From Bigelowiella natans CCMP2755 (lineage: Eukaryota; Protista; Cercozoa): a stretch of 62,287 nt of DNA. The stretch's first letter is position 1. Every line of letters starts with the position of its first letter. The DNA lies in contig ADNK01000465.1 in NCBI GenBank assembly GCA_000320545.1, positions 1 through 62,287 on the forward strand. The letters are read 5' to 3'. This document shows positions 1 through 62,287 of the stretch, piece after piece. The notes under the pieces were generated by a model that saw only the letters and a list, made by a program, of their open reading frames with translations, searched no databases and was not told the DNA's origin. Position numbers and translations under genes: made by a program.

Positions 1-3000
1 GTCTGTTAAAACAGCACCGGTTATGATAACGAAATACAACGGGAAAAGAGGTGAGGCAAGGAGGTGGTGGAAGAACGCTAGGAGTATACTCTGCGACTTT
101 ACCCCTAACCCCACCGAAAACGACAAGCTCAAATGGCTAGCTATAATAAAGCAAGCCATGGACCTTTACGAGACAGGCAGGACCCGGATCAGGCAGCTAG
201 AGAAAATACACACTACAGTTAGTGGGCTACGAGACGTTGAGGCGATAATGAAGGCTTTTGTAAATGAACAGGATGCTAACTCCCTACCCCAGGCTATTAG
301 AAAATACAGAGCAATGATGCAGCATGAGAGAGAACCTGTTAGAGACTTTGCCACGCGCTTCCAGGATATGATCGACGAACTACATGATTTTAATTACAAC
401 ACAGGTGATGATCAGGCAAGGTTTGAAGAGTTCAAGTTAAAGATAAAGGAATCCACTTACGTTACGGAGAAAGGCTACACCACGATGGAGGCAGCAGTGC
501 AGGCTATATCCCTACGCGAGCAGGAGCAGGACCGCAAGTTTACCAGCCCTAAGGTACCTGGCATAGGAAACATTAACGCTATTAAGCCGCAGCGAGACTG
601 GTACAAGGACAGGGAAGGTAACCGACGTTGCGGATACTGCTCACGTAAAGGGAAACACACCGCTAAGACTGCAGAGACAGGAAAGAAGGACGACCCAGGA
701 TGACGATCAGGCAGCTCAACGAACACTACGAGAAGTTAAAGAGAAAGAAAGGCAGAGGACAAGGATATAACAACAGCAAATGGCAAGGCAGCAACAACGG
801 GAAGAACAATAAATATAAGAACAAAAAGCAGAACAGTATCAATGCTATACAGCAGCAGATAAACGGAATATTAGATCACCTTAAGCAGGCGCCGACGAAG
901 ACAGCAGTACCAGCAACGCAGGACCAAGACAAGCCCATGACCCTAGACGACATAAAGAACTTAGGAGTATGCAACATTAATGACGAAGACGCTAACAGGA
1001 CTATCAAAGTTGCTATGACCAAGGTTAAAGTTAAAGACAGCTACGGAGACTACAAGAAACTACCTGCCCTTTGGGATAGTGGCAGCATGCCGAAGTCCTT
1101 CATAAGCCTAAGCACAGTAAGAAGGTTAGGACTATTGGATCAAGTGACTAAGAAAGAACGTAAATATGCTCAAGCAGACGGAAGCTCTTCCATGAAGACC
1201 GTCGGTGAGCTAATGCTAAAGCTACAGATACCTGGCAGCGACGCGGAGACCCAAATCAAGACCCGAGTAGCCATGACTTTATCCATGGAACTACTCCTCG
1301 GACAGGATGCCCTAGAAAAATTAGGGGGGATCATATCATTCTACAATCACAAGATATACTTTGCTAAGTTGCCAAAGAAGTCAGGCAGGACCATCAGCCA
1401 GAACATGATACGGCTTGACGAGTGGACCTCTGAGTCAAGCGTTAATGCGTTAGAGTTTATGGACCTAGCGGACAACAAGCTACCTACACCTACCGAGCTA
1501 CGGAAGAAGAACCCCGGCAAGACCATCCGACAGATAACGGAGCTACTGGACAAGACCCCCCCAGCTGATGATTGGGATATCGACAAAGGCAAAAAGTACA
1601 TTAATAAAATATTAAACGAGAAGTACTCTGACATCACCAAGCCGACGACGAAGCCCTCCAGCAAGCTTACCCCAGTAAAGATCGAGCTAAAGAAGGGATA
1701 CGAAGAGTGCATCATCAATGACCCAGAACATAGGCGACCGGAAGCGGACTGGGAAAAGATAGAGTGGCAGATCAATGAATGGGCAAAGGAAGGGAAGATA
1801 GAGCCAAGCAACTCACCATGGAACGTGAGACATGTGCTAGCTAAGAAACCTACTTACCCTTTCTTCCGCCTGGCGCACAACTTCATCCGCCACAACCGAG
1901 TAATAAAGAGGATCCAGACACCTACACCAAGGATAGATGACGTTATTGAACACGTCATAGGATACAAATACTACTCTTCCCTAGATAAAAATGAATCATA
2001 CATGCAGACACCCATCCACAAAACCTCCCGCCCCATTACCGCGTTCTCCAGCAGGCACAGGAAGTGGCACTTCGTCGTATTCCCTTACGGCCTAAGCATA
2101 TCAGGGGATGCGTTCAGTAGTCAGAACTACAGGGCATACACACATGATGGGATGGCGTCTGTGTTGTGGGTGTTTGTGTTTGTGTATGTGGATGATGACA
2201 TAATATGTACCAACACAGTCGTCGCTCAGATCTTCCTCCTGGAAAATATATTTATTAGGTTTGCACACTTCGGTTTTACTATTAGACTGCAGAAGTGTAC
2301 ATTCCTAGCTACAAGAATCAAGTGGTGTGGATATTACCTGGAGCAAGGCCGCATCACCCCAAACCCCGAGAAAGTAGCAGCACTACAGCAAGCCCCTAAA
2401 CCTAAGAATGCAAAGGAGTTAAAGTCATTCTTGCAGACTGCAGCTTGGATACTACGTAGGTTCTCCCCTACCTACGCTAGGACTGCAGCTGCTTTTACTA
2501 CTGCTTACCGGAAGGAGAACTCTGTAGGCCTCAGCTTCGCTAAGGTGTGGGCCAAGGCTGGCCTTGATGCCCACTTCGATAACCTAATAAAGTTATGCAG
2601 CAACACCCTATTGAATGCTAAGCTAGACACTACTAGACCAGCTACCCTATGGACAGACTGGTCTAAGCTAGGTATGGCTGCTGTACTTACCCAAGACCAG
2701 CAGATCATACGGGTGTGGGGCAGGGCCTGCACAGCAGCTGAGGCCAAGTACAGCCCTACAAAAGGAGAGTATAAAGCCATGACTGAGGCGCAGAGGAAAC
2801 TAAGATACTACCTGCTGTCGGTGCCCAGCTTCACCTTAATGACTGACCACAAGCCCCTCCTAGGCATCGACCGCAAGCTCGAAGCGCCTAACGATGAGTA
2901 TGCAGCTATGAGGGCGGACACGGAAGAGTTTAGGGACAAGAGGACAGTGGTCTACGCACCAGGAGACAAGCAGCTTGCTGACTATTTCAGCAGGCTGTTC

Positions 3001-4494
3001 GAAAAGAAAGTCCCTACCCAGGTCACCCCTATGGTTAACGCGATTACCTTCGAGGACGGCGACTTCCTGCCTGAGCCAGAGGAGCTCCAGCACCTTCAAG
3101 AACACCTGGATAAATACAAACACAAGCATGAGGTACTTAGTGATAGGATATATGTATACACTAATAATGTTAGGCGTACCTACGTGCCACGGCGGACCAG
3201 GGGAGCCCTTCTCTTTACCGCCCATGGACCTGCACACGTAGGAGAAAACCATATCACTGCTCTACTCTACCATTACTACTGGCCCTACAAGCTAAAAGAG
3301 ATAAGGACATACCTGCGTGGCTGCAGGTGCTCCAGCTTGAAGGCGGCAGGCGTCGCCACCAAGGAGTCCAGCAAGAGCCGTGCATCTAAGAAAATCAAAG
3401 CAAGGAACTTCTTAGATATCGTGCAAATTGATGTTTATAAGTACGATGGCTATCACTACCTTACCTTCGTTGATGTGGCCACTGGAAAGTGCTGGGTTAA
3501 AAAGATTATCAAGGTCAACGTTGCTAAGAAGAACAAAGGCTTATATAAGCAGAGGCTTACTAACTGCTACCGTACCTGGGAGTCTGAGCTCCAGGCTATC
3601 CCTGATGAAGTTAGCATAAACAAGATACCAAAGAAGTTACATGTGGATAATGAGACCTCTCTTCTACAGCTACCACACCCTAATATTGATGCCTCACCTG
3701 TATACTATGCCCAGTCCAACTCCAAGGTAGAGCGACTCCACCGCACCTTGGCCAACCTAAGCAGGATAAATAGCACCACACCAGACAAGATACAAGGGTT
3801 AGTAAACGACACCTTCACGTCTGGGGGAGGTATCAAGGATAAGGAGAGGGAAGAAGGCGACGACAACGACGACGATACCGAGAGCGAAGACGAGAAGGTC
3901 CCGTACGATGGCCGAGTTCTAAAGGAAGGACAGTATGTTAGGGCCAAGGTAAATCTGAGATCGAGAAATAAACAAGACCCCTTCTGGGGTGGCGTTGCAA
4001 AGGTTACCGAGAGGAAGGGGAGGAAGCAGTACTACATCTATGATGGGAACAGGGTCACCTTGCGCCACATCAGTCACCTAAAGAATTATGATATCGGTGA
4101 GAAGCTCCTAGAGGATGTTAAAGTAAACCCTACTGTGTGGGAGCGAGCAATGCCTTGTTTAGGACCCCGACCTAAGTTCGATGTGGAATATGGAAACAAT
4201 AAGGTCAGGGTGAACGACGATTGGCGCATGAAGATTGTCTATCTAGGCTACCCTGGATTACGAAATATGGAGAGGGTAGCTATGAAAATAAAGGACGGAA
4301 AATATCAGCTACTCTACCTAGCTGTTCCCGACTTACCCTTTGAGCACTGGTATAAGGTCCTGGGGGACCTTGATGCAGAGGGCTGGTATGGACACGAACC
4401 TAAGGACGAAGGTGAGTTCTGGGTAAGCGACAAAGGAGATAAGGTTAGAGAGGAATCTATTACCTGGTGGTTGGTGAAGTTCCGAAAGCGATGA
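1..4494 (+). pseudogene. gag-pol of copy 1, frameshifted by a 1-bp deletion near 665 (real change or sequencing error)
   Basis: ORFs 23-703 and 700-4494 are the two halves of the single 1657-aa ORF of copy 2. Copy 1 reads GCTAAGAC where copy 2 reads GCTAAAGAC, in the Zn knuckle. Confidence 0.85.
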
Positions 4495-4536
4495 AGGTCT
4501 AAGGGAATAAGGAAGGAAGGAAGGAGCAACGTGACT

Positions 4537-4545
4537 TGGGGGAGG
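4537..4545 (+). promoter_or_regulatory. Polypurine tract of copy 1
   Basis: (T)GGGGGAGG lies directly before the TG of the 3' LTR, with a purine-rich run AAGGGAATAAGGAAGGAAGGAAGGAG just upstream. Confidence 0.85.
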
Positions 4546-4871
4546 TGTAGCGCGTACCACTACGCGGGCACAAGTCACGTGCGACAACAAAGGGGTTGTC
4601 GCGGATATAGAATATAGATAACGTAGATATTAATACAGCATAGGCACGTGGGTTCCGGCGGGACTCATGGCAGCACACCGGAAGTGTGCTGCCCCACGTG
4701 CGGCGGCATTCGCGAAAGCTTCGCGAATGATTACGCAGTGCACGATTTAATAAAAATATAATCTTTAATAAAAATAAACACAACTCTTCAAAAGGAAGCA
4801 AACGTGCCTTTCCCCCCCCCTGCCTACTTGTGCACGTAGCGCCTCGGCCTGTGAACACCTTACGCGCAACA
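4546..4871 (+). repeat. 3' LTR of copy 1 (326 bp)
   Basis: Starts TGTAGCGCGTA and ends TACGCGCAACA (11-bp terminal inverted repeat, 1 mismatch). Matches both LTRs of copy 2. Confidence 0.95.
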
Positions 4872-5562
4872 GGCCGCGACGACACGTCTGTCCATCCCAC
4901 CGGTGAACACGTGCATGGTTCAGGGACCAGGTTGGCAGGGGAAAAGCCACCCTCTTGGCCTCTTGGCCGAAAACCCCCCATTTCACGGTGAGTCAAACCC
5001 TTGCAAAAAACCATGACTAGATGAGCAGCATGACCAACGGCAATGATGTGACAATGACGACGGTGTGACGCATCCATTCAACTGAGATCTTCCCCTGAAG
5101 GCTACGTCACCATTGTGATCATGAAGAAAAGCCCAGATCTGTCAGAAAAGCCCAGATCAGATCTTGTTCCATCAGCATCAGCGACTGGTTGGCCGGCCAT
5201 TTTTTGCCTCAAATCCATGGAAATTCATGAAATCGAATGGAAATCCAATGGAAATCCAATGGAAATGTGCGATACCCCAGTTTGCTCGTCATTGTGTTAA
5301 TCATGGTGAATTTGGAGGAATAATCCAGTACAGCATTTCTTGATTCTCGGTGTGTTAATTAAGGTAATTTAGGACATTTGGGATGTCGTTTCTTGTAGGA
5401 CCCTGGCTATTTTTCTCTGTTGCAACTACCCCTCTCTAATGATACGGTATCATGAAGATTTGCGGCAGTTGCGGATAATTTACGAAGTTACCCTCGGAAT
5501 AGGAACCCACCCCGGAGAACCGAACGTATCTGAACCACGCTTACTTACCTACTCCCAAACCA

Positions 5563-8025
5563 ATGCCTGACGCCGTCCCGCTCCAAGATGTGACTCCAGC
5601 CACATCACCACATAAAAATGCTGATCAGAAATTAGTTGACTCCAACGGACGTACGTTCGATTTCGGGAAGAACACCGTCTCTCATGTTGCATCTGCTAAC
5701 CCGTTCCTCGCTGTGTTGGGGATTGCCCAGGTTGGCTGTTTGATTCTGTTTGGGCTCTTCTGCGATTATGAGGACCCACCAGATGATGCTGCCACTGCTG
5801 CAGCAGAGTTTGTGTACTACAATAACGTGGCAATCATGATGCTAGTGGGGTAATACATTTCTAAACCACGGGATCTCATGGTGTTTGGATGAACTTTACA
5901 CCACATTTTACATTTATTTTTTGAATCCTAAATCTATGCTTCTGGATCTGAAATCTCCCTCATATATTCTCACCACAGTTTTGGCTTCCTAATGGCTTTC
6001 CTTAAAAACTATGGTTTGGGGTCTATTGGGATGACCTTTCTCCTGACTGTCATCATCCTCCAGTGGACAATTCTTCTTGAAGTACTTATCTTATGCATTT
6101 GCCTATTTTAGAATTGAATATTTTCACTCATTGCTCACAAAGTTTTACTATTGCTACAAAAATTTTGCAGGGTTTCTGGGAAGGCGTCTATAATAATGGA
6201 AAGTTTCACATCATTAAAGTACCGAATATGTGTTCCATAAATTAATTACAGACTAATAAATCGTAGAATATTCAAAGCCCTCTAAATTAGTCGCATTCTT
6301 CCTTCTAAAATTTTCCTCTGGTATACAATTTCGTCCCAGATTGGAATGTTCGACTTGATCAGCGGACACTTTGCAGCTGCTACCATTCTAATTTCATTCG
6401 GCTGCTTAATTGGCAAGATCTCACCTGTGCAGATGTGTCTTCTTGGCCTCCTCGAGCTTCTGTTCTACACATTCAACTTTGGCATTACCCTCAAATGGCT
6501 TGGTATACAATCCTATTGACCAGGCTACTCTAGATTCAAAATCACTTACCTCATTTTCTTTTTTATGTCGAACCTTATTACCCAAACAAGCCTTAATGCT
6601 AACCCTGAACCTATCTAGGCGTGGTAGACATTGGAGGCAGTATTGCTGTTCATATGTTCGGTGCCTTTTTTGGTCTAGCCGCGGCATTAGTGTGGGGACA
6701 TACACCAACAAAGGAAGAAGAATCGGATGAGAGGTAATCCTCACCATTTCTGTTCTCACGGTTCATTACTTAGAATGCGCCTTTTTCGAAGACTCTAATT
6801 CCTACGTTCTTTCCCCTGTAGTTCCACTGCTACCTCGGATACCTTTTCGCTTATCGGAACAGTATTCCTATGGATCTTTTGGCCTTCATTCAATGGAGCT
6901 CCAGCTGCCCATGGCACTGCTCAGCAAATGCGTGTCACTATCAATACAGTTCTTAGTCTTGCGGTCAGTAGCCTAACCCTAATATCACCCCCAGATTCCT
7001 ATATCTGGATTTTATCGTTGTCTTAACACTAAATCTAACACCAAGGCCTGTTGTACTGCGACGTTCTTTTCCTCTCGGTTCCTCAGTAAATCCCATAAAT
7101 TTGGTCCACCGGTAACTTTTTTCTATCGCTGCCGCATCGAATATATCATTTTTTCCTCCCTCTCTGATCTCTTTTGTCTCACCAAACAAACATTTTGAAG
7201 ATCTATTGCCCCTAAAAACTTAATCCTGATTAGGACATCCAAAACGCTACCCTTGCTGGTGGAGTTGCTGTTGGTGCTGCCGCAAATATGATCGTAATAT
7301 ACTTTATTAATACATATGCAACTTTGATCCAAACCTATTTGAAACTCTTAATATACTCAATACAATACTAACAATTAACTAGATTAAGCCATGGGGTGCT
7401 TTAGCCATTGGTGCTCTCGGGGGGATACTTTCCACCTGGGGTTTTAGAGTTGCACAGCCCTTCTTGCAAAATAAAATCGGTAACCTCAACTAAATAAGAG
7501 CATATTCACCCAAATATGATGATATCTTACTAAACATACATGCAAGGCCTTCACGACACATGCGGTGTTCAAAATCTACATGGATGGCCTTCAATCCTCG
7601 GTGCAATTGTTAGCGCTGTGGTAGCAGGTTTTGCGAAGGTATCATATACCCCTCTCATTAATTTCAAACGGACTATATAACCTTCATATAAAAGGGTGCT
7701 GCACAGGATGCATAAACGTATAAATCCTAATTATACTTGCAGGAAAGCGACGGCTACAAAGACTTTGACTCTGTCTTTCCAGAGGGGAATAGACAGGTTA
7801 ACTAATACTTTCTCTCAGTCAAGTATACATTTATCTGATCCTGCACCACCTACCGATTTTGGTCATTAGGCTGGTCATCAAATGGCTGGTATGGTTCTGA
7901 CGCTACTCACTGCTCTAGCATCTGGTGCACTCTGTGCATTCATCGTCAAAATGATCATGCCTAAAGAGATAGGAGGTGGATTTAGGGATGTAAAGTACTG
8001 GGAGGTTGCAGACAAAGTGGTTTAA
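5563..8025 (+). CDS. Rh (Rhesus)-type ammonium/gas channel, Amt/Rh family; 12 exons
   Basis: Manual splicing over 11 GT-AG introns gives Rh motifs [76 protein letters not shown] and [13 protein letters not shown]. Stop is TAA at 8023-8025. Confidence 0.92.
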
Positions 8026-8232
8026 AAGAAATCCACTCACTCCAAACAGCACAGTGCGGTGTTGTGTTGTTTTGTCGTTGTTGGTAAGCGTTTACACTCA
8101 TGGTCATACGTCATTTAGCCAACATTGTCATTGCATTCATTTGCACTTGTGTGATTTCACAACTCGCATGTTGTCGGCTTTGAAAACAGAGACACAAGAT
8201 GCATCAAAATTTGTTTTGATTCGCCATGGATA

Positions 8233-8637
8233 GATGCAGCAATGCAATGTGCAAAGTGTGCATCTCAGATGCATGCACATGCATGCATGTGTCCATGTGT
8301 GCATGCACACATGTGATGAGATGGATGCATCGCGAAGTGATTGAATCATTTCAATGCTAGAATGGTCATCCTGTCAATCTAGCAATGCAAGTGTGCAAAG
8401 CAGCGGCTGCAGCGCTCATGTTCATCGATCCATCATTCATTTCTGCTGTCATGTGCTTCATGCAACATCAAGCATCACGCACGTGTCACCTGCTAGCCTG
8501 TGACGTCCAAACTCATGCATGCGTGTTGCGGGAGCAAGCACGTGCGCGTCAGCACACCAGTGCGGCCAATGGATCTGCTGGGTGTGAAACAACGTCACAC
8601 ACACACACACACTCACACACACACTCACACACACACA

Positions 8638-8672
<35 letters not shown>

Positions 8673-9017
8673 GATGCACCACACAGCCTTGCACGATCTC
8701 AAATTGTTCCATCTGGACATCGAGACATGCAAAGTCGCGCAGGTTGATGTGATTTCATCACCGCCCGGTCTAGCGGTGGTGATGCTGACTCTGCTAGCAG
8801 CTGCTAGTGTGCAAAGTGAGAAATTGAAAAGTTTGGCGGGTGCTTCAATTCATTGCCAGAACCATGCAAAGAACACTCATGGAACACTTCGTCAACTGTT
8901 GCCGTCCACTGTGATTGCGCCAGGTGCCAAGCTTTCTGACGACATGAAGGCAGTGTGGGTGGGCACCTTTTCCATCAGAGCTGGACTGATCATGTCAATG
9001 GGAGGGGCTGAATTCTC
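8233..9017. other. TpA-depleted intergenic zone (TA occurs only within CTAG)
   Basis: Manual count: 6 TA dinucleotides in ~785 bp, all in CTAG. Confidence 0.85.
8596..8670. repeat. (CA)n microsatellite
   Basis: Direct reading, with a few CT interruptions. Confidence 0.95.
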
Positions 9018-9028
9018 TAACTCCGACA

Positions 9029-9116
9029 AGAAAGAAAGAAAGAAAGAATTTAAGAAGAAAGAATTGTGGGAGTAGATCTAGTGTTTCCAATTGGAGAAGT
9101 TGAGAGTCGTTTCGTT

Positions 9117-9149
<33 letters not shown>

Positions 9150-9235
9150 AAATCCTGCTGATTTTGTGGAATTTCCTGGATTTCACCAATTGGTCCTCAC
9201 TGAAAGTAACCTGAAGATGTAACGACCACATTCCG

Positions 9236-9267
<32 letters not shown>

Positions 9268-9499
9268 AGGAGTGTGCACACTTGGATAAAAAACTCCTAA
9301 CAAAACTTCCAATGACAGCGTGACTGTGTGACATGTGCTAGTAGCCAGATAGATCACATACTCGTAGATCTCGTGACGACTTCCGCATCGGAAGGAGAAA
9401 GACTCCCCCCCTCCCTCCCCACGCAACCTCGATGTCGTCGCCATGGCTTCCGTTCAAAACCAATGGCATAGGTTGGCAGCAGTCTCTATCTAAATGTCC

Positions 9500-9547
<48 letters not shown>
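9029..9547. repeat. Microsatellite cluster: (GAAA)n ~9029-9150, (GTT)n 9235-9267, (CT)n 9502-9547
   Basis: Direct reading. Confidence 0.9.
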
Positions 9548-9550
<3 letters not shown>

Positions 9551-9762
9551 ACACTCTCACTCTCTCCCCCCCCCGATTTTATGTGGATCCCGATTCCATA
9601 TGATATTTTTGTGCTCCAGCCTTGAGGGATCGCTCACCAAGGGGACGTCAGCTTAAGCTCGTAAAAGGGCAGAAACTTCTTAGTAAGCATTGAATTATGG
9701 GCTTGTGATAGACCTTAGAAAGAGTGCAAACCAATTTGACAAGCGGTTGTCAATGCTAATTT

Positions 9763-12700
9763 ATGACCACATTGCCTCAACCCTCACCCTTCTTCCCCTC
9801 CCATTCAGTATCGCATAAGAAGGATCGATGGTATGCAGCTCGCACATTAGACTCTGATGGGAAACATAGTTGCCAGGGTATAGCTTTGATAACAGATATA
9901 GAGATCCAAAGCGCAGCCAATGTCGATCCGTCAGAAGAATGGAACTGTAAACGATGCAAAGCTGATAATCTTCCCAGTGAGCCAAATTGCACAGTTTGTG
10001 GGCTTATAAGGCCGACCCAGGCCCCCGAAAGCAGGCAGAAGGAAGCACGTGCCGCTCGAGTTGTGAAAGTAACAGGAAAAGCCGGCTGGTATGTCGATAG
10101 GTTGACCTTCCATTTATCAGATGGGAGAAAAAGATCTGTTGGGAAAAATGGTGGGAATCCCCAGCCTGACCTTGTGCTAGAATTTGGGGAATATATAACG
10201 GCTGTATCTGGACAGTATCATAGTGAATTCTGCGGCAAGGGCTTCATACTTCGCACCAGCGAGGGGAGAGACTTGGAATTGTCCGGAAGTAAATTCCGAA
10301 GAGGCAAAGCAAATGACTTCGCCTTTCGATGCCATGATAGCACCAAACAAATCGTGGCGATCAGTATGGATGGTGGCAAATGCACAGGCATAATCGTTGC
10401 TCCACGCCCAAATATTGACTACAAGGATATAGAACAATACCGAAAAAAAAAAGAAGAACTTGCCGAGAAGCGGTGGGCGAAGAAGCTACGGGAGACAAGA
10501 CAAATAGAAGAGCAAACAAAATACGGATTTTCAGGAAATATTGGAGAAAATTGGATATGCAGTCGATGTTTTTATACGAATCAAGCAAAATCTACCAAAT
10601 GTCATATATGCTCATTCAAGAGGTGTACATCTCACTCGGCGACGGACGAAAGTGGTGATTTAAAACATAGCGGAAAATCACTGAAGCTCTGCGGAAAGCA
10701 AGTTGCAAAGCTTAAATCTGATGGCGTAACGTTGACAGGAGAATGGTATGATCTTGAGGAGTGCATAATGCACAGCAGTGGTAAATACGAGGTAAAATTA
10801 GCGGACTCCATCCTCGCGCGCAGGGACAATAAGGTTGGCCAGAGATCGCAAGGAATATCCCCGGACCACATTCGCCTGAGTGGCCTTTCAGATACTGCAG
10901 CAACTTCCCAAGGGAAAATCCAAGAAGCGAGCAAGTATCAGCCTTGGCGCGGTCCAATTTACTCTAGCCCATCATTTATGGGAGAGTTTCTTGACCCCTT
11001 TCTGCTGAATACTGATTTAGTGAGATCTTCACGAGCTGTGAAAGACAACAGCCAAAGAACCTACGCTTACATTCTAAGAAGCTTGACGAAATCAAACGCC
11101 TTTAATAACACCCGCGACAGCCTTACTTTACTCAACAATAAGGAAGTAAAGATCGTGAAGGACGTATCGTCTCTTTTGCAGCGATCAAGCGAGCATTCGT
11201 TTTCAAGTTCCAAGTCAGCCTGTGATTCTGTGTCAAGGCACCTAGGGAATCTAGCTGTCGGTGAAATGGAGGCATATAGCTACAGCTGGACTGTCCATGC
11301 GATCATGCTTATATTTGAACGCCGATCAGGGCGTGGTTCATCTGGAACTTTTGATCTTGTGGTCTGCAATAGTGGAGAAGGACTATCTTATCATCCAAGG
11401 GGTGAGAGGAAGGTTAGGTGCTCAGTGCGCCTTGAGGCTATTCCTGCAGAAAGGATTTTGAATCCAGCACTGCAGTATATGCTGTGGAGCCTCAGAATTC
11501 ATGACAACTACAGCAATTGTGCGGCCATGTTTTATGAGGGGGTTCTCCCATTTCTTCTCGGAGGGCGATCGATCAGTGCCTACGTCGCCCCCCAGAAGGT
11601 CCAGGCATATGATGATATGAGAAAGACCCAGAAGGCAGGGACGTGCTACTATAAGTGTGTCATTCAGTGTGTCCATTATCTATTGCGACGAAAGGGACTT
11701 TCCCTTAAACAAACAAAGCAGGTTTCCTACTGTGCCCGCAAGCTTTACATCGAGCACATTCTACCAAGCTTGAGGCACGTCGGATTTATGACTTCAAGCG
11801 ATAAAATGGTGATTGATATTGCTTGTCAGCAGACAGCACGTGCGGCATTGAAGGAGGTTAACCGAGGTCAGCTAAGTGCAAAGGGGATGAAAGAGCTGCA
11901 AGATGAAATTTTAAGTATTAAGAATAAGGTAGGCGAGATCACCACCATAAGCTACGGGACTCTGGTGCCTCCCCAAGAGCTTCAAATGGAGCACTGTGTG
12001 CGTTTACGACACTTTGTGGGCCTCGATGATTTGCTCCCGCTAACAAGTTCTCAGTTGGCTTTCATAGAACGCCGAGCCCTTGGGAAAAGGCAGGACGTAA
12101 ACTCAACCAAGTTCTGCAACTACGAGGAGATTCGCACATCTTGTGGTCCAAGTATATCCTCCATCAAAAATTCCCTCGAACGATGCAAAGCGCTAGTAGA
12201 AACTAATCACGAGTCTCCAGCCCACATGACACTAACAATGCAATGCATCCGAAGTTTGTTCACTGAGTCGATTCCTGTCCCACGGCCTCCGGACCAAAAA
12301 GGTGAGAGCATTCGTTTTCTTGTATTATTGTATGACCCTAATTTGTATGTCGTCAAATGTAAGCTCTTCCGCAAGCCTCCCCACTGTTTTGTTTATCGGA
12401 AATAATCGTATATTTATGAAAATATTGTGGTAGGTTTCTGGTATAAAGTGGGCTCGAAAATAAATCAATCTGACCAGGACGATATCCTCAAGTCAATATC
12501 AACCATTTCGAAATACTACGTTTGTTTTGCAAGATCAATGCAGCCTTCTCGTGCCACAGACTCAGAGCAGGCGGTGGTTTTGATTTGTATGTTTGTCCTA
12601 TTCGATGCTGTCGCAAGGATCCAAACGGGCTCTCCGCTTAGCGAGGAGTTGCAGCAGTTTTCGACTTCCTTCTGCGCTAATGGGAATGGGTCTCTTTCTA

Positions 12701-15700
12701 TTAAAGACTTGAGTAAAAATTACTTTCTCGTTCAGCCTTCGCTTCTGGTGGCACTGGGACATGCGTGTGCGTATTCTTGGCACCAGCACACCACGCACAA
12801 AGTGAGCCTCTCGAGTGTGGGAAAGGTGTTTGATTATAGTTTAGCGCGGCAAAACTTCTTGACCGAATGCGCGACTTTCCAAGTGGTTCGAGGCTTGTGC
12901 AGGAGGCTTGACATCAAGGATTACAGCAATTCCCCCGTTGAGTTCCTCGCAGAACAGGGCTTTGGAAACTCCGAACTCCGTAGGAAATGTCAACAATTTG
13001 CCATAATGCGGGATCTCGCAATGGTGTTCAAAATTACCTTGAAGGGTCATACGGGGATCTGGAATATCCCTCAGAAAATGCGAAAAGTACCCGACGCGGA
13101 GATCAACTGGCAAATAGGGGAGACTGACACTTTGAAAAAAAAAATAAGGATAAATTTCTGGACGTTCGGAGCGTGGATTAACCTTGACTCACCAGGCCCC
13201 TGGAGGAAACATGCTGGCTTCGGAAGCGGCCTCGACCTACAGAGAGACTTCGGAATCAAGTGCAGTCAGGATACTGTTCGTGGTGTGACAGAGGAGGATG
13301 TTCTTCACACAGGAATTATGCCAACATTTGGGGGATCAATGGCAGGGCAGGATTCCGAAGCATTGCTAACTTATCTAACAGTCCCCTACATGCGAATCCC
13401 TTTAGTGCTAGGTTTCTTTAGCTGCAAGCAGAGATTTATGTCTCTGATCGACCCTGAGCTCCAAGATCTAGTCAACGCCGTCCTCTTTGAAAGCAGCATC
13501 GCGGATCCATATAGAAGTGATCGAAAAGCAGTGATCCCGTGCCAGCATTTGATTCGGGCGAGAAATGGCTATCTAATAAATGAACTCACACATTCACCGA
13601 ATTCTGTCATCTCCCCAGTCGCAAGGATGCTGACGCAGGCTCTGGATCAGCTGGACCTACGGAAATGCACGTCCAGCTCAACTGGCGTGATGCTGTTTAT
13701 TAGCATGCTTGTTGCCCGCGTGGAATTATTTCGCGTCTACGTGCAGAACAATATTAATGAGCGCAATGAAGACTTTGAGGAAGCTCTGTCTCAGATTCGA
13801 CAGCCAAAATCGGTCCTCAGTGCGGTTTTGATGGATTGGATCCAGCAGACGACCATCTCGGGTGACATAAAGGCACACAATCGTTTCTCCGCGCACTTGG
13901 TCATCCTTCTATGTAGCACAGGACCCGCAGAAATGAGCCCAGAAATTGTCGGGAACTTCATAGGAAACATGGCGCATCTCGCCACGTACCACAAGTTTGG
14001 GGGGAGACCTGATGATAATGGCAAACGTGCCTTTGCGAAGTTCCATCCCCTTGGGGTACCAGACCACGAGATCTACTCCGCAGCGCAAGAATTTCGCAAC
14101 CGTATATTAGCTTGGCTAGAAAAGTTCCCTGATGAAGTAGATCTGACCTTGAAAATTGCCGCCAGAGTGTGCCTTAAGCCTGGTGCTAAGACATTTGAAG
14201 GCTGGAAGAGGAAAAATAGCCATGGTCTTTACATAGACGGAAGGGAGGAAGTCATATTTGATCTCCAGAGGTTTGTTATGACCACGGTAAGTGCGAAAAT
14301 CCAACCCTTGCCTGAGTTTGTGAAGGCCCATCCTGAGTTTCAGATTGTCTTCGGGAAAGAGGATCGCCACTGCTCGTTAACCGAAAAATGGGTGCATAAG
14401 TGTGTTTACGATATGCTGGATCAAAGGAACTCGAGAATAAATGTGTGGTCGAATTACTACGAGTCATGGTACGCTGCAAAATCTCAAGATAAGAATGCCC
14501 AGGGGAGGTTCTATGATCCGCATGAATTTGTCGTACGACATCCGACAGTTCATCGTGGGATTGAATTTGATGGCATCGAGTACACACGGCAATGGTGCCC
14601 TAGCACACTAATCCAAGAGGCTCTTAATATCTTCTATACGGATAAATATTGCAGAACCAATGCTTGGAGTGGCGACGAACCTCGGTTATGGGCCCCCAAA
14701 AACACGCCAAAGAAGAATCGTAGCGTCGTATCTGCCATATGCCGCGAAGGTTTCACGGACAAACAAGATCCCGGAGTGATGAAATTGATCAATTACTGGC
14801 CGAAGCTCAAACTCGTGAAAGTGTGGGCGCTGCGCGAGAGAGGGCGACGAATAGTAAGGGAGCTTATCTTCAGCTCTGACGCTCGTTGCAGCTTAATGGA
14901 CCTCAAGACACAACGTGTGGTGAAGCAAGCGTATCCTGTTGGCCTGACTCCAGGTCAAGACTGGGGTGTGGAATGGCCGAGAAACCTTCGACATTGTGCG
15001 GGCAGGGTGTGGGAAGAAAACCAAGATCTTAAATGGCGGAGTAGCATAGTCATAACTCGAGATCGGGTCGATGGAAAGGGTCGGGAGGAATTCGTTTCTT
15101 CCGCAGCCCTGAAGGGTGTGATTCCATACACTCTTACAGAAAATTTCTCCTTTTGGAGACCTGAAGGGGAGCCACTCATCGAAGGTACAAGGCGAGCTAA
15201 TGACATCACACCTGATACGCTTCTACAGTATAGCCTTTCTATATCTCTGCTCGAAAACAGGGATAGGCATGCCCTGGGTAGCGTGAACAAGGTTATGGCG
15301 CGTGTGGAAGCAACCGACCTCAATGATCCGAAGAGGAAAATGTTACTAATTGACATTTCACTAGCGAGCAAGGATTCGTTTGCCTACCGCCTCGGTAGAG
15401 TACTTACCCGACTTGACAACATGTCACACATCCTCGTCTGGACCGAAAATACGTCTGCTAAATCTTGGCAACAGTGCAATATTTGTCTTATTGAACTCAC
15501 ACGCCTGAGGCTGAGCTTTGTGCCACGGAATACCCCAACAGGGGTTAAGCTCTTTTGCAGGGAAATTTCAGGCCTTTATGTCTCGGACCTGCGCAGTCCA
15601 ACGATCCGTCATCAAATCAGCTGTCTGCCAAATAGTTTGCTACTTCAGAACTCCGGAAACGAGCTGTACATTCTGGCGTCGAACGCCAGACCGAAACGCC

Positions 15701-18700
15701 CTGTCGTTTTCACCCGCCCACTTTCGTCCGAGATCATCGTGGATTTGCAGGATGAGAGCTGGCTAAAGGATATGACGCAAAGGTACTCCGTATTCCCGAT
15801 CCACGTCTCAAGGGCATTCATCATGCCTCAAAACCTTGTTGATTCGCTGTACCTTGCGCTCCACTTTGTGCTTCAGCGGCGTTTTGAAGACGCCTCTCGC
15901 CTGATTGAGTCATGCGAGTCCGATATGCCTCTCTCAGACTCGGAGCGATGTGTTCTAAAGTTCTGGGAAGCCATTGCGCACGACACCCATCCTGATACCG
16001 TGGCTTGCAAACTCAAGCTTTCCCTTGCATTGATGTATTCCGGGGAAAATAATCTCCTAAAGTGGTGCATCGTACATGAGTTTGGGAGATACTCCCCCGG
16101 TCACGTAAGGGCAGAATGTAAGTTGAGTGCTATTGAAGTCGAGAGACTCCGTGGATATGTTAAAGATATCGATGATGTCGAAAAGAAAAGAAACAAAAAC
16201 GAAAATGGAGGGAGCCCAGCAAAGGCTAAATTTTCCCATTCCGATCTAAACTCTGTGAAATCCTTCGCGAAGATATTTCCGGAGCTCCGCAACCAGAAGT
16301 ACACTTCAGAATGGCATCCAGGTCAACAAGACGGCTGGCCATCATTTGTCGAGTCTGCTCGACAGTGGTTCCGGGCGACCGATTTCGATAAGTACTATCA
16401 TGAACACGACCGATGCATCTGGAAGGCAAAGATCACTTATGTTGGGAGAGAATATCCTGTTTTAAGAGGTGGGAATGCCTATACGATGATGGCAGAGGTG
16501 AAGAAGGATAGCATAACAGGGCGTGTAACTGGGTCTGGATTTTTGTTTTTGTGGGACCTTATTCAGGGAAAGATAAGCGTACAGTTTGGGAACGAGGTCA
16601 ATTCAGGTCCTCAAATGGCTAAATTTCTCTGCAAGTGGATGTACCACGAGCAGACTCTATGGAACAAGTCGAGCCTTTCCGCAACCGAGAATAGTGGCGA
16701 AAAGTCCCTGTTTCCCTTCTACGCAGCCGCGGTTATAACTGCAGCTGGAGAGGCGATTCCGTCATTGCCCGAGTTCCCGTTTGAGAGGTATTCAAATAGC
16801 TTGTCCGACAGAGACGGCTACCCAACCTTTGAAGAAAAAAACAATCACGGGGATTGGACGAGTGAGCACCTTGGACCTTGGTTCCTGAAGATGTTCAAGG
16901 CTGTGAAGGAGATTGCAGAGGGCAAGGGAGTCAGTCGAGAAATCGAAGCGGGAGGTGATTATCAGAGGCACAACGATCGGAAAGCAAAAACTGCTAACCG
17001 ACAGACAGTCCTAGTGCCTTTCCCCGAAACAACTGATTTCTCGAATGATAATCTCCGTGTATACGCGTCACAATTCACGAGCCCGAGAGGCAACACTTTC
17101 AGCGTTGATACCAAAGATCTGAATCGCCATTATAAACACCCACTTTCGTCAATAGGCTTAGATCAATGGATAGTAAAAGCAGCTACCTCGAATACTGGGT
17201 CCGGGAAGCTGCGATTTGATCTTTCGGGGCATCCAGAATCTAGGTCTCAAAGGGCAAAAACTATGATTTCTTATATAAAAAATGACACACTATTGCATGC
17301 TAAAAATCAGAAAACTAAGATGGCAGTAGATTTCCAGGGATTGTCGCCAGAAGATGTTGCAGCATACGTAAGAGATGGGCAGAACAAAAGCATTGACACA
17401 GTGATTTCTAATCTTAAGTCGTTAGTGCAAAGACTAGACGAAATGCGGTCTCAGGACCTACTCTACGTCGCTGCTGCTGTTGATGCCGCGCTATCTACTT
17501 GGGCCAATGTAACGGATGACTCCAAAAAAATCAAGTTGCAGCTGCGATTCTCGCTCGCCAAAATCAGCCGACAGCGAGCGAGTGCCTCGTGGGATTACTT
17601 ACTAGCTTCGCTTCTCTCTACAAACATGTACCATGACTTGAAGAAAGTGAATCCTTTTCTCTCCAAGTCAGATTTCGACAAAACTCGCGATATTACAGTC
17701 GCCGCACTCTTTAGAGGCAACCGAATAGGCCAAGCTTGCCGTGCTATTGCACCAGCATCCGCTCTTATTGGAATGTTGCAAAGCCTCCAGCAAGGTAATA
17801 CAGGGGACGTCAAAGTCTTCGAGAAAAAGCTCATCGGCAAAGTCAAAAGTCTAGTCACATGGCTCACGGCTACCCGCAACTTCACCGGGGCGGATGCAGG
17901 CAAACCTCTGGACCCCCGATTTCTACTATTCGAGTACATCTTCAATATTGTACTCTGGAAGCGACAAGTGGAACAAGTGCGAGAGTTTGCAGACGTGAAA
18001 AGGGCTGTCATTTCACAGATGGTGATGGGGTCCGGAAAATCGTCAGTCGTCTCGCCTATGATATCACTACTCCTAGCTGATAAGAAGAGCTTGGTCGTGG
18101 TGATGGCGCCAGACGCTTTGCTAGTCATGACGCGTGACCTTCTACGCGAGAGATTCTCGCACATCATCAAGAAACGCATTCTCACTCTTTCATTTAACCG
18201 TAACTTTTCCCCAAACTTCAGAGACAGCGCTGTTCTCGTAAAGCGGCTCTGTTATAAGATGGAAGGCGTGCGCCTGCAAGGAGGGGTAATGGTGACCACC
18301 CCAGAAAGTATTAAATCACTCTTCCTCAAGTTTGTCGAAATGCTAAATTTCTTGGAGATGAGTCCCAGTGAGCAGACTACTGAGGGGAGGCTAAGGTGCG
18401 ATGCTGCGTTTAAGGCATGCCAGGAGTTCTCAGGCGTCCTAGGCATGTTCAAGGACGGTGTGATTGTAATGGATGAAGTTGACTTGCTCCTGCATCCTCT
18501 CCGCTCAGAACTTAATTTTCCAGTCGGACAGAAGACCAAGCTTGATATGTTCGGTCCGCGCTGGGGCTTGCCTATGCACCTCCTCGAGGCTGTGTTTTAC
18601 GCCCGAACTGGGGAGCTATCGTCCGATGCCTTGCGCTCTAGTATCTTGGCCCTCGAAGCCCTTGAAGCGATTAACGAGGCTATGAAGGAAGGGTTCCAAT

Positions 18701-21700
18701 CGCATGCGCTACAAGCCTTGCCTCATTTGATACTTCTCAACACCAAATTTTATCACAGTCGCCTGAAACCGCTTCTTGCTGACTGGCTGGTGTTGTGGTT
18801 TCAGCAAGGGTCCATGCAAGGAGGTAAAGATATCACAGGCGAAGACATTCGTTGCTACCTGTTGTTTGGACCGCAGAGTAAGAAAGCTCTGGCTAAGAAG
18901 TGCCTAGCTAGTCTCACCGGGGAGGAGATGCAGAAGCTAAACCTTGGACATACATGGATTGACCAACTCGCCCCACACGTATTATCGAAGATCAACCGTG
19001 TCAACTATGGACTACTCTTCCCCGGAGACGTCAATCCGGAGGAGAGCGCGAACATTCCCGACTCCCGTAGAAGCCTGGCCGTGCCTTTCGTGGGGAAGGA
19101 CAAGCCCTCTTGTGCATCCGAATTCGCGCATCCAGACGTGCTGATAGGGCTCACTATAATGGCGTATAGGTACTCGGGACTGCGGCCAGACGATACGAAA
19201 GCTGTGGTGTCCCAGATGAAGAAAGACTTTCTGTACGAAACAGGGCCGAAGGATCGGCGCCCCAGTTGTCTACGGTATCAGAGCTGGATAGGTCAAGCTA
19301 GGGCGACGACGGACGTTAATCCACGAGGATCCCTCGGGGGAGATAGTGGTGATGATTCTCACCAGCTTGTGCCTCTGCACCTTGTCCAAGTGAGCGACTA
19401 CGAACAGATGGACACCGTCCATAAATGCTTCAAGCACATGTCACCAGTCATCAACTACATGCTCGACTCCACCGTGTTCCCTACCTACATGTACCAGCAG
19501 ACAACCAAGCTCTCTGCAAGCGGCCAGGAACTTGCAGGGGACATACTCTTCGGTCGTCGAATTGGGTTCTCAGGAACCCCGAGCTCCATGCTGCCTCTTG
19601 ATTCTGGCAAGTGCAACTTTGAACCGGGGACAGGCGGGAAGCTGATTAGCGTGCTGTCGGACCCGACGATAATGTCGGTGGAGTTCAAGGAGGAAAAATG
19701 GACCGTTAAGAGCCTCCTTAGAGACGTGGCGACTGCCGATTCGCCTTTCCATGCTCTGATCGACACTGGTGCTTTGATCACGGGCTTATCGAATTATAAT
19801 GTTGCTGAATACCTACTCAAAGTCGGTCTGCTGCACGTGGATGGAGTGGTGTATTTCAACAATGACAACGTCAAGATGGTCCTGCAGAGAAACCAGGTGC
19901 CTATTCCTCTCAGCCGTTGTGGCCTCAGTAAGAAGCGCAGGTTCACCTTCTACGACCAAGTGCACACTACAGGTATAGATATAAGGCAAACTCTAGATGC
20001 GCGAGCAGCAATTTCCATTGGCAAAGATCTCGTCTTCCGAGATTATTCTCAAGGTGCTTATAGAATGAGAGGTATTGGTAAGGGACAGACCCTCTGCGCT
20101 ATTGTGATCCCTGAGGTGAAAAAGCTCATGCTGGAGGAGTTGGCGCTGGTATCGAATCCTGGCGAAACTTGGCAGGATAAGCTCGTCGCATGGCTCTATA
20201 TAAACTCATTACGAATGGAAAAACTCCAGTTTCTTCAGCTCTGCATTCAGAACATGCACAATGTGTGGAGAAAGGCGGCACTAAGTGCTCTAAATAACAA
20301 CATCAAGGGAACCTCATACGCTGGACCTGAAGCACACCAAAAGTTTTTGGGATCAGGTGGCAACAGGGAACATATTAGAGTTTTCCGCGAAAGTATCAAT
20401 TTCGACGTCGAGAAGAAGGTGACAAAGCCAAAAAGCCTCTCTGACATTATAAGTGCAGCTAAGGCAGCCCATAAATCCTACCTTAAATCGCGAGATGCTC
20501 TTAGGGAATTCAACCTGGTGTTTGCTGCCGCAAATGCCACACCTGCATCTGAATCGGATGCTGCTAATGGCCTCGGGGCAGAGATGGTCACAGAACAGGA
20601 GCAGGAGCAACAACAAGAGCAAGAAGCTCAGCGCTACCAGGAAGTAAAGGTGTCATTCTCAAGGAAAGACGAGGCGCAAATCCCATTTGAAGTGAAAAAC
20701 ATTACCCTGGCTTTGGGCTCAGACGATTGCCCCTTCTACTCCTTAAGTCAGCTGGATCTTCCTACGATCGGTGCTCTAAGCTTCCCATCGACGGTATGTG
20801 TGTCAACAAACTACTTCAAACAAGGATGGACGGATGAGAGAAAGCTCAAGAACGTGACATGTATCCTAGACTGGGTGCCGCAGAAGAATTTACTGAATAC
20901 CAACCAAAAAGAGCGTGCGAAGACTACGGAAAAGCAAAACGAGGCAATAAACACGGCGTTTGATATGGCTGACAAAGATGGAAGTGGCGAGCTCTCAATG
21001 ACCGAGGTCCTTGCTGTCCTTAAAGCAGTTGGGTTTGAACCTGACGACAAGAAAAGGGGCGGCAACATCAAGGCACAAATTCGTTCCAAAATTGATTTGA
21101 ACGGTAACGGTAAGATATGTCGGTCCGAATTTATCCAGTCGGTCACGACTAATATGTTTGAGACCTCGCAGCTTGGGCGGCAACAAGTGGCTATCACGCT
21201 GGCTGAGGCTGAAGCAATACGGTATTACTTGCACACTCGGCATCCCTTGTTCGACGGAAAGAGGTCGGATGGTGTTTTGATATCGCTCGAGTCTCTTGAA
21301 GGGGGGATCTTTGATCAGTCTCCAGGGTTCTATTTGAATGCAACAACGGAGTACCATCGCAATAAACAATGCTTCGCATATTTTAATGGATCGATGCACA
21401 TGAGTAGCACCCAGACCTTCCAACTGCTTCAGGGGATCCAAAATGACCCCCCAAACAAGCGTGAGGATTATTTCAAAACCATCATGGGTTGTCGTAGGCG
21501 TGAGCGGAAAAGATACAGGGACACACCGCTAAGTATTGTATTTACTTCAGAAGATGAGTTTTCGCTTCTCGCCCATCGGCTGAAAGTAGAGCGGTTCAGA
21601 TATGCGCTTGAGGTGCGTGGCATTATGCTTCTCGATGCGTTCCAGGCCTTTGATCAGGATAAGAATGGGATACTTTGCACCGGGGAAATGATGAGAGCTG

Positions 21701-23721
21701 TCCAGCAGCTAAAGCTAGGGTTAAAACCTGCGGATGTTGCAGAAATAATCAATAGTGCCGACACGAATGCTGATATGGGGATCAGCTACGCTGAGTTTGC
21801 GGCGATGTTCCAAGACAAGGAGGATAACTATTCAAAAGATAAGGATTCGGATGGAAATCTAGATGCAAAGATTGTCTCAACCGCAAAGAAGTTCCTCAAA
21901 GACATGAAGAATCCGAAGAGAGTTAGTAAGAAGGAGTTATTGGAAGCCCAAAGAGCTGTCAACGCCTCAGCAGCAATCAAGGCCGGAAAAATAGCACAGG
22001 AAAAAGAAGAAGATATGCGAGCAGAAGCAAATATTAAAGATCCAGTTGCAAAGTATAAATCCATTATTCCAAACGGCTCAATATTCACATATTCCTACTG
22101 GGGAGGAGACTGCATAGCAAAATGGGTAGGATCAGAACTCTGGATAGGAGCAGTAAAATACATCAATAAAAATGGAACTGATGGCCTCCAAATTCTAAAA
22201 CTACGCCCAAATGAAGTCGAAAAACTTTTTGCGAATATGATCACAACCTGCTTGTGGGATAACCGTGATGAAAACAAAAGAGTAGAGTTCGTTGGAGATG
22301 ACAAAAAGAAGCCTGATCTTCTCTTTGACAAGAAGTATAGGATGTACTTCAAGTTCAAGAAGCTCCCAGCAGCAAAGAAAATTCGTTGCGACTCGATTTG
22401 TTTTCTTGTCGGTTGCCATGGCAACGTCCTAAGCTGTGATGGGAACAATCAGCCTCGATGCTCCAGCCAAAATCGTTTAGCATGGGAAGCTATGCATCTA
22501 ATTGATGAAGGAAGAGATCGTTACTGCATCCAGTCTCAAAAGAATAAGTGCTATTTAAGCACACAGCAAGATGGATCAGTAACGTTTAACGCAAAATCTA
22601 AAGAAAATAACGCAATCTGGTTCATTGAGGAAAAAGGGAGCAATCATTTTTTCGTCAACTCCCAGACCAACTATGCGCTTCAGGCACGTCCCAACGGCGG
22701 TGTTTTTGCTGTTAACACAAACCGCGCGGCTTGGGAAGCTTGGACTCTTGAGTATAAAGGAAACGATCCAGCTGCAAAGTATAAATCCATTATTCCAAAC
22801 GGCTCAATATTCACATATTCCTACTGGGGAGGAGACTGCATAGCAAAATGGGTAGGATCAGAACTCTGGATAGGAGCAGTAAAATACATCAATAAAAATG
22901 GAACTGATGGCCTCCAAATTCTAAAACTACGCCCAAATGAAGTTGATAAACTATTTGCGAATAAGATCACAACCTGCTTGTGGGATAACCGTGATGAAAA
23001 CACAAGAGTAGAGTTCGTTGGAGATGACAAAAAGAAGCCTGATCTTCTCTTTGACAAGAAGTATAGGATGTACTTCAAGTCCAAGTCTGTGATAAAAGCG
23101 ATCCACGCGATCTCGAGCAAACGAAATGAATCCGTGGCATACACTCCTCAACTCCCAACAGCGAAGAAAATTCGTTGCGACTCGATTTGTTTTCTTGTCG
23201 GTTGCCATGGCAACGTCCTAAGCTGTGATGGGAACAATCAGCCTCGATGCTCCAACCAAAATCGTTTAGCATGGGAAGCTATGCATCTAATTGATGAAGG
23301 AAGAGATCGTTACTGCATCCAGTCTCAAAAGAATAAGTGCTATTTGAGCACACAGCAAGATGGATCAGTAACGTTTAACGCAAAATCTAAAGAAAATAAC
23401 GCAATCTGGTTCATTGAGGAAAAAGGGAGCAATCATTTTTTCGTCAACTCCCAGACCAACTATGCGCTTCAAGCACGTCCCAACGGCGGTGTTTTTGCTG
23501 TTAACACAAACCGCGCGGCTTGGGAAGCTTGGACTCTTGAGTATAAAGAAAACCGACAGACCGATAAATCCGTAAAGACTTCGAAAAGGGTTGGTGAGAG
23601 AGTACAATTGGAAGACCAAAGACCCGTCGTCATCGCTCAGGTTGTTGAGCATGAAGAAATTCAACAGTCGGATGATTCTAAGAGTGCTAATTCTCCCTCG
23701 CAATGTTGCAGCATTGTTTGA
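9763..23721 (+). CDS. Giant (~4608 aa) DUF3638/DUF3645-type SF2 ATPase protein with RanBP2-type Zn fingers, jacalin-like domain, Cys-protease-like domain, EF-hands, duplicated beta-trefoil domains and a CaaX end
   Basis: ORFs 9763-12405 and 12427-23721 join in frame through one intron, 12302-12433 (G|GTGAG...TAG|GT). Motifs: WNCKRCKADN..CTVC, WICSRCFYTN..CHIC, GWYVDRLTFHLSDG, QMVMGSGKS, DEVD, LAVPFVGKDKPSCASEFAHPDV, FSGTP, QGAYRMR, DKDGSGELSMTE, DQDKNGILCTGE and terminal CCSIV. Confidence 0.88.
22039..23548 (+). repeat. Intragenic tandem duplication (~720-bp units, 22039-22759 and 22765-23548)
   Basis: DP(V/A)AKYKSIIPNGSIF...AAWEAWTLEYK occurs twice with near-identical DNA. The second unit has a ~60-bp in-frame insert. 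Confidence 0.95.
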
Positions 23722-24466
23722 ATGAATGAGATCTCTTGAATTACATCTAAAAATGCATTTGTTGTCAATGATTGCATGAGATTCCAGTTGATGATTCAAA
23801 AAAGAGCAAAGATGCATTTGCAAAAGTAAATTGTCGCATGGTGTTGCAGCATGTGTGCCATGGCAGCAAAAAGATGCTTGCATGTGTGTGTGCATTTAGG
23901 TTTTCAACGTGGAACCCCTGCCCATGCTAGCATGTAATGTGCATCGTGCTTCTCACAAAGCCGCAATGAAAGTAGTGTCGCGTTGATCGTGCGTGCCTTG
24001 CGCAATAATGCTAGAATGCGTTGATGTAAGCGATGGCTACGAGAACTGTTGGTCATCATGAAATCCAGCTAGCGATGCGGCAGCTCTCGTCGCCCATAGC
24101 TAGATAGTGGTCTCATTGCATCTCGTGACTGTCATGCAATGGAGATTTCATGCGATGAGAGGTGTAGGCGCGCCTAAGATTGAGCGATGAGCTACTAAGG
24201 GCTAGGAGGTGAGCAGCGATCACTGCAAATTCCACTCCACATACTAACATGCATGCATAAGTCTAGATAGACATCACAGACATAATGTGTCGATCTAGAC
24301 GTACACAATTAGCTTGTGACATGTCTATACACACGGTGCGAACAAGGGTGCATCCTAAACCGGCAATGTTCTAGCATTGTCGCGCTCCGATGCGCTCGTC
24401 ACATAGATGCTTCGCGCACCTAATTTTGAAAGGGAACGATGTTATAGCTGGGAAGCGAGTCTTGCC

Positions 24467-25357
24467 TCAGCGTGCACGAGAATGAACTCGCTGCTTTAGC
24501 TGACCTTCTCTGGAAATTAAATACCGATGGCCCTCCAACTTCTCCGAGCCAAAGAGAATGGGGCAGCCTTGGATATTGAGTTTCTCGAGGGATACAGAAC
24601 TGCGCAGAAAGGTGCAGATGGCGGCGGAAGAGGCCTCCGTGATTGAGTTAAAACTGACATCAATTTGAGACAGGTACTGCAGGCCCCCCAGTGCGGGAAA
24701 TAACGTGTTCCATCCCTGGTCAGTCACTCCAGTTGTGCTGAGATTCAGGTCTATTAGCGATGCCAAGCACCCACCCTCCCCCTCCCCCTCCTCTCCGTCC
24801 GCTGCCATGTATTCCTCCTCCGGCAGCGATGATGGCGGTGAGGATGCAAACAGTTCTGCCAGTAGCGTCGCGCAACGGTCATCGAAGAGCGAACAGGAGA
24901 AGTCCAAAGACACGATTTGAGCATGTTGCGCATACGTGTCGAGCTTGAAACTTCTCAAAAGCCCTCCAAGAGCCCGCCATCCCAACGCACAGTCGAAGAT
25001 GCGGATCTCAGAGGGCCAGAAAACGCCCTCTTGCTCCAAATCATCGAGTATCGAAATGACTGCGCGGTTGGCGCGAAGCCCCCCTTCCCTCTCTCTACTG
25101 ATGATCTCATAGCACTGGCGAAGCGTGGCGTTTTTAAGCTCTTTCAGACGCGCGGAAGTGCTTTTCACGCGGCGTTCGACAGTTTCTTCTCTGTTGTCGC
25201 TAGTGTTGTTTCTTGCGACCGCAGGTTGCTCTCCTCCTCCTCCTCCTCCTCCTCCCTCTTCCTGCTGCTTGTTATTAGATGAAGCGGCCAGTAGATTTTG
25301 GCAAATCATATGATCTTCTTCGTCGCTACTACTACTTCCCCCAGAAACCTGCATTGT

Positions 25358-25391
<34 letters not shown>

Positions 25392-25967
25392 CTATCGTCG
25401 TCATCTTCTGCTTGGTCCTCGGCGCTTATTCTTTTTCTTCTTCTAGCATACCAGCCGCCCTCATTATATTCCTTACTGCCACCTATTTCTTCCGAATCAA
25501 AGGCTGTGGTAGCAGATGCAGTAGTCGTAGTAGTACCTACGCCCTTCCCCCAGAAATCCAGCAACGATCCCCTTTCCCCCCCCCTTAATCTTCCGTTGCG
25601 GCTACTGCTGCTCAGAGCTTGTCGCTGCGACGATGGGTGTCTTCCATCTGGGCGCTGCCGCCACTTTTTGAATCCTCCTGTGAAATTATCCCTCCTCCAA
25701 CTACCGCTTATTACATTCGTGTCGACGTCATCACCACGACGATTTGAGCTGCTTCTGTTGCCTCCAGAGTTGTGCTGCTTGGATGATGGGGAAGACCCTC
25801 TGGCCCTCTTGCGTCTTGACGAGGGGAAGGAGGAAGTGGAGGAGTGGGAGGAGGAAGGGGGCCTGCTGTCGGGATTTTGAACATTTGGGTCATTATCATC
25901 ATCATCATCATCATCATTGTAAAAACTATAATTATTATCATCATCAAGAAGAGGCGTCAGTGAAAGA

Positions 25968-26006
<39 letters not shown>

Positions 26007-26068
26007 CTGCAAGCCAGATACATGCTGCTGCTGCTGCTGCTGATGATGATGCGGCTGTATTTGATTAC

Positions 26069-26100
<32 letters not shown>

Positions 26101-28159
26101 GTATTATGTGCTCAGACATCCTCAATTGATTGCTGTTGCTGTTTCGCCGCGCATGCATGTGCTACAACTACTACGCGTAGATAATCGGCCTCACATTACC
26201 TTCTCCCGCCGCCACGCTTCTGGCTTCTTCGGTTCGTCGTTCTTGGGCCTTTCCTCCTTCCATATCCGCCACAGCCATCGTCGCTGCTGCCCCCATGCCT
26301 CCTCCCCCTCTTACCCCTCCACCACCTTCTTCGGTCAAGCTCCCTCTCCATTCCCATCTGCCGCACCATCAGCGCGACGGTGTAGCTGTCAGTTGTGTGT
26401 AGTAAGCGTCGTCGTTGTGCGTTTTCGTCGCTATTCCTACCTACTACCCTACTACCACTACTACTACTACTTCTATTGCTGCCGCTGCTGCTGCCGCCCT
26501 TTTCCATGTACGCTCGGCGGTACTGACGCAGTTTCTGAATATCACGCATGCACTTTTTCTCCGTGGCCAGGTCACCTTGCTTGTCGCACACGAGCTCGAG
26601 GGCCTGTAGCAGCCGTAGCTGCGCCACGCTGTCGTTTGCAGAGCGTGCTAGTCTCAGCCCAGCTTCGATGCGGGAGCGACATGATGATAAGGATGATGAT
26701 GATGATGATGATGCTTTCAGCGTATCCGTCGCTGTCTCCTCCTCCTCCTCCTCCTCCTCTTCTTTCTCATGTGTAGTTTCTCCCCCCGAGCATTCGTAGC
26801 AGCACAGCTCGAGCACGCACGCAAGCTCGCCGTTCTTATCGCCAAGGCGACGATAGATGGCCTGCGCGCGCAGCAGCCACTGCCGTAGCCCTGTGTTCTC
26901 CCGACTTTGCTTTACAGCCCACCGGCCAGCAAGAAGGAGAGCCTCAGCCCGCTTCCGATCTGTGTTGTCGTCATCGTCGTCGTCGCCATTCTCATTCTCA
27001 TTATCATCGAGAATGGAGAGGAGAGTGGTGAGGTGGATGGTAACGTCGACTGACGTCTCTGCGTTGTCGTAACACAGCTGCAGCAATCGCATGATTAGTT
27101 CCTGTTGTTGTTTACGCGACGATTTCTCTTCGATGTCAACTTCTTCTTTTTCTTCCTCCTCCTTATCATCATTATCATTATCATCATTGTAGTCGCCGTC
27201 CTCCTCATCGTCATCCTCGTCGCTGCTGCTGTGGAGGAGCCGTCGCCTATTCGTCGTCCTCTTTTTCCTTTTCTTTTTCCCCGTCATCTTTTTCTTCTTC
27301 CTTCTCTTGGAGAGCATTCTCGCGAGCTGCGCTTCGATCCGATCGATTTCCTCCTTGCGTTCCAGCACCCTGCGGCAGAGGGCCATCTTCGCAGTGGCGT
27401 CCTTACTCCTCTCGTCTGTGTCATCGTTCTCATGGAGGTCGGAGAGGAGCAGCTTGGCGTCGGCGAAGCTTTGGAGCGCCAGCTGAAACTCCCCGTCCCG
27501 CATTCGCAGCTCTGCGTGCTTCACGTAGACCTGGGCCTTCTCGCCGAGAAGGAATAGGGGGTCGGCTGGGTTGTCTCCCGCGTGTAAGTCGCAGTACCTC
27601 GACGCGCGCTCGATGTACTTCTCGGCGGCCTCGAGAGATTTCTCCTCCTCCTCCTCCTCCTCCTTTTCCCTTTCGCCGCCTCCCACCTCAATCGCCATGT
27701 ACAGGTCGACGATTCGGAGACAGGTGAGGACGTAAGACACGTGCTCCTTATTGCGCTTTGCTACATCTAGAGCTTCGCGCAGGTAGTTGATGGATCGCCT
27801 GGCGCTTGCTGCAGCTACACTGCCTGTGGTGTGTGTGATGGCTCGCGTTCCCCCCCACCTCCTCGTCCTCCTCCCCCCCCCCCTCCTGCTGCTCTTCAGG
27901 AAGGAATTGATGCGAGGGTAGGAGTAAGCGATGGCCTTGGCCACGAGGGCCTGCTGGATCATCGAGTTTCCCTTTGAAGGTATGCGACGGGCCGAGAGCT
28001 GTTTGTTGTATCACACACCACGCAACACGCGCACACGCAGACGCCATCCAACATCAAACGATGGCAAACGACAGCAACAACGACGATGGACACATATTAT
28101 TATAATTATTACACCCCATCATCATCCTCCCCATGCGAGCATGGTAGTTGATGGGAGTC

Positions 28160-28204
<45 letters not shown>

Positions 28205-28688
28205 GGAACGAAGCAAGACGATATATCTTTTCCACATAAGTACTACAGCGCCTCCTCCTCCTCCTTCTCCTCCTCCAATAACAACAACAAGAAGAAGTAC
28301 TACTACCAGAGCTTCCTCGACATGACGGCCCGCTTTCGCCGCGAGCTCTTTGGCCTCTCTCCTCGAGCACCCACCAGCAGTAGCAACGTCATCGTACTCC
28401 TTCGCTCGGTCCAGGCACGCATACGCGAGGCGAAGATGCACATTCCAGGACTCTCCCACCAGCTGCTGAGCTTTTGCAAGCAGCCTCCACCTCTCATACG
28501 CCGCAGCTGCCTTCTCTTCGCTCCCCATGAGCATGTAGCAGTCGCCGAGGATGTGGTGCGAGTCAATCTCGAGGGACCTCCTCCCGCCGGAGTGAGTGAT
28601 GGAGAGCGCGCGCTGCCCGTACTGAATGGCCTCTTGGGGGATGTTGGCCTCGAGAAGCTTGCGAGCCACCTGTGCAGAAGCCGAAATT

Positions 28689-28757
<69 letters not shown>

Positions 28758-28789
28758 TAGCCAAGATGAAAGATGGGGAGGGGGGAACT

Positions 28790-28833
<44 letters not shown>

Positions 28834-28900
28834 GGAAGGCGGAAAGACTAAGGGGGAGAAGATGCTCATACAATGAAATAATGTGTCGATGTAAATATGC

Positions 28901-28939
<39 letters not shown>

Positions 28940-31900
28940 ATGTATATTCTTAAAAACAGGAACCTGTAAGCACCACAGAGCCTCTTGGTCTAGATTGCGG
29001 CTTCGCTCAGCATCCTCGAGTGCTCTCATGCAATCATCGATGTCTACCATAGAGAGGGGGGCGGCATCCTCATCAGAAAGACTGTCTTCATCTTTTTCAT
29101 CTTCTTCTTCTTCACTTCCTTCCAATCCCCCCCCCCTCCCCTCCTCCTCCTTTCCTCCTTCATCATCCTCGACTACGAACGGCCGTCTACTGCTTCCACC
29201 ATAGCGGTCCCCTCTCCTCCTCATCCGTTTTCTCCCGCCGGCGTTTGCTGCGCTAGAAGAAGCAGAGGGGGAGGGGAAGCGGCGACGGCCGTTTCTTTTC
29301 CTGACGTTGCTACATTCAACGTCCATTGAGGATGCGAAAGAAGGCCTCCTTCTACTTTTGACTCCTCTTCTCTCATCGTCATCATTATCGTCATCATCCT
29401 TGTTTTGCTCCCCCCCTTCGCTGCTGCTGCTGCTATCAAGCGTGCTCTCGAGGCTGGCGAGTGCATCTCCAGTCACTATGACTGACGATGACAGTCTGCT
29501 GGAAGCAGAAGCGGCTTTCGATGTCGATGATATATTTGCCCCCCTCCCTGTCTTTGTTGTCGTTGGCGAATCCGATTTTACACCCCCCCCCGCTGGTACT
29601 TGCGAGGAGTCAGACGCGAGGGCTGTATTTGGCTCCTTCTTCGCATTCAATTCATCCTCGCCACTTTCATGTTGCCGTTGGCGGTGTTGTTCCTTTTTAT
29701 TCTTCTTGCTACCGCAACCACTGCTACTAGCGCGAATACCACGACTGTCACGGAGGTTAAGGCGCAGGATCTGCTTCCGCAGCCTTGCGCTAAGGGATGA
29801 TGATGAGCTCGCTCTCTTGTTCTCATCTAGAATATCTCCCTCATCGAGCTCAGAGGAGCTCCCGCTCTCTTCGCCTTCCTCTTCTTTTTCCTCCTCCTCC
29901 TCCTCCTCCTTGCTGTTTTCTTTAAGCCGCTCCTCTACGTCAAGAATGCTGGTGAGGGTCTCCTGAAGCTTCTTGTCGTGGCGAGGTAAACTACTGCCTT
30001 TGGCAGAAGACGACGTCAGCGTTACGTAGATGTTGAAAAGAACCGACTTCTGGATGCTGAGATCGTGAAGCTCTCGGCTGATTTGCAGCGCCCGTTCGTA
30101 GGTTTTGACGACATCAGAGGGCGGGTATTTGGCCTCGTCCATCGCGTCCCCAAGGGAGCTAAGAGCTATGGCACAAGACTCGGTTTGCTGTAGCTTTTGG
30201 TAGATAGAAATCTCCTTCTGATGCCAGAGAACCGCCGATTTTCCTCTCTTTGCCTCTCTCAGCGCTTCGCCAATTCGCGCGTACAAACGGGCTTTCCGCT
30301 CCTCCTTTTCAGCAACGGCGATCTCACTCTCCCCTGTCGTCCTGCCCCCCCCATTCTCTTGATCATCATCGATGTAGCCCTCAAGCTCAATGCAGCACTT
30401 GGCTTCTTCCTCGCGCATGCCGAGGGCATTATAAAGATCAGCTAGCTCTGTAAGCACATCTGCCTTGCGCTTACCCCCCTCCTCACCATCCCCTGCATAT
30501 CGATGCAGCTCCCGCTTTAGCTGCTTCACCCGAGAGCTCTTTTTAGTCATCGCAGCGAGCTCCCGCATGAGCTCCTCGAAATCCTCGAACGGATACCCGC
30601 TCTTCCTTGCCCGCCGGAAGGCCTTCTTGGCGTCATCAAAGGCCCGTTTTCCTCTACGCACCTGTCCAAGGTTGAAGAACGCAGCCCCGAGGTCCTGCTG
30701 TGTCTCCTCCCCCTTCTCTCGAAAGTCGCTGTAGATGGAGATGCATCGGCTGAGAGCATCTTCTGCTAGCTCCAGGTTCCCGCTTCCCATATAGGCGACC
30801 CCGAGAGCGTTGAGGAACTGAGCCTCCCTCATAGTGTGCTTTGAGCACGTGTCCAACCCCTTCATGTACCTTGTTAGAGGAGACATGACAACAATAACAA
30901 CAACAATAATAACAACAACAACACTATAAACCCAGCGAATGCATGCATGTTTGGTGAGAAGAATGACGAAAACTGTAATGATAGTAGGGGGACGCATTTC
31001 ATACATCCCCATTCCTCACTATACGGATTCTACGGATATGTTAAAATTTGTGAGAAGAAGGAGATGCAACACTGCTGATAGTTCTGTCGCTGTCGCCGCC
31101 GTCCTAATGCTACTTTGCAGCTAGGCACCCACCACTCAATCGCCAGCTCATGACTTTCCTGAAGATCACACACCGTTCCAAGGTTAAGGTACGCGTCACG
31201 AAGATGCTTAAGAGCCTTTTTCGAATATTCAGGCATTTGACGTAGGGCCTCCGCCTCCTCCAGGCTCTCGTGAAAGTGACCGAGGGCTTTCTCAAGATTA
31301 AGTTCCTTTTTAATCGACCCCGAGAGCTGCGAAGACTCCGCTTTCTGTAGGTACGCGTTTCCCAGAGCACAATACGCCCTGAGGGGAGGGGATGAGAAGG
31401 ACTTTATTGGAAGAGATGGTAGCTAAACTATAGAAGAGTGGAGAATTTTCGCTTGCAGGGGATGGATCATCAAAGTGTAGGTTCTACCATCGTATTATCA
31501 AACCTCTGCAGTTCGAAGGCGTCCTTCTTTCGTGCTTTCGCCACCCCGACCTTGCGATGAAGCGCAATATCGCGTTCAAAGGATGATATTGCCTGAAAAA
31601 TAATATTTTTACCGTAAGCATTTTTGCTTCTGGGATGCAGGATATTGCGGATGTTAATGTTACTGTTCACCTCTTTAAATTTGTTTTGTCCCATGTAGCA
31701 GAGGCCCGCGAATCTGTGGGCCTTTGCTATTTCGAGAGGTTCGTTAAGCTTCTCGCATAATAACAGTTCCAGTTCGTGATACTGTGGAAGAGGTAGAGAA
31801 AAAAATGAGTCATTGTTTGCGCACATGTCGATGCATGCGACTGCGGTGTCGTCGACAAGTGCACAAGCCATTTCTCGGGAAGCTTCTTTCTTCGAAGCCG

Positions 31901-32072
31901 AATAATATATAAATACCTTCAATGCCGTGCCGTATTTCCCCTCTCGCCGAAGAATATCGCCTATTGACTCACAGTTAGTGGCTGCCTCGTGAACTGCGCC
32001 AGCATCGAGGGCGTCCTGCAGAGTTTTCCGCCATTGTTTCACCGATGCCAGCCGATGGCTAGCAACAGGCAT
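24467..32072 (-). CDS. Tonsoku/TONSL-like TPR + LRR protein (multi-exon; internal exon borders approximate)
   Basis: The N-terminal TPRs (IGDILRREGKYGTALK/YHELELLLC...EIAKAHRFAGLCY...ELQR) resemble the TONSL N-terminus. The C-terminal LRRs (LLRSFKL...SLDFSCSLFDD, LIDLNLSTTGVTD, IDVSFNSIT, LEKLNIQGC) resemble the TONSL LRR. ORFs 31470-32072, 28109-31012, 26196-27962 and 24467-26158 are its exon blocks. Confidence 0.75.
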
Positions 32073-32639
32073 CCTATTCTACACCTTACAGGCAAGGAAA
32101 TACATCAGGACAATTGTCATGGTGAAAAGAACGAAGTAGGATGCGACGTAAAATTGGAGGGAATGCAGAGAACACTTCGAAATAGCCGAAATCACAGAAA
32201 ATTATCTGACAACCTTGGCTCACAACGATCGCTCAATCGTTAACGCCCCTCCTTGCCCCAGCAATGCTGTTTCCTACCCATATGAATCGGAGTCAACATC
32301 GTGATGAAGCATAACAAAAAATTGATAAAGGTAGACTTCAATGAAACCTGGGAGAAGAGGATGGGACACCGAGCTTCTATTCAGGAAGGAATGATTACCT
32401 GTACAGGGAAGCGCGCGAACGCCTTTCCATTGATTTCTCAGCGAGTTCACCATCTAAAGGAAAATGTAGGTAATTCTTTGCATGCGACAACCTGATTACA
32501 TCGAGATTTCCCAGGCATTCACCTGACTGAATTCCAGGCTGAAAACATCGTACTGGGAACTCGTGGGACGATTCATTCTTGCAATGTTGGGGGAGCGGAT
32601 GGGTCAGCGTCCGATGATTCCTTCGACTCAAGCATTGAA

Positions 32640-34600
32640 ATCAATTCATTCATGCAATGGACCACATCGTCGATGGAATCACGGTGGCGCTAGCTTCCAG
32701 CTTCATTCATTCGTGTTTCGTACGTCCGTCCGTCCACTCACCTCTGGACCCGCTAGCCCGTTCGTCAGTGGCGATCCAGCTGCACCATTTGAACTGCTTC
32801 GTTCATTCACTCAAGGGCACGTTCCAGCGTTCCTGAACCGTGTGTGTGTGTGTGGTTTCTGAACGAAAAAGGCAAGATGACCAGGTCTAGCGGTGGGCCG
32901 GGCTAGCGGGCTAGCTAGCTAGCTCTGGAGCTAGCGGCACCTCGCTCTGCCCCGACACCGCCCGTCCCAATTGGTGCAAACGATGACGATTGTGATGTTC
33001 CTGCACGGTGAAGGTGCAGGAAAGTGTGTTAGGCGTCGCTGAGAGGCACAAGAGTGGATGATGTCGCAACAAGCAGCAGTGCCACATTGCTAGATTGGCA
33101 CGACGGCGCACGCCAGCACGACCTGCGAGCGAAGCAAGCCAGCAAGGCCGCTCCAATTGAAGCAAGCGCTGGCTAGCTGGATGTGCCTGTTCTCGGCAAC
33201 CTGGCAACACGCAACGAAGCCCAGAAGGGTGCACACAACTTCTGAGAAAAGTGGCCATCAGAAGAGACACAACCAGCCACCACCACCAGCAGCAGTCTAG
33301 CAGTGGTGGTGGTGGGCAGGGCTCTTCTTTCATCTTTGGTTGGTGTTGCCATCTAGCTGGTGTTGCAGGAGGTGACATGGACAAGGATGACTGCTAGATC
33401 ACTAGATGACGCGATCGATGGCAGAGCTAGCAGCTAGAGAGATGAAGGCGACACTTGACAATGTTGATTTGATGACGTCCAGACGGCGCCCCTGCTCGGA
33501 TGATCCAGCTAGCAAGCCCTGTTTGTCTCCGTGACAGTCACAGCAGTGTCACATCGTTCAAAGCGCATGATGCTTGCAAGACGGATGCAATTGATGTCAA
33601 TCAAATTTGTTCAATGGTCATCCTTGTGTGGCCATGCTGGCATGCAATGCAGCGGCCACAGCGCCAATGTTCGCATGAATCTGTTGGTTTTCGTGCACAG
33701 CAAAAAACTAGAAAAGGAGGTCACACGACTAGCTTGCTAGCACAGCTGGCTAGCTCGTGATCACATCGCCAAATCATTGTCGTTCATCATTGCTAGATTG
33801 GCAACACTGCCTAGATTGCTCACCCGTCTCTAGGTCTACTAGTCTAGCTAGCTAGCCCGTCCTAGCGTCCATGGCTAGCAGTCCTGCTGTGTGGTGGTGC
33901 TACCCACACATGCAAACCAAACTGATGTCGAAAGCATCGCTAGTCAATTCTCACATTCCTCTGGCGTTGCCAAGTTCTGCAATCAAAGGTTCCGATGAAT
34001 GCATGCAAGCACAGGATTCCACCTGTCCAGCTGCACCTCAATGCGAACTTGCAAGAAGGAGCAACTCGAAAACGCAGCATCTAGCTGATGTTAGCAATGC
34101 CGCGATCGAATGGATGAGATGATCATTTTTGTTGTTTCTTTGCCTTTCATTGTCTGCCAATCTGCTGAAGTCTTTCTACCCTCCTAGCCTCTGCGTGTGG
34201 CCATGTGCACAGCATGCATCGATTCGCAGCAAATCACATGCTGTGGTGTGCAGATCACGCGCAAGCGCCACGTCTAGACGTGTGTGCACGCGCGCGAGTC
34301 GCGATGTGCTGGCGCTTGCTAGCTTGACTGTCTAACTGTGGCACCAGTTCAGAAATGTGCATCGCACATCGCTAGATCGCTAGCAGCGCTAGAGCGCGCG
34401 CGTGCCGTGAATCGAAGTCTGATCTAACAATCTAGTGGACAAGTGTGAGCTGCATGCTAGCATGCATGCGAGCAGTCTAGCAGTGCTAGAGTGGAAGTGC
34501 CGCTGTGGAACACTGCGCTGCTAGAATGCCAGAATGCCTCACTAACTAGCTCGATGCGTGCCAGTGTGTGACGCTGTTCCTGTGTTGTTCATGTGTGCGT
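32640..34600. other. TpA-depleted, CTAG-rich intergenic zone
   Basis: By eye roughly 40 CTAG against about 10 other TA in ~2 kb. CpG is retained. Confidence 0.8.
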
Positions 34601-34967
34601 GTGTGTTGTGCATACCGCACGCTAAGACGAGTTCGCACTGCACAGCACAGTGACCATCCCTTCATGCCTAGACCTAGTTACTCGGCAATACGCTAAAAAG
34701 GCTAGCGCGATGCCAGAAATTGACATGCAGCAAAACTAACCAAAGTAGGCGTACATGAAGGTCAAAGTGCTGCGTGTGTTGTTCATATCTCACACTGAAA
34801 CGAATACAATTACATCTCTAGGAAAAGTTGCAATGCGTTATGTGCTGTTGTTGTTGTCAGTACGAACGAATGAACACTCTCAGCGTGTGGCGAGATCGAA
34901 TTGAGGCTAACTACAATGTTTCTCCTCAGATTTATATTTTCGTTCAGTGCCTATGGCTGCGCCAGTA

Positions 34968-35855
34968 TTACTTTCCACCTCCGCGACGAGGAGGTGGTGC
35001 CACTTTTTTCGAAGCGAAAACCTGAAGGAATTCGAAAATTGAGCGTTACACATTCAATATTTTGGTACCAAAACAATCGCGAAAATAAAGTTACTGGGCG
35101 CTTTGGGGCTCCACTTCCTCCAGTAGGAGCAGCCTTCTTTGCAGGAGCAGGAGCACTCTTAGCTCCGCCTCCGAAAAGCCCACCTCCAACTGAGGAACAG
35201 ATTATTTAAGAACCAGTACAGTGAATATCCTGTCTCAAGGTATGAACATGAGGGTGTGATAAAAACTATTATGCAATACCAGTTTTCTTGGGAGCAGCAA
35301 CAGTCTTTTTAGCAGGTGCAACTGGTAGAATCATACGTACCCCATAAGATAACTATGAAAGGGACTTAAAAATATGTTGTGATTAACTCCACGCACCAGT
35401 CTTCCTTGCAGGAGCAACAGTTTTCTTTGCAGGGGCAACAGTCTTTCTTGCAGGAGCGACGGTCTTCTTTGCAGGAGCAACAGTCTTCCTAGCAGGAGCA
35501 ACAGTTTTCCTGATTGGTTGATTACGAAATGAGACTCACGTTCGAATAAAATTAAATAAATATAATTTACTTAGGTGGAGCCACAGTCTTCTTAGCACCA
35601 CCAATCTGATTTTGGAATTTCAAAAAGGCAGCAAAATAAGTGAGACCAAGTGTTGTTTTGTCAATTGCAATGTACCGTTCGCTTTGGGACTGCAGCGCAT
35701 GCAGTTCGAGAAGGAACCGAGAATCGGGTCATAGGCGCACGAGGTCCAGCCATCATAAGATGGTGGTTACTGCTCGCAGCGCGAGAGGAAAAGTTGAGGC
35801 CAATGAAGGCAACGAGGCACACATTGAGAGCAAGGGAGAGGAGTAGGGCTCGCAT
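34968..35855 (-). CDS. Small basic [KR]KTVAPA-repeat protein with a signal-peptide + transit-like leader (~172 aa, 6 exons)
   Basis: Manual splicing over 5 GT-AG introns gives MRALLLSLALNVCLVAFIGL-NFSSRAASS...VPKRT-IGGA-KKTVAPP-(K/R)KTVAPA x6-KKTVAAP-KKTVGGGLFGGGAKSAPAPAKKAAPTGGSGAPKRP-VFASKKVAPPPRRGGGK*. The repeats show synonymous variation at third codon positions. Confidence 0.85.
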
Positions 35856-36525
35856 CGTGGGCAGCAGATCAGGTGTGAGCAGATAAATGCAGGGGTTACC
35901 TGTGGACAACCATATATTCTCCCTTAGCGACAGCCTAATTTTATTGTCGCACCCATGATAAATTTGGCATTACGTCACAGCACGGTACTGCACCTTCCTC
36001 TTTACTATACTCTTAGATCTAAGGAGGAACCCACTAGAGGTAGCATCAATTACCATGACTCAATGTACAAACATCCTCGATTTATGTTTAGATTTACCGG
36101 AGCATTTTTGGCACCCCCCCAGGCTCAGTGATTTGCTTCGAAGCGAAAAATGTGATCCAACACGGATTTGCGACAAGGATCTCTTGACGTATAAGGGGAA
36201 TTCACTAGTTACACAAGAGAAATCGTAGTGCTTGTGGTTTTGTTGTGCGACTTGCAAATCTTTGAGACACAGCCTGCAATGTCATGCGACTTTGGAAGAG
36301 CAAAAATTGGTCGGTTCAGTGTTCAATGGTTCCATCTTTCATGTTTCATGTTTCACGTTTCATGTTTCTACGTCTTGCAACGTTTTGGAAACTGGAAACG
36401 CAGTTCACATCACTAGACACACTCAGCTGCACCAGCCTGGCAGCCTAGCAGCGCATGTTCACACGCATAGCGTGTGTGATGTTCTCCAGTTCTGGGTCGC
36501 AGCACGGTCACATCGTGATGATGTC

Positions 36526-36851
36526 TGTTGCGCGTAAGGTGTTCACAGGCCGAGGCGCTACGTGCACAAGTAGGCAGGGGGGGGGAAAGGCACGTTTGCT
36601 TCCTTTTGAAGAGTTGTGTTTATTTTTATTAAAGATTATATTTTTATTAAATCGTGCACTGCGTAATCATTCGCGAAGCTTTCGCGAATGCCGCCGCACG
36701 TGGGGCAGCACACTTCCGGTGTGCTGCCATGAGTCCCGCCGGAACCCACGTGCCTATGCTGTATTAATATCTACGTTATCTATATTCTATATCCGCGACA
36801 ACCCCTTTGTTGTCGCACGTGACTTGTGCCCGCGTAGTGGTACGCGCTACA
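36526..36851 (-). repeat. 3' LTR of copy 2
   Basis: Appears identical to 41916-42241 and to the reverse complement of 4546-4871. Confidence 0.95.
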
Positions 36852-36902
36852 CCTCCCCCAAGTCACGTTGCTCCTTCCTTCCTTCCTTATTCCCTTAGAC
36901 CT

Positions 36903-39900
36903 TCATCGCTTTCGGAACTTCACCAACCACCAGGTAATAGATTCCTCTCTAACCTTATCTCCTTTGTCGCTTACCCAGAACTCACCTTCGTCCTTAGGTT
37001 CGTGTCCATACCAGCCCTCTGCATCAAGGTCCCCCAGGACCTTATACCAGTGCTCAAAGGGTAAGTCGGGAACAGCTAGGTAGAGTAGCTGATATTTTCC
37101 GTCCTTTATTTTCATAGCTACCCTCTCCATATTTCGTAATCCAGGGTAGCCTAGATAGACAATCTTCATGCGCCAATCGTCGTTCACCCTGACCTTATTG
37201 TTTCCATATTCCACATCGAACTTAGGTCGGGGTCCTAAACAAGGCATTGCTCGCTCCCACACAGTAGGGTTTACTTTAACATCCTCTAGGAGCTTCTCAC
37301 CGATATCATAATTCTTTAGGTGACTGATGTGGCGCAAGGTGACCCTGTTCCCATCATAGATGTAGTACTGCTTCCTCCCCTTCCTCTCGGTAACCTTTGC
37401 AACGCCACCCCAGAAGGGGTCTTGTTTATTTCTCGATCTCAGATTTACCTTGGCCCTAACATACTGTCCTTCCTTTAGAACTCGGCCATCGTACGGGACC
37501 TTCTCGTCTTCGCTCTCGGTATCGTCGTCGTTGTCGTCGCCTTCTTCCCTCTCCTTATCCTTGATACCTCCCCCAGACGTGAAGGTGTCGTTTACTAACC
37601 CTTGTATCTTGTCTGGTGTGGTGCTATTTATCCTGCTTAGGTTGGCCAAGGTGCGGTGGAGTCGCTCTACCTTGGAGTTGGACTGGGCATAGTATACAGG
37701 TGAGGCATCAATATTAGGGTGTGGTAGCTGTAGAAGAGAGGTCTCATTATCCACATGTAACTTCTTTGGTATCTTGTTTATGCTAACTTCATCAGGGATA
37801 GCCTGGAGCTCAGACTCCCAGGTACGGTAGCAGTTAGTAAGCCTCTGCTTATATAAGCCTTTGTTCTTCTTAGCAACGTTGACCTTGATAATCTTTTTAA
37901 CCCAGCACTTTCCAGTGGCCACATCAACGAAGGTAAGGTAGTGATAGCCATCGTACTTATAAACATCAATTTGCACGATATCTAAGAAGTTCCTTGCTTT
38001 GATTTTCTTAGATGCACGGCTCTTGCTGGACTCCTTGGTGGCGACGCCTGCCGCCTTCAAGCTGGAGCACCTGCAGCCACGCAGGTATGTCCTTATCTCT
38101 TTTAGCTTGTAGGGCCAGTAGTAATGGTAGAGTAGAGCAGTGATATGGTTTTCTCCTACGTGTGCAGGTCCATGGGCGGTAAAGAGAAGGGCTCCCCTGG
38201 TCCGCCGTGGCACGTAGGTACGCCTAACATTATTAGTGTATACATATATCCTATCACTAAGTACCTCATGCTTGTGTTTGTATTTATCCAGGTGTTCTTG
38301 AAGGTGCTGGAGCTCCTCTGGCTCAGGCAGGAAGTCGCCGTCCTCGAAGGTAATCGCGTTAACCATAGGGGTGACCTGGGTAGGGACTTTCTTTTCGAAC
38401 AGCCTGCTGAAATAGTCAGCAAGCTGCTTGTCTCCTGGTGCGTAGACCACTGTCCTCTTGTCCCTAAACTCTTCCGTGTCCGCCCTCATAGCTGCATACT
38501 CATCGTTAGGCGCTTCGAGCTTGCGGTCGATGCCTAGGAGGGGCTTGTGGTCAGTCATTAAGGTGAAGCTGGGCACCGACAGCAGGTAGTATCTTAGTTT
38601 CCTCTGCGCCTCAGTCATGGCTTTATACTCTCCTTTTGTAGGGCTGTACTTGGCCTCAGCTGCTGTGCAGGCCCTGCCCCACACCCGTATGATCTGCTGG
38701 TCTTGGGTAAGTACAGCAGCCATACCTAGCTTAGACCAGTCTGTCCATAGGGTAGCTGGTCTAGTAGTGTCTAGCTTAGCATTCAATAGGGTGTTGCTGC
38801 ATAACTTTATTAGGTTATCGAAGTGGGCATCAAGGCCAGCCTTGGCCCACACCTTAGCGAAGCTGAGGCCTACAGAGTTCTCCTTCCGGTAAGCAGTAGT
38901 AAAAGCAGCTGCAGTCCTAGCGTAGGTAGGGGAGAACCTACGTAGTATCCAAGCTGCAGTCTGCAAGAATGACTTTAACTCCTTTGCATTCTTAGGTTTA
39001 GGGGCTTGCTGTAGTGCTGCTACTTTCTCGGGGTTTGGGGTGATGCGGCCTTGCTCCAGGTAATATCCACACCACTTGATTCTTGTAGCTAGGAATGTAC
39101 ACTTCTGCAGTCTAATAGTAAAACCGAAGTGTGCAAACCTAATAAATATATTTTCCAGGAGGAAGATCTGAGCGACGACTGTGTTGGTACATATTATGTC
39201 ATCATCCACATACACAAACACAAACACCCACAACACAGACGCCATCCCATCATGTGTGTATGCCCTGTAGTTCTGACTACTGAACGCATCCCCTGATATG
39301 CTTAGGCCGTAAGGGAATACGACGAAGTGCCACTTCCTGTGCCTGCTGGAGAACGCGGTAATGGGGCGGGAGGTTTTGTGGATGGGTGTCTGCATGTATG
39401 ATTCATTTTTATCTAGGGAAGAGTAGTATTTGTATCCTATGACGTGTTCAATAACGTCATCTATCCTTGGTGTAGGTGTCTGGATCCTCTTTATTACTCG
39501 GTTGTGGCGGATGAAGTTGTGCGCCAGGCGGAAGAAAGGGTAAGTAGGTTTCTTAGCTAGCACATGTCTCACGTTCCATGGTGAGTTGCTTGGCTCTATC
39601 TTCCCTTCCTTTGCCCATTCATTGATCTGCCACTCTATCTTTTCCCAGTCCGCTTCCGGTCGCCTATGTTCTGGGTCATTGATGATGCACTCTTCGTATC
39701 CCTTCTTTAGCTCGATCTTTACTGGGGTAAGCTTGCTGGAGGGCTTCGTCGTCGGCTTGGTGATGTCAGAGTACTTCTCGTTTAATATTTTATTAATGTA
39801 CTTTTTGCCTTTGTCGATATCCCAATCATCAGCTGGGGGGGTCTTGTCCAGTAGCTCCGTTATCTGTCGGATGGTCTTGCCGGGGTTCTTCTTCCGTAGC

Positions 39901-41876
39901 TCGGTAGGTGTAGGTAGCTTGTTGTCCGCTAGGTCCATAAACTCTAACGCATTAACGCTTGACTCAGAGGTCCACTCGTCAAGCCGTATCATGTTCTGGC
40001 TGATGGTCCTGCCTGACTTCTTTGGCAACTTAGCAAAGTATATCTTGTGATTGTAGAATGATATGATCCCCCCTAATTTTTCTAGGGCATCCTGTCCGAG
40101 GAGTAGTTCCATGGATAAAGTCATGGCTACTCGGGTCTTGATTTGGGTCTCCGCGTCGCTGCCAGGTATCTGTAGCTTTAGCATTAGCTCACCGACGGTC
40201 TTCATGGAAGAGCTTCCGTCTGCTTGAGCATATTTACGTTCTTTCTTAGTCACTTGATCCAATAGTCCTAACCTTCTTACTGTGCTTAGGCTTATGAAGG
40301 ACTTCGGCATGCTGCCACTATCCCAAAGGGCAGGTAGTTTCTTGTAGTCTCCGTAGCTGTCTTTAACTTTAACCTTGGTCATAGCAACTTTGATAGTCCT
40401 GTTAGCGTCTTCGTCATTAATGTTGCATACTCCTAAGTTCTTTATGTCGTCTAGGGTCATGGGCTTGTCTTGGTCCTGCGTTGCTGGTACTGCTGTCTTC
40501 GTCGGCGCCTGCTTAAGGTGATCTAATATTCCGTTTATCTGCTGCTGTATAGCATTGATACTGTTCTGCTTTTTGTTCTTATATTTATTGTTCTTCCCGT
40601 TGTTGCTGCCTTGCCATTTGCTGTTGTTATATCCTTGTCCTCTGCCTTTCTTTCTCTTTAACTTCTCGTAGTGTTCGTTGAGCTGCCTGATCGTCATCCT
40701 GGGTCGTCCTTCTTTCCTGTCTCTGCAGTCTTTAGCGGTGTGTTTCCCTTTACGTGAGCAGTATCCGCAACGTCGGTTACCTTCCCTGTCCTTGTACCAG
40801 TCTCGCTGCGGCTTAATAGCGTTAATGTTTCCTATGCCAGGTACCTTAGGGCTGGTAAACTTGCGGTCCTGCTCCTGCTCGCGTAGGGATATAGCCTGCA
40901 CTGCTGCCTCCATCGTGGTGTAGCCTTTCTCCGTAACGTAAGTGGATTCCTTTATCTTTAACTTGAACTCTTCAAACCTTGCCTGATCATCACCTGTGTT
41001 GTAATTAAAATCATGTAGTTCGTCGATCATATCCTGGAAGCGCGTGGCAAAGTCTCTAACAGGTTCTCTCTCATGCTGCATCATTGCTCTGTATTTTCTA
41101 ATAGCCTGGGGTAGGGAGTTAGCATCCTGTTCATTTACAAAAGCCTTCATTATCGCCTCAACGTCTCGTAGCCCACTAACTGTAGTGTGTATTTTCTCTA
41201 GCTGCCTGATCCGGGTCCTGCCTGTCTCGTAAAGGTCCATGGCTTGCTTTATTATAGCTAGCCATTTGAGCTTGTCGTTTTCGGTGGGGTTAGGGGTAAA
41301 GTCGCAGAGTATACTCCTAGCGTTCTTCCACCACCTCCTTGCCTCACCTCTTTTCCCGTTGTATTTCGTTATCATAACCGGTGCTGTTTTAACAGACATG
41401 AACTGGGTGTTCCGCTGTACCGGCTGCTGCTGCTTGACGGTGCTCTGGGTCGTCCCCCGCGAGGCGCCCAGACCCCCGTCGTTCCTAAACAAAGCTGCCC
41501 ACTCTGGAGGTAAGTCTGCTTCGTAATCCATGATGTCCTGCATGATAGCTGCCCAAACATCATGTGTCTGATACTTGTATTCTATCGATACTTTCAGTTT
41601 GGCGTAGTTGCTCGCCCTGGGTCGCAAGGCTCGTAATGCCATTACGACCTTCTTGCTTTCGGCGGCCACGTCCTCGTCGTCCGCCTCGTAGAAGTTCTCC
41701 AGTGCCTCTGCTGCTGCATCTGCTTTCTTAATCCCGGGTGCTGGTCCCGGCGGTGCCTGTGGAGGTGTTCCTCCTCCTTCCTTAGCGTCCGTATCGCCCT
41801 TCCTTTCCTGTTTCTGCTCGTGCCCTTGCACGGCCTGCGAGCCAAAGTCCTGCTGTTCTTCTAGCTGCTGTGACAT
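36903..41876 (-). CDS. gag-pol polyprotein (1657 aa): gag/Zn knuckle, aspartic protease, RT, RNase H, integrase, C-terminal Dam-like domain
   Basis: Zn knuckle CGYCSRKGKHTAKDC; protease LWDSGS; RT SNSPWN, FPYGL, YVDD; RNase H TDWS, TDHKPL, ADYFSR; integrase HGPAH...CRC, IDV, VDNE, SNSKVERLHRTL. Confidence 0.96.
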   Translation of the reverse strand: MSQQLEEQQDFGSQAVQGHEQKQERKGDTDAKEGGGTPPQAPPGPAPGIKKADAAAEALENFYEADDEDVAAESKKVVMALRALRPRASNYAKLKVSIEYKYQTHDVWAAIMQDIMDYEADLPPEWAALFRNDGGLGASRGTTQSTVKQQQPVQRNTQFMSVKTAPVMITKYNGKRGEARRWWKNARSILCDFTPNPTENDKLKWLAIIKQAMDLYETGRTRIRQLEKIHTTVSGLRDVEAIMKAFVNEQDANSLPQAIRKYRAMMQHEREPVRDFATRFQDMIDELHDFNYNTGDDQARFEEFKLKIKESTYVTEKGYTTMEAAVQAISLREQEQDRKFTSPKVPGIGNINAIKPQRDWYKDREGNRRCGYCSRKGKHTAKDCRDRKEGRPRMTIRQLNEHYEKLKRKKGRGQGYNNSKWQGSNNGKNNKYKNKKQNSINAIQQQINGILDHLKQAPTKTAVPATQDQDKPMTLDDIKNLGVCNINDEDANRTIKVAMTKVKVKDSYGDYKKLPALWDSGSMPKSFISLSTVRRLGLLDQVTKKERKYAQADGSSSMKTVGELMLKLQIPGSDAETQIKTRVAMTLSMELLLGQDALEKLGGIISFYNHKIYFAKLPKKSGRTISQNMIRLDEWTSESSVNALEFMDLADNKLPTPTELRKKNPGKTIRQITELLDKTPPADDWDIDKGKKYINKILNEKYSDITKPTTKPSSKLTPVKIELKKGYEECIINDPEHRRPEADWEKIEWQINEWAKEGKIEPSNSPWNVRHVLAKKPTYPFFRLAHNFIRHNRVIKRIQTPTPRIDDVIEHVIGYKYYSSLDKNESYMQTPIHKTSRPITAFSSRHRKWHFVVFPYGLSISGDAFSSQNYRAYTHDGMASVLWVFVFVYVDDDIICTNTVVAQIFLLENIFIRFAHFGFTIRLQKCTFLATRIKWCGYYLEQGRITPNPEKVAALQQAPKPKNAKELKSFLQTAAWILRRFSPTYARTAAAFTTAYRKENSVGLSFAKVWAKAGLDAHFDNLIKLCSNTLLNAKLDTTRPATLWTDWSKLGMAAVLTQDQQIIRVWGRACTAAEAKYSPTKGEYKAMTEAQRKLRYYLLSVPSFTLMTDHKPLLGIDRKLEAPNDEYAAMRADTEEFRDKRTVVYAPGDKQLADYFSRLFEKKVPTQVTPMVNAITFEDGDFLPEPEELQHLQEHLDKYKHKHEVLSDRIYVYTNNVRRTYVPRRTRGALLFTAHGPAHVGENHITALLYHYYWPYKLKEIRTYLRGCRCSSLKAAGVATKESSKSRASKKIKARNFLDIVQIDVYKYDGYHYLTFVDVATGKCWVKKIIKVNVAKKNKGLYKQRLTNCYRTWESELQAIPDEVSINKIPKKLHVDNETSLLQLPHPNIDASPVYYAQSNSKVERLHRTLANLSRINSTTPDKIQGLVNDTFTSGGGIKDKEREEGDDNDDDTESEDEKVPYDGRVLKEGQYVRAKVNLRSRNKQDPFWGGVAKVTERKGRKQYYIYDGNRVTLRHISHLKNYDIGEKLLEDVKVNPTVWERAMPCLGPRPKFDVEYGNNKVRVNDDWRMKIVYLGYPGLRNMERVAMKIKDGKYQLLYLAVPDLPFEHWYKVLGDLDAEGWYGHEPKDEGEFWVSDKGDKVREESITWWLVKFRKR

Positions 41877-41892
41877 TGTTAGTCAAATCGTT

Positions 41893-41910
41893 TCCCGTGT
41901 GTGGAAGCCA
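41893..41910 (-). promoter_or_regulatory. Putative primer-binding site
   Basis: TGGCTTCCACACACGGGA begins 5 nt after the 5' LTR. TGG is complementary to a tRNA CCA end. Confidence 0.65.
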
Positions 41911-41915
41911 AAGGT

Positions 41916-42241
41916 TGTTGCGCGTAAGGTGTTCACAGGCCGAGGCGCTACGTGCACAAGTAGGCAGGGGGGGGGAAAGGCACGTTTGCTTCCTTTTGAA
42001 GAGTTGTGTTTATTTTTATTAAAGATTATATTTTTATTAAATCGTGCACTGCGTAATCATTCGCGAAGCTTTCGCGAATGCCGCCGCACGTGGGGCAGCA
42101 CACTTCCGGTGTGCTGCCATGAGTCCCGCCGGAACCCACGTGCCTATGCTGTATTAATATCTACGTTATCTATATTCTATATCCGCGACAACCCCTTTGT
42201 TGTCGCACGTGACTTGTGCCCGCGTAGTGGTACGCGCTACA
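41916..42241 (-). repeat. 5' LTR of copy 2
   Basis: 326 bp, TG...CA, direct repeat of 36526-36851. Confidence 0.95.
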
Positions 42242-42855
42242 TGTCGTCTGCCCAACTAGCCAAACTAGCGAAGTCAAATGACGCCACAGGCAAGTCGCAT
42301 CGTTTTGGCGCATGTCTCCAATCCAGTGAGCCAGAACTTGTCCGCATGCACGCAATCGCACGTGAAAGGAAGAAAAAAGAAAGATCAAGCGAACGCCACA
42401 ACATTGCCAGATGCGATCATCTCTGGATCTCGCTAGCTCGGTGCACACGATTCGCATTTCGGATCATCCCTCATTCGATCGCAGCGCTGCACGTGGCATG
42501 CAAGTGCGGTGGTGAAAATGGGTGCAATTTGTGCAATTGTGTGCTGTGCCGAGGCGTGTCATGTGAAGGTTGTCTAGCTAGCTAGGTTGCTTGGTTGTGC
42601 CCATGGCCAAAAAATGCGCGTCTAGTGCGCACACAAGCGTGTGGTGACCACGCGCAAAGTCCAGATCGAGCTGCGCAATGTGGGCAATGAGCACGCACGT
42701 CTGGACGTCAAATGCGTGAAATGGTCTAGTGATACTCCAGCGGCATTCAATGAAATTTGTTGTTTGCAGGGCTGGTAGGTGTTCCACAATCCAGATGCAC
42801 GGTTAGCCAGTGAACAAGCTTGTGAGGACAACAGAGAACAATGCACAATCAAAAT

Positions 42856-45699
42856 TTATTTGTCGTTTTTTTGTTTTCCGTCCTGCTCTTTCTTTTCCCC
42901 GGTGGGTGAACCAGCATCGTCCTTCACACTTTCATTTGAAGTCTTGGTCAGCTTCCCAGCCCCTGATTTGATGTCAAAAACTGCGCAAGTCCCGTCGTCG
43001 CCTGATGTTGATGCAGGATTGATGAGGTCGAGGTGTAACGTGGGAGGAAAGATATCCTACCTGCGGACAATACCCAGGCTCCTAAATTTAGGAAAAACGA
43101 TGCATCCTCATGAGACAATCAACACTACTGCATTTCGTTAAAACATATACCATCGTTTGAAACTGCTAAAGCCAGGATTGTATCGGAGTGGCCCCGAAGC
43201 TCACGCACTAAAGTTCCATTCTTTTCGCAAGAACAACATCAAAGTTGGGATTTTTGTTAGTTCTTTTAGCAGAAACAAACTGACGGTTGTTGTTATCCTC
43301 TTTTATCATGACCCTCACCCTCGCATCCCACAATTGAACCAAGGCGTCAGTCCCCGAAGTGTAGATCGCAGGAGCCTAGATTTACAGGAATAACATCTCT
43401 AAAAATGCAAGCTTGACGATCACGGAGTCTTTCACCTTGGGGTGCCATAAGGCCCTCGTCACTGCTCCCTGAAGTTCTATCTAAGAAACAGAACGAAAAC
43501 CTCATCAGACGACTTGTCGTTTGTTGTTAACGAGCCCTTAATACTGACCTTTGACCTGACTTCACCGGTGGAGATATCACTCACGATTATAGTCCCTGCT
43601 CAGTTATTTTCCATCATTGCATCAATGGCCTCGTTCTTCATTTCTAGGGATGGATTGAAAGATGACGCACTACCGTCTGCTGAGGCTGTGAAGACCCAGT
43701 CGAGGATCTTCGAGAACTCAGCTGCCTCCACTGACTGTTTATGCTCTTTTAATTCCTTCAACGGCTTACTTGCTTCTCGGGATAGGCTACATATCCTGTG
43801 GAGGGGGAGGGGTACGAGATGCGTTTTTTTTTGGGTTAAAAAGTGTGCACGCCGTCCGTCGCAGGCTCTGCTCAATTACCGCCATAATCTTCATAGGATA
43901 CTAACTTTTTGTTTGTGTTACCATGCAGATCCATCCTCTGCCCCTGTGACCATAATAGGCTTGCTATGGTGAACCTGCCCAAAGGACGATATTGACGTCA
44001 GTAACAACGCGGTGAGAGTGCCTATGCTGTGTTCCGATGGATGATGATGAATGACCGTAATGCACGTTAAAGGCGCCGTATGGTAGCCTCTGAGGCCAAT
44101 CGCCTCAAGTTTGTGGAGTTGTTCGCCTGACTTAGGCGACCACACGATCGCTTTCTTGTCGTATGATCCAGACACGGCTAGACGCCCGTTTTGGCTGTGG
44201 AAAGTATGAATTCCGTACACCGTACATTAAACAAGAGTATCACGAGGCAGACTCCATTGCGATGAAGGTACGACAACGAAGGCGCCGTTGAAGTCCCCCC
44301 GAAACACGACCCACCCAAAAGTCACTCGAATTCTCTCCAGGGTGGTGAAGTTCATGGGAAAAATTCTTTTAAGTTTACATCTTATCGGGTATTTGAGATT
44401 ACGCTGAAAACACTAGCAATCGACAAGCTACCACTTCATGTTCTACACTGTGCTGCTGCTGGTGATGTCATATGTAAATTGTGCGTAGAAGGGAAAAAAG
44501 ATACCTAAATGACCCACAACTCACAACATCGCTGTGCCCAGCGAAAACCTGCGACGACAGGCAAACATAACGATGAAACCTAAATCTATTTTCATCATTA
44601 TTATTTTTTTGAGTTTTGGAAATGAGAATAAAGTATCTACGACCACCTGCATACACTTCCCAGTCATTGCGTGCCACATCCACATCTGATCAATGAAAAA
44701 CAGAGACAAAAGTGAGCAGGCGCAACTCTCCGCTGAGCGCATAAGGTTTTTTGGACAGCTGCTTTGTACCGTTCCGTCGCCACAGCCAGCGATTATAACT
44801 GGCCCTTTTCGATGCCATCTGAACCAATATATCTACGCATATACATTGCAGCAGGGCGCCGGATTTTAGCGAAAGTTGTGAAGAGGAGTTGGAAGGAGAA
44901 TGTATTTACCTCTGTCTCCGGTCCTTTCAGGACTTTCACCTGAAGTTTGAATCAGCATCAGCATCATCCATCATAAGACTACAATACAAGAATACTTTTC
45001 CATTGGGCTTGTAAACTCTTATTGTCCCGTCCATTGATGCCGTGGCGTACGCGCTTTCGTCATTGTTCCAGCTGCATTGTTAAGCGTTAGAAGGGGAGAG
45101 GCACACTGCAAGTTTTTATGACGACCTAGCGTCAACAACAGTATCCTTGTGGCCCTTTAGTTCTCTCACAACTTTTCCAGTTTTCACATCCCAGAGTAAT
45201 GCCATATCCTCCTGAGAACCATGCAAAGCTATGTGGACGCCAACGCTCTCGGTCGGACGGCGCAGAGCATTAGACAAACCTGATCTCCCGAGAGTGCAAG
45301 TGATACGTCTGAGTTGACGCATACACAATGAACAGGACCTTTGTGCTCTGTAAACTTGATCAATGCATCGTCCTTCACATCAATTTCATCTTCAAATTTG
45401 CCTTCCAATGTCTCGTCTCCGTACTCGATTTCCTCCCCGTTCCCCCCCTCTTCTGCTGCCCCTCCTTCTGTTGGTGCTCCTTCAACTGAACCTCCTTTCC
45501 CTGATTCTACTGGACCACCCTCTTTTCCTAATCCTGACGTTCCACGAGGGTTTTCATCCCCAGAAGTAGGCATTTCGTCTTTGCTCCTAGAAAGGTTCAA
45601 CTCCTCCACGCGACTCTCTTTCTCCTCCTCCCCCCTCTCCTGATGCTGCTGCTGCTGCTGCTGCTGGGTCTGACTTTCTGCCTGCCCACCGTTATCCAT
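42856..45699 (-). CDS. AAMP/Sqt1-like WD40-repeat protein (multi-exon)
   Basis: Acidic N-terminus, then DDALIKFTEHKGPVHCV, DMALLWDVKTG..LKGHKDTV, ATASMDGTIRVY, WHRKGPVIIAGCGDG, MWMW..TGKCMQVFAGHSDVVSCGSF, SGSYDKKAIVWSPKSG and DDGTCAVFD. Stop is TAA at 42856-42858. Confidence 0.8.
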
Positions 45700-46080
45700 A
45701 TCACGTATTCTCGCCCCACAAGACGGCCGGGCGCAGACTCCGGGTACAGGCGAAGGGAAGGGGGACCGAATGCGATCAGTCCTCTGTCGCACCTCAATAC
45801 AATTTAAAATAATAATAATAAGATCGTTTTCATCCCTGCGACAACCTAATAATGATAATTATTGTTATTATTTCGCCTAGATCTATGCACCGGAGCAAAA
45901 AGGAAGACCCGAATTCCACACTTCGCCTCTTTTTGCCTCATTGCTGGCGCCGAAGCCATCCACCCCCCCCCCCCCGCCCTCAACAGCCGCGACTGGGCGT
46001 CAACAAAAACCAGATACGTGGATGAAAGGAGGAACTAGTTCAATACACTAAAGCCGCTTTGAAAGAGTTGGCCTGGAGAT

Positions 46081-48022
46081 ATGGATGATAGTGCTTGGAG
46101 ATGGCGTCGCACACAAAGGGGGAGGCAGGAAGGGGTATCCTTGCAAACGGAAAGTGGGCGGCGAGAGCGTGCTGCAGCCCGTCGTCACCGTCTTCATCTT
46201 CTATTTGTAATTGCTGTGGGGCTTAGCTTCTGTATATTAAGTCGCAGATCTTCCACGAATGCTCATCAAAACGGGCGATGTGGTGCTGTCCTCAACCAAG
46301 CAAGTTACTGCCCGCCGAGTAGCATTTGCCGCAAGTATCCCAACTTTCCACAAATCCAGAGACATCATCCAATCATTAAGAATACTGTAGGAGGGAGACT
46401 GGGTTTTAGTTCTTTGTTGCAAAGAGTGGGCTCGTGTGGGCTCCCCCCCCCCCATGGCAGTACTATCAGCCAATCTGCACACCCTCCGCCTAGGAGAACG
46501 GCCTCAGTAAAGGCCAATGTAAATAGTAATTCGGACCGTGGTAAAAATATGGCTTCGTTCCAGTCTTCTAGCTCCCCACCACACCCATCGTCCATCACTG
46601 CTCCCCCTGCAAGCGCATGGGTTCGTGCTCTTGAGGTTTTTCAAGCGATGAAGGAGGCGGGGGTGTCGCCAGACATACGGACGTACAATGATTTGATTAC
46701 TATTTGCCATCGATGCGGGAAATTAGACAAAGCTGCGCAGCTTTATGCGACAATGAAATCCGAAGGCCTCCGCCTTGACGCGCGGACATTCACGACAGTG
46801 GCAGGAGTATTCAGCAAGCTCTCTGATTGGCAGAGCGCCCTGGCTCTTATTGATGAAGCTGAAGCCAGCAATATCAAGCCAGGTTACATTTTGTACACGA
46901 ATGTGATTTCTGCCTGTGCAAAAAAGGGAGAGTGGGGGCATGCACTAGGCCTCATCTCAAAAATGAAAGCGTCCTCAGTAGCCCCTAATCGCATAACGTA
47001 CAATGCTGCCATTCACGCGTGCTGCAAGGCCGGCCAGCGCGAGATCGGAGCGAAATTGGTGGAAGAAATGAAGGACCAGAGCCTTGGGGTGGACGTGGTC
47101 ACGTACACCTCGCTAATTGCTGGCCACATGTGGGCGAAAGATATCAAGAGTGTCATCGGCACCTTCAAACAGATGCAGGCGGACAAGGTGAAACCGAATG
47201 GCCAAACATACGCATCTGTACTCACGGCTCTTACGACCGCTGGGCTCTGGAAGAGCGCGCTCGACGCCTACTCGAACGTGCTTGAGCAGCGGGTCAGTGT
47301 GCCCACCAGTATCCACAACATGGCCATCTCATCACACCTAAGGCTGGGCGAGTGGCTCCAAGCCGTGAAGGCGTACATGAGGATGAGGAACGAGCGCATC
47401 AGCCAGGACATTCATTCGCACTGCCTCGCCGTCCAGGCTCATTTCTTTGGCGGCCAGCATGAATCAGGCATGCGGTTTGTGAATCAAATAGTCGAGATGC
47501 AGGCGTCTGATACGAATGCAGCCTCCTCCCAGGCGGCCAGCGAGCCTCGGCTCAAGCTATTCACGGCAGCCTTAAAAGGGTGCGAGAAGAACGGTTTATG
47601 GAGAGAGGCCATTCAGTTAGTCAATGAGAGCGAGCTTCGATACAACATCAGCTCGGAGCAGATCTTCAACTCTGCCATCGGAGCATGCACGCGAGCTCGT
47701 AGGATGACGGAGGCGTTCAAGCTGTACAGCCGAATGAAGCAGAGAGGGGGCTTGCGTCCGTCCCCAGCGACCTTCGCCCCGCTCCTAGCTGCCACCGCCC
47801 AAGCTCAAGTTGTTAAGACCAAAACAACAACGAATAACAACAACAACTATAGCTCCTCAACGCCGCCCAGTGATCTAGCTTCTTCTTCTGCGTGGGAGCT
47901 GGCACTGCAAGTGGAAGCCGAGATGAATGTAGCTGCGATCCCGCTCGACATCGTCACCTTCACCGCCCTCATAACAGCGCTAGGCAAGGCGGGGAAGTGG
48001 CAGCGGGTGAGAGCACATCGTC

Positions 48023-48058
<36 letters not shown>

Positions 48059-48348
48059 GTAACGGTGAGGGAAGTTAGGGAGTGGCGCACAGGCACACAG
48101 TGAACAGAGAGTTATATCCTTTTTAAGACTCCCGTACACCATGGTGGTTTACAATGTGTATTTTGTGGTCTACTCTATGAATCCAGGCCGTCGCAGCTTA
48201 CGATCGAATGGTGGCAAACCACGTGGAACCGAACGAGATCACGCACAGCGCTCTTATAACTGGATTCGGTATTTTATATAGATGGAGCCCCCCCCACCCG
48301 GAGGCGCTCCTATCTGTCTCGTTTCCTTGTTCCATCACCTCCCCTCCC

Positions 48349-48386
<38 letters not shown>

Positions 48387-49033
48387 TTCCTCTATAAAAA
48401 TGTCTCCGAACTGCCCTTTAGGGAATGGGCTTCAGTGGCAGCGAGCTCTCGACGCTTTTGAGAAGTGCGAGGAAAGCGCGAAATCGAGAGGGGCACAAGT
48501 TGGAGAGATGCCGTATTCCTGCTTAGCCTCCGCGATGGGTATGGCGTATTTGTGGTTCATTCGAGCTGTTCAAATTCCCACGCCGGGTTTAGAAAGGGGA
48601 GGCAAAAAAAAGAAGCTGAGTATGCGTAGTATGCGTGGAAAAGAGATGTACAATGTGCTCTTCCGTTTTTCGAATGTATAACCTCCTACTTACGATTCAA
48701 GTTACTATCTCCGTACAGTAATGGCTCATTTATGATCCCGTTTTCCCTCCCCCCCCCTTCCGCCGCGTCTCTTCTCTTTCTGCATTTCTAGGAAAATCGC
48801 GACAGTGGGAGAGGGTCCTCCAAGTTTTGCATAGCTATGAGAGAACGCAAGGTCATTTGCGTTTGTGGAGGGGGGGATAATGGAGTGGAAGTGTGGTAGC
48901 ATGTGCTGCGGTAGGGATGATAGGGGTGGTGGAGAAATCATCGGAATCGCACAAACTGAGTGCCTATGCGCTAAGTGAGAACTACGCATGCGCGCGCGCA
49001 CACACACACATACTGAAAGACAGAAGAGAGAGA

Positions 49034-49077
<44 letters not shown>

Positions 49078-49888
49078 AGAGGGACACGTTTTATTTTAAC
49101 ATTGCTTTTATTTTCATATCGTCCCCCCCCCCCCCGCCCGACGTACAGACCCTCTAGGTGTTGTCATGTACAACAGCGTGCTCTGGGCCCTGGCAAGATG
49201 CGGCCGCGTCGATGAGGCGGAGAGGCTGCTAGGCGAGATGCTACCCCACCTCCATGACGACAAGCTTCTCCATTCGTTCATCACACCAGCAACAAATCTT
49301 CGCTCCTCCGCTCCTCCTAGCGCATCTTCCAGTGCCTCCCCCCCCGCGCCAAAATCGGCCCCAAGTGAAGAGCTCGATGGGATTGAGGCCGAGGAAGACG
49401 AAAGCGGCGCCTCCCCCCAAATTAGCAGCGGCGCGAAGCTGATACCTGCTCCAAACGTCGCATCGTGGGGGGGGGTCATCGAGGCATGCGCGCGCGCTAA
49501 CGATTGGCCCCGGGCGCTACGGCTATTTCAAGAAATGGTGGTCCTGCAGCCTTCAACGAAAGCGACTCTGCCGATGGCGGTGCGGCTGCTGAACCTGATG
49601 CTGGGGAATAAGCAGTGGGGGGAGGCTATTTCGGTGTTCGATGCTTTGCTCAAGCAAGGCGTGCCGATGGATCGGTACAAGTACACGGCAGCCATTACGG
49701 CCTGCGTGCGGTCGAAGGACAGCTATTTGGTCAATGTGAAGGCTCACAATCTCTTCCGTGACATGCGGTGCGTCCTAGTTGCAAGCAAGGAGTTGGTTGT
49801 CGATATATTGTTGGGCTATGATTCTCCCCCTTTTTTTTTGCAACCCCAGCTTCCGAAACTTTTCTGGACTTTCTTGGAAATAACCATA

Positions 49889-49968
<80 letters not shown>

Positions 49969-51546
49969 CGTGCACGCGGTTTGCTTAATATGCCGCAACA
50001 GAAACAAGAACATCGTTCCTGGCGTCGTCGAGTACGGAGCCATAATCCACGCATGTGCAAAGGAGAAGAATCTCCAAAGGGCGATGTTGCTGTTCGACCA
50101 AATGCACGATGAAGGTGTCGAGCCCGATGTGGCCATCTACACCTCGCTGGTAGGTTTTGACAGAGAGATCTTCCATTCAGGAAGAAGAAACTGCGTGATT
50201 TCGTCGGTTTTTGAGCCAAATTGTAGTACGCCCCCCCCCCTTACTGTGATCGTCTCCATGTCTCCCTCTAATCTCTACCGCCCTCCCCAGATAAAGGCAT
50301 GCGCGCATTCAAACGAGTGGGAGAGGGCTCTGAATCTGTTTTCGGTAGTGACATTAATGCAAGCTTCTGTTAGTAAAAACGCGTTGACATTCTATGTGAG
50401 CAAGTACGTGGAATAGCGGCTAGGTTTGTCGTGTCCCAAAAGACATTATCGTCGTCTTCGTTCTTCTGCTGTTACCATTGCTGCTGCTGCTGATAGCCTA
50501 CTGACCTATCCCTCAGGACCTCGAGCAAATGTGCGAAATAGATCCTCAGAAAGAGCCACCGAATCTATTGACCTACAACGCCCTGATCACCACCCTCATT
50601 AACTGCCGACAACGACACAAAGCAATGCTCGTGTTTGAGGATATGGTAGACAACCAGGCGGCGCTCACCCCCGACCGCGTGACCTACGACAGGCTGATAC
50701 AGGGGTAATGATTAGGGAAAGAATAACAATTGAAGAAATAAACCAGAACTTATCGACGCACTGGCTTCATGGCACAGCGCCAATTTACGCATTCCAGCGC
50801 ACTGGGATTTGTGAATCGAAATCGTTTTGGAAAATAGTTGGGAGGAGGGGGGGGGTACGTGGTAGCAGTGGCAGCAGCAATGCCACCAGTCCTCCATTTT
50901 TCCTTGTCTGAATCGTTTTTTGGATGTTCTCTAGCTTCGAGGTCAAGGGCGAGTGGGAGACGATTTTGTCGTTAATGCAGCAAATGCAAAATGATGACCA
51001 CAATGCTGGTAAGTCCCCATTACATTATCATTCTCTTTTCTCATGGAGTGGCCACTTATTTATCATCATTATGGTTGTCCTCATTTGTCGTCATCGTCAT
51101 CCTCCATCCTCTTCTTCGCCTCATCCTCATCTTCATCAACCATGTCACAGGCGTTGCGCCGACAGCGGTCACCTACCATCGCGCGATCTCGGCTTGTCAG
51201 CAGCGCGGGGCATGGGAGCGAGCCTTGGACTTCTACAACGAAATGGTGGATCGAGACCTCAAACTCCGAGAGAACACCTACTTGGTAGTATTGTTGGCTT
51301 CGTGGCCATCTTTTGCCTTCATTATGTTCTCTTATCGCGATAAGATGTTGCGTTCTACGGGCCTCAATAAATGTGCGAATCCTGACGAACCCCTCCCCCC
51401 CCCCCCCCCTCCCGCCATAGGCGCTCTATGATGCTTGCTACGAGGCCAACAAGCCGGATATCGCAGCTCAGTTCTACACGTTCCTGCAGCAGTCGACAGA
51501 AGATAAGCCGCTCGCGGCGAAGTTCAAGGATGACAGAGTAATATAG
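46081..51546 (+). CDS. Pentatricopeptide-repeat (PPR) protein, probably organelle-targeted (multi-exon)
   Basis: Many PPR motifs (PDIRTYNDLITIC, PNRITYNAAIHACCKAG, DVVTYTSLI, YNSVLWALARCG, PDVAIYTSL). A hydrophobic N-terminal stretch LLFVIAVGLSFCIL is followed by an S/P/R-rich segment. The last exon ends at TAG 51544-51546. Confidence 0.88.
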
Positions 51547-54500
51547 TGATGATTGGATAGTAATAGTAGCTTTGTAGAAGTAGCTTTCGCAGCGACATTA
51601 TGGATTCGATAATATTACCATATCTAGACATACATGGAGGTGCATGTTGACATGTGTTATACATGTACTCATCTGTGTGTGTATTTGCGTTGTTTAGTTC
51701 TTCGACGATGAAGAGGAGGATGACGACGCTTACAATGCATATGATCCAGAGCCGCTGGAATCTGAGCCATCACTCATTGACGTCTACGACCAATAGCCTC
51801 ATTGGTATGTGCATGCTCTATGTCATCAAGAATGTCTAAAATGATGTCTTCAGATGTAATTGTACATCTCCAATGCACAATTGCGCTAGCATCACAATGA
51901 AGGCACACCATGCTCGTCTCTCGCTAGCTCGCGCTGCTCTGTCGTTGTCATAGCTAGGCGAGCTTGCCTGTAGTCACATGCGATGCGTTGTTCCACGTCA
52001 TTTTGCTCGTGCATGTCTAGATGTGTTTCATTGCAACGCAGGCTGCATGTAGACGTACGTAGCTGGCTTGGCTAGCGTAGCCTCGCTAGCTTGCTGCTAG
52101 CTTGTGTGCACTAGTGCAACACAGCTCCAGAGCTAGACAGCTCCAAATAGCACTAGATGTGGTCAGTTTGCGACCACCAAATGCATGTAAGCGCGCATGT
52201 ACATGCACAGTGCAAATGGTAGTGCATGCTGTGCTTTGTCATGTCTGACATTTTCATGTGAGCATGCTCATGCAGGTTCAGGCCATCGTTCCTGTGTGTT
52301 AGTTGGTCACATGGGGGCATGTAACGTGAGTTGCATGCCCGGAAACATGGTTGTAGGAGGGGGGCATGCAATTGGAAACATCCTTCTCGGTTGTTTCCCC
52401 AACCGTGGATGTTTCCAGGAGCACCCTCGGTGTTTCACTTACGACATGGAGTCGGCTTACGTGTTGCAATGTCACAGGGGAAAATGGCCTACATTTTCCC
52501 CAATGTTTTAGGCAACTGCTGCTGCGTAGCATGTTGCTGCTGGGGACGCTGTGTGCCCAGCACATGATGTGCATTGGCGCGCAACGCGCTAGTTTGGCAT
52601 GCTCCAAAAGACCCGCAAGCAAGCGGTAAGCTTTCTCCTTTGGCAGCATGCTCATGCATGCTCATGTCATGTCATCCATTCAACAGGGTTTTAGTTTTGT
52701 GGATTTGAAGCATTGTCAAAGCATGCATTGCACAGTTGTGTTGTTAGCGCTGCGCAACACAACAACACTAGAGTGGACTGTGTCCATCATCATTCATTCA
52801 GTCTTCTATCTTGCATGGCTGTATCAGCGAGTTATGTAGTTATGTTATAACGCTAGCCGGATGCATCAATGATACTGCATCGCACATTTGTGACTCAGAA
52901 CGTACTTCTAGACAGTAGACGAATGCCACTAATAAGGCATATCTAGATGTAAGCTATTGCATCGCATGCTAGATGTAATGAACAATTTTACATTGCTCAT
53001 GCCGCACGTTGTGTATCTAACCTTTCTAGTCTGTATGTAAAATAGAGTTGTGCCGTTGCTACGTTTAACAAATCATCGCGAGAGCAAAGTGGGCAGGATT
53101 TCTCCTTCTTTGTTGATGGAAATTTCAGCGGTTATGCTTACGGAACACTTCGTCGATGTAGTAACAAGTAATGGGGGGAAGGGTTTTAAAGTCTATTCAG
53201 TTTAGCCCGCCCATTGTCGCCGCCAACTCTCTTTAGCTTCTAATACCCACCCTATAGACTGAGACATGCATCAATCGATGCGATGATAACATGTCTATGT
53301 CTAATTCTCGTGAGGTATTATTTCAAACTCCTGGATTCTCGCCACAACCACGACATATTTTGAGCATAAGATGTTGGAAGAAGTCCGATCCTCACATGCA
53401 CATGTCCGAATAGTCAAGCAGTCTTTAAAAAAAAAAATCAAAGCCTCTATTTCCACTTATCAGGACAAATACTCTTTTCAAAGATACGAACTAGCAGTGC
53501 CAAAAAGGGGTCATAAAATCCTGAAATCCTCCATTTTACGCTTTTCAGGAGACACTCCGAACAAGTACAAGATGATGATAATAGCGATAATGTGATATTC
53601 TCTTGATCGAGTGTTTAACATCCTGCTCACGCATTTCTCTTTGGATATCCTTTCTTTTTCTGTAAAGATGACGACAAGATTGTGATAGCCAGTATCCATC
53701 TGCGACTCGAACAATTGGGAATGTACGAGGAGTTTAGTGTGTTCACGTGTATCTTCCAACGCAAGATCCAAGAGGTTTCGTATGCGAGAAAGTTTGCCCC
53801 TCAATATGAGTGGATTTCAGCTGCAGACCCCCCTTTCCGGCCGGAGAACAAGTTTAAGTGAAATCATTTTCATGTCTCGAATGTAATGAAAGGAAAATCG
53901 AATGTGTTTTTCACAATGAGATAACACTAGTAACGCTGCCTGAGAATGCGGTATAGGTTTGCCTGCTGAAAAGTGCAAAATCGGATAATCTGAACTGGAT
54001 CTCCCCCGGGCAAAGGTGGGGTTCTTCTCATCAATACTGGTCTGCAGATCATGGCAGCATTGTAGAAAATTGTAATGCTGATCGAGTGTCTCATTTCACT
54101 CTTCTCCGCCCTTTTTGCGCTCTCCTGTGGGGTGTGATCGTGTACGAACGTACGAACAGTCCATCACTGATCCCGGTCTATGATGTAGGTCAGGATGTAA
54201 GTTCCATCATTTAATTTGACGCTGACGTACTCTCGCACCCCCTCGGGAGGTGAGTTCTATACGTGCATACGGCAAAGTCAATTCGAAACAGTTTCCACGT
54301 GCACGCTTGGAATGGCGGGGGAAGTAGCTTGCTTTCTTGCTTGCAGCTGCTGCTGCTCCATCAATCGGTGGGATTTAGGTAATTCCACCTCAGTAGGCTC
54401 TTCTGTCATTGTTCGGTCACTATGAACCAGCTAGATCTAATTGTCGGAAAAGCATGGGATTTTCACAGTTAGAATTCCTTTTTTAGTGTCAATCTACTGC

Positions 54501-55179
54501 TTGAGTTGTCGTAAGCTGAAAATGGATGGACTTCTCGAAAACAACCATCTTTCTCCTTGCCAGTCTCACTTCCTTCGTAGATCTGATCTTCCTGTACGTG
54601 ATCTATGCCCCCCCCCCCCTGTAGATCTAGTTCTTGCGTGCGTGTATTTTCCAGTAACAATGCGAATTTCAATGTTTAAACATTCACTTTGCGTGATAGA
54701 AGCCAAAGGGATGTTTTCCGATGCTGGACTCCCTACTCCAAGTTCCAAGGAGCAGGTGATAGAAGAAAGTTAATTCTCACTTCTCTTGACTACTCACGCA
54801 TCATTGTGCAGTACATTTGGATGTGTGGAATCTGTGGACACATGAGAAAGTATGAACACATGAAAAGCATGGTCGGGAACAAGAGAAAGCGTTTGAATGT
54901 AATAGCTGTGTTCTTCGTGTTTTCTTTGGCTCACTCGATATTCAAAATTTTAAGAATTATTTTTCGTTTGTCAAAAGTTCAATGATAGATGTTCTGTGAA
55001 GTCTTTGTTTTTCCTTAACATGCACATACATTTCCAGCTTTTTGAAAATTTGTACAAAATGTCTTGTCAAAAGTTGAGTAATGTCCTGTTTCATTTCCTA
55101 CCTCAATCGGGGTGAAAAATTGGATGCATTAACGGAATTAACGATGCACATGTACAACTGCACGTTCATCTGAACACGT

Positions 55180-55182
<3 letters not shown>

Positions 55183-55252
<70 letters not shown>
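55183..55252. repeat. (GA)n microsatellite
   Basis: Direct reading. Confidence 0.95.
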
Positions 55253-55256
<4 letters not shown>

Positions 55257-56762
55257 AGTACGAAGGGGGGCGGTTCTAACTAAATACTGCGACTTAATTT
55301 CATAACAATTCAAGGCTTGCGCTCGTTCCTTGAAGAAAATTCTGTTGACATTGCAGGAGCCGAGATACCTTGCTAGAGAAACGCTTCAGTAGCAGCACAT
55401 GAACATACGAATGCAAACGATACCCCTACAATTGTAATGATACATCATCCGATAGCATGCTATGAACCAACCATTTTCATTCGTTGTGTAAGCATCTTGT
55501 ATGTTCATTGTGTCGCTGAGACTTGTTATTAATCATAGTCGCATACTGAAGTTCGAGAAAAAGAACGCTGTCCGCTCAAAAAAAGAGTAAAGATGTACGT
55601 GCCGCACCCCTGCCCTAGTACCATTACCATTCATCCTTTAGGTACAACAGCAATGAAGCTGCTGATCCAGAACAGACGTTTAGATGGGGTGGACTGCTCG
55701 AGGTACCATTTGCTGCTCTTCTTCAATCTGCAAGAAACTCGAGGGGGGAAATGTGTTTTTTGCAGGTCCTAGTGCGTATAACAGAATCCGGAACAACCAG
55801 AGAAGCTGCTTTAGAATCGGTTCTGTCGTAAATACAGTAAATACGAATTCGTCAGTCAATCAATCAAAGGCTATCTAATCCCTGTGATGTCATAGCCAAG
55901 CTGTACTTTCCCCTCTTCGTCATTCGTAAAAGTCATCATGAGTTGTGACATAACTAGAATGTCATTTACATTCGTTTCTCGATATCTTGACATGAGCAGC
56001 GATTGGTGCTCTGGCTGGTTCTCCAAACCCAACTTTGAGAACTTAATTTGGTACGCTCATGGTTATTAGTTTGAACGGTGGAGCAAAAAGTCACAGGAGA
56101 ATAGAGAGGAATTTAAGCGAAGGTCGTCTTTTCTTTTCCCTACCGAAAACCGGCAGTGCTCCCCTTCCCCATTCTATTCCTACTCGTTTCGCCAAGTTGG
56201 CTCCCCGATTTCGCATCGATGAAAAGAGACCTTTTCACTTCTGCCTCGACTAGCAGTTGTCTCAGAGCAAAACTCATGCATTTATTGACGACACATTAAT
56301 AAAGAAGCAGAAATTTGTGGTATTAGCGGTTTGTCGCCCAAAGGTGGTACCGTGTTTTCTCGAGATGCCTATGTAGTAATGATGTGATCCATGGTAGTTC
56401 AATGTTTGATGTTCAATGAAAACGTTGACGTGGATCAATTCAAATATAAGGAATCACCATTGCAATCATCGCTATCTCTCATCACCTTTCAATGTTATTC
56501 TTCTAGAGAAGCAAGCTCTCGTTGTACGCTCATTGAAGAATACCTAGCTGAGGTGTGCTTCGGCTCTACTTTTGATTAGAATATTGCACGAAAAACGTTT
56601 GCACTGGAAACGACTATGCATGTCATCATCATTTTCGAATTCTTATTCCGTGATTTCAGTTGTTAGTAGAAGCGGATTTTGTATCGTCGTCACGTCATCA
56701 CATTGTCAGCTGATATTGTACTGTGTGCGTGTGTGTGTGTGTGTGTGTGGTGTGATCGGTAG

Positions 56763-57373
56763 ACCAAGGACTCCTTGTCTCACGTTCCAACGCTACTGCA
56801 TCGGATGTTTGCTGAGGAGGAAATAACGACGACAACTGAAGAACCAACAGAGACGCAGCAGCAGCAGCAGCAGCAGCATGAGGAGGAGTTGGTGGAGGGG
56901 GAGGGGAATCATTCTGCCGCACCACCTGCCCCACCACCAGCAATACCGCCACCATCAGCAACAACAACAACAACAACAACAACAATCGGATTTGACGATG
57001 ACAACGGCCCAATGTTTCCTGCCCCTCATCCTCCTTCCGCCCCTCATCCTCCTTCCACCGCCAAGAGCCGCTATGGCGCCCATCGATATACGTATGACAT
57101 AGTTCCCCAACTCCAACCACCGAAATACCGAGCCCCTCGTCCTAAGGTTTTGTCGTTTGCGTGCGAATAAATAATAAATAGACATTAGCTAACTTAGTGA
57201 GTCTTCGACTTCCTTATTGAAAAATGGATACGCATGAAAGTACCACCAGGAATAATAATATAATAATGTCAACTAGCCCTTTCTCCAGAGACATTTTGAC
57301 ATTCTCTAGCAATACCCATGATGCACATTATCTTCTATTTTTGCAAGCTTGCGCTGGTTACCTGTTCTTTGCT

Positions 57374-57415
<42 letters not shown>

Positions 57416-57952
57416 TATATACATATTTTTATTTCTACTTCCCTTTCTAAACGGAAAGTATTTTAGTGGCAGCCAGAAAAGGCATCGTCACTCTCATGTG
57501 TTCCATCCTGCTAAAGCACAGCTAGCTTTGATTCATGTTCCTTGTCATTGTTTCTCACTGTACAGCGCCAGTACCAGTACCAGCATAGCAGTTGGGGGAT
57601 GGAGAAAGAACTTCCAACATCGCAACTGCCCTCACAAATCGAGCGGCAATTCATTCATCGTCATGTGCCTCAGTCCTATTATTATCATCATGAAGGTCGT
57701 CCACCACCGTCAGCATCTCTCTCGCACAGATACGGTTACAGAATACACCGTCTCGATGAGAAGCAAAAGCAGATGATGTCAGCAGGGCCGTTTGGTCAAT
57801 ATCACATTGTAAGACATGTACATGCTCAAGCTCAAGGTGCCATCTTCCTGCAAACCTCCTCGCCACCGCTGCATGAAGATAGGCGCAGCTCATGGGAAGT
57901 TCGTTCAGCACATCGTGGGAACCGCGATCGTTCCATAGCAGCCCAACAGTAA
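56763..57952 (+). CDS. Hypothetical low-complexity Pro/Gln/His-rich protein (partial; exon structure uncertain)
   Basis: ORFs 56775-57170 and 57542-57952 have plausible AG/GT borders and an AT-rich spacer containing (TA)n between them. No recognisable domain. Confidence 0.35.
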
Positions 57953-59806
57953 ATGGAGCGTTTAACGCGGTATCAAGAGAACAATGGCAGGCCTGATCAT
58001 TCTCCGATTACCTCCCAAACAGCCGCATGTGCTGACAGATCAGGGAAAAAAAGGAAGCTGGAGCGCTCGATACAGATTTTTAAGCTAGCTTACCCGCGGT
58101 CATCATTAGACGCAAAACTAACGGTGGCACAAAATAAGCGGCAGAATGACATGTGTAGCTCTCACTCTAGTGCTATTGGATAGTCATCACATGCTAGCAT
58201 GAGTGATGTGATGTGATGTGATGTGATGTTGAGTAGATTTTGATAATTACGACATAGTCACTTCTCTGTTCTTGCACATCGATCCATTCTAGTACTGCGC
58301 TGGCTAGCTGGTGTAGTACACGTAGCTCTAGAGCTGCTGCAGGTGCAAGCTACAGCAAGGCTGAAGGCACGCATGCTAGCATGCAGTGAAACTTGCTGCA
58401 TGGCTGTGCATGAATGCGCTCAGCGCTGTTGCGGCATGCATTCATCGCTAGATCGCTCTAGCTAGCTAGTGTTCTAGAAGATTGCGCAAATGTGCATGAT
58501 GATTTGACACTATTACGCCAGACTAGCAGACTGCTACTAGACCATGTAACCATGACAACACATCTAGATATCAAGATGCAAATTGCGTGTGTCATAATCC
58601 CTCTAGCTAGCTAGCCCTCTTCACTGCTCTAGCTAGCTCTAGAACTACCTAGCTAGCTAGCACTAAACTAGCTCACATCTCTAGAGCTAGACATGATGCA
58701 TTGCTAAACAGCATGATCTACTAGTCTAGATGATGCAGCAGCATGACAAGGCTAGCTAGCTAGAAGGGCGATCCACGACTAAATGAGAACAATGATCAGC
58801 ACAAATGCTCCGTCTGAAATATAGGAATGTTTGTGCAGCCATGCCTAGACGCTAGCATGTACACACATCAAACTAGCAAGACACATGCGAAGCTAGAGAT
58901 GGGCGACAGGCAACAGCTTTTGTCCTCGAGATGATCGAGTTTGGATTTGACGTCTCTAGCTAGCTGGGTCTACATCAGTGTGTCTGTCTATCTAGCTATG
59001 ACTAGCTAGCTAGATGAGTTTGTTACTGCTCCAGGTTTCTCCTCTCAAAAAGACCCCGCTTTTGTAATTCAGGGATGCAAGAATCCGTTGGACAACCATT
59101 CTAATTCGCAAACGAAGAAACACAGAAGAGCCATTTACCGTCAGACCGCAAAACGCGAGCTTTTGGTGAGAATAACAACACCCCACACTCACTTTGCTTC
59201 GATTGCGATTGTCACCATCTTGCATAAGCATACATATATACATCGTTCGCATGGAATGAGACAGGCTCATCTCACCTAGTCGTCCCAGCAACATCCATAT
59301 CAACCCAACCGTCCCACACGCCAGTAGTAGTATTACTACTAGATGAGCGAAAGGCGGTGTCGTCAGCATTTATCCTGCCGTAGCATGGGTGGAGCCCAGT
59401 ACATCTTGAGGATCCCAATTGACGATTGCGATGACACGTGTGGAAAATGGTGGCGAGCGGATGAGTGACGTCCTGAATCAACGACTCCATTGCTCTTGCC
59501 TCTCGCATCGAGAGCCGGGCGACCGGAGGGAATCTGACCACGAACACGCAAAATGACACATAGCATGCTTCAGGAACGCGCTGCTAGAAGAATGCAGATT
59601 GCAATGAAAACACGCAGTTATGGATCTTGTCAGGACTGATTAGGAGAAGAGGTTACGGGAGAGAGAGGCCGTGTGTCCGCGGCGATGACAATGATGGCTC
59701 TCTGCCGAAATTGCCTGAACGATCTGCTGAAACATGCTGAGACAAGATATCCCGGCTTTTCGATGCCAATTCCTTTTAAGGGCGGAAGGAAAGGAAAGGT
59801 GTCGCT

Positions 59807-61560
59807 ATGATGAGAATCATCGGCGGACTCATCATCCTCATTATCACATCATCATCTGGTCCCATAAACACCGCATTAATAAGAGAAGACAGCTCTCACC
59901 ACACAAACGTCTCGCCGTTATCATCATCATCATCATCATTATCATCATCATTATCATCAAACTCGGGTACTTACGTTAAACAACACAGTCGTCGCCTTGC
60001 GCGCTTGATTGATACAGATGCGAAATGGCCGCCAGCACTCAGCTCGAGTAGCATCCTCGCCAGCAGCAAACCCTGCTCCCATCTGAAGGTACACGAAAGA
60101 TTTCAGCGCAGAGCCAACTAGACTACATGCCTGAGACGGAAGTGGCGGCGCACTGCCCGTCCCCCTTTTGCACGATCGTCACAAATCGGGGAACACGAAG
60201 AATAGCGGCTCCCAGTGCATCTTTTATCGAGGCTGTACCTGGCTTTTGGAGAGCATACGCGGCCGAAACTCGAGAATATCGAAGTAACTACTGGCCAAAC
60301 TCTCTTTCCCGCAAATCCGGTCAGACGTGGCAGCAGGCCCCCCCTCCTCTGCTGCTTTGATCTCACTGCCAGCGCCACCTCCACAGAAATGGGTTGCAGG
60401 ATTCCTTAAGCGCTCGAGGCCGTGCCTCCTCGCCTGCAATTCAGAAAACATCCCAATTCAAAGACAAGCATGCGGGGGGGGGACAGAAGCTTGGAGGGAT
60501 TGTGGATTTCGAGGAAAGAGAAATCAGAGTCGGCGGATGCAGACGCAGCAGCAGCAGCACCACCAGCAGCAGCAGCAGCAGCAGCAGCGCGAAGTTGGAA
60601 GGCATATCGTACAAACGATTCGAAGGTCGCTGAGGCAGCTGTGAGGCTCTCTGAGGAGGACTGGAAAATGACCTGCGCACACCCACAGTACTCAGAAAGG
60701 AACCGCACGACGGAGGCAGCGCCCGTAGTATAATGACAAGCTTTGTTGTTGTTGTTGTTGGTGTTGTTGTTGTTGTTGTTGTTGTTGTTGCGAAATCAGC
60801 AGAGAAATGATCGGTGGCTGCGAGGCGTTTTTGAGTAGTATGGATTGTAGCTTGTAGGGATTTTACTTGGACGTGACTGCTCCGGCAGCAGCAGTGATAC
60901 AGGTGATCCAGCAATGCGCTCGCAACCTGATGATGATGATAAGTGCCCGACAATCGCTATAGATGAATACTACACGGCATGCATACACCAATAATGATGA
61001 TGACGACGACGACTCGAGAACAGATAATGGACACATAAGTTCGGAGGAAGCATCAAGCAGTGAGTAGTAGGATGAAGAAGATGATGAAGAAGAAGATGAT
61101 GATGATGATGAGGAGGAGGAGCAGGAGGCACGGCGACATGATGAAGAACAACAAAACATGATCCATTCGCGGATTCCACAAGTAGGGAATTCAGAACAGC
61201 AGCAAGAACGGTGCTTCGGTAGAGAAAAAGAAGGAAATGGGCAAGGAAGGAGACCCCTTTTCGCCTGTGAGCCATGTTGATGTGAAGAAACAAGATCCTC
61301 AAGGACGGGGCATCGTTCTCAGCAGCGAAGGTGTTATCTCCAGCTCCCCCCCCTTCCCCTCCACGGCTGCTTCTGGTAGTCAAGTTTTGGTGGTGGTAGA
61401 TCAAGCGCCCCTGTTTTCAAATGCACGCTTCTTTAATATACATAAAAGACGTGATGGTGAGGATGGGGAAATGGGAGGTGACATTGCATGGCTGCTGCAT
61501 GTTCGTTCTTTCTATCGAAAGTATACGTCACGTCCTTTCATCATCGGCATCGGCGACTGA
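59807..61560 (+). pseudogene. Fragmented, low-complexity coding-like region (possible decayed gene)
   Basis: Successive short + strand ORFs in changing frames, with poly-S/A/D/E tracts like those in neighbouring genes. In-frame TAGTAG interrupts the acidic run near 61065. Confidence 0.25.
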
Positions 61561-62214
61561 CTAATTGCACTTGCTCACCACTTCTGCCATCATCAATGGC
61601 CCGCTTTCGCCTCCCGCATTCGTCTCGTACAAATCAGCGTATAAGGTCCCTCCTTTGTGTTGGTGAGTAGCGATGAGAATAGCGCGCGTTTTTGGCACAC
61701 CGTTTGCTATTGTCGTGGAAAATGTCGTGTATTCAGCCTTCTAAGATATCATTTTTTGGTCTGCTAGCGTATGTACTATTTCTTTGGTTTTCAAAAATGT
61801 CCTTTTCCTAAATTTAGCGAACAAGAAAAGCCAGTCTCGAAAGGGCGTGTGGGAAGAGAAACCATCGATAGATTGGGTAGTGTCTCATTCCACTCGTCCA
61901 TTCACCACCGCTTTCCAGTAACAAAAAACTGCTGCTATGATACACAGCATACCGCACCTCCCAGCGATTGCTCCGAGCGAATATGAATGTGAGTGCCACG
62001 ATCTGGTAAGGGTACGAGCCGCTCGAGCTGAAGGACATAAAGAAGGGGGGATTTTAGGGGGGGGAGGGGGGATTGGAAGAAGAACACCAATTTTCTAAGT
62101 GAATGACAAATCATGAGGTTCAAATTCAATCGACGATTGGCAGAATCATTAGCGATTTTCTTTTTTCCTTGGTATTGTGGGCGATAAACACGTCATAACG
62201 CCCGAACAAAATGA

Positions 62215-62215
62215 A

Positions 62216-62262
<47 letters not shown>
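62215..62262. repeat. (TA)n microsatellite
   Basis: Direct reading. Other intact (TA)n tracts lie in introns or AT-rich spacers at ~28716-28747, ~48352-48383 and ~57378-57420. Confidence 0.95.
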
Positions 62263-62264
<2 letters not shown>

Positions 62265-62287
62265 CTTTTTTTCTGTACACGAACCAC

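What the first reader, a model, noticed from the sequence alone, without database searches (positions are those of the whole stretch)
9763..23721. ~4600-aa multidomain sensor-effector-like protein built around a SecA-like SF2 ATPase
Seen: Walker A QMVMGSGKS (~18016), DEVD (18472), FSGTP (~19567), HTTGIDI (~19965) and QGAYRMRGIG (~20050). Established: these parallel the SecA motifs MKTGEGKT, DEVD, GMTGT, GRGTDI and QLRGRSGRQG, and match the uncharacterised DUF3638/DUF3645 giant-protein family. Here the core is flanked by two RanBP2-type Zn fingers, a jacalin-like lectin (~10057-10400), a protease-like domain, two EF-hand pairs (~20970-21130 and ~21650-21800), two fascin/ricin-like beta-trefoils and a lipidation signal. 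Inference: a Ca2+-regulated, membrane-anchored ATPase/protease machine with swappable recognition domains, an architecture reminiscent of innate-immune or biological-conflict proteins.
Basis: partly seen in the sequence, partly recalled or inferred. Interest (0 to 1): 0.75.

Follow-up and report, generated by a model that had tools for sequence, protein, structure and literature searches.

The report
Giant algal SecA-like motor with protease
This real, spliced algal gene encodes a giant protein whose core is predicted to fold like the bacterial protein-export motor SecA and whose head keeps a protease-type set of residues, so it likely grips, pulls and cuts other proteins; it is one more member of a widespread but unstudied family.

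Summary
The gene is one transcript of four exons, not two ORFs. It is a DUF3638/DUF3645 protein with at least 388 giant relatives. The predicted core matches SecA best (Z 18.4; best helicase 13.8), with a clamp-like insert and long scaffold helix, and its ATPase motifs are almost invariant. The head domain matches only the cysteine-protease-like domains of Legionella LegA15/AnkD and AnkH (Z 17.5, 16.6); its His-Asn-Gln-Cys set is intact here but in only 9 of 87 full-length relatives. RNA suggests about 5-8 tandem copies of the C-terminal 277-aa unit, collapsed to two in the assembly. Relatives often carry UBA and NZF-type fingers, pointing to ubiquitin-linked protein handling; an immune role is possible but unshown. 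I found no paper on the family's function, but this scan has noted the family and its SecA likeness on many other genomes.

The parts
9432..9471 (+). Coding exon 1 (ATG at 9432); intron 9472-9619 follows
   Evidence: Loose end of X1 contig matches 9440-9469; GT..AG ends and exact match to P0003. Junction inferred, not listed as a joint.
9620..9682 (+). Coding exon 2; with flanks encodes a ~60-aa N-terminal segment that looks SH3-like by eye only
   Evidence: X1 contig piece 9618-9682 and joint 9682-9809 in X1 and X5; no SH3 hit in Pfam at E<=1
9809..12301 (+). Coding exon 3
9940..9999 (+). RanBP2/NZF-type zinc finger 1 (lacks the TF pair)
   Evidence: motif match; Pfam weak, E 0.026
10060..10362 (+). 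Jacalin-like beta-prism domain
   Evidence: Pfam PF01419 E 1.7e-5, above cut-off; weak hits to ZG16, griffithsin, banana lectin
10552..10611 (+). RanBP2/NZF-type zinc finger 2
   Evidence: Pfam PF00641 E 5e-4, below cut-off; motif
10939..11940 (+). AnkH/LegA15-type cysteine-protease-like domain; His 11296, Asn 11368, Gln 11629, Cys 11644
   Evidence: model pLDDT 90; Z 17.5 and 16.6; conservation
12302..12433 (+). Intron of 132 nt that joins the two ORFs in frame
   Evidence: joint in X1 and X5 contigs
12434..23721 (+). Coding exon 4 (11.3 kb) to the stop
12434..17760 (+). About 1,800 aa of family-wide, unannotated middle region
   Evidence: covered by 34-120 of 120 proteins per 100-aa bin; no Pfam; no Atlas hit for 13600-15700
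17872..20487 (+). SecA-like SF2 ATPase core (DUF3638 + DUF3645): two RecA-like domains, motifs I 18016, II 18472, III 19567, V 19963, VI 20050
18511..19518 (+). Insert in the first RecA-like domain, leaving and returning by two long beta-strands (position and topology of SecA's PPXD clamp); contains DUF3645
   Evidence: model strands 249-258 and 576-584; aligned length rises to 553-558 with SecY-bound SecA
20170..20310 (+). 47-residue helix after motif VI (position of SecA's helical scaffold)
   Evidence: model helix 802-848
20971..21129 (+). EF-hand pair 1
21652..21795 (+). EF-hand pair 2
22036..22761 (+). Repeat copy 1 in the assembly: unknown 105-aa module + fascin/ricin-like beta-trefoil (726 nt)
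   Evidence: 97.5-98.5% identical to copy 2; not separately seen in RNA contigs
22762..23592 (+). Repeat copy 2 = the 831-nt (277-aa) unit that RNA contigs show as a tandem loop of likely 5-8 copies
   Evidence: 861-nt looping contig in 5 of 5 spliced-contig runs that cover the gene body, depth ratio 6.5-7.8; trefoil: Pfam Fascin E 1.8e-4
23704..23718 (+). C-terminal CCSIV, a CaaX-like motif with an adjacent Cys
   Evidence: sequence; raw RNA reads pile up at 23480-23875

Best explanation
This expressed four-exon gene encodes a giant DUF3638/DUF3645 protein that likely works as a cytosolic, ubiquitin-linked protein-remodelling motor: a core predicted to fold like SecA would grip a polypeptide and pull it with ATP, and a predicted cysteine-protease head would cut it or its ubiquitin-type tag. 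Shown: gene structure, expression, domain order, conservation of motifs. Predicted: SecA-like fold with clamp-like insert and scaffold helix; AnkH/LegA15-type fold of the head. Inferred: polypeptide (not nucleic-acid) substrate; proteolytic or isopeptidase activity; Ca2+ control through four EF-hands; membrane attachment through prenylation of CCSIV; targeting by the jacalin domain and the trefoil array, possibly to glycans exposed to the cytosol. The motor is the family's constant; the protease site and the targeting modules are optional.
For: One spliced contig spans 9618-22068 with both listed introns. Core model pLDDT 84, pTM 0.83; the first 24 VIA rows are all SecA/SecA2 (Z 18.4-14.2) before DinG at 13.8, and the match runs from SecA residue ~22 to ~816, through the scaffold region; Foldseek ranks 1-6 are SecA. 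Motifs I, II, III, V, VI invariant in 120 of 120. In SecA the clamp is formed by PPXD and the two beta-strands linking it to NBD1 (PMC9926265, abstract and introduction seen); the model has an insert with that topology. Head: only 2 of 48,161 chains reach Z 8, LegA15/AnkD and AnkH; AnkH's domain was described as CE-clan-like with His-Asp-Cys and patterns rGHa, D/NRg, GNCSWANV (PMC6712400, passages), matching GHA, NTG, G[TN]C[YF] here. His and Cys are kept or lost together in the protease-picked set (69 both, 23 neither, 11 one, of 103). Ubiquitin context: UBA in 48 of 120 (hand count), NZF-like fingers in 95 of 120 with T[FYLM] in 131 of 164 fingers, ubiquitin-like, AZUL, WWE fusions.
Against: No activity was tested. 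SecA match is remote (9-13% identity, rmsd 4-6 A, TM about 0.3) and no SecA sequence profile hits. MDA5, RIG-I and DinG also score. Neither solved relative of the head has shown proteolysis: none was detected for AnkH and LegA15 was reported to be a GTPase using the same Cys. No SENP/Ulp1 or other true DUB is among the listed fold hits. The triad is intact in only 9 of 87 full-length proteins aligned at all three sites. This protein has no UBA and its two fingers lack the TF pair. Lectin assignments are weak and sugar sites were not checked.
Confidence: 0.42

Rival explanations
1. Cell-autonomous immune or conflict effector: the lectin-like domains recognise microbes, viruses or damaged vacuoles and the motor plus protease attack or strip them.
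For: Accessory domains differ among relatives; the paralogue P0004 carries jacalin after the scaffold helix instead of at the N-terminus; the trefoil unit is a recent near-identical tandem expansion with no relatives found; the head resembles Legionella effectors; DUF3638 is listed among large microsporidian gene families (PMC5423893, one figure-legend passage) and a DUF3638 gene is among the most polymorphic predicted effectors of P. brassicae (bioRxiv 10.64898/2026.10.14.759018, one passage).
Against: About 40% core identity across many protist lineages and only two Bigna1-labelled proteins among the 120 listed look more like a conserved cell function; the gene is expressed in all five contig runs with strong coverage that I laid; no induction data; no confirmed viral relative in IMG/VR scans (low sensitivity).
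Confidence: 0.25
2. The core is a nucleic-acid translocase or sensor (MDA5/RIG-I or DinG-like), and SecA likeness reflects shared SF2 ancestry.
For: Most SF2 motors act on nucleic acids (established); MDA5, RIG-I, DinG, Hel308 and Brr2 appear at Z 12.7-13.8 or E about 1e-4 to 1e-3; RanBP2-type fingers can bind RNA (recalled).
Against: SecA leads by over 4 Z units and aligns 430-558 residues against 300-400 for helicases; no nucleic-acid-binding domains among the accessory Pfam families of 120 relatives.
Confidence: 0.18
3. The head is not a protease but a LegA15-type GTPase or a catalytically silent binding domain that only regulates the motor.
For: Top fold hit LegA15 binds and hydrolyses GTP, needs Cys361 and Gln356, and barely needs His268 (PMC9757750, sections 10-11); Cys is lost in most full-length relatives while the domain stays (95 of 120 have it).
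Against: By motif register the GTP-binding Arg291 and Lys367 of LegA15 fall on Ser556 and Ile653 here, and on T/S/A and mostly L in the 69 triad-intact relatives; His co-varies with Cys, as expected for a triad. The register was not checked by residue-level superposition.
Confidence: 0.15

Closest known systems
DUF3638/DUF3645 giant proteins (Pfam PF12340 + PF12359), e.g. B. natans paralogue P0004, Thecamonas P0016, Pelomyxa P0012, oomycete 'ubiquitinyl hydrolase 1' entries
   Same: Both Pfam domains above cut-off; core 35-55% identical; shared region from the head domain to the EF-hands.
   Different: Own N-terminal fingers plus jacalin, own C-terminal module-plus-trefoil array and CaaX; intact triad, unlike 78 of 87 full-length relatives; no UBA or thioredoxin domain. 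The UniRef name is an automatic label, not a test.
SecA / SecA2 preprotein translocase ATPases (PDB 2fsf, 1tf5, 5eul, 4uaq)
   Same: Predicted two RecA-like domains, DEVD motif II, insert on a two-strand stem in the first domain, long helix after motif VI.
   Different: 9-13% identity, no SecA profile hit, embedded in a >4,600-aa eukaryotic protein, no evidence of a SecY/Sec61 partner.
Cysteine-protease-like domain of Legionella LegA15/AnkD (7ew8, 7kj6) and AnkH (6mca); CE-clan-like (XopD, Ulp1)
   Same: Fold over 259-274 residues, His-Asn/Asp-Gln-Cys order and motif patterns.
   Different: No ankyrin repeats; LegA15's GTP-binding basic residues appear absent; fused to a motor.
RNF213/mysterin and p97/Cdc48 (recalled, no call)
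   Same: Analogy only: giant or ubiquitin-linked ATP motors that remodel proteins, RNF213 with a carbohydrate-binding module and an antimicrobial role.
   Different: Those are AAA+ rings; this is an SF2 two-domain motor with no E3 domain found.

Membership tests
DUF3638/DUF3645 family | PF12340 and PF12359 above gathering cut-offs, in that order, in a giant protein | tested here: met
   98.5 vs 31 and 50.3 vs 25 bits
SF2 ATPases | Two RecA-like domains with ordered motifs I, II, III, V, VI | tested here: met
   motifs; model and fold hits
SF2 ATPases | ATP hydrolysis | not testable with these tools
   inferred from invariant Lys, Asp-Glu and Arg in 120 of 120
SecA | Sequence match to SecA profiles or sequences | tested here: not met
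   no SecA family in Pfam at E<=1; no SecA chain at E<=10 by phmmer or profile
SecA | PPXD inserted in NBD1 by two beta-strands (clamp) | tested here: inconclusive
   insert with this position and stem in the model; longer alignments with SecY-bound SecA; residue-level superposition not available
SecA | Helical scaffold and two-helix finger after NBD2 | tested here: inconclusive
   47-residue helix present and aligned range reaches SecA ~816; the finger itself could not be identified
SecA | Works with a SecY/Sec61 channel | not testable with these tools
   no data
CE-clan cysteine peptidases | His, Asp/Asn, Gln, Cys in this order | tested here: met
   H531, N555, Q642, C647
CE-clan cysteine peptidases | Fold match to proven members (SENP/Ulp1, XopD) | tested here: inconclusive
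   only AnkH and LegA15 are listed; AnkH itself superposes on XopD with low scores per PMC6712400
CE-clan cysteine peptidases | Peptide or isopeptide cleavage | not testable with these tools
   no assay
LegA15-type GTPase | Basic GTP pocket (Arg291, Lys367, Arg408) with Gln356 and Cys361 | tested here: inconclusive
   Gln and Cys kept; Arg291 and Lys367 positions are Ser and Ile by motif register only; Arg408 not placed
CaaX-prenylated proteins | Cys four residues from the C-terminus with aliphatic a2 | tested here: met
   CSIV-stop; modification itself not tested; not conserved

The most novel reading that the evidence does not exclude
Eukaryotes have a second, unrecognised class of polypeptide-pulling motor: a monomeric SecA-fold unfoldase/extractase, independent of AAA+ rings and of a Sec channel, coupled to a new family of ubiquitin-type isopeptidases (AnkH/LegA15 fold) and, in this alga, aimed by a calcium-controlled, membrane-anchored array of about seven lectin-like repeats at glycans exposed in the cytosol.
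Probability: 0.25. Interest if true: 0.82.

Novelty: new variant of a known kind. Interest (0 to 1): 0.47.

Why it matters
If the motor pulls on proteins, a family present across protists (and, by its Pfam record and papers that list it, fungi, ciliates and microsporidia) gains a mechanism, and SecA-type translocation is no longer confined to Sec export. This member is a good test case: transcript-confirmed, with both the motor motifs and the protease set intact, and with separable domains of about 330 and 900 aa. It also offers eukaryotic relatives for the puzzling AnkH/LegA15 domain. The gene itself is already a public model and the family-level idea has been noted repeatedly by this scan, which limits the surprise.

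Tried and rejected
No whole genome is held for the window, so paralogue number and other copies of the repeat could not be checked. Sequence searches of PDB with the core, its profile (only low-complexity poly-Q hits) and the head profile gave nothing useful. ESM Atlas gave no usable hit for the repeat module or the middle region; no relatives of the repeat unit among proteins under 2,543 aa; these blanks show neither novelty nor absence. The ~1,100-aa 'compact' hits looked like a stand-alone family; the three I read start just before motif I and end at the EQE motif, so I treat them as fragments. IMG/VR scans confirmed no relative (pattern-based, low sensitivity). GTDB gave 2 loci in MAG contigs under 10 kb; L001 is 76% identical to P0204 over 691 aa and lies within the same family as the eukaryotic hits, so I do not count it as a bacterial member. 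Back-splicing as source of the repeat loop was rejected: the joint is not at GT/AG. SH3 at the N-terminus: by eye only, Pfam negative. No membrane-spanning segment beyond one marginal 19-mer. No holder run is on record as RNA in the index; their splice joints show they are RNA. No DUB or SENP row in the fold lists is not evidence of absence. No complex prediction was run.
Full report
Observation. The window is eukaryotic. Two ORFs in the same frame, 9760-12405 and 12406-23721, carry the finding. Pfam gives DUF3638, DUF3645 and EF-hands above cut-off, and weaker jacalin, RanBP-type finger and fascin matches. The best database hit, P0003, is labelled as a JGI Bigna1 (Bigelowiella natans) model and is identical over the core.

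Gene structure. Of 4 runs laid on 9550-24100, contigs of X1 and X5 skip 9683-9808 and 12302-12433, both GT..AG; one X1 contig runs unbroken from 9618 to 22068. The X1 contig's loose 5' end matches 9440-9469, implying a further intron 9472-9619. Exons 9432-9471, 9620-9682, 9809-12301 and 12434-23721 translate to 4,627 aa, identical to P0003. The recorded RNA run X9 (6% read) piles up at 23480-23875, which fits a 3' end just after the stop (read direction interpreted from the neighbouring minus-strand gene, an inference).

Collapsed repeat. The assembly shows two near-identical copies (97.5-98.5%) of a module-plus-trefoil unit. In X1-X5 (two studies) an 861-nt contig loops from about 23592 back to the start of the unit, at 6.5, 7.7, 6.9, 7.2 and 7.8 times the depth of the adjacent gene body. 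The joint is in frame (831 nt, 277 aa), is absent from the window and is not at splice signals. X7 held only a 529-nt piece and X9 showed no joint at its low depth. Allowing for 3' bias, I infer about 5-8 copies. A second locus with the same array cannot be excluded without the genome, though the steady ratio argues for one transcript.

Family. The core finds 388 proteins of 2,074-6,600 aa at E<=0.001; the 120 listed come from oomycetes, labyrinthulids, dinoflagellates, euglenozoans, Thecamonas, Pelomyxa and unnamed assemblies. Shared sequence runs from about residue 400 to 4,000; the first 400 and last 600 residues are private. Accessory domains vary: UBA in 48 of 120 (hand count), thioredoxin-like, EF-hand, ubiquitin-like, AZUL, WWE, MIB/HERC2 (11 proteins rescanned). 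NZF-like fingers occur in 95 of 120, and 131 of 164 fingers have T[FYLM] where ubiquitin-binding NZFs have TF (the TF rule is recalled). Many of the 120 are closely related oomycete orthologues, so the counts are not independent.

Motor. With 67 sequences the 958-aa core folds at pLDDT 84. Foldseek ranks SecA 1-6 (E 4e-6 to 2e-5), then MDA5. VIA-align on Foldseek's top 1,000 gives SecA Z 18.4, rmsd 5.2-5.4 A, 435-445 aligned; the first non-SecA row is DinG, Z 13.8, rmsd 4.6, 336 aligned; SecY-bound SecA aligns 553-558 residues. The model has an insert between motifs II and III on two long strands and a 47-residue helix after motif VI, the positions of the PPXD clamp and scaffold as described in PMC9926265 (abstract and introduction). 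The idea of a clamp was also in an earlier scan note; I tested it only by model topology and aligned ranges. Motif residues are invariant in 120 of 120. No sequence-level SecA match exists, so this works like SecA at most; it is not filed as SecA.

Head domain. The domain is found in 95 of 120; 18 of the 25 misses are too short before motif I to hold it. A whole-library search finds 255 relatives at 50% clustering. The model (98 sequences, pLDDT 90) matches LegA15/AnkD (Z 17.5, rmsd 3.6, 259 aligned) and AnkH (Z 16.6, rmsd 4.4, 274 aligned); the next row is 7.2 (Foldseek agrees). H531-N555-Q642-C647 is intact here, in 9 of 87 core-picked proteins aligned at all three triad sites (8 of 95 dropped for gaps; P0005 looks intact by motif but not by column) and in 69 of 103 head-picked ones (47 of 150 dropped; that set is biased toward the query). 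On a midpoint-rooted FastTree of the core the intact ones do not form one clade but lie in one part of the tree; I draw no order of events from it. AnkH's domain was described as CE-clan-like with no activity detected in vitro (PMC6712400, passages). LegA15 was reported as a GTPase needing Cys361, Gln356, Lys367, Arg291 and Arg408 (PMC9757750, sections 10, 11 and passages). By motif register the Arg291 and Lys367 positions are not basic here, which favours a peptidase reading but does not prove it.

Mechanism. Most likely (0.42) a cytosolic motor that clamps and pulls polypeptides, linked to ubiquitin by family context, with an optional Cys peptidase, calcium control and, here, membrane anchoring and lectin-like targeting. 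Fold assignments are predicted (core about 0.9, head about 0.9); substrate, activity, calcium, lipid and sugar binding are inferred. Rivals: immune effector (0.25, not exclusive of the mechanism), nucleic-acid motor (0.18), GTPase or dead head (0.15).

Literature. Searches for DUF3638 (6 papers), DUF3645 (2), DUF6606/Pfam/PANTHER ids (1) and three SecA-like phrase combinations found no functional study. I read passages of three DUF3638 papers, which only name the domain; the other three were seen as listings. PMC3482391 mentions SecA-like helicase-related domains in Amoebophilus effectors in one passage, with no link to this family shown. No supplements were read, and subscription papers are not covered, so a prior description may exist. 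Earlier scan notes report the same family, the SecA likeness and the protease-shaped head on at least eight other windows; they are not independent evidence, and their chlamydial and giant-virus members were not confirmed by my scans.

Verdict. Real gene, real architecture, start corrected and C-terminus likely longer than assembled. A new variant within a catalogued, unstudied family; interest 0.47.

Noticed in passing
window 667-4494 (+) and 36903-41882 (-): Two long ORFs with aspartyl protease, RT, RNase H and integrase zinc-finger hits in the same spacing: likely two copies of one Ty3/gypsy-type retrotransposon on opposite strands.
   Followed up: no
window 24467-31015 (-): Large ORFs on the minus strand, one with TPR repeats; raw RNA reads of opposite direction begin near 23975, suggesting a convergent neighbour whose 3' end nearly meets this gene's.
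   Followed up: partly
window 46063-50416 (+): Pentatricopeptide-repeat protein ORFs.
   Followed up: no
P0004 residues 3349-3476: In the paralogue's gene model the jacalin domain sits right after the scaffold-like helix of the motor (model position ~852), not at the N-terminus; it also has three TF-type fingers and an intact triad. The model is a prediction and was not checked with RNA.
   Followed up: partly
window 22762-23079 (+): The 105-aa module that precedes each trefoil has no Pfam, Atlas or sequence relative found.
   Followed up: partly
L001:3-9947: A 3,315-aa open frame of this family fills a 9.9-kb contig filed in a bacterial MAG; probably misbinned eukaryotic DNA.
   Followed up: partly
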